A DNA stretch of 64,000 bases, taken from Candidatus Sumerlaeaceae bacterium (GTDB lineage: Bacteria > Sumerlaeota > Sumerlaeia > Sumerlaeales > Sumerlaeaceae). The translations under genes and the position numbers were made by a program. Of this stretch, positions 1 to 64,000 are shown piece after piece (position 1 is the stretch's first letter; each line of letters starts with the position of its first letter). The stretch covers positions 32,874 to 96,873 of the forward strand of contig JAOAAY010000004.1 in NCBI GenBank assembly GCA_026418615.1, read 5' to 3'. Below the pieces are notes generated by a model, which saw only the letters and a list, made by a program, of their open reading frames with translations, had not been told where the DNA came from and made no database searches.

Positions 1-120
1 TCTTTGTGTTGGCCGAGAAATACTTTGTCGCCGGCATCCAACTGGAGGGGCTCAAGGAGTAGCCCGCGCAGCCGCGGCAAAATACCGCCGTACGGCCCCT
101 TGTAGCCTGAGTCGTTCAAG

Positions 121-1875
121 ATGAAAAGCCTTTGGAAGTTGGCGCCGTACATGGCGCGCTATCGGTGGGCGCTGGTCGGCGGCCTTGTGGCGGTCCTCAT
201 CAGCAATTACTTCCAAGTGATCGTGGCGCGCGAGGTGGGGCGTGCCACCGACGCCATGCAGGCGGGGCAGGTCGCCCGCAGCGACTTTGGCTGGTACGCC
301 GGCGCCATTATGCTGTTCACGCTCGTCATGGGTCTGTTCCGCTTTCTGATGCGCTACTGGATCATCGGCGCTTCGCGCCATATCGAGTTCGAGTTTCGCA
401 ACGACTTCTTCGCCAAACTCCAGTCGCTCACCCCGTCGTTTTACGATCGCCACCGGACAGGGGACCTGATGGCACGGGCCACCAATGACTTTGACGCGGT
501 CCGCATGGTGCTGGGGCCGGCGGTCTTGCAGATGGCCAACTCTCTCGCCATTCTGCTGCTTGCCCTGTGGCGCATGTGGACCATTGACGCCCGCCTGATG
601 TTGGCCACCTTGGTGCCGGTGGCCGCCGTGCCCGTGCTGGTCAATGTCCTCGGCAACATGATTCACAGCCGCTTTCGGCGCGTTCAGGATCACTTCTCCA
701 CTATCACCTCGATGGTGCAGGAGAACCTCGCGGGGGTGCGCGTTGTGAGGGCTTTCGTGCAGGAGGACGCGCAACAGGCGCGCTTCGCGGATCTTAACCG
801 CGAGTACATCCGCCTCAACCTCCGGCTCGCTCTCACTCAGGCCGCCCTTTTTCCGGCACTGCGGCTGCTGTTGGGCGTCGCAGTGGTCGTCTTGCTCTGG
901 CAGGGCAGCCTCGAGGTCGTGCGCCAAAAAATCACGCTGGGACAACTCGTCGAATTTTCGCTCATTCAATTGATGATTTACTGGCCGCTCATCGCGCTGG
1001 GCTGGACTGTCAGCCTGTGTCAGCGCGGCGCGGCCTCCATGGAGCGCATCACAGAAATCCTGGACACGGTGCCTGAAGTGTTGGCGGAGCCGGCGAGCCG
1101 GGCGACGGGCCGCGTCACTCGGGGGGCCATCGAAATCCGCAACCTGTCATTCCGCTATGCGCCCGGTCTGCCGTTGGCGCTGGAAAACATAACCGTCACC
1201 GTGCCCGCCGGTAGCAGTCTGGGCGTGGTGGGGCCCACGGGCTCCGGTAAGAGCACCCTTGCGATGTTGCTGGCGCATCTCTATCGCGTCGAACGCGGGT
1301 GCATTTTCATTGACGGCCACGACATCAACGATATCCCGCCGGGCCACTTGCGCGCGTGTGTCAGCCTTGTCCTGCAAGAGACTTTCCTGTTTAGCGACAC
1401 CATCGGCCGCAATATAGGCTTTGGCGCCGAGGCAGCCTCGGAGCAAGCCATCCGCGAGGCAGCCAAACGCGCGCACATCTCTGCGGAAATCGAGGCGTTG
1501 CCCTCGGGCTACGACACGATGCTCGGCGAACGCGGCATCAACCTGTCTGGAGGCCAGAAGCAGCGGGTGGCCATTGCGAGAGCGATCATCCGCAACCCCC
1601 GCATCCTCATCCTCGACGACGCACTCTCGGCGGTGGACACGGAAACCGAGGCCGCCATCATTGACTCGCTGCGCGAGATGGTGATGTCCCGCACAGCCGT
1701 TGTCATCGCGCATCGGATCTCCGCTGTGATGCACTGCGACCAGATTATCGTCATCGAAAATGGCCGTATTACCGAGCGCGGGACCCATGACGATTTGCTG
1801 GCGGCTGGCGGATTGTATGCATCGCTCTATGAGAAGCAACTGTTGGCCGAGGCTGTCGAGGCGGAGGCAGACTGA
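121..1875 (+). CDS. ABC transporter, fused permease/ATP-binding exporter (MsbA/lipid A-multidrug exporter family)
   Basis: 584 aa. An N-terminal six-helix TMD is followed by an NBD with Walker A GPTGSGKST, ABC signature LSGGQKQRVAIARA and Walker B ILILDDALSAVD. Confidence 0.9.
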   Translation: MKSLWKLAPYMARYRWALVGGLVAVLISNYFQVIVAREVGRATDAMQAGQVARSDFGWYAGAIMLFTLVMGLFRFLMRYWIIGASRHIEFEFRNDFFAKLQSLTPSFYDRHRTGDLMARATNDFDAVRMVLGPAVLQMANSLAILLLALWRMWTIDARLMLATLVPVAAVPVLVNVLGNMIHSRFRRVQDHFSTITSMVQENLAGVRVVRAFVQEDAQQARFADLNREYIRLNLRLALTQAALFPALRLLLGVAVVVLLWQGSLEVVRQKITLGQLVEFSLIQLMIYWPLIALGWTVSLCQRGAASMERITEILDTVPEVLAEPASRATGRVTRGAIEIRNLSFRYAPGLPLALENITVTVPAGSSLGVVGPTGSGKSTLAMLLAHLYRVERGCIFIDGHDINDIPPGHLRACVSLVLQETFLFSDTIGRNIGFGAEAASEQAIREAAKRAHISAEIEALPSGYDTMLGERGINLSGGQKQRVAIARAIIRNPRILILDDALSAVDTETEAAIIDSLREMVMSRTAVVIAHRISAVMHCDQIIVIENGRITERGTHDDLLAAGGLYASLYEKQLLAEAVEAEAD

Positions 1876-1879
1876 CACC

Positions 1880-3205
1880 ATGAGCCTGTTTCGTCGCGCG
1901 ACCGCCAGACGCGCAGGTGCCACGAATGCGGCCGCGCTGGTCGCCGTGGCCGTCGCGCTGGCGCTGAGTTACATCCTGCTGCACACATTCCAAATTGGGC
2001 CGCAGACCTCACGCGACGCTTTGTGGGCCTTGCTCGTGGCCGCTGCCGTTTTGTTATGGCTTTTTCTGGCACATCGCAAGCGGGCGGCCGCCGCCCGAGG
2101 CATCCACAGCGCCCCAGCCGTCGTCGAGTCGGCCCCCGAACCCGACGAGGTGATCCGGCTGGTGCTCGAAGTGGAGGACTCCTGCTGGCGCGGCTCCGCC
2201 GCTGTTTTCACCGGACGGCTTCGCGGTCCGTCGCAGTCGGTTTATCAATGTCTGAGCGACCACTATGATCGCGTGGGCTTGATGCCGATGCTTCAGCCGG
2301 CCTCTCAAGGTCGGGTCTCGGTGATTGTCGCACCCAAGTTGCGCGAGCCCGTCCCGAGTCGCCGCGGGATCCTTGTCAACATCGGCCTCTTTCTTCTCAC
2401 ACTGCTGACGACGACTTACGCAGGCGCACGCCTTGAGGGTGTGGACTTGTTGAAAAACCCCGAGCGCTTTGCCGCGGGGCTGCCCTACTCGCTGGGATTG
2501 CTGGGCATCCTTGGTTTCCACGAGATGGGACACTACATTGCGGCGCGTCTGCACGGCATGAGCGTGACTCCGCCCTACTTCATCCCGGTACCTTTTGCCT
2601 TGGGCACCTTCGGCGCTTTTATCCAGATGCGATCGCCTTCGGAGCAGCGACGCTCACTTTTCGATGTGGCTGTTGCTGGACCGCTCGCCGGGCTAGTTGT
2701 GGCGATCCCGGCGCTCGTCATGGGCTATCAGCAATCGCGCATCGTCCCGTGGCTGCCGCAATTTCTCATAGATGCGCTGGCCGACACCCTGCCGATCCAA
2801 TCATACCTGATGCACTTGGTCGGCGTCCTCACCCTTGGACCGAAGATCAAAGACGCGGCGCTCATAGACCTCAGTCCTCTGGCGTTCGCCGGTTACTTGG
2901 GCCTTCTTGTGACGGCGCTCAACCTGCTTCCGATCGGGCAACTTGACGGCGGCCACATTGCCCGCGCCATGTTCGGCCAACGCACGGGCACTTGGATCAG
3001 CCACGCTGCGCTTGCCGCGCTTTTTGGTGCGGCGCTAACCGTGGCGCCAGCCCTGATGCCGTGGGCGGTCATTGTGACAGTGTTGGGCACGGCACGGCCG
3101 ATTCCCCCCATGGATGATGTCACGCCCATCGGGCCGGGTCGCAAACTGTTGGGTTGGCTGGCCTTTGTGATTCTGGCGCTGATCCTCTGGCCCGCGCCAG
3201 CGTGA
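1880..3205 (+). CDS. site-2 protease family (peptidase M50) membrane metalloprotease
   Basis: HEMGHYIAARLHG (HExxH) lies in a polytopic membrane protein, and a later LDGG-like motif (GQLDGGHIA) is present. The ATG at 1880 abuts the stop of the upstream ABC gene, and the longer 1760 start overlaps that gene. Confidence 0.8.
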   Translation: MSLFRRATARRAGATNAAALVAVAVALALSYILLHTFQIGPQTSRDALWALLVAAAVLLWLFLAHRKRAAAARGIHSAPAVVESAPEPDEVIRLVLEVEDSCWRGSAAVFTGRLRGPSQSVYQCLSDHYDRVGLMPMLQPASQGRVSVIVAPKLREPVPSRRGILVNIGLFLLTLLTTTYAGARLEGVDLLKNPERFAAGLPYSLGLLGILGFHEMGHYIAARLHGMSVTPPYFIPVPFALGTFGAFIQMRSPSEQRRSLFDVAVAGPLAGLVVAIPALVMGYQQSRIVPWLPQFLIDALADTLPIQSYLMHLVGVLTLGPKIKDAALIDLSPLAFAGYLGLLVTALNLLPIGQLDGGHIARAMFGQRTGTWISHAALAALFGAALTVAPALMPWAVIVTVLGTARPIPPMDDVTPIGPGRKLLGWLAFVILALILWPAPA

Positions 3206-3964
3206 TCACATGGACATGCCGCCGTCCACCACCAGGACGGTCCCCGTGACATAATTGGCCAGGGGCGAGGCAAGGTAGAGCGCCGCACCCGCGATGTCCG
3301 AGGGCTCGCCGAAGCGCCCCATGGGAATTTCCTGCAACACGGCTTCGCGGACCTTCTCGCCGAGGACATTGGTCATGTCGCTCGTGATAAAGCCGGGAGC
3401 AATGGCATTGACGCGCACACCCCGCCCGGCCAGTTCGCGCGCCAGCGATTTGGTGAAGCCAATGATCCCCGCCTTGCTGGCCGCGTAATTGGTTTGCCCG
3501 GCATTGCCCATGATGCCGGCCACGGAACTGATGTTGATGATCGAGCCCGAACGCGCGCGCATCATGTGTTTTGACGCGGCCCGGGAGCAGGCAAAGACGC
3601 TTTTGAGGTTCGTCGTGATGACGGTGTCCCACGCCTCTTCGTCCATGCGCATCAGCAGCCCGTCGCGGGTGATTCCCGCGTTGTTGACCAGAATGTCAAT
3701 CTTGCCAAATTCTTTTACGGCCGTCTCGACGATCCGTTCGCAGTCGGCCGCCGAGGCGACATCCGCCTGCACAGCCACCGCCCGGCGGCCGAGTTCCGTG
3801 GCGAGAGACAGGAGTTCATCCACGGGGGTCCGGTTGTAATTGACCACGACATCTGCGCCCGCGCGCAGATACTCCTCGGCGATGGCGCGTCCAAGGCCGC
3901 GGCTGGCACCGGTAACCACCGCGGATTTTCCTTCGAGGGATATTGTTTTCATGGCGCGCAACAC
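3206..3964 (-). CDS. fabG: 3-oxoacyl-[acyl-carrier-protein] reductase (SDR family)
   Basis: TGASRGLGRAIA Rossmann motif, NNAGI, and the catalytic YAASKAG (YxxxK). About 245 aa, with FabG-like overall composition. Its stop abuts the M50 gene stop, so the two genes converge. Confidence 0.85.
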   Translation of the reverse strand: MLRAMKTISLEGKSAVVTGASRGLGRAIAEEYLRAGADVVVNYNRTPVDELLSLATELGRRAVAVQADVASAADCERIVETAVKEFGKIDILVNNAGITRDGLLMRMDEEAWDTVITTNLKSVFACSRAASKHMMRARSGSIINISSVAGIMGNAGQTNYAASKAGIIGFTKSLARELAGRGVRVNAIAPGFITSDMTNVLGEKVREAVLQEIPMGRFGEPSDIAGAALYLASPLANYVTGTVLVVDGGMSM

Positions 3965-4023
3965 AACCCGCGGCGGATGCCATGCTCAACACAAAAGGCG
4001 CGCGGCGACTGCCTTTCGAGAAG

Positions 4024-4911
4024 TCAGAAGCCGAAGGGGCCGCGCCGCCTCGGCTCGCCTCCCGGAGCGACGGGAGCCTCCCCACCGCCCAACCGTGCGC
4101 GCAAACGGCCATTGGCAATGAACAAACCCAGTTCGTCGCCCGGTTTGTCGGGCGGCAGGGCCGCGGCTCGCCCACTGCCAAGGTTGTACACGACAAATGC
4201 CGTCTGGCCGGTCGCGTCCACACCGCCGAGCAGCAGGTCGTCCGAGGCCTCCGAGTAGTCAAGGACTCGGACGCCTGCGCGCATCCCCTCGATCACGATA
4301 GGCGGATCCTCCACCATTCCCTCGGCTTGCGGGCGGATCACACGGGCCTCGAGTTGTCCGGTCTTTGTGTTGTCGCCGACCACGAGCAGATTGCGCTTCC
4401 TCACAAACAAACGCTGGCCGTCGAGGTCGAGTTCGATCAGCGAGCGATAAGGCTTGGCCAGGGCGCTGATGGTACTGCGATTTTTGTGGGAAACGAGCAG
4501 ATACTGTCCGCCGCGCTCGATGTCAAAGCGCGTGCCCCGGATTTCCGACTCGCCGGCGAGCAGCAGGGGTTTGCCCTCGTCGAGGGTCAACTGGGCCACG
4601 GCTTCGCCCGACTCGGCGCGCCAGAGGTCAATCACTTCCGTGGATACATCATTGCACTGCTGTGTGTCGGGCATTAAAATAGCCTCTTTGCGGCCCGGTA
4701 GCGTGATATAAACCAGATTTCCGGCGGCGTTGCGCCGGGCCGTGATCTTCGACGGATCGCGCGGCATCTCGCCGCACACGCCGCCCGCGAGGCGGGCAAG
4801 GTCGGCACGGCTGAAGGTGACGACGGAGCCGCGCTGGGCCATCGCGGCAGGCGCGGCGGACATCAGAATAGCCACAAGAGCGGGAACTGCAGCAAGCGTG
4901 CGCATCAGCAT
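4024..4911 (-). CDS. hypothetical secreted protein (signal peptide MLMRTLAAVPALVAILMSAAPAAMAQ)
   Basis: Long ORF with GC3-rich codon usage consistent with the genome, and an N-terminal signal peptide. No recognisable catalytic motif. Confidence 0.5.
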   Translation of the reverse strand: MLMRTLAAVPALVAILMSAAPAAMAQRGSVVTFSRADLARLAGGVCGEMPRDPSKITARRNAAGNLVYITLPGRKEAILMPDTQQCNDVSTEVIDLWRAESGEAVAQLTLDEGKPLLLAGESEIRGTRFDIERGGQYLLVSHKNRSTISALAKPYRSLIELDLDGQRLFVRKRNLLVVGDNTKTGQLEARVIRPQAEGMVEDPPIVIEGMRAGVRVLDYSEASDDLLLGGVDATGQTAFVVYNLGSGRAAALPPDKPGDELGLFIANGRLRARLGGGEAPVAPGGEPRRRGPFGF

Positions 4912-5114
4912 GCACTCCTCGGGAATCGGAACAACGGTCTGTTAGTAAATTGTTTTTGCGGCACACGATACCAGATGCGTGCCTGCGACCCAGTCACGCG
5001 CCGGCGCGCAGTGCCTGCAAGTTCTAATACGCCGGGCGGCGCTCATTCGCTGTTGCGAACGCGACTGTGGAGGATTTGCCTGACGCGCAGAACCCCAGAC
5101 ACGGAGATAACACC

Positions 5115-5864
5115 ATGAAGGTCGTTGGCGTGATCCCGGCGCGTTACGCGTCCACGCGGCTGCCGGCCAAGCCGCTCCACCCCATTGCGGGCAAACCGCT
5201 CGTGCAATGGGTTTGGGAGGCGGCTTCGCGGGCGCAAACCCTGAACGAACTGGTTGTGGCCACCGACGACGAGCGCATCGCAGCCACCGCCCGCGGATTC
5301 GGCGCGGAAGTGGCCATGACGCCGGCCGAATGTCCCAGCGGCACAGACCGCGTGGCGGCGGCGCTCGAGGGACGCGAAGCGGATATAGCCGTGAACATCC
5401 AGGGCGACGAACCACTGATGCCCGCAGAAAACATTGACGCCTGCGTGCGCGCCCTGTTATCGCAGCCGGACGCGGCCGTCAGCACCCCCATGGTTCCGCT
5501 CAACCACGCGGCCGACCTCGAAGCCCCCCATGTTGTCAAGGTGGTCACCGATTCGCGCGGCTGGGCCTTGTACTTCTCCCGCTCGCCAATCCCCAACCGC
5601 TCGCGCCTCACGCCGGAGGAGACAGCCGCGACTCGGCCACTGGCCATGAAACACCTGGGCCTGTATGTTTACCGCCGCGACGCGCTGAAAGCGTTCGTTG
5701 CGATGAAGCCTTCCCGATATGAATTGATCGAAAAATTGGAGCAACTGCGCTTCCTGGAGGCCGGCTATCGAATCCTCATGGTACCGGTTACGGGAGACTC
5801 CATCGGCGTGGATACGCCGGAAGATGCGGAGGCCGTGGAGCGCATGCTCGCGGCGCGCGGGTAA
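5115..5864 (+). CDS. kdsB: 3-deoxy-manno-octulosonate cytidylyltransferase (CMP-KDO synthetase)
   Basis: N-terminus MKVVGVIPARYASTRLPAKPLHPIAGKPLVQWVWEAA is the canonical KdsB start. 249 aa. An RBS-like sequence lies upstream of the ATG at 5115. Confidence 0.9.
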   Translation: MKVVGVIPARYASTRLPAKPLHPIAGKPLVQWVWEAASRAQTLNELVVATDDERIAATARGFGAEVAMTPAECPSGTDRVAAALEGREADIAVNIQGDEPLMPAENIDACVRALLSQPDAAVSTPMVPLNHAADLEAPHVVKVVTDSRGWALYFSRSPIPNRSRLTPEETAATRPLAMKHLGLYVYRRDALKAFVAMKPSRYELIEKLEQLRFLEAGYRILMVPVTGDSIGVDTPEDAEAVERMLAARG

Positions 5865-6019
5865 ATCGGACTGCTTCGGTCACCGTGCTGCCTTGACGGT
5901 TTCACTTGAATAGGTCTTGCCCCTCGGGACTTGTTCTTAAGCAAAGACTGGACATGCGGCCTGCAAAACGGGCCGCGATCGGTCCCCCATCGTTGGGCAT
6001 CATTAACCGGAGTTCATCC

Positions 6020-6685
6020 ATGAATACCCGTTACTCGAAAGCGTTTACGCTGATTGAATTGCTCATTGTGGTGGCAATCATTGCCATCCTCGCAGCAATC
6101 GCTGTTCCCAACTTCCTCGAGGCCCAGACCCGATCCAAGGTGTCGCGCGTCAAGGCTGACCAACGCTCCATTGCCACCGCGGCAGAGGCTTACTGCGTGG
6201 ACAACAACAAGTATCCCCCCAACCGCGCTGTGCCACAGTACCGCATGGACGATGTTCAGTTCTTCACGACGCCCATCGCCTACATATCCTCGCTGCCAAG
6301 CGACCCGTTCATTCCGCAGCAGGCGCTCTCGGGCGGTACCCAAATCAAGGGTTTCCAGTATTTCAATTACGACCGCAGCATCAATCTGGGCCCGAGCAAC
6401 ACCCTGACTTCGTGGGGCGTGCTGGTAGCCTCCGCGCCGGGAACACTCGACATCAAAGGCGCCTGCGTGAAGAGTTACGGTCCCGATGCAGGCAAGAAAC
6501 TGGTCCCCGGCCCCGCCCTGCCCGGAGATGATGGTGGCGAGTGGGCAGTGTTTGGGCTCAATAAGAATGTGGCCGGAACCCTCGGCATCAACATGCTGTA
6601 CGATCCGACAAACGGCACGGTGAGCGCGGGCGATGTGCTGCGCTTTATGGGCGACACCAATAGCGTACCGCAGGTGCCCAACTGA
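6020..6685 (+). CDS. prepilin-type N-terminal cleavage/methylation domain protein (type II secretion/type IV pseudopilin-like)
   Basis: KAFTLIELLIVVAIIAILAAIAVPNF is a class III signal peptide / N-methyl-Phe motif. FLEAQTRSKVSRVKADQRSIATAAEAY is GspG-like. A GGAG RBS precedes the ATG at 6020. Confidence 0.8.
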   Translation: MNTRYSKAFTLIELLIVVAIIAILAAIAVPNFLEAQTRSKVSRVKADQRSIATAAEAYCVDNNKYPPNRAVPQYRMDDVQFFTTPIAYISSLPSDPFIPQQALSGGTQIKGFQYFNYDRSINLGPSNTLTSWGVLVASAPGTLDIKGACVKSYGPDAGKKLVPGPALPGDDGGEWAVFGLNKNVAGTLGINMLYDPTNGTVSAGDVLRFMGDTNSVPQVPN

Positions 6686-6850
6686 TCCGCGACGGCATCC
6701 CCCGGCTGCGGTGCGAGGCCTGTGGCTTGAATGCGGTTTCACTGGCCTGCCATGCAGATTAGGCTTGCACCGCCGTTCATTCGCCCCTTGAATCGCGCGC
6801 GTAAGTGTGAACTCGGAGTTCGCATTAATCACGGAACAAGGAGGTTCCAA

Positions 6851-7741
6851 ATGAAGCGCTTACTTGGTCTTCTTTTGGGTGCCCTGCTCACGGTGAGCAG
6901 CGCGTCAGCCGCAGATGTGATTCTCTACCTGAACTTCGATCAGGCGGCTGACGGCGTTTACAGCGATGGCACGACCTACACGATTGGGACTTCGGAAATT
7001 GCGAATCCAGCGGTGGCCGGTTTGGGAACGATGGATATCTTTTTCCGCAACTTCTCCGGTGACGGTCCTGCCATCGGGACGCTCCCTGGCGGCCTGACGG
7101 GAACTGCACAGGGCGGCAAGGCGCTGCTGCTCAACTCGGGTGCCGGTCAGTCAGAAGGTTTACAGGCGCGTGTGACCAATGGTCTTCCGCTTGCCGACGA
7201 TCTGACGCTCGAGGTTATCTGGTGGACAAACAATCCGTCGGGCGGCAGTAACACGGTCGGGATCCAAAGCCCCCTCGGCAATGAATGGCCGTTCGGTCAG
7301 CGCTGCCAGTTCTTCATCCGCACGGTTGGCGCCACCACCATGCAGTGGTTCTCTGACCGTGGCGACAGCAACAGCGAGCGCGTTACCGAGACAACGACCA
7401 TTGTCGCGAACAGGCTGTATCACGATGTGCTCGTGTTTGACTACAACACGACCACTCCGGCTCAAAGCCAAATTTTGGCCTATCGCGACGGCAGCCTTGT
7501 GGGGACCAGCATTTACGATGCCTCCACGGCGGCCTTTGCTTTCTTTAGCCAAGGATACCTCGGTCAGCGGCGAGTTGCCGTGGGCTTTGCCAATGGTCAG
7601 GATGCCAACCCGAGCGATCACCGCGGCGTGAGTGGCGGCATTGATGCTGTCGCGATCTCGCGCGGCGTCCGCACACCGGGCAACTTCTTCCTGCCGGCTG
7701 GAGCGCCAGCGGCGGTCAAGGATTGGGCGCTGTTTAACTGA
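6851..7741 (+). CDS. secreted concanavalin/LamG-like domain protein (hypothetical)
   Basis: Signal peptide MKRLLGLLLGALLTVSSASAAD and an internal beta-sandwich-like composition (LTLEVIWW...LYHDVLVFDY...AYRDGSLVG). It lies immediately downstream of the pseudopilin gene. Confidence 0.55.
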   Translation: MKRLLGLLLGALLTVSSASAADVILYLNFDQAADGVYSDGTTYTIGTSEIANPAVAGLGTMDIFFRNFSGDGPAIGTLPGGLTGTAQGGKALLLNSGAGQSEGLQARVTNGLPLADDLTLEVIWWTNNPSGGSNTVGIQSPLGNEWPFGQRCQFFIRTVGATTMQWFSDRGDSNSERVTETTTIVANRLYHDVLVFDYNTTTPAQSQILAYRDGSLVGTSIYDASTAAFAFFSQGYLGQRRVAVGFANGQDANPSDHRGVSGGIDAVAISRGVRTPGNFFLPAGAPAAVKDWALFN

Positions 7742-7769
7742 CCGCTCCGGTCAAAGTGTTTTGAGGAAT

Positions 7770-7812
7770 GGGGCGGGTCCGCCGGGTGCGGGCCCGCCCC
7801 GATTTGTTTGTT
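7770..7812. terminator. bidirectional rho-independent terminator between convergent genes
   Basis: GGGGCGGG...CCCGCCCC inverted repeat (7770-7800) is followed by GATTTGTTTGTTGT. It sits between the + strand gene ending at 7741 and the - strand ALDH ending at 7817. Confidence 0.5.
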
Positions 7813-7816
7813 GTGC

Positions 7817-9265
7817 TCAATCCGGCGGCGGCTCGAGACGCACCGAAACCATGCGCTGCTCCGTAAGGGCCTCTGCAGCCCACCGGACACCCTCGCGCCC
7901 CAGCCCGCTCGATTTGACACCGCCGTAAGGTTGGTTGTCCGCCCGCAGGGAGGGCGAATCATTGATGACCACGCCGCCGAACTCCAACTCCCTCGCTGCG
8001 TGAGCAATGCGCCCGATGTCGCGCGTGAACACTGCCGCCTGCAGCCCGTATCGCGTGTCGTTGGCCCGGCACAATGCCTCGTCAAAGGATTCGTACGGCT
8101 CGATGACCGCCACCGGCCCGAAGATTTCCTCGCGGTACACCTTCATGTCGGGCGAAACATCGCCCAGCAAAGTGGGCTCCATCATCGTGCCGCGCCTTCT
8201 CCCGCCAGTAATGAGTTTGGCTCCGGCATGGCGCGCTTCGGCAATCCATTCCTCGACCCGCTGCGCCGCCGACTCGCTGATCATGGGCCCGACGATCGTC
8301 TCCGGATCCATCGGATCGCCTACCTTCAGTTCGCCCATGGCCTCGACAAACCACACCTGAAATTCGCGGTACAGCGACTGGTGCACGATCAACCGCTGCG
8401 TCTTGATGCATACCTGGCCCGCCGCAGCGAAGGCCGACTTAACCAGCCGCGACACGGCCCATGCCAAATCGGCATCCTCGTGAACGATAGCCGGAGCGTT
8501 GCCGCCCAACTCGAGAATCACTTTTTTCCGTCCTGCCAGATCGCGCAGCCGCCACCCCGTGCGGTCGCTGCCCGTGAACGACAGCGCTTTCATGCGCGGA
8601 TCGAGGACGAGACGCTCTGCGAGAGGGACCTCGGCATGGACAACATTGACAGCCCCGGGCGGCGCTCCCGCCTGCTCGATCAACTCGCCCAGCAACACCG
8701 CCGTCAGGGGCGCGTGAGGCGCGGGCTTCACGATGACACTGTTACCGGCCGCCAGCGCCGGTCCCACCTTGTGGGCCACCAGATTCAATGGGAAGTTGAA
8801 CGGTGTGATAGCAGCCACCGGCCCGATGGGAATTTTCAGGGTCCAGCCGGCGCATCCTTCCGTGGCCCGGGTGATGTCCAGCGGCACCACTTCCCCACCG
8901 AGACGCAGGGCCTCGCACGCGCACAGACGGAAGGTGGTCACGGCTCGCTCCACCTCCGCGTGCGACAGGCGGATGGGCTTGCCCATCTCGCGGGTGATGA
9001 GTTCCGCGAATTCGTCCCGGCGGGCTTCAAGGCTGTCGGCCACCGTGCGCAGAATTCGCGACCGCTCGCCGCGCGGCAGACGCCGCATGTCCGCAAAACC
9101 GTCGGTGGCGGCCCGTATCGCGTCGTCCAACAGTTTTTCGCTCGCCGTTGCCATGGTGCCCGTCAGCGAGCCATCCCACGGGGAACGCACCTCGAGGTGC
9201 GGCTGAGCATCAAGCCAGGTGCCGCCGATCAGGAGGCGTCCTTTCAGGGGAAGTCTCAGGGTCAT
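7817..9265 (-). CDS. NAD(P)-dependent aldehyde dehydrogenase
   Basis: 482 aa with ALDH motifs: VILELGGNAP (glutamate active-site region), AGQVCIKTQRL (catalytic Cys) and FTGS. Confidence 0.9.
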   Translation of the reverse strand: MTLRLPLKGRLLIGGTWLDAQPHLEVRSPWDGSLTGTMATASEKLLDDAIRAATDGFADMRRLPRGERSRILRTVADSLEARRDEFAELITREMGKPIRLSHAEVERAVTTFRLCACEALRLGGEVVPLDITRATEGCAGWTLKIPIGPVAAITPFNFPLNLVAHKVGPALAAGNSVIVKPAPHAPLTAVLLGELIEQAGAPPGAVNVVHAEVPLAERLVLDPRMKALSFTGSDRTGWRLRDLAGRKKVILELGGNAPAIVHEDADLAWAVSRLVKSAFAAAGQVCIKTQRLIVHQSLYREFQVWFVEAMGELKVGDPMDPETIVGPMISESAAQRVEEWIAEARHAGAKLITGGRRRGTMMEPTLLGDVSPDMKVYREEIFGPVAVIEPYESFDEALCRANDTRYGLQAAVFTRDIGRIAHAARELEFGGVVINDSPSLRADNQPYGGVKSSGLGREGVRWAAEALTEQRMVSVRLEPPPD

Positions 9266-9279
9266 GGCTGCGCGGCGCG

Positions 9280-9819
9280 CTATTTCTCGACGGGTTCCAT
9301 CAGCCGCAGCGTGCCGTTGCCCGTGCGGTGCACGATCAGCCAGCGGCCGTCGCCGCTGTTGACGAACGGCAAGAATGCGTCGCCGCTTTCTGCCAGCGAT
9401 TCAACCGCTTCGGCAATGGAAAGGGTGGGCATGACCATAGGGACAGCCTTGAGCGAACGCGGCATTTTCAGCGGAGCGCGGGCGGCCTCGGCCGGAGATG
9501 CGGCGGGCGCCGGGGCGACGCGGCCGCGCTTCTTGCCGCCGCGCAACTTGGCCCATTTCTTTTTCAACTGCGCCTCGGCCTTGTCTATGAGCAGATCCAC
9601 CGCCCGGGTCAGGTTCGGATCGCGCGTGGCGACCGTCACACTGACCGGTCCATCCTTGAGCATCAACTCGGCCTTGTGCTGGTAGGCATCCTTCTCGATG
9701 ACTACATCAATGCCATGCACGCGCTCGGCATACTTCACGATGCGCGGGAGTTTCGACTCGATGTACTCGCGAACCTCTTTGGTGATTTTGACATGGCGTC
9801 CTTTGATGCGAGTGCTCAT
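9280..9819 (-). CDS. hpf: ribosome hibernation promoting factor, long form (S30EA/sigma-54 modulation protein family)
   Basis: MSTRIKGRHVKITKEVREYIESKLPRIVKYAERVHGIDVVIEKDAYQHKAELMLK is a typical HPF N-domain. A C-terminal extension domain is present. It lies directly downstream of ALDH on the same strand. Confidence 0.85.
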   Translation of the reverse strand: MSTRIKGRHVKITKEVREYIESKLPRIVKYAERVHGIDVVIEKDAYQHKAELMLKDGPVSVTVATRDPNLTRAVDLLIDKAEAQLKKKWAKLRGGKKRGRVAPAPAASPAEAARAPLKMPRSLKAVPMVMPTLSIAEAVESLAESGDAFLPFVNSGDGRWLIVHRTGNGTLRLMEPVEK

Positions 9820-10116
9820 GAGCGGCCTCCGGGAATGTGATGGGCGGGTCCGGTCGCGACCGCGCGCAACAGCGCACCCCAATGGTGTTGAGCCGTCCGG
9901 CTGTTTGCACCGGCGGCCAGGGCGTTGGATCAGCGCGTTTCGTGGTCACCTGATTCGCGGCACCCGCCTAATCGTAGAAGAGTCTGTCCCTCTTCGTCCC
10001 TCATCTGCAACCCCAAACGGGATGGCGAAACAATTGCGGCACGATTATCGGTCCCAATGGACTGTTTGTTTCTCGCGTGTCGAGGTGTCGGACAAACTGT
10101 TCAGGGGTTCATTGAG

Positions 10117-13100
10117 ATGAAACACTGTTTTCTTGTGCCGGTGTGGCTTTTCGTTTGTGCCGGTCTGACGCTCTCCGCGGCGAGAAGCGAGCCCGCCACG
10201 CACACCGCCCAGACCGCCGTGGCCCTGTGGGAGCAACTTCCCCTCGCATTTGAGCCCAATGTCGGGCAGGCGCCGCCGGATGCGCTTTTCGTGTCCCGCG
10301 GAAAAGGCTACGCCGTTTCCCTTTGCCGCGATGCCATTTTGGTCGGGCTGGAACGGCGGCCGCGCACGGACCGATCCATGCGGAGCCGGCTGACCTCCGC
10401 CGGGCCGGACATCACCACCGCCGGAGTCGCCATCCGGTTTTCCGGAGTGGCGCCCGATGTGTCCTTCCACCCCGCGGAACGGCTGCCGGGTGTTGCCCAC
10501 TATTATTATGGGCGCGACGCCGGCACCTGGCACACCCATGTGCCTCGCTACGCGCGGGTCGAAGCGCGGGGGCTATACCCCGGCATTGACCTTGCCGTGT
10601 ACGGCAACCCGCTCGAATTGGAGTTCGACCTCGTCGTGGCGCCGGGCGCCGACCCTCACGCCGCCGCGCTCGAAGTCACGGGCGGCGAGTGCCGGCTTCA
10701 GCCCGACGGCTCGCTCAGCATCGCCACCGCGGCCGGCGCTCTCATTCTCCATGCCCCCGTCGCTTATCAGATCGCCGACGGGGGTCAGCGCCGGATTCCC
10801 GCCGAATTTGTCCTCGCAGAGGCCAGCCGCGTGTCGTTCCGCGTCGGCGAATACGACAAGACTCTGCCCCTCGTCATTGACCCGGTTCTCAGTTACTCCA
10901 CTTATATCGGCGGCTCGGGGACGGACGAAGTGCACGCCATTGCCGTGGATGCCTCGGGTCGCGTCTATGTCACGGGCAGCACGACAGGGAGTTTTCCAAC
11001 CAAGACAGGCTCGTACGATGTCTCGTTCAACGGGGTGTCCGATGTTTTTATTACGAAACTGAACCCCACGGCAGGCAGCGGCAGCGCCGCGCTCGTCTTC
11101 TCAACCTACCTGGGCGGATCCGGTGAGGATGAAGGCAACGGCATCGTGGTGGATTCCAGCGGCCGCCCGGTTGTCTGCGGCGTCACGGCTTCCAACAATT
11201 TCCCGTCAACAAAGTTGTTCGGGCCGCAAGGGGGGCGCGACGCTTTTATCGTCAGACTCAACTCGACCGGCTCGGCCATCTCTTACGCGGTGATCGCCGG
11301 CGGTACAGCCAATGATTTTGCCTCGGGCATCGCACTCGATGCCTCGGGCAACGCCTACATCACCGGCCTGACCGGCTCGTCCAATTTCCCGGTCAGCGGC
11401 TCCCTCCAACCCTACCGTGGCGCCGGGGATGCCTATGTGCTGAAATACCGCCCCACTTCCAACGACCTCGGTTATTCGACCTTCGTCGGCGGCACACTGT
11501 TTGACGAGGGCATCGCCATCGCGGTGGATGCGGATGGCGGAGCCATCATAACGGGCGACACGGACTCTACCAATTTCCCGCTGCAGGAGGCGTTCCAAAC
11601 CGTTTTGGGCGGCACCACCGACGCTTTTCTGACACGCGTCCGCAGCGACGCCAGCCGCCTCTCCTACAGCACCTTCCTCGGCGGCACGGGCTTCGACATC
11701 GGGTATGCCGTGGCCGTTGATGCCGGCTTCAACCCCGTGGTGACCGGTGAGACGCGGTCGTCGAACTTCCCCCTCGAAAAGGAATACGATTCCACCTACG
11801 CAGGCGGCCCGGGTGATGCTTTTGTAACCCGGTTTGGTAACGGCGGCGACGAACTGCTGTTTTCCACCTATCTCGGGGGATCCGGCGTAGATCGCGGTCT
11901 CGGTGTGGCGTACGGGCGCGACGGGTCGGTTTTTGTGGCCGGCGAGACCAACTCCGACAACTTCCCCACCGTGAGCGCCTACAGCAACTCCCGCGCCGGC
12001 TCCTTTGATCCGTTTCTCACCCGGTTCGCATCAGGCGGCAAAACGCTGATTTATTCCACCTATGCCGGCGGCACCGGCGACGACAAACCTTTCGGCCTGG
12101 CGCTCGACTCGTTTGGCCGCGCGTGGCTGGGCGGAGCCACGACCGGAGGATTCCCGACAGCCGGGAGTCCCTACCAGTCCACCTACGGCGGCAACACGGA
12201 CGGCTTCATCTCGCTGCTGGCGCCGACCGTGCGCACCTTTCAGCAGGATGTGTTCACCTCCGCGAATATTCAGCCGCCCGGATCAGCGACCGGGTGGAGC
12301 GTGCTTGCGTCTAATCCCGGACTGGCCGACGCCGACTACAGTGCCGCACTCAAAGCCCTGCGCGGCGTGATCGCGCCGGATGCATCGCGGTTCCGCATCG
12401 CCGGCTGGATCTCGAACGCGTCGGAGTGGCTCCCCTATGCCCAGATAGGCACCAGCCGGTTCGTGCGGGCAAAGTATTATCTGTTCACAGGCGGGCAGTC
12501 GAACCCGTCCTTGCTCAACACGATTCCGAACCTGCGCGTGCGCACCTCGCTGCGCTTTGCCCAGAATTCGATGCTCGAGGTCTTCCATCACGCCAACGGC
12601 GACCCGGCCAACGCCACACTGGCGCGCGAACTTCGCCCGTCTTCCGACCCGACGCGGCCCTCGCTCTACCGCGTGGACATGGATCCTGTGGATGTACCCT
12701 ATCTGGCGGCCAATAGCGCCGTGGAGGGCGTCCTGCGAGCCATGGAAGCCTATGCACTCGACCCGCAGGACAACGGGTATATTGCCATGAGCGAGAGCAT
12801 CATCGGCTCGTACGCTGCCACAGCCCTGCCCTCCGGAGTGGATCCGGTGCAGTCTTACAACACCTCGGACGCCGGGGCCGGAAGCCTCGCGGTGGTCAAT
12901 CCGGCGACGGAACTCGACCTGTATTGCCTGATCCTCGGCACGCTGCCGGGAGAATTCGGCACGCGTGATCCCGACCCGGCGACCACCAAACCATCCTACT
13001 GGGAGAACAGCGCCGGCGTCACCCTTGACGCGACCAGCGTCGCGACCGACCGCGTCGGGATTGGCAGCCGCGAATTCAACCCGGGCGCTTCACAGACGGC

Positions 13101-13602
13101 GCGTGCCCGCGTCCGCGAAGGGCGCCAGTATCTCATCCGTTGGCATGTGACCAGCACTCAGTTGTCCAACCGAAACGCTGGTCTTCGGCTGCGCGGCCGG
13201 ACAGCGAAGTTTGCCTGGTCGCAAAAACTCGAACTGGGCGGCGCTTGGGCCACCGGCAGCGGCCTCAATGCCAACAATAGCATTGCCCAGCAGTTGCTGC
13301 CCGGTATCGGATGTCAGAATCCCAGCAAAATTGATAACGAGAACGGCGGCTGGTACAACATGTTTATGCATACGCCCATGAGCGTGGACATCCGACCGGA
13401 TGTCGCGGGTGTCTTGAGCGACCGCATGCCAAACCTTTCGGCGCAGCCGGGGCCGGGCGCAAATGCTGCCTCGCGCCGCGACCTGCTGCTCGGCGCTGAC
13501 CTCGTGGACTCGATCTCCGGCGGAACTAATGCGGGTCTTGAACGCGGCAACTTCACCGTGGATCGCATAGATGTGTACGATTACCCGCTGGTGGATGACT
13601 GA
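10117..13602 (+). CDS. large secreted beta-propeller (SBBP) repeat protein
   Basis: Signal peptide MKHCFLVPVWLFVCAGLTLSAA. More than 12 tandem copies of the SBBP unit [YSTYLGGSGxDxGxGIAVDxxGxxYVTGxTxSxNFP] (e.g. TGSSNFPVSG, TRSSNFPLEK, TNSDNFPTVS). 1161 aa. Confidence 0.75.
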   Translation: MKHCFLVPVWLFVCAGLTLSAARSEPATHTAQTAVALWEQLPLAFEPNVGQAPPDALFVSRGKGYAVSLCRDAILVGLERRPRTDRSMRSRLTSAGPDITTAGVAIRFSGVAPDVSFHPAERLPGVAHYYYGRDAGTWHTHVPRYARVEARGLYPGIDLAVYGNPLELEFDLVVAPGADPHAAALEVTGGECRLQPDGSLSIATAAGALILHAPVAYQIADGGQRRIPAEFVLAEASRVSFRVGEYDKTLPLVIDPVLSYSTYIGGSGTDEVHAIAVDASGRVYVTGSTTGSFPTKTGSYDVSFNGVSDVFITKLNPTAGSGSAALVFSTYLGGSGEDEGNGIVVDSSGRPVVCGVTASNNFPSTKLFGPQGGRDAFIVRLNSTGSAISYAVIAGGTANDFASGIALDASGNAYITGLTGSSNFPVSGSLQPYRGAGDAYVLKYRPTSNDLGYSTFVGGTLFDEGIAIAVDADGGAIITGDTDSTNFPLQEAFQTVLGGTTDAFLTRVRSDASRLSYSTFLGGTGFDIGYAVAVDAGFNPVVTGETRSSNFPLEKEYDSTYAGGPGDAFVTRFGNGGDELLFSTYLGGSGVDRGLGVAYGRDGSVFVAGETNSDNFPTVSAYSNSRAGSFDPFLTRFASGGKTLIYSTYAGGTGDDKPFGLALDSFGRAWLGGATTGGFPTAGSPYQSTYGGNTDGFISLLAPTVRTFQQDVFTSANIQPPGSATGWSVLASNPGLADADYSAALKALRGVIAPDASRFRIAGWISNASEWLPYAQIGTSRFVRAKYYLFTGGQSNPSLLNTIPNLRVRTSLRFAQNSMLEVFHHANGDPANATLARELRPSSDPTRPSLYRVDMDPVDVPYLAANSAVEGVLRAMEAYALDPQDNGYIAMSESIIGSYAATALPSGVDPVQSYNTSDAGAGSLAVVNPATELDLYCLILGTLPGEFGTRDPDPATTKPSYWENSAGVTLDATSVATDRVGIGSREFNPGASQTARARVREGRQYLIRWHVTSTQLSNRNAGLRLRGRTAKFAWSQKLELGGAWATGSGLNANNSIAQQLLPGIGCQNPSKIDNENGGWYNMFMHTPMSVDIRPDVAGVLSDRMPNLSAQPGPGANAASRRDLLLGADLVDSISGGTNAGLERGNFTVDRIDVYDYPLVDD

Positions 13603-13620
13603 GAAGGCCGCCGCCCCGTT

Positions 13621-15024
13621 TCATTCGCCGCGCAACACCTTGTTAGCAGCAAGGAGCGCTGCGCGCAGATCACCGCCAGCATTGTCATTCAAATACTTGA
13701 TTCGGCCATCCTTGTCCGCAACCACCACCGCCACATTGTTGTCGGCAAAGCCCATGTCGCCGCGGAGCGATTTGCGCTGGCCGGCGTAACTGGGGAAGAA
13801 ATACGGGGTTTGCTTGCCGAAAAATTGGCTGGTTAAAGCGTCCGCATAGTCGGACAGCAGGAAATATGGTGGCTGTTTGTCCAGATATTTCTCAAACAGA
13901 TCGCTCAGATTAACCGATCGCACGACGAAAATCACAGGCGACGGCTCCTCCAGATCGCGATTCACCGTGTCCAAAACAGCCTCGACACCCAGGGTCAGGG
14001 CGGAACCATACGGGCTTGGTGTTCCCATGAAAGGGTTGTTCTGGGGCAGCAACTCCCCAAACACCAGGACAACATGGCCGGTGGAGGCGGCAGCGGAGAG
14101 GACATCGTCGCGGCTCACGAGGCGTCGCCCGAAAAACTCGACCCGGGCGAAATCCGGCAATTCCTCGATCTTGCGCGGGGGCTCTGCCTCCAACTTATTC
14201 AGATCGCCATCCAGCACGGCCACAACGACTTCAGAGAAATCCTTGGCGATCTTTTCCGCAACAATCCTGGCCGACCCAAGCGATAGCGAATCGCGCAGCG
14301 TACCCGCTGCGGACTTTGACGCCGTGCCCGGTACGACGCCCGTTAGACTGGCCGACCACGGCTGACTCGGCGAGGCGGGTACATCCAGGATGGGAGACAC
14401 CGTGACCGTCAACCGGGTGCTGCCGAGCACTTGGGACCCCTGAGCAGACAGCCGTGAGCGCAGTTCCATGCTCCCGCCAAAACCCCGGACACTGCGGCTG
14501 TTGAAGGTTAGCACGATCGTGAACGGCAGGTCGGTGAGACCGTTCGCACCCACGGGCGTGATCTTCTCGCGCAGCGGCACGGTCACCTCGTTGCCCAGCG
14601 TCAGCCACCCCTCCACCACATTCGTCAGGTTGCCCTGCCCCTTGCCCGGTTCCGCCACGACAAGAAGGTCTATTATTTCGGGAGCACTCCGCGCGAGGCA
14701 TTTGCTCGCATCAGCAAAACGGGTGAATGCGTGATAGGTTTTTCCGTGTATCACGCCCAGATTCACATAGTGCGAATACGAGGCGGCCGCACGGCTGGCA
14801 AACCGCCGGGGAACACTCTCCGTCTCAAAAGTGCTGCGGCTGCGCGCAACAGACTCCTGATCGCTGCCAGCCAACATGGCGTCGAGCCGGAGCGTGACCC
14901 GTGGAAGATCAGGCGACAGGTTTGACTGCAGCACTTCGTATTCCGTGGCGCCGTGCGCCAAGCCAGCCCCGGCGACAACAACGCAGACAACAGCCAGTAG
15001 CATGGCACTTCTCGGTAAACTCAT
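13621..15024 (-). CDS. hypothetical secreted protein
   Basis: 467 aa ORF with signal peptide MSLPRSAMLLAVVCVVVAGAGLAHG. Convergent with the SBBP gene. No recognised motif. Confidence 0.5.
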   Translation of the reverse strand: MSLPRSAMLLAVVCVVVAGAGLAHGATEYEVLQSNLSPDLPRVTLRLDAMLAGSDQESVARSRSTFETESVPRRFASRAAASYSHYVNLGVIHGKTYHAFTRFADASKCLARSAPEIIDLLVVAEPGKGQGNLTNVVEGWLTLGNEVTVPLREKITPVGANGLTDLPFTIVLTFNSRSVRGFGGSMELRSRLSAQGSQVLGSTRLTVTVSPILDVPASPSQPWSASLTGVVPGTASKSAAGTLRDSLSLGSARIVAEKIAKDFSEVVVAVLDGDLNKLEAEPPRKIEELPDFARVEFFGRRLVSRDDVLSAAASTGHVVLVFGELLPQNNPFMGTPSPYGSALTLGVEAVLDTVNRDLEEPSPVIFVVRSVNLSDLFEKYLDKQPPYFLLSDYADALTSQFFGKQTPYFFPSYAGQRKSLRGDMGFADNNVAVVVADKDGRIKYLNDNAGGDLRAALLAANKVLRGE

Positions 15025-15115
15025 GTCAGCCCCCTTTACCTGAGCATACTTTCACGCCTCTTTGGGCTGAGCCGCTCGGAAACGGCAAGTGCTAACGAGA
15101 CAGCCGACGCTCGGC

Positions 15116-16225
15116 TTAAACGCGCTCGCGCGGACGGCGCTGGCCCTGCTGCTGGCCGGAGACTTCCCCGCGCCCCGCAGCCCGCTGGACCTCGCCCGAA
15201 TCCGTCCCCGCATCCGCCGCCCGGGCAAACACCATGCGCCCCGCGGGCGTCTGAAGGATGCTCGTCACCACAACATCCACCTCTGTGCCGATACGGCTGC
15301 GGCCCTCTTCGATGACGACCATCGTTCCGTCCTCAAGGTAACCAACGCCCTGATGCGGTTCCTTTCCTTCGCGCGCGACATAGATGTTCATCTCCTCGCC
15401 CACGAAGACCGACGGCTTGAGGACATTGGCCAGTTCGTTGATGTTGAGCACGCGAACATTGTGCAATTGGGCGACCTTCTGCAGGTTGTAATCGTTGGTC
15501 AGAATCTCGCCGCCGAGTTCCTTGGCCAGCGAGATCAACTTGTGGTCCACATCCTTCAGATCCGGATAATCCTTTTCCCAAATGGCCAGACGCGGCGCCA
15601 GTTCGCGGATCTCGTCGAGGATGTGCAGGCCGCGCCGGCCGCGCGCGCGTTTCTTGCCGTCGGCCGAGTCGGCGATGCGGTGCAGTTCGTCGAGGACAAA
15701 TTCCGGCAGCAGCAGGTTACCGGACAGGAAATTAGTGGCCAGCAGGTCCTTGATGCGGCCGTCAATGATGACGCTGGTATCCAGGATTTTCGCGGTTTCG
15801 CCCGGCGAGGCGAGAATGAAATTCAGGCGCGAGAAACTGATCCGATGGTCGTGCTTGAGCGCCAGAATAATGCCGAAATATCCGAACAGCAGATTGCACA
15901 GGATCCGCGCCTTCAACTGGCCGTCCGCAACATCATCGCTCAGGATCTTGGGCGGAATGGTCGGATAAATGAACCATGCCATGACCAGCCCGACCAGCAT
16001 CCCCAGCGAGGCTAACAGAATTTTCTTTGATGAAACGATGTTCGTCGCCACCTCGAACACCACAAACACGATGGCCACGAGCAACGCTACAGCGGCAAAC
16101 TGATTGCCCAGCGAGGGGGTGTAGCCCCGACCGAGCCAGTAACCCACGAGGGTGGTGATGAGCACGAAAAACAACCGCGCCACCGCCACGGGATTTCGAA
16201 TGAAGTTCATCACTTGAGCGGCCAC
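15116..16225 (-). CDS. PIN/TRAM domain membrane protein (YacL-like)
   Basis: N-terminal TM helices, a PIN-like core (ILDTSVIIDGRI...), and a C-terminal TRAM-like beta-barrel (GEEMNIYVAREGKEPHQGVGYLEDGTMVVIEEG). An alternative start lies at 16210. Confidence 0.75.
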   Translation of the reverse strand: MAAQVMNFIRNPVAVARLFFVLITTLVGYWLGRGYTPSLGNQFAAVALLVAIVFVVFEVATNIVSSKKILLASLGMLVGLVMAWFIYPTIPPKILSDDVADGQLKARILCNLLFGYFGIILALKHDHRISFSRLNFILASPGETAKILDTSVIIDGRIKDLLATNFLSGNLLLPEFVLDELHRIADSADGKKRARGRRGLHILDEIRELAPRLAIWEKDYPDLKDVDHKLISLAKELGGEILTNDYNLQKVAQLHNVRVLNINELANVLKPSVFVGEEMNIYVAREGKEPHQGVGYLEDGTMVVIEEGRSRIGTEVDVVVTSILQTPAGRMVFARAADAGTDSGEVQRAAGRGEVSGQQQGQRRPRERV

Positions 16226-16271
16226 CCTATTGTCTGCTTGAAACGGCCCGTCAGCGTTTCAGACTTTATCA

Positions 16272-17678
16272 ATGGATTCTTTGTCCGGCAACCGCCAAAC
16301 TCAAGGCAAATCTTCCTGCTGCGGGGCTGCACCAGGCCGGGTGGCCGCCTTGCGCGCCCTGCGTCGGGTGACCGCAACCGCCGCCGCCGACAGCAGCGAG
16401 GCCCTGAACCAAGCCATCGGCGAACTGGGCCTGGACGAGCGCGACGCGCGCCTCGCCACAGCCCTGACCCTCGGCGTCTTGCGCCATCATCTCTTCCTCA
16501 TGCACCAAGTGAGCCGTTTTGTGAATCGAAAGCCGTCGCCGGAAACGGCTCTTCTCTTGCAGATGGTTGCGGCTCAGCGGTTTCTGCTCGAGCGCATCCC
16601 CCCTCATGCCGCGGTGGACGACGCGGTGCGGCTGGCAACCGGCGAAATGCGCCTTGGCCCCCACGAAATAGGCTTCGTCAACGCAGTCGCCCGCCGGATC
16701 GCGGCCTCACCCGGCCCCGACCTCACGCCCCCGCAAGATCGTAATCGTTATCTTATGATTAGACACTCGATACCGCCGCCGCTCTTCCGAATCGCTCGCG
16801 AGCGTTTCGGCGAGACCGTCCTCGAGGATGTCCTCGAGGCCATGAACCACGAGCCATCCCTGACGCTGCGCGCCAACCGCTTGCGGACCACGCGCGAGGA
16901 TCTCTCGGCCGCCCTGGCCGATCTTGGCGTGCAGACTCATCCGGGCCATTACGCGCCCGATGCGCTGATCGCGCAGGATCCGGCTGACCTCCCGAGACTG
17001 CTGCGATCCGACCCTTGGAAGGCCGGGCTGTTTTATGTGCAGGACGAGGCAAGCCAACTGGTAGCCGTCATGGCGGCTCCCCAACCCGGCGAGCGCGTGC
17101 TCGACCTGTGCGCCGCACCCGGCGGAAAATGTCTTCACGCCGCTGAGATCACAGCCGGACAATCATTCATCGTGGCAACGGATGTTTCCCCCCAGCGCCT
17201 TGAATTGCTCAAAAGTAACATTCAACGGCTGGGCACGCCGGGGCTGGAATTGCGCACTCCCGATTCCCTGCCCCGCGACAAAAGGTTCGACTTGGTGCTG
17301 GTGGACGCGCCGTGTTCGGGCATCGGAACCGTGCGTCGTCACCCGGAGATCAAACTACGGATGGGACGCACTGGGCGACGCAGCCTCAAGCAACACCAGG
17401 AGCGCCAAATCGAACTGTTATGCCGTGCAGCCGACCTGACCGCACCCGGCGGACGCATCGTCTATAGCACCTGCTCATTCGCCCGCGAGGAAAACGCCGA
17501 AGCGGTGGCGAAATTCCTCGAGGTTCGCCGGGATTTCGAAGTCGCACGGAATTGGCCCCTGCCGGCCGCCTTGATCCCCTTGCGAGACCCGGACGGATTC
17601 TTGCGGACTTGGCCCAAAGCCTTGGCATTGGACGGGTTCGAAATGTGCGTGCTCCTGCATCGCACTAACAGCGTATGA
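16272..17678 (+). CDS. rsmB: 16S rRNA (cytosine-C5)-methyltransferase, RsmB/Sun (NOP2) family
   Basis: N-terminal NusB-like domain. Motifs DLCAAPGGK (SAM binding), DAPCSGIGTVRRHPE (catalytic Cys) and YSTCSFAREENE (second catalytic Cys). Confidence 0.85.
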   Translation: MDSLSGNRQTQGKSSCCGAAPGRVAALRALRRVTATAAADSSEALNQAIGELGLDERDARLATALTLGVLRHHLFLMHQVSRFVNRKPSPETALLLQMVAAQRFLLERIPPHAAVDDAVRLATGEMRLGPHEIGFVNAVARRIAASPGPDLTPPQDRNRYLMIRHSIPPPLFRIARERFGETVLEDVLEAMNHEPSLTLRANRLRTTREDLSAALADLGVQTHPGHYAPDALIAQDPADLPRLLRSDPWKAGLFYVQDEASQLVAVMAAPQPGERVLDLCAAPGGKCLHAAEITAGQSFIVATDVSPQRLELLKSNIQRLGTPGLELRTPDSLPRDKRFDLVLVDAPCSGIGTVRRHPEIKLRMGRTGRRSLKQHQERQIELLCRAADLTAPGGRIVYSTCSFAREENAEAVAKFLEVRRDFEVARNWPLPAALIPLRDPDGFLRTWPKALALDGFEMCVLLHRTNSV

Positions 17679-17742
17679 AGCATCCCGCAAACCGAGTCGC
17701 ACCCACCCTTGACACAGCCAAGCCTCATGCCATGCAGCCATC

Positions 17743-18315
17743 ATGTCCCCCCGGTTTTTGATCGAATTCCTGCGCGACCCTTCCGGCATTGGGGCTATCG
17801 CGCCGAGTTCCTCACGCTTGGCCAAAGCGATCACAGCAGAGATCGGCATCGAGGCGGCCCGGGTGGTGGTCGAGTACGGACCGGGGACAGGTGCCTTCAC
17901 CAAGGCCATCCTGAAACGCCTTGCGCCGGGGGCAGTGTTCTTCGCTATCGAACAAAATCCGCACATGGCCGCCGCCCTGCGGCAACGGTTCCCTTCCGTG
18001 ACGGTGTTTGAGGACAGCGTGGCTAACCTCGGGCGCCTGCTGCAGGAATCGGGCATCGAGGCGGTGGATTGCATTGTCAGCGGCCTGCCATGGGCTTCGT
18101 TCAGCAGCCGTTTACAGGACGAACTGCTCGGCCAAACACTGGCGGCGCTGCGGCCCGGCGGCCGGTTCGCAACCTTTGCCTACCTTCAGGGCCTGCTGAT
18201 GCCCGCAGGCCGGCGCTTCCGCCGAAAATTGCACGCCTGTTTCTCGCGGGTCGAGCGCTCGCCCGTGGTATGGTGCAACCTGCCTCCCGCCTTCGTCTAT
18301 CGCTGCACCCGATGA
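17743..18315 (+). CDS. class I SAM-dependent methyltransferase, PmtA (phospholipid N-methyltransferase)-like
   Basis: N-terminus FLIEFLRDPSGIGAIAPSSSRLAKAI resembles the Rhodobacter-type PmtA/rRNA-adenine-dimethylase-like family, and VVEYGPGTGAFT is a SAM-binding motif I. The functional call is an inference. Confidence 0.6.
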   Translation: MSPRFLIEFLRDPSGIGAIAPSSSRLAKAITAEIGIEAARVVVEYGPGTGAFTKAILKRLAPGAVFFAIEQNPHMAAALRQRFPSVTVFEDSVANLGRLLQESGIEAVDCIVSGLPWASFSSRLQDELLGQTLAALRPGGRFATFAYLQGLLMPAGRRFRRKLHACFSRVERSPVVWCNLPPAFVYRCTR

Positions 18316-18341
18316 GAAATCAATGACCTTGACTGATTCCG

Positions 18342-19514
18342 GTGACCACGCGCCGATGTGCCATCATGCATATTGACATCCTCTACGATCCCCAAGCCGC
18401 GGCCGCAAGCGCACGCCGCATGGAGGCTATGTTTTCGTTAGGCATGGCGGACCGGCCGCCGGTCATCTGGGGTGCATGCCCGCGGATGCTGCTGGCCCGA
18501 CGGGGCTCCTCGTTTGCGCGCTTCTTTTCCGACCCCGTCACTCAGGCGACAGAAATCCTGCTCAACCATCAGTGGCTGGCCGAACATGTGCCGGGCGACA
18601 TGGTGACCGGCCTGACCGCCGGCATCCAGCCGCAATTTGAAAATGTCTCCAATTCCCAGTCGCTGGGGGCCGGCGTCCGGTGGGACGACCACCAGCCCCC
18701 GCAGGTCTTGCCGTGCATCCATACGGTGGCCGACCTCGAGGCCTACGAGCCGCCGCCCTTGGAGGGAACCCTCTGGCAGCGCATGATGGATTGGCACCGT
18801 GAAATGAAGGCATGGCTCGAGGGGGGCGGCGTGACCGTCACCATGCGCGGGGAACCGGTCAGTGTCGGCCTCGGTCTCCACATCGGCGGCGAAAGTCCGT
18901 TTTGCGTGGCCGTGGATTTGTGCGGCGCGCTGGCGTACGAGTGGCTGGTGGAGGCGCCCGAGGCCATGCACCGCCTTCTTGGGCTGATCACCGACCGCAT
19001 GATCGAGGTCGAGCGCATGATGCGCCGCCAGACGGGCGAGCCGGAGCGCGGAACATGGTTCCTGACCGACGACTCCGCGCAGATTGTCAGTCTGCGTTCC
19101 TACCGCGAATTTGTCGCGCCCTACAGCCTGCGCTTGTACGAGACCTTTACCGGCCCCGGCGACAAGCGCGTCATGCACTTATGCGGCAACCATGCGCATC
19201 TGTATCCGGCGCTGGTGGAGGACCTGCGGATTTCCGGTATCTGGGGATTCGGCGCCCCCGTCGCCCCCGAACAAGCCCGCGACGCCGTAGGGGGGCGCAT
19301 TTGGCTGGTCGGCAATCTCGATTGCAGCCTGCTTCGCGATGGCCCGCCCGACCGCATCGTGGCCGAAACGCGGCGCTTGCTCGACGCGCTGGGCCCCTGC
19401 GGCGGCCTCGGCGTCGGAGACGGGTACAATCTTATTCCGGATACGCCGCTGGAACATCTGCGGCTCGTCGTGGACACCGTCACGCAATGGGCCGCAGCGC
19501 TCAATCGCCCATGA
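18342..19514 (+). CDS. uroporphyrinogen decarboxylase (URO-D) family protein, MtaA/CmuA-like methyltransferase paralog 1
   Basis: 390 aa with URO-D/MtaA-like TIM-barrel composition (MHLCGNHAHLYPALVE..., C-terminal GGLGVGDGYNLIPDTP). Two further paralogs lie at 29336 and 41665. Confidence 0.7.
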   Translation: MTTRRCAIMHIDILYDPQAAAASARRMEAMFSLGMADRPPVIWGACPRMLLARRGSSFARFFSDPVTQATEILLNHQWLAEHVPGDMVTGLTAGIQPQFENVSNSQSLGAGVRWDDHQPPQVLPCIHTVADLEAYEPPPLEGTLWQRMMDWHREMKAWLEGGGVTVTMRGEPVSVGLGLHIGGESPFCVAVDLCGALAYEWLVEAPEAMHRLLGLITDRMIEVERMMRRQTGEPERGTWFLTDDSAQIVSLRSYREFVAPYSLRLYETFTGPGDKRVMHLCGNHAHLYPALVEDLRISGIWGFGAPVAPEQARDAVGGRIWLVGNLDCSLLRDGPPDRIVAETRRLLDALGPCGGLGVGDGYNLIPDTPLEHLRLVVDTVTQWAAALNRP

Positions 19515-20484
19515 CGGCGTCGCGCAGCGTGTCGCCGACGATGTTGAACGCCAGCATCGTCAAACAAATGGCCGCCGCAGGAAAAAACAGGAGATAGGGC
19601 GCCGCGCGCAGGTTGCTTGCTCCCTCGGCAGCCAGCGACCCCCAACTGGCATCCGGCGCAGGCACGCCCAACCCGATGTAACTCAGGAACGCCTCGGCGA
19701 AAATCGCCTCCGGGATGAACAGAGTCACCGTCACAAGGATGACGCCCGCGCAATTGGGCAGCAGATGGCAGCCGACGACTCGCACGGGGCCCGCCCCCAA
19801 CGCGCGTGCGGCCTGCACAAAATCCCGCTCCTTCAGGGCCAGCACCTCGCCTCGGACGAGGCGGGCCATGTTCAGCCAGTAGGTGAGCCCGATGGCCAAG
19901 TAGATATTAGCCACACCTTGCTCGAGCCAGACCATCAGCAGGATGACCAGCAGGATGGTCGGAATACCGTAAAGGATTTCCACAACCCGCATGAGCAGGT
20001 CGTCCACGCGGCCGCCCGCATACCCCGCCAAGGCCCCCACGCCAACCCCGACCACGAGGTTGATCAGTCCGGCCACGAGCGCGATCTGAAGCGAGATGCG
20101 CGCGCCGGCCAACACGCGCGCCAGCATGTCGCGTCCGAGAGCATCCGTACCGAAGGGATGCGTGCGCGATGGCGGCTGGTACACGGCCGAATAATTGGCC
20201 GTGTTGGGTTCATGCGGCAGCAGGGGTGCCAAGCCCCACGCAGCCGCAACCAGCAGGGCCAGAAAGATGAGGCTGGCTACGGCGGCGCGGTCGCGCACGA
20301 TCCGGCGGACTGCCGCCCGCGCGGGCGAGACGGGCGCGGCGTCGCCCGCCGGCGTCAGAAAAAGGTCAGTCCGGGCTGGCCGCGGCGCCACCGGACTCGG
20401 CCCCGGGAGCAGCCGGCTCAGGATCCGGCCCACGGTCAAGATAACGGTTGATCTCGTCCACAATCGCCGCAACCGCCTCTTCAT
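19501..20484 (-). CDS. ABC transporter permease, oligopeptide/dipeptide (OppC/DppC) family
   Basis: PFGTDALGRDMLARVLAGARISL N-terminal OppC motif and the EAA-like loop ALKERDFVQAARALGAGPVRV. No cognate ATPase or SBP is nearby. The true start is probably internal or non-ATG, because the longest ORF overlaps the upstream gene. Confidence 0.8.
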   Translation of the reverse strand: MKRRLRRLWTRSTVILTVGRILSRLLPGPSPVAPRPARTDLFLTPAGDAAPVSPARAAVRRIVRDRAAVASLIFLALLVAAAWGLAPLLPHEPNTANYSAVYQPPSRTHPFGTDALGRDMLARVLAGARISLQIALVAGLINLVVGVGVGALAGYAGGRVDDLLMRVVEILYGIPTILLVILLMVWLEQGVANIYLAIGLTYWLNMARLVRGEVLALKERDFVQAARALGAGPVRVVGCHLLPNCAGVILVTVTLFIPEAIFAEAFLSYIGLGVPAPDASWGSLAAEGASNLRAAPYLLFFPAAAICLTMLAFNIVGDTLRDAVMGD

Positions 20485-20956
20485 CCGGGGGAGTCGCCGT
20501 CACGCTGACTTCCTCGTCCGTCGCCGTGTTGCGGAAAGTGACGGTTTCGGCGCCCGTCTCGTCGTCACGGTCTGTGCGCAGCCACTTAAAGACCTGAAAC
20601 TTCATCAGCAGGTGCGAGATGACATATAAACGCTGGGCGTTTGCGGCCGCATCCTGCGCCAGCCAGTCAAAATAGGATAGAAGGATGGCGTTGCGCTCGC
20701 GTTTGTTTGCGCGCGTGTCGGGCTTGGGCGGTTCGCGGCGGGCAATCCAGAAGCCATAGTAGCCGCGCTCGCGCACCTCAGGCCAGCATTGCTCGCAAAA
20801 ATCTTCGCGCAGCGGTTCCGCGCCGGCCTCGTCGTCGTCGTCCGGGACCACGGCAAGCACCGACGGGTGCTTCCCACCGGCGGCGATGGCTGCGCCGCAT
20901 TTGGCGCAGGTGTTGCGCGGGCGCGCAATCTTCAGGTAAATCTCTCGGCTCAACAT
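20366..20956 (-). CDS. hypothetical protein with putative C4 zinc-ribbon
   Basis: CAKCG...CEQC cysteine pairs and an acidic C-terminus. Co-directional with the flanking genes. Confidence 0.45.
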   Translation of the reverse strand: MLSREIYLKIARPRNTCAKCGAAIAAGGKHPSVLAVVPDDDDEAGAEPLREDFCEQCWPEVRERGYYGFWIARREPPKPDTRANKRERNAILLSYFDWLAQDAAANAQRLYVISHLLMKFQVFKWLRTDRDDETGAETVTFRNTATDEEVSVTATPPDEEAVAAIVDEINRYLDRGPDPEPAAPGAESGGAAASPD

Positions 20957-21041
20957 GTCGCTCCGTGCAGCGGGAAACTCAGATATTTAAACAGATCTTC
21001 TGCGCATGACACGATGCGCGTCAACCCGCGACTTACCCCGG

Positions 21042-22316
21042 CTATCGCGCCTGATTGGGGCGCGACTCGCGCGTGCCGCCAAGCAGCCACCCTAACCCGG
21101 CCACAGGCGGCCGCGGTGTCTCGTTGTTCGTGACTGCGGCCGGAGCCGGCGGCGTGGCTTCGGCCTGGGTCTTGCGGTATTTCGAGAAAAACATATACCG
21201 CTCCACGACCAGAATGCCGACCCCAAGGAGCAAAACGACCAGCATGGCAGCCGCGACCGTCATCAACCGCTGTTTGATGCGGTCCGCCGATTCCCGGATG
21301 AGCGGGCCGAGCCGAATCCGCACCTGAGCGTCGAGTTCCGAAGCGACAAGCGTCGACACCTGCCGCGGCAACTGCTTGTCGAGCACCTCGGCCAGTGTGC
21401 TCTCGGTCATGTCGGCAATTAAATCCTTTGCCATGCGCGGAACCAGTTTCTGCGCCGCGGCCTCGATGATCGAAACAACCTTTTGCGAAGCATCCGGCAC
21501 GAGGTTTTCGGCCTCCTTCTGGACGCGCCGCTGGACTTCCTTCGGCAGCATCTGATCCAGGCTCGCCTGAAGGTGCTCGCGGAGCATCGGCGGCAGCACC
21601 TGCTCTGCAGCGCGGCGCACGGCCTTTTCCGTCTCCTCGCGCAAGATGACATCAATGGATTCTGTGACGCGCCGCTCCGCAAGTTTCTCGATCATCGAGC
21701 GAGCCACTTCCTGAACGGTCATCTTGACGAGTTCCTGCTCCTTCTCGGCCGTCAACTGGCTGACGCGCTGCTCAACCTCGCGCCGTGCGCGATAATCCAC
21801 CTGGGAAACGACCATTTGCAGGGCGCGCTCGGTGATGATTTGCGTGCGCTGCTCGACGGCCTCCTGCAAGGTGGCCTCTGCCAACTGCTGCATCATGCGC
21901 TCGGCGGCGGCTTTGAGGTGGAGGCGTCCCTCCTCCAGCACCCGCTTCTCCTCGAGCAGCGTCGCCACCTTGCGCGCGAGTACCTCCGGCTCAAACGGCT
22001 TGCGGATGAATCCGTTGGCCCCCAACAGGTCCACGCTTTCGCTGTCCGAGGTTTCATCATCCGGAACCAAAAGCAGGACAGGTTTGTCAAAGAATTCCGC
22101 ATCAGTCCTGAGCGCCCGCGTGAGTTCGGCGCCGCTCAACTCCTTGAGCGATCGGTCAATGACCAGCAGGGCCACTTGGGACAGTTCCGGATAGGCGAGC
22201 GCCGCGATGCCGTTGGCCGCCGCGGCTACACGGTAGCCTTTCATTTCCAGCACACTGCGGCACATGTCCTGAATGGCCGCGCTCTCGTCCACCACGAGGA
22301 TCAATTCACCTGCCAT
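21042..22316 (-). CDS. response regulator: receiver domain, long coiled-coil, and C-terminal transmembrane anchor
   Basis: The receiver domain reads LILVVDESAAIQDMCRSVLEMKGYRVAAAANGIAALA...LLVIDRSL (phospho-Asp) ...GANGFIRKPF. About 250 aa of heptad-rich coiled-coil follow. A terminal hydrophobic helix reads LMTVAAAMLVVLLLGVGILVV. Confidence 0.75.
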   Translation of the reverse strand: MAGELILVVDESAAIQDMCRSVLEMKGYRVAAAANGIAALAYPELSQVALLVIDRSLKELSGAELTRALRTDAEFFDKPVLLLVPDDETSDSESVDLLGANGFIRKPFEPEVLARKVATLLEEKRVLEEGRLHLKAAAERMMQQLAEATLQEAVEQRTQIITERALQMVVSQVDYRARREVEQRVSQLTAEKEQELVKMTVQEVARSMIEKLAERRVTESIDVILREETEKAVRRAAEQVLPPMLREHLQASLDQMLPKEVQRRVQKEAENLVPDASQKVVSIIEAAAQKLVPRMAKDLIADMTESTLAEVLDKQLPRQVSTLVASELDAQVRIRLGPLIRESADRIKQRLMTVAAAMLVVLLLGVGILVVERYMFFSKYRKTQAEATPPAPAAVTNNETPRPPVAGLGWLLGGTRESRPNQAR

Positions 22317-22337
22317 CCGGGCGCCTCCTTGGGGTCA

Positions 22338-23702
22338 TCAGCCGAACACCTTCGCCGTCAGGTCGTCGAAAGTAAAATCGGCCAAAAGCATGATGGTCGC
22401 CCGCCGGCGCCATTCATCAAAAGCCTGTGAGAACAGGTCATGGGCTGCCTTGGGCCCCAGCCGCTGAGCGGCAAGCACATAAAGCATTTTCAAGCATCGG
22501 GTGACGGCCTCAAGCGTCTCGGCATAGGAACCCTTGAAAGCCCCCTCCACGCCGGCCCGCTCCACGAAACGGTCGAAACGGCCCGAATCCAGCCGGTTGC
22601 CCGACGCCGTAACCAGATCCGCCCGCGGACAAACCGTCACGGCCGTGCGCCAACATTGCTCCGCGAGATGATCGTCTGCTTGCCCCGTATAAAAGTTGGG
22701 ATCCGACACCAGACGGCGAATGAGATTGTTGGTCAGATCGGTCAAACACGCCACGGAGTTCGGGTAATGTAGGGCTGGCTCCGGCTCCGGCGGAGGCGCT
22801 GCCGCAGGAACTCCACCGTCCGGTTGCGGCACATCCCGCCGACGCGAAAACAGCGCCAGCAGACGCGCGGAGGTGGTGCCGGGTTGGGAGGCTTTCGGCC
22901 TCGGAGTATTCGGGCCGGATTCGCCTTTCATCCCCTGCATCATGACTGGCGGGCCGGCAACCGGCGGCTCCACGGGTGCCGTCTCTTTCTCCAACCGGAT
23001 CAGCCCCGCCGCTAGAAAAGAGTTGAGGATGCGGCAAGTCTCGAACCGGCCGACCCCGCTGCGCTGACAGATGGACTCGACCGTGCTGAAGCCGTTGATC
23101 AGCGACAAGACGCGCCACTCGTCGGGCGTCAGGTTGTCAATGTCGAGATCGGCCCGACCGCCGACCCGAACCACCGACGGCACCGCCGCTTCGCTCGGGA
23201 TATTTTTCACGATGCGGGCCCACTCGTCCTCCCGCCTCGCGCCCTCCATGACCAGACGGTCCACATCCAGTTCCACCACCGCCGGGCCGACTTCCTGCTC
23301 GCTGGAATGCTCAAACTTGAAGGTGCCTTCTCTCAGCGCAAAAAGGTCGTACACCTCTTCTTCAACCTGCAGGCGTATGGCCTGCGACAACTGCTCCCGG
23401 GTGAGAAGCCCCTGATCCACCAGCAAGTCGCCCAGAGGCGGCTGGCGCAAGGAGCGCTCCTGCTTCAGGATGGCCTCCTCCACATCACGCCGCGACACAA
23501 GACCGCGCGTCACCAGCATGTAACCCAGTTTTCGGGGACGCTCCACACTCGACGAGTTGACAACCCGTCCGGCACGGATCCCGATCCGCACAACCTTCTC
23601 GCCGTGCGTGACCGTAAGCGACCCGGTTAGGCGGTTCATGCCAACGAATTGCAGTACTTCAGGCAGGCTGACTGCAGAGTCGAGGCGTCCCTCAAGTTCC
23701 AT
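22338..23702 (-). CDS. DUF4388 (PatA-N-like) domain protein with tandem MshEN/T2SSE_N-type c-di-GMP-binding motifs
   Basis: N-terminus GRLDSAVSLPEVLQFVGMNRLTGSLTV matches DUF4388. The two 24-residue motifs KLGYMLVTRGLVSRRDVEEAILKQ and PLGDLLVDQGLLTREQLSQAIRLQ fit the MshEN consensus RLGxxLVxxGLIxxxxLxxALxxQ. Confidence 0.7.
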   Translation of the reverse strand: MELEGRLDSAVSLPEVLQFVGMNRLTGSLTVTHGEKVVRIGIRAGRVVNSSSVERPRKLGYMLVTRGLVSRRDVEEAILKQERSLRQPPLGDLLVDQGLLTREQLSQAIRLQVEEEVYDLFALREGTFKFEHSSEQEVGPAVVELDVDRLVMEGARREDEWARIVKNIPSEAAVPSVVRVGGRADLDIDNLTPDEWRVLSLINGFSTVESICQRSGVGRFETCRILNSFLAAGLIRLEKETAPVEPPVAGPPVMMQGMKGESGPNTPRPKASQPGTTSARLLALFSRRRDVPQPDGGVPAAAPPPEPEPALHYPNSVACLTDLTNNLIRRLVSDPNFYTGQADDHLAEQCWRTAVTVCPRADLVTASGNRLDSGRFDRFVERAGVEGAFKGSYAETLEAVTRCLKMLYVLAAQRLGPKAAHDLFSQAFDEWRRRATIMLLADFTFDDLTAKVFG

Positions 23703-23763
23703 GGGATAGTGACGCTAACCGAACCGCCAAACGGCTCGCAATTCGTTTTTGGCGGCCCGCCGC

Positions 23764-24669
23764 CTACTGCGATCCGACGGCCGCCCGACGCCGGACGGGA
23801 ACGGCCACGACCATTTCGTCGTCATCACCAGGCCCCCCCGCACGCGACGCCACTCCGGGGGACGCAGAAACCTTGGCCGGCTGGCCGTCCTTAGCCCGGA
23901 CTGGCCGCGCAGAGCCGCGACGCGGCAGGGGTTGAGCGGTTTCGGGAACGGCTGCCGTTTCCGCCGCCGCGTCGCCCTCGCTGTCCCCGCCCTCGGCGCT
24001 GACAGCCGTGCCCACAGGCGCGCGATCAACTCCGGCTCGCTGCATCAGCGCCAGGATCGCGTCGGATTTCGCAAAAACCGCATGATCCCACGGGTCTTTC
24101 TGGCTGAGAATGCCCTGCACGCGTCCTTCCTGATCAAGCACCGGCCCGCCCGAGTACCCCTGTCGTACCTTGGCGGAACTCATGGCAAATCCCGGCATGA
24201 CTTGCTCGCGCATCACACTGCCGTGGGAAATCCGGTACCGGTCCGGAAAATGCCCGACAATCGTGACCTCATCGCCTGCCCGCAGCCGGAACGGGACGAC
24301 CGGCAGCGGCTCGACATTGGCCGGTTTGGACACCTTGAGCAGCAACAGATCGTTGCGCGCATCGCGTGCCACCACGCGCGCCGGCATCCGGTGGCCGGTC
24401 CGGGTGTCAACAAAATAGTCGGTCGTCGGAGATTCCCCCAGCGGCGTCGGTATCCGGCTCATATGGTGGCAGGTCAAAACCAAACCCGGAGCCACAAAAA
24501 AACCTGTCGCCGTGGCACTGGCCATGCCAAAGCCGGCCTTGCGAACCTGCGCTGTCACCAGCACGCACGCCTCGCGCGTCGTGTCATCAAGGGATGGGCT
24601 CGCGCAACCGGATGGCAGCCCTACTACGATCAGCGCTGCAACTAGCAGCAACCGGAACGGGTTCATCAT
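23764..24669 (-). CDS. trypsin-like serine protease (S1 family, HtrA/DegP-like catalytic domain without PDZ)
   Basis: Signal peptide. Catalytic triad context: LVLTCHHM (His), NDLLLLKV (Asp), GYSGGPVLDQEGRVQGI (Ser). Confidence 0.8.
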   Translation of the reverse strand: MMNPFRLLLVAALIVVGLPSGCASPSLDDTTREACVLVTAQVRKAGFGMASATATGFFVAPGLVLTCHHMSRIPTPLGESPTTDYFVDTRTGHRMPARVVARDARNDLLLLKVSKPANVEPLPVVPFRLRAGDEVTIVGHFPDRYRISHGSVMREQVMPGFAMSSAKVRQGYSGGPVLDQEGRVQGILSQKDPWDHAVFAKSDAILALMQRAGVDRAPVGTAVSAEGGDSEGDAAAETAAVPETAQPLPRRGSARPVRAKDGQPAKVSASPGVASRAGGPGDDDEMVVAVPVRRRAAVGSQ

Positions 24670-24882
24670 CTACACTTTCAGCAGCAGCGTCGAGCGTTAC
24701 GGATAACCCTGCCGGCAGGGGAAACGCAAGGGTGATAACGCAGCCAGCACGGCAAAACTCCGAAACACCTTTCCGGCCGCACGGGAGGAAAAACGAACAA
24801 ACTGTTCGTGGCGAAAACGACTGGAGGATCCCGTCGTCCCCCCTGCCGGGGACTGCCCAACAGTAATGCGCTTGGCCGGGAT

Positions 24883-25377
24883 CTACAGCGCGGGCGGAGG
24901 CGGGGCCGCCGACGGTTTCTTGATGTTCACAAGATCAACATCAAAAATCAGCGTAGCGTTGGGCGGGATGTTGGGTCGCCGTCCGATACTGCCATAGCCG
25001 TGCTGGGGCGGCACGATCAAACGCCGTTTGCCGCCGACGCGCATCCCGCGCACCCCCTCGCTCAGCCCGCCGATTACATCGGCCGAGCCGACGCGGAAAG
25101 TGATGGGCTGCGGAAGGATGCGTTCGCGCGAGCGCTCGAAAACCTTGCCGTCCGCAAGGCTGCCCACATAGTGCAGTTGCACCATGCTGTCGGTGGTCGC
25201 CTCCTCGCCCGTGCCAATGACCTCGTCTACATATTCGATCCCGCTCGGCAGGGTGACGGTCGTGCCGGTCGTGGCGGCGCCAGTATCGGCACCGCGGGCC
25301 TCGGCGCCCAAAACGGCACACCAAAATATGCACACGGCTCCCATGCGCCAAAACATGCCATTATGTGTCATCATCAT
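24883..25377 (-). CDS. FKBP-type peptidyl-prolyl cis-trans isomerase (secreted)
   Basis: FKBP-domain motifs GSADVIGGLSEGVRGMRVGGKRRLIVPPQHGYG and ATLIFDVDLVNI. N-terminal signal peptide. Confidence 0.85.
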   Translation of the reverse strand: MMMTHNGMFWRMGAVCIFWCAVLGAEARGADTGAATTGTTVTLPSGIEYVDEVIGTGEEATTDSMVQLHYVGSLADGKVFERSRERILPQPITFRVGSADVIGGLSEGVRGMRVGGKRRLIVPPQHGYGSIGRRPNIPPNATLIFDVDLVNIKKPSAAPPPPAL

Positions 25378-25431
25378 TGCTCTCCACCTTACCTCTCACG
25401 CGCGCACACCATCCACTCGACCTTAGCGGCG

Positions 25432-26316
25432 TCAACCGTAACGGGCCGAGATCGCTCCCTTCGCCCTCCGCGCCAGCAGCAAGGCGCTAAACACAGCAAA
25501 CTGAACCACAACGATGGCCGCGCCCGTCGGCCAGTCCGTAGCCCATGAGATGCCCAGCCCCGCGATCGTGGTTGTCACGCCGGCCACCACCGACAGGATG
25601 ACCATCCAGCGAAACCGGCGGGCCACCAACTGGGCCGTGGCTCCGGGCAGGATCAAAAACGCACTGACAAGAATGATCCCGACCATGCGCACTGAGACGA
25701 TAATCATCAGCGAGAGCGTTACGAGCAGGAAGTAATGCAGAAATCGCACCGGAATGCCCGAGACGGCCGCCATGTCCTCGTCGAACGCATAATAGAGCAG
25801 TTCCTTCTGCAGCAGCAGCAGCGGCAGGGCAACGGCCGCCCCGAGCACCGAAATGACAACCAGTTCCCGCCCAGTCAGCGCCACGATGCTGCCAAAGAGA
25901 TAACTGTACAAATCGCGGTTGTAGCCGGGTGTCAGTTTGAAAAAGATTACGCCGGCCGCCATCGAAACGACAAAGAAAATGCCGATCACACTGTCGCCCG
26001 CGAGATTCGAATGGTGCGTTGTGGCGGCGATCAGAAAGGCCACCACGAGACAAAAAATCAGCGCCGTAGCATAAATTTTGGCGTCGGCAGCCGCCGTGCC
26101 GGCGAACAGCCATGCGCCAAGCGCGATACCTCCAAACGCGCTGTGCGAGATGCCCTGACCGATGAAGGCCATCCGCTTGAGGACCACATAAACCGACAGC
26201 AGCGAGCATACCGCCGCGATGATCAGACCGCCGGCAATGGCGCGCCGCCAAAAATCATAGACCATTATGTCGTGCAGCAGTTGCGTCATCCCGTCTCTTG
26301 CCGTCGCCGACGACAC
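25432..26316 (-). CDS. ABC-3 family metal (Mn/Zn/Fe) ABC transporter permease
   Basis: 294 aa, eight TM helices, ZnuB/MntB-like sequence (HDIMVYDFWRRAIAGGLIIAAVCSLLSVYVVLKRMAFIGQGISHSAFGGIALG). No ATPase or SBP is adjacent. Confidence 0.8.
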   Translation of the reverse strand: MSSATARDGMTQLLHDIMVYDFWRRAIAGGLIIAAVCSLLSVYVVLKRMAFIGQGISHSAFGGIALGAWLFAGTAAADAKIYATALIFCLVVAFLIAATTHHSNLAGDSVIGIFFVVSMAAGVIFFKLTPGYNRDLYSYLFGSIVALTGRELVVISVLGAAVALPLLLLQKELLYYAFDEDMAAVSGIPVRFLHYFLLVTLSLMIIVSVRMVGIILVSAFLILPGATAQLVARRFRWMVILSVVAGVTTTIAGLGISWATDWPTGAAIVVVQFAVFSALLLARRAKGAISARYG

Positions 26317-26372
26317 GAGCCGTCCCGCATCGTGTCAACGCAACTAGGAAATCCGCAGAACCCGTGCGGGCC

Positions 26373-27473
26373 TCACGGGGCGTTGGCAAGTTGCTGCGCC
26401 GGCTCAACCATGGGGAGAAACGCGTCCACCACATCCGGATCAAACAGAACCCCCCGGTTTTCACGCAGGTATTCGGCAGCCTTGGCGGGCGAAATCGCGC
26501 TGCGGTACGGCCGGTCCGAGGTGAGAGCGTCCCAGACATCCACCACCGCAAAGATGCGCGCCGCCAGCGGGATTTCCTCGCCCTTAAGCCCCGCCGGGTA
26601 GCCTGACCCGTCCCAGCGCTCGTGATGGGCGCGCGGAATGGCCAGCGCCGGCTCAAGGAACTCGACCCCCGCCAGCATTTCGCATGCGCGCAGCGTGTGC
26701 TGACGCATGATTTCCCGCTCCTCGTCACAAAGAGGTCCCGGCTTGGACAGGATCGAGTCGGGAACGGCCATCTTGCCAATATCGTGCAGCAGCGCGCCCC
26801 GGCGGATATGGACGATTTCTCCCTCCGCAAGACCAAGCGCGCGTGCCAGCGCCACCGTCTGTTCCGCCACCCGCCGCGTATGCCCGTGTGTTACCGGATC
26901 GCGGATTTCGAGCGCAATGGCCCACCCTTCGATGGTTTGCTCGTAAGCATCGCTTAGTTCGCGGTAAAGTCGCGCGTTCAGAATCGAAGTCCCGACATGG
27001 TTGGCGACAATCTGCAAATACTCGAGATCCGTCTGCTTAAAGGTGCGGCCGGAGTTCACTGCATAGACGCCGAGCACTCCCACCGCCTGATTGCGCACGA
27101 GCATGGGCGCGCCAGCGTAAGCCTCGAATCGAAACTGAGACGAGCCTTGCGAGCAATCCCACGAGGTCGTGATCGCGTGGGTGCTGGCATTATTGATGCA
27201 TAGAGGTTGCTGCTGGGTTAGCAAGTACTGGGCAATACCCGAGTGCGGCGACATGCTCGGCATCAGCCGCGACGGCTCCACTCCGGAGCAGGCCAGCAGA
27301 TGCAGTTGACCATCGCGCAATTCGCGCAGGATGGCGGCATCCGCCGCAAACGCATCGCGCAGGTGCTCGGCCGCTTCCTGCATCTGAACATGAAAAGGAG
27401 CCGTGCCGACAACAAGTGCCGACACGCGCGAAATGAGCGCGATGCGGCTGGTGAGATCGGATTGCTGCTTCAT
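26373..27473 (-). CDS. GAF domain-containing HD-GYP phosphodiesterase (c-di-GMP hydrolysis)
   Basis: N-terminal GAF-like region. HD-GYP signature HDIGKMAVP ... HHERWDGSGYP. Confidence 0.85.
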   Translation of the reverse strand: MKQQSDLTSRIALISRVSALVVGTAPFHVQMQEAAEHLRDAFAADAAILRELRDGQLHLLACSGVEPSRLMPSMSPHSGIAQYLLTQQQPLCINNASTHAITTSWDCSQGSSQFRFEAYAGAPMLVRNQAVGVLGVYAVNSGRTFKQTDLEYLQIVANHVGTSILNARLYRELSDAYEQTIEGWAIALEIRDPVTHGHTRRVAEQTVALARALGLAEGEIVHIRRGALLHDIGKMAVPDSILSKPGPLCDEEREIMRQHTLRACEMLAGVEFLEPALAIPRAHHERWDGSGYPAGLKGEEIPLAARIFAVVDVWDALTSDRPYRSAISPAKAAEYLRENRGVLFDPDVVDAFLPMVEPAQQLANAP

Positions 27474-27703
27474 GCTCTCAACACCCTATCGTCCTGCGTC
27501 GGCGTGCCGTCCTGCGTCGTTGCCCTGAGCCAAGCCTGCCCCAAAAACGAGACCATGCTTGTACCCGTCCCGAGCGAAAAAAACAACTTTAAACCTTAGG
27601 GTTACCGCACGGAGAAAAGCCGGCTGGGACTTCACAGTGTGACGCACGCACAAGCCTGAATTCGCTTGGCAGTCCCTTTCCGCCGCGCCACGAAACGGAG
27701 CCG

Positions 27704-29236
27704 ATGCTTGCCCGCGTGTTCAGTCAGGCCGTGTTCGGTGTGGACGCTTTCCTCGTGGAAGTGGAGGTGGATGTCTCCGGCGGGAAAGATCAGTTCAACA
27801 CCGTGGGGCTGCCCGACGCAGCCGTGAAAGAAAGCAAGGACCGCGTCAAAGCGGCTGTCCAGAATTCCGGCTTTGCCTATCCGCGCGAGCACATCACCGT
27901 CAATCTTGCCCCCGCAGACATGCGCAAGGAGGGGCCGGCGCTGGATCTGCCCATCGCGCTCGGCCTGCTTGCCGCCATGCAAAAGGTGGATCCGGCGCCG
28001 TTGCGCGAGCACGCATTCGTGGGCGAACTCTCCCTCGACGGCGCCGTCAAGCCCGTCGCCGGCATCCTGCCACTCGCACTGGGCGCGCGGGCCTCAGGCT
28101 TCCGGGCCATAGCGGTTCCGCCGGACAACGCCGCCGAGGCCGCCGTCGTGGACGGCATCGAGGTCATCCCGATCGCCTCCTTGCGTCAGGCGGTGAACTA
28201 CCTCAACGGCCGCGAGCACCTCACGCCCCATCGCGTGGACTTGGCCGAGGTCTTCACCCGCCGCCAGCACGACGCGCCCGATTTTGCCGATGTCAAAGGT
28301 CAGGAGGGCGCCAAACGCGCCCTCGAAATCGCCGCCGCCGGTGGCCACAATGTTGTCATGATCGGACCGCCCGGAAGCGGCAAAACCATGCTGGCCAAGC
28401 GCTTGCCTTCCATCTTGCCCGACATGACTCTGGAGGAGAGCATCGAGACCACCAAAATCCATTCCGTGGCCGGCCAGATCGCAGCACGCGAAAGCCTCGT
28501 CGCCGTGCGACCTTTCCGCTCGCCCCACCACACGATTTCCAACATCGCCATGATCGGCGGCGGCGCCGTTCCGCGTCCGGGCGAGGTCAGCCTTGCCCAC
28601 AACGGCGTCCTGTTTCTCGACGAAATGCCGGAGTTCGGACGCACCGTCCTCGAAGTCCTGCGCCAGCCGCTCGAGGACGGCACGGTCAATATCTCCCGTG
28701 CCTCCATGAGCCTGTCGTTCCCCGCGCGTTTCATCCTCGTCGGCTCGATGAATCCGTGCCCGTGCGGCTATGCCACGGATCCCACCCGCGCCTGCCAGTG
28801 CCTGCCCGTGCAGGTCCAGAAATATCGCAACCGCCTGAGCGGCCCGCTCATGGACCGCATCGACCTGCATATTGATGTCCCCGCCGTCAGCGTTCGCGAA
28901 CTGGCGCGACGCGACGGCCACGGCGAGCCGAGCGCCCAGATCCGACAGCGCGTCAACGCTGCCCGCGACCGCCAGCGCGCCCGCTACGCCAGCCTCCCCG
29001 GCGTGTACTGCAACGCGCACCTCTCCACAAAACAGATCAAACGCTTCTGCCCCCTCGACGAGGCGTCCGCCTCGATGCTGGAAAAAGCCCTGACAGCCCT
29101 GGGGTTCTCCGCCCGCGCCTACGACCGCATCATCAAGGTCGCCCGTACGATCGCCGATCTGGCCGGCGCCGAGAAAATCGCCGCTGAACACATCGCGGAG
29201 GCCATCAACTACCGGTCGCTGGATCGCGGAATCTGA
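27704..29236 (+). CDS. comM: Mg-chelatase-like AAA+ ATPase YifB/ComM family
   Basis: N-terminal Lon-protease-like domain (VFGVDAFLVEVEVDVS), Walker A GPPGSGKTM, Walker B VLFLDEMPEF. 510 aa. Confidence 0.9.
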   Translation: MLARVFSQAVFGVDAFLVEVEVDVSGGKDQFNTVGLPDAAVKESKDRVKAAVQNSGFAYPREHITVNLAPADMRKEGPALDLPIALGLLAAMQKVDPAPLREHAFVGELSLDGAVKPVAGILPLALGARASGFRAIAVPPDNAAEAAVVDGIEVIPIASLRQAVNYLNGREHLTPHRVDLAEVFTRRQHDAPDFADVKGQEGAKRALEIAAAGGHNVVMIGPPGSGKTMLAKRLPSILPDMTLEESIETTKIHSVAGQIAARESLVAVRPFRSPHHTISNIAMIGGGAVPRPGEVSLAHNGVLFLDEMPEFGRTVLEVLRQPLEDGTVNISRASMSLSFPARFILVGSMNPCPCGYATDPTRACQCLPVQVQKYRNRLSGPLMDRIDLHIDVPAVSVRELARRDGHGEPSAQIRQRVNAARDRQRARYASLPGVYCNAHLSTKQIKRFCPLDEASASMLEKALTALGFSARAYDRIIKVARTIADLAGAEKIAAEHIAEAINYRSLDRGI

Positions 29237-29335
29237 GCGCCCAGGTCACCCGCTGGCGGGGGACGCTTTCGCCCGGCTTTGACGGACCGCCGACGCACTT
29301 GTCCCGTGCGGCGTCTTGAAAGCGTCCGCGTGCGC

Positions 29336-30394
29336 TCAAACCCTGATGGGGTAGTCCCCCAGCCGCTGGCAGGCTTCGAGCATGGTTATGTAATTTTCGT
29401 ACTTCGCGTAGTCGGGCACACTGTTGCTCGAGCCGAGCGCGTAGCCGCCGCCGGGAGCAGCGCGGCGCAGCCGGTCGCGGACGAGCGCCTCCACCTGCTC
29501 CGGAGTCCCGCGCGCCAGCGTGTCCACCTCAATGCTGCCCAGCACGGCCAGCCGCCCGCACGCGCGCTCTTTCACCTCAGCCACATCCATGGATTTCGGC
29601 TCGATGGGATGCAGCGAGGTCACCCCGCACGCAATCAGGTCCTCCAGCACCTCCCAAAGCACCCCGTCGCTGTGGTAGAGGAACGGGATGCCGCGCGCCC
29701 GGCACAGCGCACCAATCTTCGCCACCCATGGGAACAAATGCTGGCGGTAAACTTTCGGGCTGACCATCAGCCCCCCCGTATAGGCAAGGTCGTCCGAATA
29801 CCAAAGCGCCTGCACCCTCGGAAACTCCGCCATGTGCTCAAACAAATGATAGATGAGCGCCCCAACGCACTGAAACAGCGCCTCGACCAGTTCCGGCTGC
29901 TCGAAAAGCGCCATGGCAAAGTTCTCGAATCCCATGACCTCCCAGACAAAAGTAAATATGTCGCCATATTGCCCGATGACAGCCATCTCATCCGGCAGAA
30001 TGCGCTCGGCCTCCTCGAAGCGCGCGTAACTCACCGTGTCAGGGTCCGGCCAGGGGAACTGCTCGAAATCCTCCATCGAGCGGATTGCCCCCTCGCCCTC
30101 CGCGGCCCAGTTGCGGTCCATGGCTGTCTTGGTCGCACCCATGTGGGGAACCACGCGCTTCCAACCCGGGCTCAACGAGATGCCGGGCTGCAACTTGATG
30201 TAGTCGTAACCCGCCCGCCGCGCAAATTCGATCTCGTCCGCCACCGAAATGCACGGACGACCGATCGCCTCTGATTTCCAGATCGGGTGAACTCCCAACT
30301 CGATGAGCGGCACACAATCCGGCTCGCCCTCGCACAACAGCGCACGCCGCAACCGCTGCCAGTCGGGCTTGCGTGTCAAATGATCCAATGTCAT
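29336..30394 (-). CDS. uroporphyrinogen decarboxylase (URO-D) family protein, MtaA-like paralog 2
   Basis: 352 aa, URO-D family fold composition (…ALWYSDDLAYTGGLMVSPKVYRQHLFP…FLYHSDGVLWEVLEDLIACGVTSLHPIEP…). Similar in length and architecture to the ORF at 41665. Confidence 0.7.
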   Translation of the reverse strand: MTLDHLTRKPDWQRLRRALLCEGEPDCVPLIELGVHPIWKSEAIGRPCISVADEIEFARRAGYDYIKLQPGISLSPGWKRVVPHMGATKTAMDRNWAAEGEGAIRSMEDFEQFPWPDPDTVSYARFEEAERILPDEMAVIGQYGDIFTFVWEVMGFENFAMALFEQPELVEALFQCVGALIYHLFEHMAEFPRVQALWYSDDLAYTGGLMVSPKVYRQHLFPWVAKIGALCRARGIPFLYHSDGVLWEVLEDLIACGVTSLHPIEPKSMDVAEVKERACGRLAVLGSIEVDTLARGTPEQVEALVRDRLRRAAPGGGYALGSSNSVPDYAKYENYITMLEACQRLGDYPIRV

Positions 30395-30721
30395 CCGAAC
30401 ATGACCCTCCCCTGCAAGAAAAACTCACGACCCCCATGCCTTTGTCCCGAAACACCGTACAGGCAAGCACTTGATGACAAAAATCTGGCTGGCAATCACC
30501 AACCGGGCCGGGCACCGTTTCCGGCCGACGGCCATTCATCACGAGGCCTTTTCTTGTTCGTAAAAAACGCAGTCGCCACGCAGCCGCGAACGAAAAAACG
30601 CAAGTCCGGGCGCTCACACTCGTCTAAATTGTCAGCACGACACGATTGTTGCTGCCCTGCCGTCGCTTTGATAACAGATGATCTCATGGCTGGGCGAATC
30701 TTAAGACGGAGAGCGTAGGCA

Positions 30722-33700
30722 ATGAGGCAATTCGTACGGATTTCTGCGTGGGCGGCTGCAGTGGCTGTTGGGATGTTGGCGGGGTTGTCAGCGGGCGCGA
30801 GGCCCGCTCAAGGGCCGGATGCGGCGCCCAAAACCGTTCGCGTGGAGGTGCTCGACGCTTCCGGCAAACCGGCCAGAGGGGCCGAGGTCGCTCTGGTGAC
30901 GCTCAGGTTCGGGCGGTTTGACGGCTGGCGAGAGGCCCCGGACGGCAAGGCCGAATTGGCAATCCCATCCGACCAGAACAGATTTGGGCTTGAGGAGTCC
31001 GCACAAGAGGAGATCGCAGCGCGGGCACCCGGCCACGCGCCTGCCACGGTCAAGTGGAATCCCGAAAGCGGTTCGTCAGCCACGGTGCGGCTCAAACGCG
31101 GCAAGCGCGTCAATTTAGAAATCAAAACCGCTGATGGCCGGCCGTTGCCGGAAGGAGTTCTACCCGTCGTTTTTGCGCCAAAGACTCGCATGCAAGTGTT
31201 GAGGCCCTTAGTATCCGCCTTCGGCACCACTTCGGGACCACTGTTCCATTATTATCGTGTCGAACAACGCGCACCGGGCCGTTTCAGTGTCATGGTCTCA
31301 CCGGAAGACGGGCCGTTGACTGTTTATGTGGACTGTCCCGGTCTGCTGCGCGGATTTGTGAGCGAGGCATTTGAGCCCAAAGCGTGGGACAAGCCGCTCA
31401 TCGTTCAACTGCCCGCGGCCGGGACGGTCGTCGCCACCTTCGAGCCCAAGCCCGCCATCCGCACCGACCTGACGACTTTCATCGTCAGCCTGCGGGGGAA
31501 GGATCCGATGCCGGCCTTTTACGATCTCGCCGCCGTGGTGTCGGGCGCCGGGCAGCCGCGACGCGCGGTGTTCCCGGATCTTGCCCCCGGACAATACGAT
31601 ATTCTGGCCGAGACCGGAACTGGATGGGTGAAGCGGGCATGGGCTGGTCCGGAAACAGTTGCCGTCCAGGGCGGCTCCTCGGCCACGGTTGCTCTCAAGC
31701 AACGGCCAGCCTTACCGGCGTTGCGGGTGACCGACGCGGCGACCACCGGCCGCCCCGTGAGGGCATCCGCATTTGTGATTCGCAAACAGCGTGACTTATT
31801 CCTGCTGACGGGCACGGGCTGGGTCCCTGTTGGGCCTGACGGCCGCATCCGCTTTGACATGAACCAATTTGCCCCCCGCGACCCATGCGAGGACGCGAGT
31901 CCGTGGGAGTATCCGGTACTGGTCAAGGCACCCGGATTTGCTCCGAAAACCTTGACGCTTCGTACCTCGACTGTCGCCACGACGGAGGTCATTGTCCCTC
32001 TTGAACGCGGCAATCCGATCGAAATTGTTCTCGAACCGCCCGAAGGGATGTCCATTCCGGAAGACCTCATCCCCGCCGTGTGGTTTCCACCTTTTGGTCC
32101 GATCCTCGGCTTGATACCCTATACGACGAGCCTGCAGGAGGTTTGGGCACAATCGCCGGTGCTCGATACGGAAAGGATCGCGCCGGGACGCTACAGGGTC
32201 CGCATCACCACGGGCACAGAACAGTTGGTGGTCGGCGTTCACCACTCAAGGTTCCTGCGTGGATTTGTGTCGGATGTTTTCTCTCTTCAGGATCTCTCGG
32301 GCAGCCCGCTTGTGCTCCGGCTGCCCAAACCCGGCGGCCTTGAGGTCACCGCAGATGTGCGCGAATACTTAAAAACACCGGGACCCAAACCGGATTCCAT
32401 TGAACTGACCATGATGCCCGCTGAGGCGGGTGACCGCATGCCCATCAACGCCTTGGGCTGGCAACGCAGACTTGGCCTACAAGACGGAATAGCCTCTTAC
32501 CAGGCGGCAGATCTGGCCCCCGGGCGCTATGAGGTTTTCATCACGGCGGCTTTTGACGCGGGTGACGACCAGCGCAAAACATTGAGCGGCAATTCCGAGT
32601 TGAAAGTTGAGTCCGGCACGACAGCCACCGCAACGATCGCCCTGTCCGACACCACCAGCCGTCGCGGTCCCCGGCAATTTGCTTTGCCTGAGGTTCGCGT
32701 CCTCAGCGCGACCGGCAAACCCGTGACCAATGCCCGGGTCTTTGCTCGCCGGGTTGGCGACGAGATGAATGTCACGCGGGGTGAGGCGGCCGGCGACGGC
32801 CGTTACCAATGCAAGCCATTGGTTGCATGGTCCATGACAACGGGGGAACCGTTGACCTCGGCCACGGCGGAATTGCTCGTCACCGCACCGGGTCACACCG
32901 CAACGACCATGACGCTTGAGGTGCCGACCCGCCAAAATCTGATCACGGTGCGACTGAAAAAAGGTCGCGAGGTGGAGTTGCGCCTCAACCCTGCCGAGGG
33001 AACTTCCATCCCGGAGACCCTTGAGCCGATCATCTGCGACGAGACGATGCTAGGCGCTGCATGGATCGGGCTTTCACCCGACTCGGCAGACAAAGGGTTT
33101 TCTCTGGCCAGTGTCACGCGGACCGGCACTGGACGCTACACTTTCCAAGTCGCCAAGGAGACAAGCGGACTCTATGTGCTGATCCACGAGCCCGGCTTCC
33201 TGCGAGGATTTCAAGCAGGCCCCTTCGGGGCGGACCAAGTGGCCAAAGGGCGCATTGAAGTGGACTTGCCGAAACCGGTGACGCTGACCGCACGGTTCCG
33301 TCCTGCGAAGCCCGACACCCCTGCCACTTATACAGCGTGCTGGGCCGCGATTGACCGCCTCGTGATGCTGCCCGGGGAGAGATTCATGTACATGAAGATC
33401 GCCCAAACCGAAGCGGCCGGCACGACGCTCGAAGCACAGTTCTCCGATCTCGCGCCCCTCGACTTGAGGGGCCGGTATAGCGTCGAGGCTGGTACAGGGC
33501 GTTTATCCGAGCGGTTTGGGCCGCCTGGACAATCCTACAGCGACCGCGCCGAGGCGGACTTCCAGGACGGCACCAGTGCCACAGTTGAAATCCTTTACGA
33601 GCCCTTCGACCGCGACATGCTCAAAGGACCGTACACGGCTGTTGTGACGGTGCTCGGGCGAGACGACAAACCTTTGGATGGAAAGCCGTTCCGCGTCACT

Positions 33701-34423
33701 TATTACGACCGCAAATTCGGCCCCCACACCGTCGCTCAGGGAACCATTCCGTCATCGGGTGTCGTGGAATTGCGCGGACTGGCCGGCGGCGTGGACAAAC
33801 CGACCTCTTTGAGCGAATTTCGCGGGAAATTTCCACCAACTTATACTTTTACCATCGGCGACGAGGATATTGGCTCCATCCAATTCGTCAAATTCGACCG
33901 CCAGAGCGGGCTGGTATTGCCGGCACATACCGATCAGGTGGCCGAATTCACTTTCCGGATGCCGCCGGTCGTCGGCGATATGGCACCGGATATCGAATTG
34001 ACCGAAGTTTTCGGCGACGGGACGCTGCGTCTCTCCGATCTGAGGGGACAGGTCGTTTTCCTCGATTTCTGGGCCACATGGTGCGGCCCGTGTCAGGATC
34101 CCATGAAGGCGCTCAACGAACTGGCTGCCAAACACAAGGATGACTGGGCAGGGAAGGTCGCGCTGATCGGGGCCAGCATTGACGACAACAAGGCTACGGT
34201 GCAGAAACATGTGAAAAAGAAAGGCTGGGAGAGCGTGCGCCAAATGTGGTGCGCCGTGCCGGATGGCTCAGGCGGCTGGGAAGCCCCGCAAGTGCGCACC
34301 TACGGCGTTCGCGGCGTGCCCACCGCCCTCCTCATTGATCAGCAGGGCCGCATCGTCTGGCGGGGGCATCCGGCCGGATTCAACAAAGAGGGCGAAATCA
34401 CACGGCTGCTGCAAAGCAAGTAA
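30722..34423 (+). CDS. giant secreted protein: three carboxypeptidase-regulatory-like/beta-sandwich repeat modules fused to a C-terminal TlpA/ResA-like thioredoxin domain
   Basis: Signal peptide MRQFVRISAWAAAVAVGMLAGLSAGA. Repeated modules containing VRVEVLDASGKPARGAEVAL-type starts and PGLLRGFVSEAF / SRFLRGFVSDVF / PGFLRGFQAGPF. C-terminal LRGQVVFLDFWATWCGPCQ thioredoxin-fold active site. Confidence 0.8.
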   Translation: MRQFVRISAWAAAVAVGMLAGLSAGARPAQGPDAAPKTVRVEVLDASGKPARGAEVALVTLRFGRFDGWREAPDGKAELAIPSDQNRFGLEESAQEEIAARAPGHAPATVKWNPESGSSATVRLKRGKRVNLEIKTADGRPLPEGVLPVVFAPKTRMQVLRPLVSAFGTTSGPLFHYYRVEQRAPGRFSVMVSPEDGPLTVYVDCPGLLRGFVSEAFEPKAWDKPLIVQLPAAGTVVATFEPKPAIRTDLTTFIVSLRGKDPMPAFYDLAAVVSGAGQPRRAVFPDLAPGQYDILAETGTGWVKRAWAGPETVAVQGGSSATVALKQRPALPALRVTDAATTGRPVRASAFVIRKQRDLFLLTGTGWVPVGPDGRIRFDMNQFAPRDPCEDASPWEYPVLVKAPGFAPKTLTLRTSTVATTEVIVPLERGNPIEIVLEPPEGMSIPEDLIPAVWFPPFGPILGLIPYTTSLQEVWAQSPVLDTERIAPGRYRVRITTGTEQLVVGVHHSRFLRGFVSDVFSLQDLSGSPLVLRLPKPGGLEVTADVREYLKTPGPKPDSIELTMMPAEAGDRMPINALGWQRRLGLQDGIASYQAADLAPGRYEVFITAAFDAGDDQRKTLSGNSELKVESGTTATATIALSDTTSRRGPRQFALPEVRVLSATGKPVTNARVFARRVGDEMNVTRGEAAGDGRYQCKPLVAWSMTTGEPLTSATAELLVTAPGHTATTMTLEVPTRQNLITVRLKKGREVELRLNPAEGTSIPETLEPIICDETMLGAAWIGLSPDSADKGFSLASVTRTGTGRYTFQVAKETSGLYVLIHEPGFLRGFQAGPFGADQVAKGRIEVDLPKPVTLTARFRPAKPDTPATYTACWAAIDRLVMLPGERFMYMKIAQTEAAGTTLEAQFSDLAPLDLRGRYSVEAGTGRLSERFGPPGQSYSDRAEADFQDGTSATVEILYEPFDRDMLKGPYTAVVTVLGRDDKPLDGKPFRVTYYDRKFGPHTVAQGTIPSSGVVELRGLAGGVDKPTSLSEFRGKFPPTYTFTIGDEDIGSIQFVKFDRQSGLVLPAHTDQVAEFTFRMPPVVGDMAPDIELTEVFGDGTLRLSDLRGQVVFLDFWATWCGPCQDPMKALNELAAKHKDDWAGKVALIGASIDDNKATVQKHVKKKGWESVRQMWCAVPDGSGGWEAPQVRTYGVRGVPTALLIDQQGRIVWRGHPAGFNKEGEITRLLQSK

Positions 34424-34449
34424 ACATCTTGATCAAGGGGGTAGAGACC

Positions 34450-36384
34450 ATGCGAAAGTCTCACAGAAACCTGCTGCTGGCCGCGCTGGCGACACTCGCG
34501 ATCCTGACGATCGCACCAGTCGCCGACGCCAATGAGCCTTCGGGTGACCCATCGGCTCAGGTTCACCCGTTGCTCGCCCACATGCCAGAACGGTTCAGAC
34601 GGACGGCGGAAGTCGTCCCAATGTACGCTCCGCCGCTGATGGTTGTTGCCGCTGATGACGGGTTGCCGGTCACCAGCGCCTCGCTGGCGCTCATGTCCGA
34701 CTCCGGTCCGTTCGAAAACACTTCGGCGACACATGAAGGCAGGGGGCGCTACCGGTTCGCTCCGCTGGAACAGATCCGGTCCAAATCGAGGACGATGACC
34801 ACACAGTCCCTCTCCTTGTTAGTCACGGCACCAGGGTTCGTGCCGGAGACGACCTCGATCGTGCTCAATGAAAGGGCGCCCCTGCCGGGCGAGATGACTG
34901 TCCGCCTCGGCCGGGGGCGTCCCGTCACGCTGGAGATCACCCGCGAGGACGGGCAGCCGCTGCCCCAAACCTTGGAACCCATCATAGCCGACCGGGACAC
35001 GCTGGAGGCCATTTGGTGCACGCTCGGATGGCAGACCGGCCCCTTGCGTTTTGGTTTGTATCCCGTGCGGCGCATGGCCCCGAACCGCTGGGAGTTTGGC
35101 GCCAAACCCGGGCAGCATGAGGTTTTTGTGATCGTGGACGAACCGGGGCTGTTGCGGCACTTCGTGGCCGGGCCGTTGAATGTGGAGGACGGCACAACGG
35201 CCTCCCTCATAGTGCGCCTGCCGAAGGCTTGTGCAATCACCGCACGGTTTCGCCCCGCGGAGGGTGTCGCCCGGCCAGCCTACCGCCGATGCACACTGGC
35301 GGTGACGCGCTCTGTCGATGTGCCGGGCGGCAAACCATCAAACTACGGAACCACCGTGGCCTCGTTCACTGGCGAAGGACCCACGGTAGAGCATGTGTTT
35401 GACGATCTGGCCCCGCCCACGGACGACTCTGGCTACTGGGTGCAAGCCATGACAGATCCGCACCCCGCTGAAGGGCTCGACGGGAAATACGCTTTCTCCG
35501 GCGGCGATTCCCCGGATTTTGGCAACGGGACCTCAGCCACCGTGGAAATCCTGTACAAGCCACTCAGCATTCGTCAGGTGCAGGGCGGGCTGACGGCCGT
35601 CGTCCGGGTGACGAATGCAAAAGGCGAGCCGGCAGCCGGCAAACCGTTTGAACTCCTGTGGCACCCCCGCAACTATCCCGAGGTTACGCTGACCTCGGGC
35701 ACCATCCCGACATCCGGGGTTGTGGAATTTCCGGGTTTGGGGGGCGCACCGGAAAAAGTCATGACAATAGCCGAAGCCCAAAAATCCGGATGGGAGCCAG
35801 CCCATCTGGAGTTTGTCCTCGACGGGGAAAGCGCGGGAATGATACGGTTTTTCCAGGTGGATGAGAAGGCGGGCGTTGTCCGGCCGGCGGTTGATGACAA
35901 CCGGCGCGTGTTCGAGTTTCGAGTTCCGCTGCGACCGGGCGACGAGACGCCAGATATCGAGTTGACTGACCTCGCAGACGGCCGGGTGTTCCGGCTCTCC
36001 GATTTGCGCGACCAGGTGATCTATCTCGATTTCTGGGCGACCTGGTGCGGGCCCTGCCAGCGACCTATGCATGAACTGGACGATCTCGCCCGACGCCGCG
36101 CGGCCGAATGGACGGGCAAGGTGTCGCTCATCGGGGTGAGCATAGACGAGACGACAGAGGTCGTCGTGCGGCATCTGGAGAAAAACGGTTGGACTGCGGC
36201 ACGGCAGGCTTGGTGCCATCCGGTTTCCGGCTCGACAGGCCGTGCGTCGGCGCAGGTCAAAGCCTTTCAAGTGACGGGATACCCGACGGCGTTTCTTATC
36301 GGCGCAGACGGAAAACTGATTTGGACGGGGTATCCCGGCCCCGAAATTGAAAGCATCATTGAGAAGGCCCTCGGCAGCCGCTGA
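34450..36384 (+). CDS. secreted paralog of upstream gene: one repeat module plus TlpA-like thioredoxin domain
   Basis: Signal peptide MRKSHRNLLLAALATLAILTIAPVADA. EPGLLRHFVAGPL and GTSATVEILYKP repeat the upstream protein, and LRDQVIYLDFWATWCGPCQ is the active site. The gene sits 26 nt downstream of the preceding gene, and an RBS AAGGGGG precedes the ATG. Confidence 0.8.
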   Translation: MRKSHRNLLLAALATLAILTIAPVADANEPSGDPSAQVHPLLAHMPERFRRTAEVVPMYAPPLMVVAADDGLPVTSASLALMSDSGPFENTSATHEGRGRYRFAPLEQIRSKSRTMTTQSLSLLVTAPGFVPETTSIVLNERAPLPGEMTVRLGRGRPVTLEITREDGQPLPQTLEPIIADRDTLEAIWCTLGWQTGPLRFGLYPVRRMAPNRWEFGAKPGQHEVFVIVDEPGLLRHFVAGPLNVEDGTTASLIVRLPKACAITARFRPAEGVARPAYRRCTLAVTRSVDVPGGKPSNYGTTVASFTGEGPTVEHVFDDLAPPTDDSGYWVQAMTDPHPAEGLDGKYAFSGGDSPDFGNGTSATVEILYKPLSIRQVQGGLTAVVRVTNAKGEPAAGKPFELLWHPRNYPEVTLTSGTIPTSGVVEFPGLGGAPEKVMTIAEAQKSGWEPAHLEFVLDGESAGMIRFFQVDEKAGVVRPAVDDNRRVFEFRVPLRPGDETPDIELTDLADGRVFRLSDLRDQVIYLDFWATWCGPCQRPMHELDDLARRRAAEWTGKVSLIGVSIDETTEVVVRHLEKNGWTAARQAWCHPVSGSTGRASAQVKAFQVTGYPTAFLIGADGKLIWTGYPGPEIESIIEKALGSR

Positions 36385-36518
36385 TGGTCATCCTTAACTT
36401 TTGAACGGCACGGAGGGAATGCCCGCCGCCGGGCTATTGTTCTGTTGTGATAAAGTCCGCGACGGCTGCCCTCCGGCTGCCGTTCGGTTGACAATTGTAT
36501 TGCAGGATAACTCAACGG

Positions 36519-37526
36519 ATGACCGAGGTCCCACCGGCGCACCCCAACAGGCGCCTCTCCAGATTCGCCGCGTTCGTCGCGGGTTACACCTTCGTCCTCA
36601 TCACTGCGGGGGCGCTTGTCACCGGCAACAATGCGTCGCTGTCCGACCACACCTGGCCTACCTTTGCCGGTAATGTGTTGCCGGCCAAAGAGACCTTTGT
36701 CCGCGGCCTGATTTACGAGGACACGCATCGCATCCTCGCGGGCGTGTTTGGCTTGCTGGTCATCGCGCTGGCTCTCTGGGTTCAGTTCACCGATCGCCGC
36801 CTGTGGCTGAAGTTGCTGGCGTGGGGGGTGGTTGTGGCGACCGGCCTACAGGGGCTTGTGGGAGGAGTCATTATCCTGTACCTGCGGCCGGTGCTGGTCT
36901 CGATGCTGCACGGTGTGCTGGGGCAAAGTATTTTCATCGGTGCGGCGGTCATTGCGGCGGCCACCTCGCCGCTCTGGGAGCGCGAGCACGGCAGTGCAGG
37001 CGTGCGGCCGGGCGTCGTGGCCTTTCGTGTGCAGTGTGTGCTGGCGACGGCGCTTGTCTTTGGCCAGTTGATTCTCGGTGCGGCGACGCGTTTCGCCTAC
37101 GGCTTTTTTACTTATCTCGTCGTGCTCCATGTCTGCATGGCCTTTCTCATCATTGCAGCAGCCATCTGGCTGGGCATGACGGTATCGCACCATTTCCGGG
37201 ATGTCGCGCCGTTGCGGCGCTCATTTGTCCGTCTCGGCTGGCTGATCGGCACCCAAGTCTTGCTGGGTATCGTGGCCATCTTTGCGAACCGGTCCCGCTT
37301 CGAGTTGGAATTGAAAGGCCCGATTCCCGAGGCCCAGTTCGGCCTTGAACTCGAAGCACCTCATCAGTTCCTGGTGCTGCTCTCCACGGCGCATGTTGCT
37401 GTGGGGGCACTCATCCTGATTACCATGGCCTTGATCACAATTCTGTCTTTCCATCTGCTGAGTGCGGAGCCCGCCGAGGAACGCAGCATGAACCGGGCAG
37501 GCTTGGCCGAGGGTGAGGCGGCGTGA
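36519..37526 (+). CDS. ctaA: heme A synthase (COX15/CtaA family)
   Basis: Polytopic membrane protein with conserved His-containing helices (HRILAGVFG, HGVLGQSIF, HVCMAFLII, HVAVGALIL). Its stop overlaps the ctaB start (GTGA). Confidence 0.8.
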   Translation: MTEVPPAHPNRRLSRFAAFVAGYTFVLITAGALVTGNNASLSDHTWPTFAGNVLPAKETFVRGLIYEDTHRILAGVFGLLVIALALWVQFTDRRLWLKLLAWGVVVATGLQGLVGGVIILYLRPVLVSMLHGVLGQSIFIGAAVIAAATSPLWEREHGSAGVRPGVVAFRVQCVLATALVFGQLILGAATRFAYGFFTYLVVLHVCMAFLIIAAAIWLGMTVSHHFRDVAPLRRSFVRLGWLIGTQVLLGIVAIFANRSRFELELKGPIPEAQFGLELEAPHQFLVLLSTAHVAVGALILITMALITILSFHLLSAEPAEERSMNRAGLAEGEAA

Positions 37527-38428
37527 GGTTGCGAACCGCCACGGCTGTCATGGACGGCCCGTCGCAGGGTATTGCGGCGCGCCTGTCGGACTACCTTGAA
37601 CTCACCAAACCCGGCATCGTGACGATGACGGTGGTCACCACCGCGGGGGGCTACTACATGGCGCATTCCGGAGCACTGGATCTGTGGCGGTTTGCGCATG
37701 CGCTGATGGCCTCGATGCTGCTGGCGGCGGGCGCTTGCGCGCTCAACCAATATATGGAACGCGATGTGGACGCCCTGATGGAGCGCACGCGACGCCGCCC
37801 CCTCGCGGCCGGCCGCATCGGAGCCGCCGGCGCCTTTGCGTTTGGTCTGATGTTGGCATTGTCCGGGCTGGCTTACCTGACCTTTGGGGTGAACCTCGCT
37901 GCGGGCGCTGCCGGGGCGCTGGCCTTGGGCAGTTATATCCTTGTCTACACCCCGTTCAAACGGGTCAGCAGTCTGTGCACGCTGGTCGGCGCCATTCCGG
38001 GGGCGATGCCCCCTGTCATCGGCTGGGCGGCGGCCACTGGCGGTATCGGCTTCGGCGCCGGCGTATTGTTTGCCATCATGTTCCTTTGGCAAATCCCCCA
38101 TTCGCTGGCCATCATGTCCATGTACCGGGAGGACTATGCCCGGGCCGGTCTGCCGCTGCTGCCAGTGGTTGACACAACGGGCGAGGCCACCGTGCGCCAG
38201 TCGCTCGTGAACGCGGTCGCGCTGCTCGTGGCCTGCGTCATGCCATCGGTCGCGGGAATGACCGGTTTGACTTACGCCGCAGGCGCAGCGTTGCTGGGCG
38301 GTTGGTTTCTCTATCTGAATGTGCGCTGGTTTCTTGATCCGGCGCGCCCGCGTGCGCGGCGCGTGTTTTTCGGCTCGCTCATCTACCTGATGGCACTTTT
38401 CGCCCTGCTGGTCGCCGGCAAGGTCTGA
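37523..38428 (+). CDS. ctaB: protoheme IX farnesyltransferase (heme O synthase), UbiA family
   Basis: ALNQYMERDVDALMERTRRRPLAAGRI (Asp-rich prenyltransferase motif) and a nine-TM UbiA topology. The GTG start overlaps the ctaA stop. Confidence 0.85.
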   Translation: MRLRTATAVMDGPSQGIAARLSDYLELTKPGIVTMTVVTTAGGYYMAHSGALDLWRFAHALMASMLLAAGACALNQYMERDVDALMERTRRRPLAAGRIGAAGAFAFGLMLALSGLAYLTFGVNLAAGAAGALALGSYILVYTPFKRVSSLCTLVGAIPGAMPPVIGWAAATGGIGFGAGVLFAIMFLWQIPHSLAIMSMYREDYARAGLPLLPVVDTTGEATVRQSLVNAVALLVACVMPSVAGMTGLTYAAGAALLGGWFLYLNVRWFLDPARPRARRVFFGSLIYLMALFALLVAGKV

Positions 38429-38440
38429 CCGGCGCGCCCG

Positions 38441-39079
38441 TCAAAGGCGCCGCAAAACGCCCACCACTTTTCCAGCCACTGCAAAACTGCCGTCTGATTT
38501 CGGCACGCGGATCGGCTCAAACGCGGGATTCTCCGGCTGAAGTCGCCACTCACTGCCCTCATCGTAAATGCGTTTCACTGTGGCCTCATCCCCAAGGATC
38601 GCCACGCCGATCTCGCCCTGCTCGACCCGCGTTTGCTGGCGTACAATGACGAGGTCCCCATCCATGATACCGGCTTCAATCATGCTGTCGCCGCGGACGC
38701 GAAGCGCAAATGTTCTCTCCCCAGCCGGAAAAAACCCGTCGAGCGTCACCATGCCGTCAAAGTTTTGCTGCGCGAGGATCGGCTGCCCCGCGGCCACACG
38801 ACCGAGCAGCGGGATACCCTTCCCCGCCGCCGGAGGAACCGGCGTGCGACGGCGGCGACGCAGCGCGGCAGACCGGAGCGCGAAGGTGCGTGCCTGACGC
38901 GTCGGACGCTCAAGCAAACCTGTCCGCTCCAGTTTGTTCAGATAATAAGCCACGGTATTCGTTGACCGGAAACCCATTTCCGTCGCGATCTCCCGCACGG
39001 ACGGATAAACCCCTGTCTCAGCGTGGCGACGCTGGATATATTCGAGGATCGCCAATTCCTTGTCATTGTCGCGTGTCAT
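38441..39079 (-). CDS. lexA: LexA repressor (SOS regulator, S24 peptidase)
   Basis: N-terminal wHTH LAILEYIQRRHAETGVYPSVREIATEMGFRSTNTVAYYLNKLERTGLLER. C-terminal VRGDSMIEAGIMDGDLVIV (Ser nucleophile) with a downstream Lys. Confidence 0.9.
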   Translation of the reverse strand: MTRDNDKELAILEYIQRRHAETGVYPSVREIATEMGFRSTNTVAYYLNKLERTGLLERPTRQARTFALRSAALRRRRRTPVPPAAGKGIPLLGRVAAGQPILAQQNFDGMVTLDGFFPAGERTFALRVRGDSMIEAGIMDGDLVIVRQQTRVEQGEIGVAILGDEATVKRIYDEGSEWRLQPENPAFEPIRVPKSDGSFAVAGKVVGVLRRL

Positions 39080-39130
39080 CGGTGGTATCGCCTCCGTGGC
39101 GAGGTTTTATCATTTACCGTCTCCGTTTTT

Positions 39131-39168
39131 AGAACTCGCGTTCTATACGATCAAGAACAAATTTTCTA
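39131..39168. promoter_or_regulatory. putative LexA operators (GAAC-N4-GTTC type) in lexA promoter
   Basis: AGAACTCGCGTTCTA (39131-39145) is a perfect GAAC-N4-GTTC palindrome. A second imperfect site, AGAACAAATTTTCTA (39154-39168), follows. The first site lies 52 bp upstream of the lexA start. Confidence 0.55.
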
Positions 39169-39259
39169 TATTTGACCGTAGCCGTCGTCCGGTGAAATGC
39201 AACGCCGCTTGACGATTCCCGGGCACGCGGCTGTAGTCCTCGGTGGCTGCGCGCCAAAA

Positions 39260-39336
<77 letters not shown>

Positions 39337-39492
39337 CCCCCGCTCGCGCTCCGAAATCCGTCTCGCCGAGGCGCCAAGCCGGGCAACCATGAGTCCGACT
39401 CGGCACAACATCAGTTGGACGGGTCCGATTCCCTATCGTGATGCCGGGATCGCCCCGCTCAAACGCTCATAGAGCCCCGATGGCGCCCCCCA

Positions 39493-40293
39493 TCAGGCTT
39501 TTGGCGGTGAAGACGGCTGGTTGCCCTTGTTGAGCAACGATTCGATGTTGAAGGTCTTCATGAACTCGATCGGAAACGGGAACACGATCGTCGAACTCTT
39601 TTCCGCCGAGATCTCGACGAGCGTTTGCAGGTAGCGCATCTGCATGGCCATCGGATGCGCGGACATCATGTCGGCCGCCAGAACCAGTTTTTCGGCAGCC
39701 TGATACTCGCCCTCGGCACTGATGACCTTGGCGCGGCGCTCGCGCTCGGCCTCGGCTTGGCGCGCCATGGCCCGCTGCATCTCCTGCGGCAAATCCACCT
39801 TTTTGATTTCCACGGCCGTCACCTTCACGCCCCACGCGTCAGTCTGCCGATCCAGGATACTTTGCAGTTCCAGGTTCAGTTTCTCACGCTCGCTTAACAA
39901 GTCGTCGAGTTCCTGCTGGCCCAGCACGCTGCGCAAGGTCGTCTGAGCCATCTGGCTCGTCGCAAAAAGAAAATCCTCGACGGCCACCACGGACTTGGCC
40001 GGATCGAGCACCTGAAAGTAGACCACGGCATTCACATGCACCGACACATTGTCGCGGGTAATGATGTCCTGCGGCGGTACATCCAAGGTGATGATCCGCA
40101 GACTTACCCGCACCATCCGGTCAATCGGCCAGAAGATGAGCACAAGACCGGGTCCCTTGGGCTTGCTCAGCAGGCGCCCCAACCGGAACACCACAGCCCG
40201 CTCATACTCGTTCAGGATCTTGATGCATTGAAAAAGGTAAAACAACACGAAAAGGACAACGGTGATTACGGGCGACCCTGTCGGAAATGGCAT
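39493..40293 (-). CDS. SPFH/band-7 (stomatin/prohibitin-like) membrane protein
   Basis: An N-terminal TM helix is followed by the SPFH core ([67 protein letters not shown]...) and a C-terminal coiled-coil [17 protein letters not shown]. Confidence 0.8.
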
Positions 40294-40812
40294 GGCGAAT
40301 GCCTCCTCTGTTCCGGGATGACAGATTTGTGGTTCAAACATTACCAACGCGCCCAAGAGGTCAAGCACATGCGGCCAGCGTATGCTTCACAGAATCCCGA
40401 AGCCATTGGTCCGCAAACAATCCCTCGGCGACCCCAATGATCGGGCTGTACGCCCGTTTGCCATCGGACCCTCCCCATGGTCCCTGAGAGTCTTGCCCCC
40501 TGCCAGCCGGGGACAAAAAACATTTCCAGTGGCCCGATACGCTGCCGGGCTGGGTTAATCCGGCCGTCCATCCACATCCCGTAAGTCCCCCCTCCGGTGC
40601 AAACCGCCTTCACAGACACAAGGCTGTCCAAAGATATTAAGGCGCACCTATTCCAGCGCGCCAAGAACACCACTCACCAAATCTGTCTTGCATCCGGGTC
40701 GTGTCGCCTGCGGCTTGGCCGCACAGGATATCAAACGGGCAGGGTCCGCGGGCGTGATTGCGCCCCCGGTTTCTGTGTGGCTTGGTGCCTGAAATTGATG
40801 GGGAGTTGATCC

Positions 40813-41649
40813 ATGTATTCGTTATATCGGGTTCTGTCTTTGCGAGCCGTGGCTTCGATCTTATGCATGTCCTTTTCTTGTGCCGGGATCCAGGCCGCCA
40901 TCAATACCTACGATTTTCAGACCACGACGGGAGTTTACACGGCCGGCGTGACAATCCTGAACCCGCCGGCACCGCCCGACGGTACGGGACGGATTCGCAT
41001 CGGCTCGCAGGCGGGCAGTTTCACTTTTGCCAATCCGGGAAACCCGGCGGTGGGCACCGATTCGGAACTTGTCGGCGTTGCGGCCTCGGGGGCTTCTGTC
41101 AACAAGTTCAGTGTTTATGGCTATACGGCGGACAAAACCTTTCACACCCGTTTCACGATGCTGCTGACGGGCGGATCCAGCGGCTATTGGCAGTTCTTCC
41201 AAGGCGCCGGATCCATGTATTCCGACAACAACTCGTGGACAGGGGCGCAGATCTTCACGGGTATCGAATGGGCCTTGGGCGCCGGTGGCACCGTTTCAAC
41301 GCGCCGGCGCGTTGCCGCCTCGTGGACATCTCCAGACACGACGACCTTCGCGCAGAACACCGTGTATAACATCGAAATTTACGGCAACAACTCGACAGCC
41401 GCCGCCACCTACAGCCGCGGCGGTAACACCTACACCGTGGCTGCCAACCAGTGGGACATGTGGGTCAACGGCACGCGGTACGCCGGTTTGGCCAAAGGAT
41501 CGCTGGCAAATGACACCAATGTGGACTCGTTCGTCTTCATGGGCGGCAGTTCCACGGGCAATGTGGCCACAATCATTCTTGATGACTTCCTGTACGGCGG
41601 CGATTTGGCGACCGTGCCCGTGTCCGTGTCGCAGTTTTCCGTGGAGTAG
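40813..41649 (+). CDS. hypothetical secreted protein (possible beta-sandwich/lectin-like)
   Basis: Signal peptide MYSLYRVLSLRAVASILCMSFSCAGIQA. Thr/Gly/Asn-rich beta-strand composition. No catalytic motif. Confidence 0.5.
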   Translation: MYSLYRVLSLRAVASILCMSFSCAGIQAAINTYDFQTTTGVYTAGVTILNPPAPPDGTGRIRIGSQAGSFTFANPGNPAVGTDSELVGVAASGASVNKFSVYGYTADKTFHTRFTMLLTGGSSGYWQFFQGAGSMYSDNNSWTGAQIFTGIEWALGAGGTVSTRRRVAASWTSPDTTTFAQNTVYNIEIYGNNSTAAATYSRGGNTYTVAANQWDMWVNGTRYAGLAKGSLANDTNVDSFVFMGGSSTGNVATIILDDFLYGGDLATVPVSVSQFSVE

Positions 41650-41664
41650 TCCGCAGGCATCCGA

Positions 41665-42723
41665 TCAGTAGGCGCCGTACTGCCGGGCAAGGCTGAGGGC
41701 GCGCCGGTACTGGTCATAACTGACATTGGGCGGCACGCTGTGGTCGCTGTGAAAGATGTAGCCACCATGGCGCTTGGCGGCTTCCAATTTGGGAATAATC
41801 TCGCGCTCGAGAGCGGCCGGGTCCGGGTCGGCCATGGCGCGCGTGTCAATGTTGCCCATGAACGACAGACAGTCGCCATACTGGTTGACGAGTTGGCACA
41901 CATCCATGCCGGCCTTGACCTCGAGTGGCTGGAGGCAATCCACGCCAGCCTCGATCAGGTGGGGTATGAGCAGGTGGATATCCCCGTCGGTATGATAGAT
42001 GACCGGCGCGCCGCGCGCGTGGTGAAAAGAGCACAGCGCGCGGTCAGACTCCAGGATGGTCTCGCGGTAGAGTTTCGGCGAGAACAGCGGGCCGTTGCGG
42101 TAGGCCATGTCGTTGAAAAACCATGCCGCGTCAGGCTCGAAGCCCGCGGCAATCACCATTTCCGTCATCCTGAGGGTCAACTCGGCGACCGTCTCGACCA
42201 TCTCGCGGAACCAGCGCGGGTTCTCGATCATGATGACGAGCAGTTCCTCGGTCTTGATAAGGTTTTGCAGGTAATCAAAACCGATGACGGCGTTGAGAGT
42301 GACGCATTTGCCCTCGGAGCGGGCACGCTGGTAGCGGCTGCGCAGCGTGACCCAATCGCAGCGCGTGTAGTCGGGCTGGAGGCGCTCCTTCACACGCAGC
42401 CAGTCATCATAAGTTTTGACGCCCCAGTCAATGATTTCGGGTGTGCTGGCCAAAGAGCGCAAGTTGCGCCGGACGCCGCCGAAAGGCGTGGTCTCGACTA
42501 CATATTGGTCGTCGGCGTGAAGGGTTTTGATTTCGAACATCGGGGAGTTGTCAAACCAGATGCTGACGATCTCCCAACCGAAATGGTCTTCGGGGGAAAT
42601 CCCGGCCGGGTATCCCTCGCGTTCCCAACGGCGCATCGTCTCGACCCACACAGAATCGTGGATGGGGACGCGATCGGCCTTGTCGCGCCTGAGTGCCCTC
42701 AATACGCGTTCGCGGCTATCCAC
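41665..42723 (-). CDS. uroporphyrinogen decarboxylase (URO-D) family protein, MtaA-like paralog 3
   Basis: 352 aa, URO-D family composition (…VIYHTDGDIHLLIPHLIEAGVDCLQPLE…GYIFHSDHSVPPNVSYDQY…). Co-linear similarity with the ORF at 29336. Confidence 0.7.
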   Translation of the reverse strand: MDSRERVLRALRRDKADRVPIHDSVWVETMRRWEREGYPAGISPEDHFGWEIVSIWFDNSPMFEIKTLHADDQYVVETTPFGGVRRNLRSLASTPEIIDWGVKTYDDWLRVKERLQPDYTRCDWVTLRSRYQRARSEGKCVTLNAVIGFDYLQNLIKTEELLVIMIENPRWFREMVETVAELTLRMTEMVIAAGFEPDAAWFFNDMAYRNGPLFSPKLYRETILESDRALCSFHHARGAPVIYHTDGDIHLLIPHLIEAGVDCLQPLEVKAGMDVCQLVNQYGDCLSFMGNIDTRAMADPDPAALEREIIPKLEAAKRHGGYIFHSDHSVPPNVSYDQYRRALSLARQYGAY

Positions 42724-42735
42724 GGCAGTCAGGCA

Positions 42736-43755
42736 TCAGGCGCTGCGCTGCGCGAGTGTTCGTTCGATTTCCTGCAACCGCTCCCACGAAAGCAGTTCGC
42801 CATACTCGATGGCGTCCTTGAACCGGTTGAGGTCGAGGTGCATCAGGGCCCATTCCTTGTTGGTGTCATGAGCGACGATGGCACCGATCTCGTCAGTGGT
42901 CCAATAGACGGCCTCCCACACATGGCCGCCGATTCGGATGCGCAGCACGCGGCCGCGCTCGAGCGTATCCCGCGGTTCGAGCCGGCGGTGGTAGTGCGCG
43001 GGCGCAGGCTCGCGCTGAGCCTCCGGCTGTTCGGGAGCAGCGGCTGGTGCGGGCGGTGGAGTGTAGGCGGGCCTTGGTCGCGGGGGAGTGCGCTGCTCGA
43101 GCGCGCGCACCTTGGCGATATGCTCGTAACCGTCGAGGTGAAAGATGACCACATCGCGATCCCAGCGTCCCTGCGCGATCATGTCGGCAAATGCCTCGCG
43201 CGAGAGTTGGCCGATGCGCATCTTGTCGTACTGCTCGAGGAAGATGCCGCGCGGGGCTACCGTGCCGTCGGGCTCGAGGAAGTAAAACAAGGCATAATCC
43301 TTGCCGCTGACGGCATCCTTGTAAATGGCGAGGCTACCATCGTCGAAACACATGATGGTACCCATCTGCAAATCGTCGCCGGCGGGAGAAGCCGCGGGTC
43401 GGCGCGGGGGCGGCGCCGAGGCAGGAGCCGGTGGCGGTTGGGGGGGCTTAGCCCGGCGGGACGCCTGTGCCCGGGGCGAATCGTCCCAGTCGGTCTCGTC
43501 CAATTCGCTGACGGGCTTAGCCTCGACCTCCTCATCGTACTGCGAGGGCTGGCGTTGCGATTGCTTCAATTTGTCATAAAACGCTTTGTAACGGGGGTCG
43601 TCCTGATACGACCGCCGGTCACCCCGCGGATTATCCTCTGGCTTGCCTGGTTTGCGTTTCACTTCAGGGAGTCCTACCTCACCCGTAGCCTGCTCTCTCG
43701 CAACAGCGTACTTCCAGTCCTCCGCCCTGTCTGACGAACTGAGAGGACGGGACAC
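42736..43755 (-). CDS. hypothetical Pro-rich protein
   Basis: 339 aa with an acidic/basic low-complexity N-terminus, Pro-rich linkers (PPQPPPAPASAPPPRRP; PPRPRPAYTPPPAPAAAP), and two ~90-aa globular segments. The first ~300 nt have locally lower GC. Confidence 0.45.
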   Translation of the reverse strand: MSRPLSSSDRAEDWKYAVAREQATGEVGLPEVKRKPGKPEDNPRGDRRSYQDDPRYKAFYDKLKQSQRQPSQYDEEVEAKPVSELDETDWDDSPRAQASRRAKPPQPPPAPASAPPPRRPAASPAGDDLQMGTIMCFDDGSLAIYKDAVSGKDYALFYFLEPDGTVAPRGIFLEQYDKMRIGQLSREAFADMIAQGRWDRDVVIFHLDGYEHIAKVRALEQRTPPRPRPAYTPPPAPAAAPEQPEAQREPAPAHYHRRLEPRDTLERGRVLRIRIGGHVWEAVYWTTDEIGAIVAHDTNKEWALMHLDLNRFKDAIEYGELLSWERLQEIERTLAQRSA

Positions 43756-43804
43756 TGCATGACCTTGTCACCAAAAATTTCTATATCACGCAAGCGCCAG
43801 TGTC

Positions 43805-44743
43805 TCACAAGTTTGTCGCGGCTGAACTTGGAGCCTTCGCACCGGCTCCCGCCGGCCGGGCAGCCGTGCCGGCGCGCGAAGCCCGGGGAAGGCTCAGCAG
43901 TTCAGACACGGTCACAAACTCGAATCCGCGGGCACGCAAAGCATCAATGGCGCGCTCCGTGGCCGGCACCGTCGTTGGCAGGCGGTCGTGCATCAAAATG
44001 ATCGAGCCGTCCTCCGTCCCGGACACGATGGTCTGAACAATCTGGTCCACCGTCCGCTTTCGCCAATCGTTGGTGTCCACATCCCACAGTATGACCTTGT
44101 AGCCGAGGCGCTCGCAGACCTCCACAACGCGCTGGTTGTTCGCGCCATAGGGCGGGCGCATCGTGCGGGCGCGCCTGCCCGTCGCGCTGGTGATGAGAGC
44201 CTCGGTCCGGGTCAATTCGCGCTCAACGCTCGCGTCATCGAGTTTAGTCAATTGTTTATGCGAATAAGTATGGTTTCCGACCTCGAAGAGCGGATCTTGA
44301 AGCAAAGCGGCCGTGCGCATCTGGCCTGCGAGGCTCTCGCCGAGCAGGTAGAAAGTGGCCTTGACCTGCTTGCGTTTGAGCAAAGCGACGAGTTCAGGCG
44401 TGACGGTGGGATTTGGGCCGTCGTCATAGGTCAGGGCGATGAGTTTGCGGCCCGTAGGCCACGCAGTGATGGGCTTGGGACCTTGGGTTTCGGCCGCAGC
44501 AGTCGCGCGTTCCAAGCCGGGCACAATCTCGCTATAGCCCGCGGGTTCTTTCGGAGGTTTCGGTTTCGTTGCTGCCTTGGATTTGGCGGCTCGCACGGGT
44601 TGCACGGCGGTAGTGCGCGCCACACGATTATCCGAGCGTTGGGTTTGTGCGACCACCGCGGAGGGCAGCAACGCCAACAGCACCGCAGCCATCGTCGCCA
44701 AAAGGGTGCGGGCGCAACGGGTTCTAAAGCAAAAGGTTAGCAT
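43805..44743 (-). CDS. polysaccharide deacetylase (NodB homology, CE4 family), secreted
   Basis: LIALTYDDGPNPTVTPELVALLKRKQVKATFYLLG (TFDDG motif 1) and HTYSHKQL (motif 2, His). The start is probably the internal Met MLTFCF, because the longest ORF overlaps the U32 gene. Confidence 0.75.
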   Translation of the reverse strand: MLTFCFRTRCARTLLATMAAVLLALLPSAVVAQTQRSDNRVARTTAVQPVRAAKSKAATKPKPPKEPAGYSEIVPGLERATAAAETQGPKPITAWPTGRKLIALTYDDGPNPTVTPELVALLKRKQVKATFYLLGESLAGQMRTAALLQDPLFEVGNHTYSHKQLTKLDDASVERELTRTEALITSATGRRARTMRPPYGANNQRVVEVCERLGYKVILWDVDTNDWRKRTVDQIVQTIVSGTEDGSIILMHDRLPTTVPATERAIDALRARGFEFVTVSELLSLPRASRAGTAARPAGAGAKAPSSAATNL

Positions 44744-44838
44744 TGGCCTCCTATTACGCAAGCGGGGCCGGCGCATTCCACCGGGTAAGCGCGAGTGCAC
44801 ACGGCACGGATCAGCGGCATTGGCCGGACACCGACCCA

Positions 44839-47412
44839 TCATTCGTGGTCAAGGCTGCCGCGCGTCACGCCGAGTTTGCTCGCCACACGCAACTCGCGCC
44901 ACAACGCGTGCCCGTCGCGTTCGCCTCTCACCGCGGCCGAGTAAGACTCCACTACGCGCCGGACCGCCTGCCCATCCTCGTCGAGAAACTCAATCCGGAA
45001 CCGCCGCACCCCGGCGGTCAGCAGGCAGCCCAAGTATTCGCTGGCACTTTGAGCCACTGCGTTGAACACCGTGTTGCGGCATCCGGCATCGGCCTTGACG
45101 GGGTGAGCGAAACCCATACGGTCGCGCAGCGCCAGATGATGTGTGTCACACGGCCGCCCGCAATTGGTGTGATCCGTTCCCGTGCTGAGAAAGCGGCAAA
45201 ACACGCAATGCTCCATGTGGAACATGGGCATGTGCTGGTGGATCACGACCTCGAACCAGGCGGCCGGCGCATGAGCCAGAAGGTCGAGCAACTGGTCAAT
45301 GTTGAGGTCGTAACTGGGCGTAAGCAGGCCCATCCCGTGGCGGCGCAGGAGGCCCGCCGTCAAATCGTTGGCAACATTGAGCGCATAATCGCCGATGATT
45401 TCGAGATCGGGAGCGGCCTCCCGCAGCACATGCATGGCGGCAAGGCTCCGCACAAGCACGGCATCGGGACGGGCGTCGAGCAGTTTTACGGCCAGCGGAG
45501 CCTCGCCGGGTTTCATGATTCGCAGCGTGGCGGGTGCAAAACGCGGGCCGCCCGCGGCAATGAGCGCACGCGCCTCGCGATGCTGCCGGGGATTCTCAAA
45601 ATCCGTGTAAATAGTATCCACCTTCGGGTGCGCAGCGACAGCCGCAACCTGCTCCAAGGTGCGGCACAGGACGGACAGCCGGGCCGGAGGCGCCGATTCA
45701 CCGGTAGAACAGTCGGTCGCGCACAGTTCACGCCGAAGATCAGCCAAGGCTTCAGGATGCAGACGCCGGCCCCGGCCGCGCCGCCGGCGCGCCTCGAGCA
45801 GCGCCTCTGCCGCCCGGCGGCGCAGGTCATTGAGACGACTGAACGGCACCATCACATCGCCATCCAGCCGCACTTCGAGGGACTCCAACCGCAGAGGCGT
45901 GTTGCCGAGGCGCCCCAGATGATCCTCCAGCACCTCGCGCGTCAGCGGGCGCAGCGACGCCGAATCTGCGGGCGCCGTATCCGTCACGCTCACGGTCAGG
46001 CCGTCGTCATCCCTCAGAGTCAGCCTCAAGGGAGCGCCGGGTCGCCCTTCCACCACGGCGCTTACAGGTCTCCGGTGATGGATACGGCCCGGGGCGAACG
46101 ACGCTGCCAACTCCGCCTCGAGGCGCGGATCGCTTGTTTTCCAGACCCGGTCACCGGCTTTCACACGCCCGGTGCGCACCTGACCGCTGCGGAAGGTGAG
46201 CGTCGCCTCCACGGGCGGCTGCCCCGGCTTCACATCTAACTCCTTAACATTACCAAGCGCGCAATAAATACCATAGACACGGCCGCCCTCCTCGTCGAGG
46301 TCGGGGCGCCCCGCGTCAAAAACCACTCCGTCGCCGGCCCGAAGCGGTCCCTCCAGCGCCACCGTGATGCCTGCTGGCCCCGACCTCACCACACGCCCCA
46401 GATAGGTGCCGCGCTTCTTCGGATAGCGACCCTCCACCACGGCCTGATGATTGATCGCATGCAGATAGCCGCCCGTAAAGCCCCGGCTGAAGGTCATCTC
46501 CAGTTTGCGCCGGTCCCCCTCGGTGAGCGTCGGAGCCTTGAGGATTCCGTTGGAGCCGGAAAACACCTGGTCGAGGGCTGCCCGGTAACTTTGCACGGTG
46601 GCGGCCACATATTCCGGCGACTTCAGGCGGCCCTCGATTTTCATGCTGGCGATGCCGCTTTCGACAAGCCGGTGCAGGTCCTCGTAGGCGGCCAGATCGC
46701 GAGGCGACAAAAGATATTTGATATCGCCAGTCTCGCGCGGCTGGCCGTCCACGACGAGATCGTAGGGAAGGCGGCAAGCCTGCGCACAGACCCCGCGGTT
46801 GGCACTGCGCCCCCCGAGTGCCTCGCTCGTGAGGCACTGGCCGCTGTAGGCCACACACAGTGCGCCATGGACAAAGACTTCGATGTCGTGCTTGGGCAGC
46901 GCAGTTCGCAGCCGGGCGAGTTCCTTCACGCTCAGTTCGCGCGCCGCTATGACACGCTCGAAACGCAGGCCCAGAGCCTCCGCGCCAAGGATCGCCTCCG
47001 CGCAAGTGAGCGTCATTTGCGTGGAAGCGTGAACCGGCAGATCCGGCACGAGGCGCGACGCCAGAAGCGCAAAGCCAAGGTCCTGCACCAGCACCGCATC
47101 CACTCCAGCCTCGCTGCAGGCGCTCAGCAGGGCCGCGGCTTCGTCGAGTTCCGACGGGAAGATAAGCGTGTTCAGCGTCACATAACCGCGCACACCGCGC
47201 TCATGCAGCCACGCCATCAGGCGCGGCAGATCGGTCGCCGCAAAATTGTCTGCGCGCAGGCGGGCATTGAAGTCGGACAGGCCGAAGTAAACTGCGTCCG
47301 CGCCATTTTCGACAGCGGCGCGCATCATCTCCTCGTTACCCGCCGGCGCCAGCAACTCCGGCCGGCGCAACGCGGGTGGGGCGACAGCGGTCACGGCGCA
47401 CGCCCTCAGCAA
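44839..47412 (-). CDS. peptidase U32 family protein (collagenase-like; long form with DUF3656-type C-terminal region)
   Basis: N-terminus ELLAPAGNEEMMRAAVENGADAVYFGLSDFNARLRADNF is the U32 signature region. A second U32-like half is present (AMHVLREAAPDLEIIGDYALNVAN). 857 aa. It overlaps the upstream oxidoreductase by 7 nt. Confidence 0.8.
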   Translation of the reverse strand: MLRACAVTAVAPPALRRPELLAPAGNEEMMRAAVENGADAVYFGLSDFNARLRADNFAATDLPRLMAWLHERGVRGYVTLNTLIFPSELDEAAALLSACSEAGVDAVLVQDLGFALLASRLVPDLPVHASTQMTLTCAEAILGAEALGLRFERVIAARELSVKELARLRTALPKHDIEVFVHGALCVAYSGQCLTSEALGGRSANRGVCAQACRLPYDLVVDGQPRETGDIKYLLSPRDLAAYEDLHRLVESGIASMKIEGRLKSPEYVAATVQSYRAALDQVFSGSNGILKAPTLTEGDRRKLEMTFSRGFTGGYLHAINHQAVVEGRYPKKRGTYLGRVVRSGPAGITVALEGPLRAGDGVVFDAGRPDLDEEGGRVYGIYCALGNVKELDVKPGQPPVEATLTFRSGQVRTGRVKAGDRVWKTSDPRLEAELAASFAPGRIHHRRPVSAVVEGRPGAPLRLTLRDDDGLTVSVTDTAPADSASLRPLTREVLEDHLGRLGNTPLRLESLEVRLDGDVMVPFSRLNDLRRRAAEALLEARRRRGRGRRLHPEALADLRRELCATDCSTGESAPPARLSVLCRTLEQVAAVAAHPKVDTIYTDFENPRQHREARALIAAGGPRFAPATLRIMKPGEAPLAVKLLDARPDAVLVRSLAAMHVLREAAPDLEIIGDYALNVANDLTAGLLRRHGMGLLTPSYDLNIDQLLDLLAHAPAAWFEVVIHQHMPMFHMEHCVFCRFLSTGTDHTNCGRPCDTHHLALRDRMGFAHPVKADAGCRNTVFNAVAQSASEYLGCLLTAGVRRFRIEFLDEDGQAVRRVVESYSAAVRGERDGHALWRELRVASKLGVTRGSLDHE

Positions 47413-48395
47413 GCGGCCCGCTTCGCCAAAATCGAGGCGAGGATCAGCGCCCCGTGGTGGCGCGAATTCTCGATGAAGACGCTGCCGCTGATGTTGCCGC
47501 AGGTGATCACACCCGCCACATACAGACCCGGCACATTCGTCTCAAGGGTTTGCGTGTCGTGTTGCGGCGTATTGGTGTCCGGGTCCACCTCGATCCCCAT
47601 GCGCCGCAGCTGAGTGGCGTCCGGTTCATAACCTGTCATCGCCAACACAAAATCATTCGGCAGCCTCATCAAGTCGCCCGCGGCCGTCCGGATGGTCAGG
47701 TCGCGCGGCCTGATTTCCTCCACCCTTGCCCCGAAAAAGGCGCAGATCGCGCCTTCGCGGATCCGGTTTTCCAGATCAGGCGCGATCCAATATTTCAGGC
47801 CCTCCATGGCCGCCCCCCGGTGGATGAGCGTCACTTCGGCGCCTGCCCGCTGCAAAAGCAGGGCTGCTTCGGCGGCGGAACTGCGGCCCCCCACCACGGC
47901 CACACGGCGGAATGCGTAGGGGTGCACCTCCGTAAAATAATGCGACACCTTGGGAAGGTCCTCGCCCGGTACGCCCAACGGTCGCGGGTGGTCATAGGCT
48001 CCGGTCGCCACCACAACAAATTCGCTTTCAAACGAAAATGCGTCGCCGGCCTCATCCTCGCCGCCTACGCGAAAACCTCCGGACGGCTGGCGCTCCACAG
48101 CCTCCACCCGGTGGCCTTGGCGCACATCGAGGCGCTTGTCGCGCACAAACCGCCTCAAGTACGCGAGATACTCCTCGCGGGTCGGTTTGTCGTCGCGCAC
48201 GATGAGCGGGAAGCCTTCGAGTTCCAGGTTCGGCGCCGACGAGAAGAATTTCAGGTAGTAGGGCCAGCGGCGGATGGCGTCGGCGATAGAGCCCTGCTCA
48301 AGAACGACGACCGAAAGCCCCGCGTCCCGCAAATGCGCGGCAGCCGCCAAACCCGCAGGGCCGGCACCAACGACAATGACATCAAAAATTGACAT
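47406..48395 (-). CDS. FAD-dependent pyridine nucleotide-disulfide oxidoreductase (thioredoxin-reductase-like/YpdA-like)
   Basis: DVIVVGAGPAGLAAAAHL (FAD GxGxxG), a second Rossmann motif VAVVGGRSSAAEAALLL, and C-terminal GLYVAGVITCGNISG. 329 aa. Confidence 0.75.
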   Translation of the reverse strand: MSIFDVIVVGAGPAGLAAAAHLRDAGLSVVVLEQGSIADAIRRWPYYLKFFSSAPNLELEGFPLIVRDDKPTREEYLAYLRRFVRDKRLDVRQGHRVEAVERQPSGGFRVGGEDEAGDAFSFESEFVVVATGAYDHPRPLGVPGEDLPKVSHYFTEVHPYAFRRVAVVGGRSSAAEAALLLQRAGAEVTLIHRGAAMEGLKYWIAPDLENRIREGAICAFFGARVEEIRPRDLTIRTAAGDLMRLPNDFVLAMTGYEPDATQLRRMGIEVDPDTNTPQHDTQTLETNVPGLYVAGVITCGNISGSVFIENSRHHGALILASILAKRAAC

Positions 48396-48453
48396 TGCTA
48401 GTCGCTACCACCGCCGCGCCCGCTTGCTTCGGCAGCCGGCGGGGCCAACAGGC

Positions 48454-51144
48454 TTAGGTCGCCTGGCGAGTCTTGCGCCGTTTGGGCGCTTTTTTCGGAC
48501 CGGCAGCCGCCTTCGCCGCGATCAATTCCGCCGCCTGCTCGGCAGTCAGAGTTTCCGAATTTGTCGTTTTGGGCAGCGTAGCGTTGACCTTGCCGTCGGT
48601 GACATAGGGGCCGTAGCGTCCCTCCATCAGTTTGATCCCGCCGGGAAACTCCTTGATAGATTTCTGCGCCGCGGCCCGCCGTCCGCGCGGTGCCTTGGGC
48701 GCTGCGAGGAGTTCCAGAGCCCGCTCGAGCGTCACCGTGTAAGGACTCTCGCCCGCCGGTAGCGAACGGAACTCTTGGCCGTGCTGGACATACGGACCCC
48801 ACCGGCCTTTGTTGGCCAGGACCGGTTCGCCCGACTCAGGATGGCGACCCAGTTCCCGCGGCAGGCTCAGCAATTGCAAAGCCTGCTCGAGGGTGATGGT
48901 CTCCGCCGTCATGCCCGGCTCGAGACTGGCGCGGCGCGGCTTAGGCGCCTTGCGGTCACCTTTGGCCGGGTTGTCGCCCACTTGCACATACGCCCCGTAT
49001 CGGCCTGACAAGACATAAACTGGAAGCCCGGTCGCGGGATCCTCGCCGAGGCGCCGAGGCCCCTCGGCCTTCTGCCGGATCAGTTCGAGCGCAGACTCGA
49101 GGTTGAAGTCCGCGGGGGCCACCTCCGGCGGAATGTCCGCGAGGGTTCCGTTGCCATTGTCGCCGACCACCACATACGGGCCGTACTTGCCCACTCGGAT
49201 CCGAACAGGCTGGGAAGTTACCGAGTCCACCCCCAGCACGATCTCCGGCCGCTCGATTTCCTGCTGCTTCGTCTCGACAAGCGTTTCGAGGCCCGGCTCG
49301 TCCGGCGTGCCGCGATAAAATTCCCGGATGTGCTCCACCCACGACAGATCGCCGTTGGCGATGTTGTCGAGTTCCTCCTCCATGCGCGCCGTGAAGCGCA
49401 GGTCCACATAATGCGGAAAATGCTCGCGCAGCAATTGCGTCACCGTCATGGCCGTGAAGGTCGGCACGAGTTGGCGCGACTTGTTGAGGAAGACATAGCC
49501 GCGGTCCTGAATCGTGCTGATGATTGAAGCGTAGGTGGAGGGGCGGCCGATGCCCTCCTCCTCGAGTTTTTTCACCAGCGAGGCTTCCGTATAACGCGGC
49601 GGCGGGGTGGTTTCGTGCCGCTTCGCCGCAACTCCGACCAGCCACGCTTCATTGGTCGCGCGCGCCTGAGACTCGTCGCTGTAAACTTTTTCGCCCACCT
49701 TGAGGTCGGGAAGAATGACCTCTTTGTCGCCGAGGTCGGCGGCCGGATCGTCGCTGCCCTCCACATAGGCCCGGAGGAAACCCGGAAAAAGGATTTTTTT
49801 TCCAGACGCGGTAAACACGGCCGCGCCTGTCGCACCGCCCGTCTCGGCGGTCAACTCCACGGTCGTCCGCAGCAGCCGCGCGTCGGGCATCTGGCTGGCC
49901 ACGGTGCGCTTCCAAATGAGATCGTACAGCGCCAGGTCCTCGCGGCTCAGAAACGGAGCGACATCGCTGGGCCGGCGGCTGATTTCCGTGGGCCGGATGG
50001 CCTCGTGCGCCTCCTGCGCGTTGGCGGTCTTGGTGCGGTATTGGCGCGGGCTGCAGGCATACTCGGGGCCGTAAATATCCGCGATGACCCGCTGCGCCTC
50101 GCCCAAGGCTTTGTTGGAAAGCGTCACGGAGTCCGTGCGCATGTAGGTGATGAGCCCCACCCGCTCGCCGTCGCCGAGGTCTACGCCCTCGTATAATTTC
50201 TGCGCAATCTGCATGGTGCGCTTTGCGCCAAAGCCAAGTTTGCGGTTGGCCTCCTGCTGGAGTGTGGAGGTCGTGAACGGCGGATTGGGCCGCTGGGTGG
50301 TCGGCGTTTCCTCCACGCGCGTCACGGTCCACGGCAGCGCGCCGCGCACCGCCCCGCAAAGGTCGCCCGCCGCTTCCGCCTCGAGCAAGTAGGTCCGGCT
50401 GCCCTCGCTCAGGCGCCCCGTCGAGGGGTCAAAGTCTTTGCCGGTCGCCAGCCGCTGCCCCCCGAGCGACACCAGTGTCGCCTTGAATGACCCGCCCGCC
50501 GTGGCCACTTCCGCCTCGAGGTCCCAGTACTCCGCGCTGCGGAAGCGCGCCCGCTCCTCCTCGCGCTCGGCAATCAGCCGCACGGCGACACTCTGCACGC
50601 GGCCGGCACTCAGACCCGGCTGCACCTTGCGCCAAAGCAGCGGGGAAAGTTTGTAACCAAACAACCGGTCCAGCACGCGCCGGCCCTCCTGAGCGCGCAC
50701 GAGATTCTCGTCAATCTCGCGCGGCGACCGAAGCGCTTCTTCAATGGCCTCGCGCGTAATCTCGTGAAACACAATCCGCCGCACGGGCACCTTCGGCTTG
50801 AGCACCTCGCACAAATGCCAACTGATTGATTCGCCCTCGCGATCCTCGTCGGTCGCCAGCAGCAGTTCCTTCGCCTCCTTGAGCGCCGATTTCAGGTGCG
50901 CGATGTGCCGTTTCTTGTCAGGAGGAATAACATAAACCGGTTGAAACTGGTCGTCAATGTTCACCGCAAAGTCGGCCCACGGCTGCGATTTGTACTCCGC
51001 CGGCAGTTCCTTGCGGCTCGACGGGAGGTCGCGCACATGGCCGTACGAGGCCTCGACCCGGTAATCCTTCCCGAGAAACCGGCTGATGGTCTTGGCTTTG
51101 GCAGGCGACTCGACAATGACGAGAGAAGTCAAAACGCTGGGCAC
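48454..51144 (-). CDS. topA: DNA topoisomerase I
   Basis: Toprim N-terminus LVIVESPAKAKTISRFLGKDYRVEASYGHVRDLP, an active-site Tyr region, and four C-terminal GRYGPYV-type repeats with no Cys. The tail is Lys-rich (KAPKRRKTRQAT). Confidence 0.92.
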   Translation of the reverse strand: MPSVLTSLVIVESPAKAKTISRFLGKDYRVEASYGHVRDLPSSRKELPAEYKSQPWADFAVNIDDQFQPVYVIPPDKKRHIAHLKSALKEAKELLLATDEDREGESISWHLCEVLKPKVPVRRIVFHEITREAIEEALRSPREIDENLVRAQEGRRVLDRLFGYKLSPLLWRKVQPGLSAGRVQSVAVRLIAEREEERARFRSAEYWDLEAEVATAGGSFKATLVSLGGQRLATGKDFDPSTGRLSEGSRTYLLEAEAAGDLCGAVRGALPWTVTRVEETPTTQRPNPPFTTSTLQQEANRKLGFGAKRTMQIAQKLYEGVDLGDGERVGLITYMRTDSVTLSNKALGEAQRVIADIYGPEYACSPRQYRTKTANAQEAHEAIRPTEISRRPSDVAPFLSREDLALYDLIWKRTVASQMPDARLLRTTVELTAETGGATGAAVFTASGKKILFPGFLRAYVEGSDDPAADLGDKEVILPDLKVGEKVYSDESQARATNEAWLVGVAAKRHETTPPPRYTEASLVKKLEEEGIGRPSTYASIISTIQDRGYVFLNKSRQLVPTFTAMTVTQLLREHFPHYVDLRFTARMEEELDNIANGDLSWVEHIREFYRGTPDEPGLETLVETKQQEIERPEIVLGVDSVTSQPVRIRVGKYGPYVVVGDNGNGTLADIPPEVAPADFNLESALELIRQKAEGPRRLGEDPATGLPVYVLSGRYGAYVQVGDNPAKGDRKAPKPRRASLEPGMTAETITLEQALQLLSLPRELGRHPESGEPVLANKGRWGPYVQHGQEFRSLPAGESPYTVTLERALELLAAPKAPRGRRAAAQKSIKEFPGGIKLMEGRYGPYVTDGKVNATLPKTTNSETLTAEQAAELIAAKAAAGPKKAPKRRKTRQAT

Positions 51145-51332
51145 CTTGTGTATGGAGAGTTAGGCAAAACTTCGCGGAGAAGCCGCCGCACTACTACAGC
51201 GCGCCATGCGATAGCCTTCGGTGACAGGCGCGTGAGGCCCCCGAGACAGACTGCAAACAGGTCCGCACGGTGACCATCAACCGCCGTTTATCACACCCCT
51301 TGAATTCTCCGCGGAGCGGCCATTAGAAGAAC

Positions 51333-52568
51333 ATGGCAACTCTCGTATGCCCATGGTGCGGTCAGACGAAAGTTTCCGGCAAGCCTGTTCCAGTGGGGTG
51401 TAAGCGGATGAAGCGGGCCATTTTTCTTCTTGTCGTGCTTGCCGTCGTGGCGGTGATCCTCGCCGGCGGTTCGGCCTTCATGATGCAATACCGCAAAATT
51501 GAAGACATGAAGCGCCTCGCCGCGCAGGCTGAAGAAAAACTCCAACTGAAAGCCTACGACGACGCCATCCAGTTGTTGCGCCGGGTGGACGCCGAGGGCG
51601 GCATCCCCCGAGCCACCTACCTGCTCGGAAAAACCTACTACACCTTGGGCCGCGTGGACGAGGCCATGGCCTGTTTCAAACGCATCGAGACGCGCCACCC
51701 CAACAGCGGGTACCTGCCCGACACGCTCGTGTACATGGGCCGCCACGCCTTTGAAGTGCGCGCCCGACCGTCCGAGGCTCAGGAGATTTTCCTGCGCATT
51801 CTGAAAGAATTCCCCGAGACCGAGGCGGCCGACTTCGCCCTCTACCACCTCGCCCGCATCAGTTACGAGGCCGGCGACCTCGAGCAGGCGCGACGCAACC
51901 TGACGGAACTCATGAAGCGCCCCGAGTCCGCCGCACGCGACGACGCCGAGTTCATTCTCGGCGAAATCAACATGCGCGAATTGCGCTCCCCCGAGCAAAC
52001 CGCCAACGCCGAAATGTACACCATCAAGCGCGGCGACTCGATCTGGAAACTCGAGCGCCAATTCAAGGTCCCCGGCGATCTCATCGTGGGCATCAACCGC
52101 CTGAATCCGAACGCCCTCACCGTCGGCCAGCAGATCAAAATCCCCCGCCTCGATATCTCCCTCGTGGTGGACAAGAGCCGCCGCACGCTCACCGTGCGCA
52201 ACCAGAACGCCTTTCTGAAGAAGTACCGCATCGGCGTCAACCGCGACGAAAACATGGTCCGCACCGGCGACTTGCGCGTGGCCGCCAAGTTTCCCAAAGG
52301 CATTGATTACTTTGACCCGGACACGAACACCAACTACAAGGCCGGCGACCCCAACCATCCGCTGGGCCTGCAGTACATCCAGTTGCGCCGCGACCTCGGC
52401 ATCCACGGAACCAACGACCCGGCCGTCATCGGAACCTACATGAGCCGGGGAACTATCGCGCTGGAGAATCAGGACATCGAGGAGTTGTACGGACTTGTTT
52501 CGGTAGGCACACCGGTCACCATCCGGGGAAAAGTCGTTTTGGAGGCTTCCGCTGGCATCAAACCGTAA
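51333..52568 (+). CDS. LysM domain-containing L,D-transpeptidase (YkuD) family protein, secreted; active-site Cys replaced by Thr
   Basis: Lys[44 protein letters not shown]. YkuD domain with [22 protein letters not shown], whereas the canonical sequence is S-x-G-C-[IV]-R. TPR-like helical N-region. A probable start lies at Met 51408 ([16 protein letters not shown]). Confidence 0.75.
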
Positions 52569-52605
52569 ACGCAACGCGACATCCGTCGCCGTATCCGAGC
52601 CGCCC

Positions 52606-53472
52606 CTGCTCAAACTGGGGCTGCCCAAGGGCAGCCTGCAGGACTCGACCATCGAATTGTTCCGACGCGCAGGGTTCAAATTCACCGTCGGAACCCGATC
52701 CTACAGCGTCGCCTGCGACGACCCCGAGATCAACGCCACCCTGATCCGCGCTCAGGAAATGTCGCGCTATGTCGAGGACGGCGTCTTCGACCTCGGCCTC
52801 ACAGGTCTCGATTGGATCGTCGAGAACCGCTCGAAGGTCGCCGAAGTGGCCGACCTCATCTACGCCAAACAGAGTATGCAACCCGTCCGCTGGGTGCTGG
52901 CCGTGCCCGAGTCCAGCCCCTTTCGCAGCGTCAAAGACCTGCGCGGCAAACGCATCGCCACCGAGGTCGTCAATATCACCACCGACTACCTCAAGCGCCA
53001 CCGCGTCAACGCCCATGTGGAGTTCTCTTGGGGCGCCACCGAGGCCAAGGCCCCCGACCTCGTGGACGCCATCGTCGAGGTCACCGAGACCGGCAGCAGT
53101 CTGCGCGCTAACAAGTACCGCATCCTCGACACCGTGCTTGAGAGTTGGACGAAACTCATCGCCAACCCCCGTTCGCTGCGCGACCCGTGGAAGCGCAAGA
53201 AAATCGAAAATATCGCCATGCTCCTCAAAGCCGCCATCGAGGCCGGCGGAAAAGTGGGCCTGAAAATGAACATCGCCCGGGACAAACTGCCCGGCCTGCT
53301 GCGCATGCTCCCAGCCCTCACCTCGCCCACCGTCTCGAGCCTCTCCGACGAGCGCTTCGTCGCCATCGAAACCGTCATTGACGAAACCCTCGTCAAACAA
53401 CTCATCCCCGACTTCAAACGCGCCGGCGCTACAGGCATCATCGAGTACCCGCTGAACAAAATCATCTACTGA
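52606..53472 (+). CDS. hisG: ATP phosphoribosyltransferase, long form
   Basis: The conserved N-terminus [24 protein letters not shown] is encoded before the first ATG/GTG/TTG. The in-frame CTG at 52606 gives (M)[10 protein letters not shown]. The catalytic domain and C-terminal regulatory domain are present, 288 aa from the CTG. Confidence 0.8.
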
Positions 53473-53538
53473 GCGGGATGACATACTCGAACTCCCGCCG
53501 CTCGAAGCGCAGATCGTCCAGCGGCCCGGTGCCGCCCG

Positions 53539-53964
53539 TCATGGCGCTTCGAGGCTTGCCTTGAGTTCCTGAACGATTGGCATGACCGCGTCCGGGGCAA
53601 GGGACTTGAAAGGCGCCTGTCCGGCGAACACTTCGGGAACTCCCGGCAATACCATGGCGCGTTCAACCAAGTGTCGCGTCGAGCCGGAGGATTCATCGTC
53701 ACCTCTGGCCATCGACAGCACAACAAGGCGGGCTGGACGAGCGACAGGGTCTCGTCCTGGCTCGCTATCAACCCACTCATATCGGGCCTCGCGGGGCACT
53801 ATGAAACCGTCCGCGGCCAGCGTACCGCTGGTAGTAATCGACAAGCGGACATTACCGGAAAGGCTGGTAAACTCCCCGCTGGACAAGATACGATTACTCT
53901 GAATTGTTAGGCTGAGGCTGCCCTTCAATGCCTTTGAGTACACACCGGCCTCGTCGGAATCCAC
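53539..53964 (-). CDS. hypothetical protein
   Basis: 141 aa ORF in a lower-GC islet, co-directional with the two upstream secreted-protein genes. No motif recognised. Confidence 0.3.
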   Translation of the reverse strand: MDSDEAGVYSKALKGSLSLTIQSNRILSSGEFTSLSGNVRLSITTSGTLAADGFIVPREARYEWVDSEPGRDPVARPARLVVLSMARGDDESSGSTRHLVERAMVLPGVPEVFAGQAPFKSLAPDAVMPIVQELKASLEAP

Positions 53965-54018
53965 GAACAGCGTGCCTCTATGATCACGCGAAACCCGTGT
54001 GTGCGATGTAAGGGATGC

Positions 54019-54594
54019 CTAGGCAAGGAAGCCGCCTAGAATCATATCACGGAAGCCGCTGAATTCCATGTGCGAGTCGCCGGGCGGATCGTTTGCAACA
54101 AACAGGGACTCTGTGTAGCCGCAAGGCTCTTCGGAGGCTGAAACGCAGTGCTTTCGTAGCAGCGTGACAGAACGACCGATACCTGCTACCCGCGAAGCGA
54201 ACCTTGCGACCGGTCTCGGATGATACGCATTGCCCTCCGGCACATTGCCGGGAAAGTAAGACGCGACGGCCGCCCGTCGCGACGGAGTGGTGTCGTAGTC
54301 ATAGGCCGCCGCGAGCCAATAGTCGTCGCCCTTCCATGTTAGGCGGACCCGCCGTGTTTGCATGCCTGTGACAGGGGGAGGGGTATCTACAGTCTCTAAG
54401 TCACGAAGCACGAACAGGGATTCGCACGCAGACGACCCGTCTGGGTGAATCCGATCCTCAATAGCCTGCATCACCTCGTTGAGTTCGCTGGGTGCGGCGG
54501 AAACCGGCATAACACCCGTGTACAGGAGAAACCACGACACGGCAGTCACAACATGTAAACGGGAGCGCATGTCATCTACTTTTCGCTTAAACAT
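54019..54594 (-). CDS. hypothetical secreted protein
   Basis: ORF with an internal Met start MFKRKVDDMRSRLHVVTAVSWFLLYTGVMPVSAAPSE (signal peptide). Downstream of the Cys-rich repeat protein gene. Confidence 0.4.
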   Translation of the reverse strand: MFKRKVDDMRSRLHVVTAVSWFLLYTGVMPVSAAPSELNEVMQAIEDRIHPDGSSACESLFVLRDLETVDTPPPVTGMQTRRVRLTWKGDDYWLAAAYDYDTTPSRRAAVASYFPGNVPEGNAYHPRPVARFASRVAGIGRSVTLLRKHCVSASEEPCGYTESLFVANDPPGDSHMEFSGFRDMILGGFLA

Positions 54595-54650
54595 GGAATT
54601 AGGCCTCCAAACTTGAAGTAGGGTCCACCAACCAGGTTGACGGACGGGCA

Positions 54651-55442
54651 TTAATGAATAAGACAGGTTCCATAGATCATCTGTGCAGTACACGGACCGG
54701 GCGATCCACCCGAACAGCCACTATAGTATGTATCAATCATGCTGTACGAGACCGTTGTCCCGCCGTTACCACTGCAGGCGCTATTGCGATAGACATATTG
54801 CACCGCCAGTTCCGCGTTTTCGTGTGCGGCCAATGTGCTTGCATACAGATCAACGGTGCCGTCCGGGTTGGTGGCACACGACGCCGAAAAGTACGAGGTG
54901 ACAGAACACTTGATTGTGTCGCATGGCGAGCCTTCGTTGATGTTTCCGCCAAGTTCCCCGTGATAGCACTCATGCACAGTGACCGATACGGAATGGCCGC
55001 TACTATAGCACCGGTAACACGACATGTCCGCGGGGTCCAATAGGCAACACTCGTTCTTTGGAATGATCGTATCAATGCAGCACTTGTGAGTCTGCAGTGA
55101 GAACAACAGACCTGCACAGCAGTCTTGTGTTGCCAAATTGTATACGGTGCCACCGCAGCATCCCTGTGTGGCTTTGTTGAAAACCACTCCAAGGCAGCAT
55201 CCTTGTGTGCTTGGATCGAATGGGACTCCGTTGCAGCAACTGCCAATGCAAGGGGTCGGAGTAACGGGAGGATCAGCGCCGATTCCCATCCGGGGTGCGG
55301 GTATGGCTTCCGCCGCGCAGGAGCGCCCGCCGCCATGCTGCTTTGAACTCACGGGAAACGACAGGGCCAACAGCAGTGCGAGAGTCAGTGCCAGAAGCAC
55401 GAGGTTCTGTGCGGATGAAGATGCGTGTTTCATTGCGTGCAC
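54651..55442 (-). CDS. secreted cysteine-rich protein with tandem 13-aa CC-x-G-x-x-F-x-x-x-T-Q-G repeats
   Basis: Signal peptide MKHASSSAQNLVLLALTLALLLALSFPVSS. Repeats CCNGVPFDPSTQG / CCLGVVFNKATQG / CCGGTVYNLATQD / CCAGLLFSLQTHK / CCIDTIIPKNE are also visible as DNA-level repeats near 55030-55250. 27 Cys in total. Confidence 0.55.
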   Translation of the reverse strand: MHAMKHASSSAQNLVLLALTLALLLALSFPVSSKQHGGGRSCAAEAIPAPRMGIGADPPVTPTPCIGSCCNGVPFDPSTQGCCLGVVFNKATQGCCGGTVYNLATQDCCAGLLFSLQTHKCCIDTIIPKNECCLLDPADMSCYRCYSSGHSVSVTVHECYHGELGGNINEGSPCDTIKCSVTSYFSASCATNPDGTVDLYASTLAAHENAELAVQYVYRNSACSGNGGTTVSYSMIDTYYSGCSGGSPGPCTAQMIYGTCLIH

Positions 55443-55915
55443 TCCTCCCGCGGTGACCGATTGACTGGCGGTGCCGGTGGCACATAGCGGTGCAGGCTTG
55501 GGTGGTCACGAAAGATCTCACGCATCTCCGCATGCAGCGCAGATGTGAAATCCCTGCCAAGATCGAAATGGTAGGCCACGCTGTTCTTCCATCCGTAGGC
55601 CTTCCACAGGGCATCCCGGTCCGGGTCGCCCTGGATGGGCCTGCCGACCTTGCGCGCGACGAAGACGGCCGCCTTAGGGCCGTGCGAAGGACACAATCAC
55701 GGGGGGGAGACAAACCATTTAAGATCTCCCATGCGGTGCTGCTTCTGCAGGGCGCAAATACCACACAACCGGAAACAAACCCGTCCACAACCGGCCGGTG
55801 CTGTCACGACATAACGACAATCGCAAATCACTCTGCGCTAACAGGCCGTCGGCACGCTGGAATGGCTGGTCGCTTGGGCAGATCCAGTGCCTACCAGATG
55901 TAACATATGGATCGC

Positions 55916-56686
55916 TTATTGAGGTTTGAGGCCAATAAACAGGTAATAGGGCACGCGGGCAAGAGGGAGGTAGGGCACAGCGGCGCGGTTTTCAAGGAGG
56001 CTCACCGGCTCAAAGCGTCGCAGCAGATAAGGCAGGTGGTCGGGCGACGGGAACACATTGTCGCCGCCAAACCACGCAGGCCAGAAGTGGCGCGTGAGCC
56101 AGCCGTGACGGGCCATGCCGGGAGCGGCTGGATGCTTGCGCGAGACATAAAAGTCTACCACGCCGATGTGTCCGCCCGGTCGCAGCACGCGCCACGCATG
56201 ATCAACCGCGGCGAACCAGTCCGGAATCATCGTGAGCGAGTAACTAAAGGTGACGACATCCGCCGCCCCTTCGGCAGGAACAAACTCGGTGGCGTCGGCC
56301 TCCACGGCTTCCACATGGGTCCAGCCGCGCTGCGCGATGCGTCGGCGCGCAATGGCTAGCAGCGACGGGGCGAGATCCACGATGTAGAATTTCCTCAGTG
56401 CGCCGATGCGCTCGCCGAGTCGCTCCGCATTGGCCCCCGTGCCGCCGCCGAGATCCAGCCACACCCCACCCGCGGGCACCGGTAGAGCCGCCCACAGTTC
56501 GTCACGCCCGCGCAACAGGCGCTCGCGAAATGTGTCGTAACCCTCGGCCTGTCCGCGGTAAAAGTTGTCCAGTCTTTCCGCGTGGGTTGCCCCCCGGATG
56601 GGATGCAAGGCGAGGTGATAAAGAATGCGGAGGTCTGAAATTAGTCCCACGGGTCGGAACCTCCCTCCGCCCCGGCATGGAGCCAA
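55916..56686 (-). CDS. class I SAM-dependent methyltransferase (BtaB-like candidate)
   Basis: Motif I VWLDLGGGTGANAERL and motif post-II PGGHIGVVDFYVS. It lies 242 bp downstream of the DUF3419-like gene on the same strand. Confidence 0.65.
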   Translation of the reverse strand: MAPCRGGGRFRPVGLISDLRILYHLALHPIRGATHAERLDNFYRGQAEGYDTFRERLLRGRDELWAALPVPAGGVWLDLGGGTGANAERLGERIGALRKFYIVDLAPSLLAIARRRIAQRGWTHVEAVEADATEFVPAEGAADVVTFSYSLTMIPDWFAAVDHAWRVLRPGGHIGVVDFYVSRKHPAAPGMARHGWLTRHFWPAWFGGDNVFPSPDHLPYLLRRFEPVSLLENRAAVPYLPLARVPYYLFIGLKPQ

Positions 56687-56928
56687 GGGCCAAGGCCCGA
56701 CCGGACGCTCAAAGGCGGCGACACCGCGAAACGGTCAGCAACACATGGACACATGACAGCCCGTTTCCCGCCCGCCGGTATGCGCTGATCATGGGCTGTC
56801 ATCCGGTTTTCCTTGCCCCAGCCATCCGACACGGTCTTGGTGCCTTCTTGTCTTCGCCTGAGGATGTGACCCGGCCTCGTTAGGAGCCTGTCCGGGCCTC
56901 TGCTGAGGGACCGTGCCATCGGAACGGA

Positions 56929-58125
56929 TCACGCCGTCGCGAGGTCGGCGATATAGAAACTGCCGTAGGTGTGGACCCGGTCGCGGGCGTGGAGGTTGGC
57001 AGCAAGGTCGTGATGATAGGTGAGCAGTTCGCCAACCTGAGCCTCGCCGCGCGCCGTGCGAACGCGCAGCGGATCCACAAAGTCCACGCGCAAGGCCCCG
57101 CTGCGCCAGATGACGCGCGCGCCCGGAGCAGCGCGCCGGACGATGGCCTGCCATTCGCCCTGCAACAGATGTCGGCCGCGCGTGCTAAGCCAGTCCATGT
57201 GGTCCAGCAGCACGAACCGCGAGACCTGGATCTCGTTCTGCTCGAGGAAGCCCTGCACGGTATTGGTGTGGACGCTTATGCGCCCGCCGAGGCCGGCCTT
57301 CAGTCGGGCAAAGCCCTCGGCCGTCAGGTACTCCGGGCAGCAGTCGCGCGTGTAGTGACCGGTCAGGTACACGCGCCAGAAATAATTATCTTGGAACGGC
57401 AGCCGCGCAAAGACGGCCTCGACGCATTCCTCGATGAAATGCACGATGCCGCCGTAGTGGCGTTCAACCTGCTGGATCTGGGGACGGGGGACACCGACGA
57501 GCGAAAGCGTGGTGCCGCGGCCCATAAGCCAGCGCATGAAGCGCGTCCAGAACGCATCGCGCAGGACGGTGTCGTAAATCTCGCGCTGCTCGTCCACGGT
57601 TTGGGCGGCCATGAGTGCGTCAATGCCCGGCCGGATGCGCGCCACTCGGTCTATGTAAAAGTTCATCAGCCGCGCGAACAGCCCCGTCGTACCGTGGAAA
57701 TAAAAACCCTTTCCGCGGCTGTCGACCCCAAAGTACCGGATCTTGCGGTCCCAATACTCGCGCGCTGCGGGGGGCAGGTCGGCGCGAATCCGCGACCGGT
57801 ACAGGGCGCGCCCCTCGTCGAGGCGCCCTTCGCCGAACATCCGGAAAAACTCGTCGTAGTCGAGTGTTCGGATGGCCGCCAGTTTCAGTTCGAGCAGCGC
57901 GTTCTGGCGCGGGTTCATGTCCACGGCAAACACATGGCTCGGGCCGCACAACGCGTAGTCGAGGGCGTTGCAGCCAGCCGAGGTGATGACAAGCACCGTG
58001 TCCTCGGGGCCGAGATCCAGCGCCACGCGGTCGAGCCGCGGATCTTCCCAGCAAGTGTTGTAAACCAAATTATTACCGTGGACAAGCCGGAATCCCTGTC
58101 CGCCGAGCCAGTCTAAAAACGACAT
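56929..58125 (-). CDS. DUF3419-like protein (candidate BtaA, S-adenosylmethionine:diacylglycerol 3-amino-3-carboxypropyltransferase)
   Basis: 399 aa from the Met at 58125 (a GGAG RBS lies upstream). N-terminal region [40 protein letters not shown] and C-terminal LLDHMDWL resemble the BtaA/DUF3419 family as I recall it. The assignment is an inference. Confidence 0.5.
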
Positions 58126-58415
58126 GCACTGCTCCGGGTGCGTGAACTGTGATGCTGGTACAGCCGGCGCCCCCCACCCATGAAGTGACGCGCTGGCGCC
58201 CATGTGGCACATCGCCCCCACCGGACGCAACGGGGAAGAACGGTTGACCCGCCCGCGCCGCGGCGGCAAGGGTGGCCGCGTGGTGACGCCAATTTCCCCA
58301 TGCGGACACAAAGACGCCAGACGCCACGGCGGAGCCGGAGTTCCATGCGCCGGCCCCCTTGTCCCGGCGTCTCTTGGCCTCGGCGGAAAGCAGCCCTGTC
58401 ACGGAGGCAGCGCCT

Positions 58416-59393
58416 ATGCTGCTTGAGCACCGCGTGGCCGTGGTCATCCCGTGCTACCGGGTGGAGCGCCATGTGGCGGCCGTCATTGCAGGGCTGCCGG
58501 ACTGGGTGGACACCGTCGTGGCAGTGGACGACGCCAGCCCCGACGGGACAGGGGCCGTTTTGGACGGCCTCGCGGGGCAACGCGTGAGCGTCATCCACCG
58601 CGCCCGCAATGGCGGCGTCGGCGCCGCCATGGCGGACGGCTTTCGCCGTGCGCTGGAACTGGGGGCGGATATCATCGTCAAAGTTGACGGTGACGGCCAG
58701 ATGGATACCTCGCGTCTGGCCGACCTCGTGGAGCCCATCGCCACCGACGCGGCGGACTATGCCAAGGCCAATCGCTTCCTCCACACACGCGAACTGGGCC
58801 AAATGCCACCCGCGCGGCTGATTGGCAACATCGCTCTCACCTTCCTCACCAAACTGGCCAGCGGCTACTGGCATGTGTTTGACCCGCAAAACGGCTATCT
58901 CGCCATTCATGCCCAATACCTGCGGTTGCTCGATCTCGACCGGCTGGCTACTCGCCGTTACTTCTTCGAGAACGAGATGCTCATCCAACTCAATGTTGAG
59001 CAGGCGCGCGTGCTGGATGTCCCGATGCCAGCCCAGTACGGATCCGAAGAGTCGAGCCTGCGCATCGGGCGTGTGCTCACCTATTTTCCGCCGAATTTGG
59101 TCCGCGGGTTTTTCTGGCGTTTATGGCAACGCCATGTCATGCGCGATTTTTCCGTGGTCGTCCCCCTCTATCTGATCGGCAGTATCCTGTTTGTTTTCGG
59201 CTTCGTGTTCGGGCTGTATGTGTGGGTGCGGGCGCTGCGGGAGGGGGTTCCGGCCACTACGGGCACGGTGATGCTGTCCGTTCTGCCGTTCGTCGTCGGC
59301 GTGCAAATGCTGCTGCAGGGCTTGTTGTTCGAAGTGCTCCAATCGCCGCGGGCCAGTCAGCCACCGCGCCGCAGCCCCAAGGCACGCCGCTAA
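58416..59393 (+). CDS. glycosyltransferase family 2, polyprenyl-phosphate sugar transferase type (ArnC/GtrB/DPM1-like)
   Basis: VAVVIPCYRVERHV...VVAVDDASPDGT (DxD region), DGDGQMD, and two C-terminal TM helices as in ArnC/GtrB. GGAGG RBS. Confidence 0.8.
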   Translation: MLLEHRVAVVIPCYRVERHVAAVIAGLPDWVDTVVAVDDASPDGTGAVLDGLAGQRVSVIHRARNGGVGAAMADGFRRALELGADIIVKVDGDGQMDTSRLADLVEPIATDAADYAKANRFLHTRELGQMPPARLIGNIALTFLTKLASGYWHVFDPQNGYLAIHAQYLRLLDLDRLATRRYFFENEMLIQLNVEQARVLDVPMPAQYGSEESSLRIGRVLTYFPPNLVRGFFWRLWQRHVMRDFSVVVPLYLIGSILFVFGFVFGLYVWVRALREGVPATTGTVMLSVLPFVVGVQMLLQGLLFEVLQSPRASQPPRRSPKARR

Positions 59394-59401
59394 CGAGGCG
59401 G

Positions 59402-59818
59402 CTATTTTCGCAGGACGAGGTACACTCCCACAGAAATCAGCACGACACCCACCCATTGCGCCAGCGTGACATTTTCCTTCAGCGCCACCCGCGCAATGAT
59501 CAGCCACGGCACATAAGTGATGGCCAGCATCGGCATGGCTTGGGACAGGTCGAGCCGCGACAGCACGGCGATCCAAAGCAAAAAACCGATTCCCACCAGC
59601 AGGCCGCCCGCAATGACCCGCAGGTTGGTATACGCATGCAGCATCCAATCAAAACCCGAATGGTTGGCCACTTGCACCTGGTTCAGACCTGCTTTAATCA
59701 GTGTTTGGCCAGTGAAACCCAGTGCGGCTGTGCAGCAAAAAATGAAAAGGGTCAGTATCATCCGGTGCTTCCAAAAGGGGATGTGCTGAATCTCGCTCGT
59801 CACGGCGTCACCCTGCAA
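59402..59818 (-). CDS. small four-TM DMT/SMR-like membrane protein (ArnE/ArnF-like flippase subunit candidate)
   Basis: About 120-138 aa, four predicted TM helices, sequence FTGQTLIKAGLNQ...VIAGGLLVGIGFLLWIAVLSRLDLSQAMPMLAITYV reminiscent of EamA-half/ArnE. Convergent with the ArnC-like GT2 gene. Confidence 0.5.
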   Translation of the reverse strand: MQGDAVTSEIQHIPFWKHRMILTLFIFCCTAALGFTGQTLIKAGLNQVQVANHSGFDWMLHAYTNLRVIAGGLLVGIGFLLWIAVLSRLDLSQAMPMLAITYVPWLIIARVALKENVTLAQWVGVVLISVGVYLVLRK

Positions 59819-60732
59819 AGCACCATCAGGGTGGGGCTGCGGCGAATGAGGCTCTCAAAAAGGGGAATCGGCGCGAGGGCAATCACCAACAAGAGGTACA
59901 GCGCACGGGCTGCAAGGCCCAAGGCTCCGGTCCAGCGGCGCATGTAAAAGGGTTGCATGCGCGGAAACAGCGAGTTCACGAGGATGGCCGGCCCGTGTTT
60001 GAGCGCCACATGATGAATGCGCAGCGGCTCGAACCCGCACCGGCGCAGCAGCCGGCACAGCGACGATGGCGTATAGTAAACAAGGTGACGCGGCGGAATA
60101 TACACGAACCATCGCGGACCAAACATCCGGCGCTGCAGACAGTGGATGCTCGGCAGCATCAAACACAACAGGCCGCCGGGTTTGAGCAGCCGCCGGATGC
60201 GCTCTAGCGCGTCCGCAGGGCGCGGCAGGTGCTCGATTACATGTGACATCAGGACGAGGTCGAACGCGCGGTCCGGAAAATCGTGCGAATAAACATCGCC
60301 GATCCGGGCGTCCACACCGGGAACCCGCCTGCGGGTGGCCTCAACCCCCGCCTCCGACGACTCAAGGCCGGAACACTCGCACCCCCACTTGTGCAAAAAC
60401 CACAGCGCATCGCCGCCACCGCAGCCGATATCGAGCACGCGGGTTCCGGGGCGGATCCAGCGTTTCAGGCGGACGAGTTCCGACCAGTTAAGAAAATCCT
60501 TGTACGCGGCCTCGAAGCGCGCCGCGAGAGATACGCTGCCACCCCCTCCAGAACCCCAGTAAACTTCGAAAAACGGGTCAACATCGTCCGGCCCGGGCAT
60601 CGGATCCACAAACTGCCCTCCGCACGAGTCGCAGCCCATGATGGTGAAGGTGCCCGAGACCAGCCCCACCGGGTCGGTCATGGTGAAAACAGGGCGCGAG
60701 ACAGTCTCGGTGCAAATGGGGCACGCAATCAC
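59800..60732 (-). CDS. class I SAM-dependent methyltransferase with N-terminal zinc-ribbon
   Basis: CPICTETV...CDSCGGQF Cys4, then VLDIGCGGGDALWFL (motif I) and DLVLMSHVIEHL. Confidence 0.7.
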   Translation of the reverse strand: MIACPICTETVSRPVFTMTDPVGLVSGTFTIMGCDSCGGQFVDPMPGPDDVDPFFEVYWGSGGGGSVSLAARFEAAYKDFLNWSELVRLKRWIRPGTRVLDIGCGGGDALWFLHKWGCECSGLESSEAGVEATRRRVPGVDARIGDVYSHDFPDRAFDLVLMSHVIEHLPRPADALERIRRLLKPGGLLCLMLPSIHCLQRRMFGPRWFVYIPPRHLVYYTPSSLCRLLRRCGFEPLRIHHVALKHGPAILVNSLFPRMQPFYMRRWTGALGLAARALYLLLVIALAPIPLFESLIRRSPTLMVLCRVTP

Positions 60733-60899
60733 AACCGGGGCAACCGTTCATAACAATCCATGATGGCGCGACCGTACGGACGCGCCCGCAGACCGTGCAA
60801 GGGGCAATTCTCATGCCCGAAAGCCACGGACCACGGCCGGCGCCGAGATTGCCCTTGCCACAGCGCAGAGCCCGACCCATTTGGTCGCCCGCCATCACC

Positions 60900-61778
60900 A
60901 TGGAGACAACAACCGCAGAGTCCTCCGCTCCCCGCCAAGCCCCGCTGGTATCCGTCATCATGCCATGCTACCGCGAGGCGGTCCCCATTCTCAAGCGCAC
61001 GGTGGACTCCATCCTGGCCCAGACGCTGCGGGATATCGAATTGATAGCGGTCTTGGATGATCCGCAGAATAAGGAAGCGCTGTCCCTGCTGCAGGATTTT
61101 GCGGCCGCGGACAACCGGGTGCGCGTCCTCGTCAACGAAAAAAATATGGGCGTGTGGCCGAGTTACAACCGCGGCATTCGGGCCGCCCGGGGGCGGCTTC
61201 TGGCCATTCAGGATGCCGACGATGTGTCCGATCCGCGACGGCTCGAGGTGGCGGCAGCCTACTTGGCGGCTCATCCGGAAGTGGATGTCGTCGGCATGGG
61301 CCTGATCTATGTGGACGCGGATACGGGCGCGACGCTCATGACCCGGCGCTATCCGCCCGACGCAGGCTCGGTCATCAAGCGCTACTGTCCGGTGGCTCAT
61401 GCCACGACTCTTCGGCGGCGGGAATTGCACGAGCGGCTGGGCTATTATGACGAATCACAAGAACTGCGCTGCGCCGCAGACTACGATTTATGGATGCGGT
61501 TCTACGCGGGCGGCGCCGTGATCCGAAATATCCCCGATGCACTGTACACTTATTATCAATCCACAAGCAACATCAAGACGCTCAACACCAAGCGCATTCT
61601 CAGGCAGACCATCCGGATCAAACTCCGCCACGCGCGAACGCTGCGGTTTGGCGCGGGCGATTACCTTTATCTGGCCTGCGAGGCGGCTTTGTTGTTGCTG
61701 CCGGAGCCAGCCATCCGCCGGCTGTTCTATGCCGTGATGCGCCGCCGTCAGCCGCGAGAGGCCGGCAACGCCTCGTAG
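60900..61778 (+). CDS. glycosyltransferase family 2
   Basis: VSVIMPCYREAVPILKRTVDSILAQT, DIELIAVLDDPQN, LAIQDADDVSDP (DxD) are GT-A fold hallmarks. Confidence 0.8.
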   Translation: METTTAESSAPRQAPLVSVIMPCYREAVPILKRTVDSILAQTLRDIELIAVLDDPQNKEALSLLQDFAAADNRVRVLVNEKNMGVWPSYNRGIRAARGRLLAIQDADDVSDPRRLEVAAAYLAAHPEVDVVGMGLIYVDADTGATLMTRRYPPDAGSVIKRYCPVAHATTLRRRELHERLGYYDESQELRCAADYDLWMRFYAGGAVIRNIPDALYTYYQSTSNIKTLNTKRILRQTIRIKLRHARTLRFGAGDYLYLACEAALLLLPEPAIRRLFYAVMRRRQPREAGNAS

Positions 61779-62638
61779 GTGGCTGCGTCTGCGGCGAGTT
61801 CTGCCAGCATTTCGTCCCACGAAGGCACCAGAATACCCGTTTCGCGCTCGAAGCGTGCGCCGCTGAGACTGCGATCGCACGCGAACTCGTCATCGCGCTC
61901 AATCTCGATGCCCAACCCGAGACGCTCGTTGAGATCCGTGAGCAGGTCCAGTTTCGTGATGGGCGAGGAGGCCACCTGCCAAACGCCGGAGAGCGTGGGA
62001 TGCTCGATCAGAACGCGTTCGATGAGTCGGACCATGGCGGCCGTCGTCAGGCCCGTATAAACGGCCCGCGCGAAGCCTTTCACCTTTCGCCCGCGCTGGC
62101 TGATGAACCACTCCACGAGTCCGCTGGTGCCCGACAACTGGCGCCCGATGATCGAGGAGCGGATCGTCAATGCCCCGCCCAAGTCCGTCTCCCCCACCAG
62201 TTTGGTACGGCCGTAAAGGTCTACCGGATCGGGAATGTCGTCCTCAGTGTACATACCGCGCCGGCCGCTGAACACGCAGTCCGTGCTCAGATGCACCAGT
62301 TTGGCCCCGGCGGCTGCGCAAGCGGTGGCAAGCCGATGCGGCAGCAACGCGTTGCACTCGATGCTGACAAGCGGATCCTTCGCCTCTTTGAGTTGCTTCA
62401 CGACGCCGATACAATTGATCACGGCGTGCGGGCGGACGGTGGCAAGAGCGGTCAGGACAGTATCAAACCGGAATGCGTCCACGCCGGAGATCCAGCGGTC
62501 GGCAGGCAGAAAACGGGCGAGGGGCGTTGCAGAGTGGTAAGCCTGCCGGGCCGTGCCATACACTTCGTGTCGCGGGGCCAAGACGCGGCACGCCATGTGT
62601 CCCATCATGCCGCCGGCGCCCAAGACCAGAATGCGCAT
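61748..62638 (-). CDS. NAD(P)-dependent sugar-nucleotide reductase, RmlD (dTDP-4-dehydrorhamnose reductase) substrate-binding family
   Basis: MRILVLGAGGMMGHMACRVL Rossmann start; 296 aa; YGRTKLVGE (YxxxK). Forms a pair with the adjacent CapD-like dehydratase. Confidence 0.7.
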   Translation of the reverse strand: MRILVLGAGGMMGHMACRVLAPRHEVYGTARQAYHSATPLARFLPADRWISGVDAFRFDTVLTALATVRPHAVINCIGVVKQLKEAKDPLVSIECNALLPHRLATACAAAGAKLVHLSTDCVFSGRRGMYTEDDIPDPVDLYGRTKLVGETDLGGALTIRSSIIGRQLSGTSGLVEWFISQRGRKVKGFARAVYTGLTTAAMVRLIERVLIEHPTLSGVWQVASSPITKLDLLTDLNERLGLGIEIERDDEFACDRSLSGARFERETGILVPSWDEMLAELAADAATYEALPASRG

Positions 62639-62666
62639 CAGTTCGCGGCTCCCATAGTCAAAGTCG

Positions 62667-63761
62667 TCACCGCAACAGTTCCTCGCCGTCCGCTTCGCCG
62701 CCGGCCGCTTCGAGGTCCTCGACCATCAGCCGGTTGCGCTTCAGAAGAGCCAAGGTGCCTTCATAATCCATCAGGAAACGGTCGGAACTGTATTCGCCGT
62801 CCAACGCAGGCGGCTCGTCGGTTTGTTGAGGAATTTCCGGCAGCATGGGACGGATGACCAAGTAATCGCCGCGCGCGACGGTGCGGCGCGCCTCTTCCTC
62901 GGAAATCATCGCCTCATGGACTTTCTCGCCCGGCCGGATACCCGTGATCTCGATCTTGATCGGCCGATTTCCGATCAAGGCTCGAGCCACATCCGTGACT
63001 TTGGCTGCCGGGATGCGCGGGATGAAAATCTCGCCCGGGCGACCGAACTCAGCGGCGGCAAAAATCGTGTCCACCGCGCCCTCAAGGCTCAACAGAAAGC
63101 GCGTCATGTCCTCCGTCGTTATCGTGACAGGCCCGCCAGACCGTATCTGCGTGTGAAAAAGCGGGATGACCGACCCGCGCGATGCCAACACATTGCCGTA
63201 CCGGGCACAGACCCACCGCGTCCCGGGACACGACAAGTTGGCGGCCACGAAAACCCGCTCCTGCAGGGCTTTGGTCATGCCCATGACATTGACCGGCTTG
63301 CAGGCCTTATCCGTCGAAATACCAATAACGGCCTCCACGGGCAGGCGCAACTCTCGCACCGCTCGCACGATGTTCTCGGCGCCCTCGATGTTGGTCCGAA
63401 CGGCTTCGTACGGGAAGTACTCGCACGACGGCACCTGCTTGAGGGCGGCCGCATTGAAAATGATGTCGGCCCGCGCGCAGACGGCCGCAAGCGAGCCGTA
63501 GTCGCGCACATCGCCGATGACGAACTCCAGCGCGCGCTCGAAGTTGTGGAAGATGACCTCTTCCGTGGCGGCCTTGCGCTGCAAATAGGCCAGCCGCATG
63601 AAATGCTGTTTGGCCTCGTCGCGGCTAAAGATGATGACTTTGCGGGGCGTCCCCATTTCGCCGCTGAGGATTCTGCGCGTGAGCACCTTGCCCAGCGATC
63701 CCGTCCCCCCCGTAATGAGGATGGACTTTCCCTCAAAATATTTGCCGCTCTTCTGCGTCAC
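62667..63761 (-). CDS. UDP-N-acetylglucosamine 4,6-dehydratase (CapD/PseB/FnlA family, extended SDR)
   Basis: KSILITGGTGSLGKVLTRRIL, followed by the polysaccharide-biosynthesis-protein CapD-like core (…FIPRIPAAKVTDVARALI…GIRPGEKVHEAMISEEE…). Confidence 0.8.
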   Translation of the reverse strand: MTQKSGKYFEGKSILITGGTGSLGKVLTRRILSGEMGTPRKVIIFSRDEAKQHFMRLAYLQRKAATEEVIFHNFERALEFVIGDVRDYGSLAAVCARADIIFNAAALKQVPSCEYFPYEAVRTNIEGAENIVRAVRELRLPVEAVIGISTDKACKPVNVMGMTKALQERVFVAANLSCPGTRWVCARYGNVLASRGSVIPLFHTQIRSGGPVTITTEDMTRFLLSLEGAVDTIFAAAEFGRPGEIFIPRIPAAKVTDVARALIGNRPIKIEITGIRPGEKVHEAMISEEEARRTVARGDYLVIRPMLPEIPQQTDEPPALDGEYSSDRFLMDYEGTLALLKRNRLMVEDLEAAGGEADGEELLR

Positions 63762-64000
63762 CGGACCACCGTTCCCGCCATGCCAAGTCGTGATGCAGCC
63801 TCATGAACGGAATGCACGAGTGCGTTTCAAGACAAATGCCCGCCGATGGTCACCGTCGAGGCCCCCCGTGGTTCCCATGCACTCATACAACCCTGCGGAT
63901 TCCAGTTGCCGATGGGCCGTAGCGCCGTGTGAATACGCCGTTGTGGAGTCATGCCTTACGGGGAAAACACAAGTCCCGTGACCGAGGCCGCGAGCACCAA

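Follow-up and report, generated by a model that had tools for sequence, protein, structure and literature searches.

Between hisG (52657-53472) and a methyltransferase gene paired with a DUF3419 gene, the 64,000-nucleotide stretch of DNA analysed here (the window) contains an islet, at ~53523-55900, with the lowest GC and the largest tetranucleotide deviation of any 2.4 kb within it. GC at 53480-55900 is 0.578 compared with 0.625 window-wide (2.4-kb stretches across the window have a mean of 0.626 and an sd of 0.017, this one being the minimum), and its tetranucleotide distance is the window maximum (z ~4-4.8). A lower-GC islet between hisG and what was termed a btaAB-like pair had been picked out in a preliminary description, and sliding GC and tetranucleotide analysis bears out that it differs from its flanks. 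GC3 is 0.59 in the Cys-rich repeat gene, ~0.625 in the two ORFs downstream of it and 0.69-0.83 in 12 reference genes. Only the repeat gene and the gene that follows it are atypical in composition; the gene remnant 5′ of them has a GC of 0.629. The islet had been credited with three genes. What it holds, all on the minus strand, is one remnant (of gene 1), one intact gene (gene 2) and one gene split by a TAG (gene 3).

Genes and remnants at the locus

The locus begins with a conserved non-coding block (55708..55837) that is 72-77% identical to ~254-400 of a related metagenomic contig, L090, and also matches 3752-3882 of another, L003. In L090 its counterpart sits between the methyltransferase gene and an intact gene for a TPR-like protein. 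The block is possibly a promoter or leader region of the cassette. Rfam has no match in the islet, this block included, and no promoters, terminators or flanking repeats credible above chance were found there. At 55655..55660 is a deletion junction, upstream of which the window aligns to 465-~520 of L090 and downstream of which it aligns to L090 from ~1600 onward. The deletion spans ~1.06-1.08 kb, in which the upstream region lost its end and the TPR-like gene its first ~316 codons. What is left of gene 1 is contained in an ORF of 88 codons (55430..55696), the first ~13 of which derive from former intergenic sequence, while about the last 76 correspond to the C-terminal end of a secreted TPR-like protein of 395 aa. 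Over residues 310-394 of the protein encoded by contig L001 the ORF is 80% identical (by tblastn, with which the alignment agrees), and the earlier suspicion that this fragmentary ORF is a gene remnant was correct. The intact gene 1 product is modelled as all-alpha (pLDDT 82) with a match to TPR scaffolds, and distant homologs have an N-terminal SPOR domain.

The stop codon of the remnant overlaps the start of gene 2 (ATGA). Gene 2 (54651..55433, with its TAA stop at 54651-54653) is intact and encodes a galaxin-like repeat protein of 260 aa. It was listed as an ORF of 263 aa from a GTG (54651-55442, minus strand); from the sequence, translation more likely begins with the ATG at 55433, as in relatives, and a GGAGG Shine-Dalgarno sequence lies 8-9 nt upstream of this ATG. 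Its product has an ortholog, P0001 (84% identical), and gene 2 stops 25 codons short of that ortholog, with TAA where the latter has CAA.

The two remaining ORFs, described as encoding a "190-aa" and a "141-aa" protein, are on the alignment one gene of ~351 codons broken by a TAG. Its N-terminal 191 codons (54019..54594) start with a signal-peptide-like segment and end at the in-frame TAG (54019-54021). The continuation of 159 codons plus stop is in the same frame (53539..54018) and includes the listed 141-aa ORF (53539-53964). At the position of the TAG the L001 homolog continues GFVVRAS, to reach 357 aa. One tblastn alignment of this 357-aa protein spans window 54594-53542 with 79% identity, and the DNA homology with L001 stops at window 53523.

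The window copy may be non-functional. Were it a dead remnant, with the gene 2 ORF surviving intact by chance, the loss of all but about the last 76 codons of gene 1, the in-frame TAG in gene 3, the TAA that costs gene 2 its last 25 residues and the raised dN/dS of the gene 1 remnant (0.41) and of distal gene 3 (0.40, with 0.33 for gene 3 as a whole) would find a ready explanation. However, gene 2 retains its 260-codon ORF and good Shine-Dalgarno, the non-coding block upstream survives for the most part, and the gene 2 dN/dS of 0.18 against L001 (0.13 for the head described below, and 0.13-0.19 within the gene) shows that it has been under constraint, with the proviso that dN/dS is an average over the whole divergence and is compatible with recent inactivation. 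A dead remnant is considered very unlikely, and the window copy may still be expressed.

Leader, repeat and head of the gene 2 product

Residues 1-54 of the gene 2 product (55272..55433) constitute a leader. By inspection only, its N-terminus, MKHASSSAQN-LVLLALTLALLLAL-SFPVSS, resembles a Sec signal in its succession of charged, hydrophobic and cleavage regions, and the putative signal peptide (residues ~1-30) is followed by a conserved pro-region that ends GADP. Next comes the repeat, residues 62-139 (55017..55250), in which single cysteines at 62 and 139 bracket six CC doublets at residues 66, 79, 92, 105, 118 and 129, spaced 13, 13, 13, 13 and 11 apart. While the Cys-rich secreted protein with CC repeats of the preliminary description is encoded by a real ORF, its "five to six perfect-period 13-residue repeats" turn out to be four exact 13-residue units followed by two shorter ones, of 11 and 10 residues. 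The repeat had also been thought obvious in the DNA. There, two copies of an 18-mer are present at 55155 and 55194, 39 bp apart (0.02 expected by chance), but Tandem Repeats Finder reports no DNA-level array in the gene.

The statement that no product of the islet has recognisable homology does not hold for the repeat. It matches Pfam PF24748 (Galaxin_repeat) with 45.9 bits, the gathering cut-off being 28 (E = 6.7e-12), and residues 68-133 align to profile positions 58-129; P0001 also carries a precomputed PF24748 assignment. Composition like that of the flanks, together with membership of the repeat protein in a common annotated family, had been named as what would count against the islet being a distinct cassette; its composition is distinct, and PF24748, while curated, is uncommon among bacteria. 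The galaxin-like family is recognised by dicysteines 10-15 residues apart with flanking single cysteines, and models of galaxins and calcarins consist of beta-hairpins joined by CC disulfides, giving a modelled inter-hairpin ladder (PMC12419799). An AlphaFold2 model of the gene 2 product, a check suggested at the outset, pairs eight strands between residues 77 and 125 (pLDDT 86-98) into a beta-hairpin stack, and fold searches with it retrieved no comparable solved structure. The protein is very probably secreted and disulfide-bonded. A metal-binding role, which had been among those envisaged, is disfavoured by the putative signal peptide, by membership of a family with modelled CC disulfide ladders (PMC12419799) and by these confidently modelled hairpins, and a metallothionein-like reading was rejected.

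The 122 residues from 139 to 260 (54654..55019), ten of them cysteines, are an orphan head. In a HMMER search of 1.84 billion representative proteins the only credible match to it was P0001; two further hits were dismissed as compositionally biased repeat proteins. The head was not confidently modelled (AlphaFold2 pLDDT <50), and fold searches were empty. The gene 2 protein was not found in GTDB species genomes.

The closest matches to the repeat are bacterial or metagenomic proteins with 49-51% identity, a Mytilus protein having 36%, and a recent transfer from a eukaryote is rejected because the nearest relatives of the repeat are bacterial or metagenomic. In P0004 the repeat is joined to phospholipase A2 and in P0005 to Fib_succ_major, in both cases N-terminal to the head (the 394-aa gene beside the P0004 gene shows no relationship to the 395-aa TPR protein). 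Some small bacterial proteins have no head at all, only the repeat; MDR2440759.1, from a Planctomycetaceae MAG, is one. Many small bacterial homologs have an N-terminal hydrophobic segment and repeats and little else, and two directly follow genes for MauE-family membrane proteins, an adjacency that suggests dedicated oxidative folding of envelope proteins. These small homologs, and the fact that gene 2 belongs to the galaxin-like family, would suit a structural, adhesive or matrix protein that acts like animal galaxins, as an extracellular scaffold or in association with minerals or polymers, with no effector role and with its diversity being surface variation. However, the joining of the bacterial repeat to unrelated heads (phospholipase A2, Fib_succ_major and the orphan head here) fits a generic stalk better, the six short repeats compare with 10-23 dicysteines in the galaxin-like calcarins of sponges (PMC12419799), and there is no link of the host to mineralisation. 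A purely structural role is thought unlikely, if less so than a dead remnant.

Related cassettes and the origin of the locus

Contig L001, which is 85% identical to window 55670-53523, has genes for 395-aa, 285-aa and 357-aa proteins in the same order as in the window (L001 3244-3312 is Nextera adapter at the DNA level and was ignored). L003 and L004/L005 share gene 1 and the leader at 92% DNA identity, and the identity stops at window 55270, directly after GADP. At this point constant sequence gives way to variable sequence: past the leader, the Cys-rich payloads of L003 and L004/L005 differ and the secreted proteins encoded downstream are unrelated. The proteins P0002 and P0003 match the gene 2 product in the leader alone, and the heads of the window protein, P0002 and P0003 have no Pfam, NCBIfam, PADLOC or PHROGs hit. 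Between the window head and that of P0003 any homology is marginal, with identity at 29%, a BLASTP E of 0.012 and an hhalign probability of 1.2%. In the L005 translation the final ~20 residues resemble translated adapter (as judged from the translation only) and were also ignored. There are three payloads, each paired with its own unrelated downstream gene; no other combination was observed, and the contigs that carry these three are metagenomic and short (1.3-3.9 kb). A Cys-rich ORF also follows gene 1 in L092 and, as an uncalled ORF, in L091. L001 and L005 come from one sample and have coverages of 4.56 and 4.48; the cassette variants could be either paralogous cassettes in one genome or alleles. 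A metagenome scan with an alignment of the TPR protein yielded only one contig, which was already in the set. The composition switches along with the sequence, for in all variants gene 1 has a GC3 of 0.81-0.86 and the payloads and third genes 0.49-0.63.

L090 bears on how the cassette came to be at this position. It has the 3′ end of the methyltransferase gene, the intergenic region and the locus as in the window, with gene 1 intact, and the shared leader begins right after gene 1, where the contig ends. Since L090 keeps the cassette at the matching locus, the window copy occupies an inherited locus, at which ~1.06 kb was subsequently lost, and is not a recent private insertion. Of the proposal that the islet is a horizontally acquired cassette, the atypical composition stands; the shared locus in L090 and the lack of mobility signatures tell against the acquisition. 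The flanking direct repeats, tRNA and integrase that had been looked to as support were sought and not found: there are no meaningful direct repeats flanking the islet, no integrase and no tRNA near it (the sole tRNA in the window is at 39260), and tblastn detected no transposase homology in the window. The low GC3, limited to the payload and last gene and recurring in every variant, points to a swappable or fast-turnover module, not to a one-off insertion. The host was placed by its TopA, which is 63-67% identical to that of Sumerlaeota/Sumerlaeia MAGs; around topA there is no synteny with these nearest reference genomes.

A constant 5′ part ahead of a payload and a downstream gene that both vary is what a strict polymorphic toxin/immunity cassette would have; gene 2 would then encode a secreted toxin against bacteria or eukaryotes, its C-terminal head being exchangeable, and gene 3 the cognate periplasmic immunity protein. 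The sharp GC3 drop at the junction in every variant would suit this too, as Rhs elements have a GC-rich core and AT-rich tips, a similar change. Also in its favour are the galaxin-like stalk joined to phospholipase A2 in another bacterium and, by inspection only, an HExxH-like motif (HEDQH) in P0002, though the latter could be chance. Set against it, no toxin or immunity family was detected in any variant, and Pfam, NCBIfam, PADLOC, PHROGs and PDB sequences gave no homology support for effector or immunity activity. The downstream partners, at 240-357 aa and with signal peptides, are unlike typical small immunity proteins, there are no secretion-system genes nearby, nor was any array of orphan immunity genes observed. 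A toxin/immunity-like role is possible for the cassette. The strict form, which is a narrower, functional version of the explanation favoured below, is rated above a purely structural role and is still doubtful.

Proposed working and known systems

The explanation favoured here, which is considered somewhat better than evenly balanced, is that the islet represents a lineage-specific cassette of three genes in a Sumerlaeota-like host, here in a partly decayed copy, and encodes a stalk-and-head protein with a matched gene 3. The gene 2 product would comprise a signal peptide, a pro-region, a galaxin-type hairpin stalk and the 122-residue Cys-rich head. Potentially, the leader directs export, and the TPR partner perhaps also recognises it. 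As in galaxin models, the CC doublets of the stalk would each be cross-linked to the adjacent hairpin to give a disulfide ladder, with the predicted pairs C62-C66, C67-C79, C80-C92, C93-C105, C106-C118, C119-C129 and C130-C139, and the stalk would serve as a rigid spacer resistant to proteases. The head may be an extracytoplasmic binding or effector module with the gene 3 product as its matched partner, an arrangement that can be likened to a polymorphic effector and its cognate protein. Among NCBIfam, PADLOC, PHROGs, PDB sequences and Pfam there was nothing credible for the cassette proteins except the repeat.

A bolder form of this, about as doubtful as the strict toxin/immunity cassette, is an undescribed family, in Sumerlaeota relatives, of modular disulfide-rich effectors exported by Sec, in which a dedicated periplasmic TPR protein would read the shared pro-region of ~25 residues, stalks (galaxin-like or of TPCP-repeat type) and heads would be shuffled independently of each other, and each head would have its own secreted partner. 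If true, polymorphic effector/partner systems would gain a new type, and galaxin-type ladders would be an ancient cross-domain stalk, not an animal invention. Whatever the function, annotation of the islet changes from three orphan genes to one intact and two damaged genes, with low GC marking a variable module at an inherited locus. In a candidate phylum without a cultured model, the cassette provides a testable handle on export, folding and diversification, combining a TPR gene and leader that stay constant with low-GC3 payloads that can be exchanged and partners that match them.

The galaxin family is best known from corals and is rarely noted in bacteria; one published account of its distribution gives animals, other eukaryotes and archaea, and galaxin-type dicysteine ladders are discussed almost wholly as animal biomineralisation or immunity proteins. 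With galaxins (PF24748; PANTHER PTHR34490; coral skeletal galaxin, squid galaxin and sponge calcarins) the gene 2 product shares the CC spacing, a predicted hairpin stack and putative secretion. It differs in its bacterial host, in having only six doublets, in the fusion to a 122-aa orphan Cys-rich region and in belonging to an operon-like cassette. Closer are the bacterial proteins of the P0004, P0005 and MDR2440759.1 type, with which it has in common CCxGxxY(D/N)xxTQG and an N-terminal signal or anchor, and, for P0004 and P0005, repeats N-terminal to a variable head. Those proteins have other heads, and neighbours that are MauE and DUF1573 genes in place of the TPR gene and secreted partner found here. 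The window adds to the evidence that bacteria place the galaxin repeat N-terminally, as a stalk to carry heads unrelated to one another.

Rhs and CDI polymorphic toxins resemble the cassette in having a constant upstream part that switches sharply to a variable C-terminal payload and variable next gene, and in the lower GC of the variable part. Unlike them, the constant part of the cassette is only a separate TPR-like gene and a 54-residue Sec leader, its partners are large and secreted, and it is without Rhs, YD, haemagglutinin or pre-toxin domains or recognised toxin/immunity families.

Host, locus and the Cys-rich gene

TopA (48454-51144) is 63–67% identical to its counterparts in Candidatus Sumerlaeota/Sumerlaeia MAGs, which rank first in a search of 185,579 species genomes, a set without the window genome. 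Elsewhere in the window, two adjacent plus-strand genes encode very large proteins (30722-34423, 1233 aa; 34429-36384, 651 aa) whose sole Pfam match is a C-terminal AhpC/TSA-redoxin/thioredoxin domain, the N-terminal ~1000 and ~500 residues being unmatched, and a 1225-aa protein (9925-13602, plus strand) has DUF7948 and SBBP beta-propeller repeats. Two putative plus-strand ORFs (41740-43734, 664 aa; 7808-9685, 625 aa) match no Pfam family at E ≤ 1e-5, and their reality as genes is in doubt because opposite-strand ORFs of 339–482 aa overlap both.

All ORFs relevant here are on the minus strand, between hisG (52657-53472, plus strand; Pfam HisG and HisG_C) and a Pfam-recognised methyltransferase/DUF3419 pair (55916-56686 and 56929-58311). 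The preliminary description termed this pair btaAB-like, a reasonable label at the Pfam level at which it was checked, DUF3419 being the BtaA-type family. The Cys-rich ORF (gene 2; 54651-55442, minus strand) has 263 aa when read from a GTG. Its relatives begin at the equivalent of the window ATG at 55433, from which the product is 260 aa; this ATG shares bases with the stop codon of the ORF before it (ATGA), and a GGAGG motif precedes it. The protein has 24 cysteines, with CC doublets at residues 66, 79, 92, 105, 118 and 129. Five to six perfect 13-residue repeats had been described; four units are exactly of that length, but the last two are 11 and 10 residues. The two 18-mers cited for the repeat are present at 55155 and 55194 (chance expectation 0.02). 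Tandem Repeats Finder detects no DNA-level array in the gene 2 repeats since the repeat DNA is too diverged.

The Cys-rich protein does not lack recognisable homology, as was first thought: its repeat falls in the curated Pfam family PF24748 (Galaxin_repeat; 45.9 bits, cut-off 28). In an AlphaFold2 model made from a 17-sequence alignment, residues 61-135 form successive beta-hairpins (pLDDT 86-98). This agrees with published models of galaxin and calcarin, where every CC doublet opens a short hairpin and is joined by disulfide to the hairpin before it (PMC12419799). In the gene 2 protein a galaxin-family stalk is fused to a C-terminal head that is an orphan.

Inheritance and decay of the neighbouring genes

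The neighbours of gene 2 are not independent orphan genes. On L001, a contig from a relative whose positions 953-3118 align to window 55670-53523 at 85% identity, the gene 2 ortholog (P0001, 84% identity) sits between genes for proteins of 395 and 357 aa. What had been counted as two genes, of 190 and 141 aa, is one (gene 3): the ORFs share a frame, give a single tblastn alignment to the 357-aa protein and are parted by an in-frame TAG (54019-54021), where L001 reads GFVVRAS. The fragmentary ORF at 55430-55696 is, as surmised, a gene remnant (gene 1), 80% identical to residues 310-394 in the C-terminal part of the 395-aa protein. Gene 2 ends at a TAA; P0001 reads CAA at that codon and runs 25 residues further. 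On L090, also from a relative, the same methyltransferase gene is present with its 3′ end, followed by a spacer of 420 bp, an intact 395-aa gene and, at the contig end, the leader start of gene 2; about 1.06–1.08 kb of this is missing from the window, with the junction near 55655-55660. Genes 1 and 3 have decayed in the window genome. As L090 shares the methyltransferase end, gene 1 and the leader start, this relative has the cassette at the same locus. That, together with the similar identity of flanks (85%) and cassette (90%), argues against a recent private insertion; the horizontally acquired cassette initially proposed is not borne out in that form.

In comparisons of the window with L001, dN/dS is 0.18 for gene 2 as a whole (0.19 for the repeats and 0.13 for the head, 54654-55019), 0.33 for gene 3 and 0.41 for the gene 1 remnant. 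Gene 2 is a real gene, under purifying selection over most of the divergence; its recent inactivation in the window genome is conceivable. Along gene 2 dS is uneven (leader 0.15, repeats 0.38, head 0.91), a possible sign of mosaic recombination in the past of the payload, the part of gene 2 beyond the leader.

The product of the 395-aa gene carries a signal peptide; its all-alpha model is confident (pLDDT 82) and matches generic TPR scaffolds, among them LGN/Pins, kinesin light chain, PilF and BamD. One source names this protein "ribosomal protein L17" (P0006); its all-alpha, TPR-like model, and the fact that it matches no ribosomal family, point to a mis-annotation. No cassette protein has a credible match in NCBIfam, PADLOC, PHROGs or PDB sequences.

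A variable module of distinct composition

Contigs L003 and L004/L005 from relatives each have a near-identical 395-aa gene, and residues 1-54 of their gene 2 are those of the window. Their 92% DNA identity with the window stops at 55270, just past the GADP that ends the leader; beyond it they encode differing payloads rich in Cys and Pro (P0002, P0003), and next come genes for secreted proteins that are mutually unrelated. The arrangement is much alike around more distant gene 1 homologs: behind P0008, which has a SPOR domain at its N-terminus, comes a called gene for a secreted Cys/Pro-rich protein, and behind P0007 an uncalled Cys-rich ORF. The leader and TPR gene are conserved; the low-GC3 payload and partner modules are exchangeable. 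L001 and L005 come from one sample at coverages of 4.56 and 4.48, as would fit a pair of paralogous cassettes within a single genome; allelic strains are also conceivable. [L001 ends in a Nextera adapter (3244-3312; CTGTCTCTTATACACATCT...) on which a spurious short gene was called, and the end of the L005 translation, ...ISEPTRLLSISYAVFCLK, looks like translated adapter.]

A conserved non-coding block of ~130 bp, with no Rfam match, lies upstream of the TPR gene (window 55708-55837, L090 ~254-400). It recurs in L003 (3752-3882) at the contig end, beyond the cassette and an IS-like ORF (DUF4096), and this hints at a second, tandem cassette.

The lower-GC islet is borne out. GC is 0.578 in 53480-55900 versus 0.625 for the window, the lowest of all 2.4-kb stretches, GC3 is 0.59 in the repeat gene and about 0.625 in the downstream ORFs versus 0.69–0.83 in 12 Pfam-supported reference genes, and tetranucleotide distance is maximal at 53401-53801 (z about 4–4.8). 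The gene 1 remnant has an ordinary GC of 0.629. In every cassette variant GC3 drops from 0.81–0.86 in gene 1 to 0.49–0.63 in the payload and third gene, so the low GC in the window belongs systematically to the variable module.

Possible function and bacterial galaxin-like proteins

The gene 2 protein would be exported by Sec and folded oxidatively into a disulfide ladder, with the stalk as a putative rigid spacer. The head may be an extracytoplasmic effector or binding module, and gene 3 its cognate partner. To read the pair strictly as toxin and immunity protein is attractive in view of the sharp junction, the composition switch and a phospholipase A2 fusion elsewhere, but it lacks any domain-level support and for that reason is given low weight, as improbable. 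A metal-binding role is disfavoured. Overall, the original observation was real but over-interpreted; the host cassette is uncharacterised, variable and partly eroded.

On three other contigs (L093 546-1939, L094 1065-2311, L095 976-2207) a small galaxin-like gene is directly downstream of one for a MauE-family (PF07291) membrane protein, which suggests a dedicated oxidative-folding partner of bacterial galaxin-like proteins. L093 and L094 are unrelated long bacterial contigs; L095 is a short one with an identical protein. DUF1573/HYDIN-Ig genes are close by in L093 and also adjoin the phospholipase A2 fusion in L006.

The closest matches to the repeat are metagenomic or bacterial proteins (49–51% identity), with a Mytilus protein behind at 36%, so nothing suggests recent transfer from an animal. 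The range given for the PANTHER family PTHR34490 is animals, other eukaryotes and archaea, bacteria going unmentioned (PMC12419799), and a literature search for bacterial galaxin-like proteins found no paper. Sequence databases do contain bacterial members: the repeat is joined to phospholipase A2 in P0004, in a clearly bacterial context, and to Fib_succ_major in P0005, and about 30 small proteins are repeat-only (including MDR2440759.1 from a Planctomycetaceae MAG). With the gene 2 protein this known family of repeat proteins gains a new bacterial member whose architecture is novel.

What the first reader, a model, noticed from the sequence alone, without database searches (positions are those of the whole stretch)
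55916..58125. Candidate btaA-btaB betaine-lipid (DGTS) synthesis pair
A ~400-aa protein with an N-terminal ...[37 protein letters not shown]... region and a later LLDHMDWL segment resembles the DUF3419/BtaA family. It is followed on the same strand by a ~250-aa class I SAM methyltransferase, which is the order btaA then btaB in characterised operons.

If this is correct, the organism can make a phosphorus-free betaine lipid. That would be notable for this lineage, and it would fit with the PmtA-like methyltransferase at 17743.
Basis: inference. Interest (0 to 1): 0.55.

Follow-up and report, generated by a model that had tools for sequence, protein, structure and literature searches.

The report
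btaA–btaB betaine-lipid gene pair
The two genes are a well-supported btaA–btaB pair, the two enzymes that build the phosphorus-free membrane lipid DGTS, in an uncultured Sumerlaeota bacterium; this is an ordinary member of a known system, and public annotation already half-names it.

Summary

**The genes (minus strand)**
- 58125..56929 encodes a 398-aa full-length DUF3419/BtaA protein (Pfam 404 bits, E=6.6e-121).
- After a 278-nt spacer, 56650..55916 encodes a 244-aa class I SAM methyltransferase of the BtaB type.

**Evidence that this is btaA–btaB**
- The pair is syntenic in 73 of 80 species-representative relatives (Planctomycetota, Hydrogenedentota, Sumerlaeia).
- Both genes match the two halves of fused eukaryotic BTA1 betaine-lipid synthases. 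The BtaB half is 45% identical (E=7e-75).
- All 34 residues invariant across rhizobial BtaA, Bacteroidota BtaA and BTA1 are kept.
- Both genes are under strong purifying selection (dN/dS 0.06 and 0.09).
- The AlphaFold model has a class I SAM-binding core.

**Caveats**
- Identity to genetically characterised rhizobial BtaA/BtaB is only 28–31%.
- I found no lipid data for this clade in the searchable literature.
- There is no E. coli-type Pho box and no plcP gene in the window.
- The 'PmtA-like' gene at 17743 scores better as OlsG-like, below both curated cut-offs.

**Novelty**
NCBI already calls the protein 'BtaA family protein', so this is a new member of a known kind and of modest interest. 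A conserved ~60-bp block upstream (58215–58275) is the only unexplained feature.

The parts
56929..58125 (-). btaA: S-adenosylmethionine:diacylglycerol 3-amino-3-carboxypropyl transferase homologue (398 aa, DUF3419)
58132..58135 (-). Shine-Dalgarno-like GGAG, 7 nt upstream of the btaA ATG
   Evidence: Read directly from the sequence. Conserved in L004, L089 and L090.
58215..58275 (.). Conserved non-coding block in the btaA / GT2 divergent intergenic region; candidate promoter or operator of unknown specificity
   Evidence: 80-95% identity to L004/L090, while the surrounding intergenic DNA is 30-55% identical and dS of the genes is 0.8-1.1. Unique in the window and found only in Sumerlaeaceae relatives. 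No RNA-structure signal, z=+0.66.
56651..56928 (-). 278-nt btaA-btaB spacer, apparently neutral
   Evidence: Not conserved against L004/L090, with indels that are not multiples of 3. No Rfam match at E<=1. No gene annotated between MCX7717155 and MCX7717154. Spacers of about 0-465 nt are seen in relatives.
55916..56650 (-). btaB: diacylglycerylhomoserine N-methyltransferase homologue (244 aa, GTG start)
   Evidence: Class I SAM MTase Pfam families. Homologues named btaB by JGI. 45% identical to the BtaB half of fused P0323, E=7e-75. 31% identical to S. meliloti BtaB, E=1e-23. Shared motifs. dN/dS 0.090.

Best explanation
This is a two-gene DGTS (diacylglyceryl-N,N,N-trimethylhomoserine) synthesis module in a Candidatus Sumerlaeaceae bacterium.

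Proposed mechanism:
- BtaA (58125..56929) binds S-adenosylmethionine in a class I Rossmann-type pocket. The pocket is formed by [11 protein letters not shown] at strand 1 and D69/N71 at the end of strand 2.
- Instead of the methyl group, BtaA transfers the 3-amino-3-carboxypropyl (homoserine) moiety of SAM to the free sn-3 hydroxyl of diacylglycerol. This gives diacylglycerylhomoserine.
- BtaB (56650..55916) then methylates the amino group three times with SAM, giving the zwitterionic, phosphorus-free betaine lipid DGTS. DGTS can stand in for phosphatidylcholine-type phospholipids.

Shown here: family membership of both proteins, their conserved pairing, their fusion in eukaryotic BTA1, retention of conserved residues, the fold, and purifying selection.

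Inferred from established knowledge of BtaA/BtaB (Klug & Benning 2001; Riekhof et al. 2005; reviewed in PMC3972451 and PMC10685587): the chemistry, the DAG substrate and the DGTS product.

Speculative: induction by phosphate limitation, and transcription of the two genes from one promoter across the 278-nt spacer.
For: - DUF3419 at 404.5 bits, full length.
- The nearest homologues are named BtaA family or SAM-diacylglycerol 3-amino-3-carboxypropyl transferase.
- MTase homologues are named diacylglycerolhomoserine N-methyltransferase.
- A BtaB-type gene lies directly downstream on the same strand in 73 of 80 species-representative loci from three phyla.
- Close Sumerlaeaceae contigs L004, L089 and L090 keep the pair and the spacer.
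- Fusion evidence: fused 600-790-aa BTA1-type proteins match BtaA at 167-203 bits. They come from the fern Adiantum, the alga Picocystis, the fungus Coemansia, a JGI 'betaine lipid synthase' and the eukaryote-proteome member P0323. The BtaB half of P0323 matches the MTase at 45% identity.
- The rhizobial btaA-btaB locus, syntenic between S. meliloti and R. leguminosarum, aligns over the full length. BtaA is 28% identical (E=4e-42) and BtaB 31% (E=1e-23).
- DUF3419 paralogues that lack an MTase neighbour score only 75-79 bits.
- 34 invariant BtaA/BTA1 residues are kept, and BtaB motifs are kept.
- dN/dS is 0.06 and 0.09.
- In Kolteria novifilia Pan216 the orthologous pair sits between a PlcP-like metallophosphoesterase and a glycosyltransferase. 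That is the classic phosphate-stress lipid-remodelling arrangement (PMC4796936).
Against: - Identity to the only bacterial enzymes with genetic or biochemical proof (alpha-proteobacteria) is low, at 28-31%.
- No NCBIfam model names either protein specifically.
- I found no paper in the searchable library reporting DGTS in Sumerlaeota or Planctomycetota cultures.
- No E. coli-type Pho box lies upstream, and no sigma-70 consensus promoter was found.
- No plcP, pst or pho genes are in the 64-kb window.
- The 278-nt spacer leaves co-transcription unproven.
- My NJ tree did not resolve deep relationships within DUF3419.
Confidence: 0.8

Rival explanations
1. The pair makes a related but non-canonical homoserine-derived lipid. 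Examples are the aminocarboxypropyl group placed on a backbone other than diacylglycerol (ether or monoacyl glycerol, a hydroxy-fatty-acid amide), or a product that is only partly methylated.
For: This Planctomycetota/Sumerlaeota/Hydrogenedentota clade is only 28-35% identical to any enzyme or fused synthase from organisms with known DGTS. No lipid analysis of the clade was found. The C-terminal third of this BtaB type (FYVSRK...PYYLFIG) differs from rhizobial BtaB and resembles only the eukaryotic domain.
Against: All family-invariant residues are retained. The eukaryotic BTA1 relatives that share the same BtaB C-terminal region belong to groups that make genuine DGTS (PMC10685587). The Pan216 context with PlcP, which releases DAG, fits a DAG acceptor.
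Confidence: 0.12
2. The DUF3419 protein is a non-lipid SAM-dependent alkyl transferase, a tailoring enzyme of a small-molecule pathway, and its adjacency to a methyltransferase is incidental.
For: DUF3419 paralogues occur in clusters with KAS III, CoF synthetase, AMP-binding enzymes or fatty-acyl-AMP ligase/halogenase genes and have no BtaB neighbour. So Pfam membership alone does not prove BtaA function.
Against: Those paralogues score only 75-79 bits against the window protein, compared with 140-203 bits for BtaA/BTA1. The MTase adjacency is conserved in 73 of 80 relatives and is fixed as a fusion in eukaryotes. No biosynthetic-cluster genes flank the pair.
Confidence: 0.05
3. The genes are a recently transferred or decaying remnant that is not expressed as a functional pathway. 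The long spacer uncouples btaB from btaA.
For: There is a 278-nt non-conserved spacer. The closest named BtaA relatives outside the immediate group are Planctomycetota (66%) rather than Sumerlaeia (60%), whereas TopA from the same window is closest to Sumerlaeota. A variable low-GC region lies directly downstream.
Against: Both reading frames are intact. dN/dS is 0.06 and 0.09 at dS 0.8-1.1. The spacer arrangement and a conserved upstream block persist in two diverged Sumerlaeaceae lineages. GC content of the genes (0.647) is close to the window average (about 0.62). Spacers over 100 nt are common in relatives.
Confidence: 0.03

Closest known systems
BtaA/BtaB of Rhodobacter (Cereibacter) sphaeroides and Sinorhizobium meliloti: two-enzyme bacterial DGTS pathway, PhoB-regulated
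   Same: Same two protein families, same gene order btaA then btaB on one strand, alignable over the full length, with shared WEDP, GCN, NYF, LLDxxDW and DR..Y residues in BtaA. BtaB shares the pre-motif-I segment, motif I GxGTGxN and SY(S/A)LxMxPxW.
   Different: Only 28% (BtaA) and 31% (BtaB) identity. The rhizobial genes overlap or abut (L003: 5125/5122), while here 278 nt separate them. BtaB here has a longer C-terminal region (FYVSRK...PYYLFIG) that rhizobial BtaB lacks. No Pho box of the known type was found. I could not obtain the R. sphaeroides sequences; the S. meliloti and R. leguminosarum orthologues served as proxies.
Eukaryotic bifunctional betaine lipid synthase BTA1: BtaB-BtaA order in Chlamydomonas, fungi and ferns; BtaA-BtaB order in marine algae
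   Same: Both window proteins match the two domains. BtaA is 32-37% identical (167-203 bits). BtaB is 45% identical to the C-terminal domain of the BtaA-BtaB-ordered P0323, including the PYY(x)F(x)G C-terminus. A published phylogeny places planctomycete BtaA at the base of the marine-eukaryote clade (PMC10685587).
   Different: Here the proteins are separate polypeptides encoded by separate genes, and the organism is bacterial. None of the fused proteins I retrieved is itself the experimentally tested enzyme.
Planctomycetota btaA-btaB loci, e.g. Kolteria novifilia Pan216 (Metallophos/PlcP-like - btaA - IS - btaB - glycosyltransferase)
   Same: These are the closest sequence relatives outside the Sumerlaeaceae group (BtaA 55-66%, BtaB 52-69%), with the same gene order and a variable spacer.
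   Different: The window has no PlcP-like or DAG-glycosyltransferase gene next to the pair. Its neighbours are instead a divergent GT2, an ArnE/F-like EamA protein and another methyltransferase. The host phylum also differs: TopA in the window is closest to Sumerlaeota.
DUF3419 paralogues in biosynthetic clusters (Rhizobium pMK-2, Roseinatronobacter plasmid, next to the cyanobacterial cly cluster)
   Same: Same Pfam family and presumably the same SAM-binding fold.
   Different: 23-27% identity (75-79 bits). They have no BtaB-type neighbour, and sit in a fatty-acid, AMP-ligase or CoF-synthetase context. The window protein is not of this type.
MccD and other class I-fold SAM aminocarboxypropyl transferases
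   Different: There is no sequence relationship (8% identity). Ordinary methyltransferases score equally well. BtaA carries a roughly 200-residue helical insertion (about residues 72-282) absent from these enzymes. This is a mechanistic analogy, not membership.

Membership tests
BtaA (SAM:diacylglycerol 3-amino-3-carboxypropyl transferase; Pfam PF11899/DUF3419, KEGG btaA) | Full-length DUF3419 domain above the Pfam gathering score | tested here: met
   404.5 bits against a cut-off of 28.2; residues 18-393 match profile positions 8-383 of 385.
BtaA (SAM:diacylglycerol 3-amino-3-carboxypropyl transferase; Pfam PF11899/DUF3419, KEGG btaA) | Retention of residues invariant across rhizobial BtaA, Bacteroidota BtaA and eukaryotic BTA1 (WEDP, GCN SAM motif, D69/N71, NYF, LxDxxDW, R341, DR...Y) | tested here: met
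   34 invariant columns in the 8-sequence alignment, all present in the window protein.
BtaA (SAM:diacylglycerol 3-amino-3-carboxypropyl transferase; Pfam PF11899/DUF3419, KEGG btaA) | Genetic linkage to a BtaB-type N-methyltransferase (adjacent gene or fusion) | tested here: met
   The MTase lies 278 nt downstream on the same strand. The pair is conserved in 73 of 80 relatives. Fused homologues exist in both domain orders.
BtaA (SAM:diacylglycerol 3-amino-3-carboxypropyl transferase; Pfam PF11899/DUF3419, KEGG btaA) | Closer to proven or linked BtaA/BTA1 than to DUF3419 paralogues that lack a BtaB partner | tested here: met
   140 bits (R. leguminosarum BtaA) and 167-203 bits (BTA1-type), against 75-79 bits for paralogues. 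The deep NJ topology was unresolved, so this rests on scores and linkage, not on a tree.
BtaA (SAM:diacylglycerol 3-amino-3-carboxypropyl transferase; Pfam PF11899/DUF3419, KEGG btaA) | Class I (Rossmann-type) SAM-binding fold | tested here: met
BtaA (SAM:diacylglycerol 3-amino-3-carboxypropyl transferase; Pfam PF11899/DUF3419, KEGG btaA) | Curated equivalog model (NCBIfam) hit | tested here: inconclusive
   No NCBIfam family matched at E<=0.01. NCBI nevertheless names the identical protein 'BtaA family protein', so the library used here appears to hold no BtaA model.
BtaA (SAM:diacylglycerol 3-amino-3-carboxypropyl transferase; Pfam PF11899/DUF3419, KEGG btaA) | Catalysis: DAG + SAM -> diacylglycerylhomoserine + methylthioadenosine | not testable with these tools
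   Requires an enzyme assay or heterologous expression with lipid analysis.
BtaB (diacylglycerylhomoserine N-methyltransferase; KEGG btaB) | Class I SAM methyltransferase domain | tested here: met
   Ubie_methyltran, Methyltransf_25, _11, _12, _23 and _31 all above cut-off.
BtaB (diacylglycerylhomoserine N-methyltransferase; KEGG btaB) | BtaB-specific segment N-terminal to motif I (A..L/M..Y.....YD..R...L.GR) and the SY(S/A)LxMxPxW / LxPGG...DF motifs | tested here: met
   Invariant in the alignment with S. meliloti, R. leguminosarum, Chondrinema, Pan216 and L004 BtaB. Also aligned in the fused P0323 and visible in Picocystis BTA1.
BtaB (diacylglycerylhomoserine N-methyltransferase; KEGG btaB) | Significant similarity to a genetically characterised BtaB | tested here: met
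   31% identity over 214 aa, E=1e-23, to the S. meliloti BtaB orthologue encoded next to btaA in L001. btaAB function in S. meliloti is stated in PMC3972451.
BtaB (diacylglycerylhomoserine N-methyltransferase; KEGG btaB) | Three successive N-methylations of DGHS | not testable with these tools
   Requires biochemistry.
PhoB-controlled phosphate-stress lipid remodelling (PlcP + BtaAB, as in S. meliloti and Phaeobacter) | Pho box upstream of btaA | tested here: not met
   CTGTCATNNNNCTGTCAT with up to 3 mismatches has no site in 58126-58358. There are 2 matches in the whole window against 3.15 expected by chance. The PhoB site of this phylum is unknown, so regulation by phosphate is not excluded. 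A conserved block of unknown specificity exists at 58215-58275.
PhoB-controlled phosphate-stress lipid remodelling (PlcP + BtaAB, as in S. meliloti and Phaeobacter) | PlcP-type phospholipase C (DAG supplier) encoded nearby | tested here: not met
   No Metallophos protein among the window's called ORFs. Among the 80 relatives' loci it is present only next to btaA in Pan216 and L082. The rest of the genome could not be examined.

The most novel reading that the evidence does not exclude
The Sumerlaeota/Planctomycetota/Hydrogenedentota-type BtaA+BtaB may be a distinct bacterial lineage of betaine-lipid synthases. It may be the nearest free-standing relative of the fused BtaA-BtaB synthase of marine algae, and may have been exchanged horizontally among these phyla. 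In Sumerlaeaceae it may be controlled by a lineage-specific operator (the conserved 60-bp block at 58215-58275) rather than a canonical Pho box. It may also make a product or use a lipid backbone that differs from classical DGTS.
Probability: 0.12. Interest if true: 0.45.

Novelty: new member of a known kind. Interest (0 to 1): 0.25.

Why it matters
If the pair is active, members of the uncultured phylum Sumerlaeota can replace phospholipids with a phosphorus-free betaine lipid. That fits the view of them as survivors in phosphorus-poor habitats (PMC8092238, PMC10866078). It also adds one more bacterial source for DGTS-type lipids, which environmental lipidomics usually attributes to algae. 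It does not change what is known about the pathway itself.

Tried and rejected
- Exact-sequence look-up of the window's BtaA in the contig index found nothing. The rest of the 192-kb MAG contig and genome could therefore not be searched for plcP, phoBR or pstS.
- The first literature query for btaA/btaB was swamped by Bioinformatics DOIs.
- Klug & Benning 2001 (PMC33312) is not held. The supplement of PMC10685587 has no sequences. R. sphaeroides BtaA/BtaB could therefore not be aligned directly. Rhizobial orthologues from PLSDB records were used instead.
- NCBIfam has no specific hit for either protein.
- A PDB sequence search found no solved relative.
- The Rfam scan of 55500-58700 at E<=1 found nothing, so there is no riboswitch in the 278-nt spacer.
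- The spacer is not conserved between lineages. I rejected the 92-aa ORF spanning it (56919..56641) as a gene because the indels are not multiples of three.
- RNA folding of the btaA leader showed no excess stability, z=+0.66.
- The sigma-70 promoter scan found 0 sites, and terminator-like hits were at chance level.
- E. coli-type Pho box: nothing upstream. By eye I looked for sigma-54 (GG-N10-GC) and direct-repeat response-regulator motifs in the conserved block and found nothing convincing.
- The first Biopython tree run timed out. The NJ tree with 200 bootstraps resolved only shallow clades, and some distances saturated. I do not use it for deep placement or to claim HGT.
Full report
**Observation.**
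- The window has two same-strand ORFs on the minus strand at the reported coordinates.
- The first runs from ATG 58125 to TGA 56929 (398 aa). It contains the quoted strings [37 protein letters not shown] (residues 23-59) and LLDHMDWL (306-313).
- It matches Pfam DUF3419 (PF11899) end to end at 404.5 bits, E=6.6e-121.
- The second ends at 55916. The mechanical ORF starts at TTG 56686 (256 aa).
  - GTG 56650 (244 aa) is the likely start. It aligns with the ATG of the 84%-identical homologue in L004.
  - It also matches the 244-aa NCBI protein MCX7717154.1.
- The second ORF carries only generic class I SAM-methyltransferase Pfam and NCBIfam matches.
- A 278-nt spacer (56651-56928) separates the genes.

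**Organism.**
- The BtaA-like protein is 100% identical to MCX7717155.1, 'BtaA family protein [Candidatus Sumerlaeaceae bacterium]', on a 191,877-bp contig.
- Topoisomerase I at 48454-51144 serves as an independent marker. Its closest named relatives (58-66% identity) are Candidatus Sumerlaeota and Sumerlaeia bacteria. The lineage assignment is therefore not an artefact of this one gene.

**Is the pair a real pair?**
- A genome-contig scan returned 80 species-representative loci encoding relatives at 55-66% identity. Most are Planctomycetota, with two Hydrogenedentota (L023, L028) and one Candidatus Sumerlaeia MAG (L065).
- tblastn with the window's methyltransferase finds a 52-69% identical gene directly downstream on the same strand in 73 of the 80.
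  - One of the seven exceptions ends 183 nt after btaA.
  - Estimated spacers range from overlap to 465 nt, median 60, plus 1311 nt in Pan216 where an IS element is inserted.
  - The 278-nt spacer here is long but within that range.
- Three metagenome contigs from close Sumerlaeaceae relatives keep the same local order: methyltransferase, EamA, divergent GT2, btaA, spacer, btaB.
  - L004 and L090 have BtaA at 92% and BtaB at 84% identity.
  - L089 is nearly identical to the window.
- Between the window and L004, dN/dS is 0.063 (btaA) and 0.090 (btaB), at dS 0.77 and 1.10. Both genes are under strong purifying selection.

**Is it BtaA/BtaB rather than just DUF3419 plus any methyltransferase?** DUF3419 is not synonymous with BtaA. 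PLSDB plasmids carry paralogues at 23-27% identity (75-79 bits) that have no methyltransferase neighbour. They sit with KAS III, CoF synthetase, AMP-binding or PEP-utilising genes, and another paralogue flanks a cyanobacterial lactylate cluster. Four lines of evidence place the window proteins with true BtaA/BtaB.
1. *Rhizobial btaA-btaB locus.*
   - It was recovered from a 3.7-Mb S. meliloti record and from a syntenic R. leguminosarum plasmid.
   - It aligns over the full length: BtaA 28% (E=4e-42, 140 bits) and BtaB 31% (E=1e-23).
   - The BtaB alignment includes the segment N-terminal to SAM motif I.
   - btaAB function and PhoB control in S. meliloti are summarised in PMC3972451.
2. *Fused homologues.*
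   - An exhaustive profile-free search of 1.84 billion representatives found 2,834 relatives.
   - They include fused proteins of 600-790 aa in both domain orders.
   - Cluster look-ups identify these as eukaryotic BTA1-type proteins. Sources are Adiantum, Picocystis, Coemansia, a JGI 'betaine lipid synthase' and a eukaryote-proteome entry.
   - The window BtaA matches their DUF3419 domains at 32-37% identity (167-203 bits).
   - The window methyltransferase is 45% identical over all 242 aligned residues (E=7e-75) to the C-terminal domain of the BtaA-BtaB-ordered P0323. The match includes the C-terminal ...PYYxFxG region that rhizobial BtaB lacks.
   - This fusion links the two window genes functionally.
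3. *Conserved residues.*
   - An alignment of the window protein with Pan216, Chondrinema (Bacteroidota), R. leguminosarum BtaA and four BTA1-type proteins has 34 invariant columns.
   - These include W26-E-D-P29, G51-C-N53, D69/N71, N247-Y-F249, L306/D308/D311-W312, R341 and D382-R383/Y387.
   - The BtaB alignment likewise keeps the pre-motif-I YD..R...L.GR, G.GTG.N, SY(S/A)L.M.P.W and L.PGG...DF.
4. *Independent annotation.* JGI labels many homologues of both proteins with the KEGG btaA and btaB names.

**Fold and mechanism.**
- An AlphaFold2 model built on 48 homologues has mean pLDDT 85.5 and pTM 0.88.
- In the model, strand 1 (43-47) is followed by the GCN motif and strand 2 (64-69) ends in D69. 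This is the classical SAM-binding arrangement.
- A largely helical insertion of about 200 residues (roughly 72-282) lies between the halves of the Rossmann core. It has no solved counterpart, and I infer that it forms the lipid-acceptor site.
- The chemistry is taken from established work on the family (cited in PMC10685587 and PMC3972451). It was not shown here.
  - BtaA transfers the aminocarboxypropyl group of SAM to the DAG hydroxyl.
  - BtaB adds three N-methyl groups.

**Regulation and context.**
- No E. coli-type Pho box lies upstream. The pattern with up to 3 mismatches occurs twice in the window against 3.15 expected, and neither site is in 58126-58358.
- No sigma-70 consensus promoter was found.
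- The spacer has no Rfam match and is not conserved.
- A block at 58215-58275 in the divergent btaA/GT2 intergenic region is 80-95% identical between the two Sumerlaeaceae lineages. The flanking non-coding DNA is 30-55% identical.
  - The block is unique in the window.
  - It is absent from the other fetched loci.
  - It shows no RNA-structure signal.
  - It is a candidate operator or promoter of unknown specificity.
- The window holds no plcP, pst or pho genes.
- In Kolteria novifilia Pan216 the orthologous pair is flanked by a PlcP-like metallophosphoesterase and a glycosyltransferase. This matches the phosphate-stress arrangement described for marine bacteria (PMC4796936).

The 190-aa methyltransferase at 17743-18315 scores best against the OlsG ornithine-lipid N-methyltransferase model (106 bits, cut-off 350). 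It scores second against Agrobacterium-type PmtA (68 bits, cut-off 250). It belongs to that lipid N-methyltransferase group but cannot be assigned to either enzyme.

**Novelty.**
- The two Sumerlaeota genome papers I could search discuss phosphorus scavenging but never mention betaine lipids or bta genes.
- I found no report of DGTS in Planctomycetota cultures.
- A published BTA1 phylogeny already includes planctomycete BtaA and places it at the base of the marine-eukaryote clade.
- NCBI already names this very protein 'BtaA family protein'.
- The finding is therefore correct but ordinary: a new member of a known system in a little-studied phylum.
- The nearest named BtaA relatives are Planctomycetota (66%) rather than the other Sumerlaeia MAG (60%), which hints at horizontal exchange. 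My NJ tree does not resolve this.

Noticed in passing
window 58215-58275: A roughly 60-bp non-coding block (CCCTTGCCGCCG..GGGCGGGTCAAYCGTTCTTCCCCRTTGCGTC..) between btaA and the divergent GT2 gene is 80-95% conserved in two Sumerlaeaceae lineages. Neighbouring intergenic DNA and the btaA-btaB spacer have diverged to 30-55%. It is unique in the window and shows no RNA-fold signal. The binding factor or promoter type is unknown.
   Followed up: partly
window 17743-18315 (+): A 190-aa methyltransferase scores best against NCBIfam OlsG (ornithine lipid N-methyltransferase, 106 bits, cut-off 350) and second against PmtA (68 bits, cut-off 250).
   Followed up: partly
window 58359-60732: GT2 glycosyltransferase (AglJ/PpgS-like, 58359-59393 +), a small EamA/ArnE-ArnF-like membrane protein (59402-59818 -) and a 310-aa methyltransferase with an N-terminal Cys-rich motif (59800-60732 -) lie next to btaA. 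The same trio sits beside btaAB in L004 and L089, but not in the Sumerlaeia MAG L065 or in Planctomycetota. It looks like a polyprenyl-phosphate-sugar module. No functional link to btaAB is shown.
   Followed up: partly
window about 53500-55900: A lower-GC stretch (0.57 against about 0.62) lies directly downstream of btaB. It encodes a 263-aa Cys-rich secreted-looking protein with Galaxin-like repeats (54651-55442 -) and a 224-aa protein with no Pfam match. The region downstream of btaB differs in L004 (RHS fragment) and L090, so it is variable.
   Followed up: no
window 18342-19514, 29336-30394, 41665-42723: Three separate URO-D (uroporphyrinogen decarboxylase / MtaA-like) family paralogues occur within one 64-kb window.
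   Followed up: no
window 30722-36384 (+): Two tandem large proteins (1233 and 651 aa) have Pfam matches only in a C-terminal thioredoxin-like AhpC/TSA/Redoxin domain. The large N-terminal parts are unannotated.
   Followed up: no
L001 (CP090106.1, PLSDB): The record is labelled 'Sinorhizobium meliloti Ak57 plasmid pSymB' but is 3.72 Mb. It carries the same flanking genes as the btaA-btaB locus of L003 (PPi-PFK, LysE, SLT / GH25, murein transglycosylase, DMT). At that size it looks like the chromosome, mislabelled. btaA is split by a frameshift in this assembly (ORFs 3878-4618 and 4543-5127) and is not annotated.
   Followed up: partly
L005/L006 7352-8490 (Kolteria novifilia Pan216): An IS element (HTH_32 + DDE_3 transposase genes) is inserted between btaA and btaB. 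The cluster also contains a PlcP-like metallophosphoesterase and a GT28/GT1-type glycosyltransferase.
   Followed up: no
window 56929-58125 versus 48454-51144: The nearest named BtaA relatives outside the immediate group are Planctomycetota (up to 66%), while another Sumerlaeia MAG is at 60%. TopA from the same window is closest to Sumerlaeota (65-66%). This is compatible with horizontal exchange of btaAB among Planctomycetota, Hydrogenedentota and Sumerlaeota, but my tree does not resolve it.
   Followed up: partly
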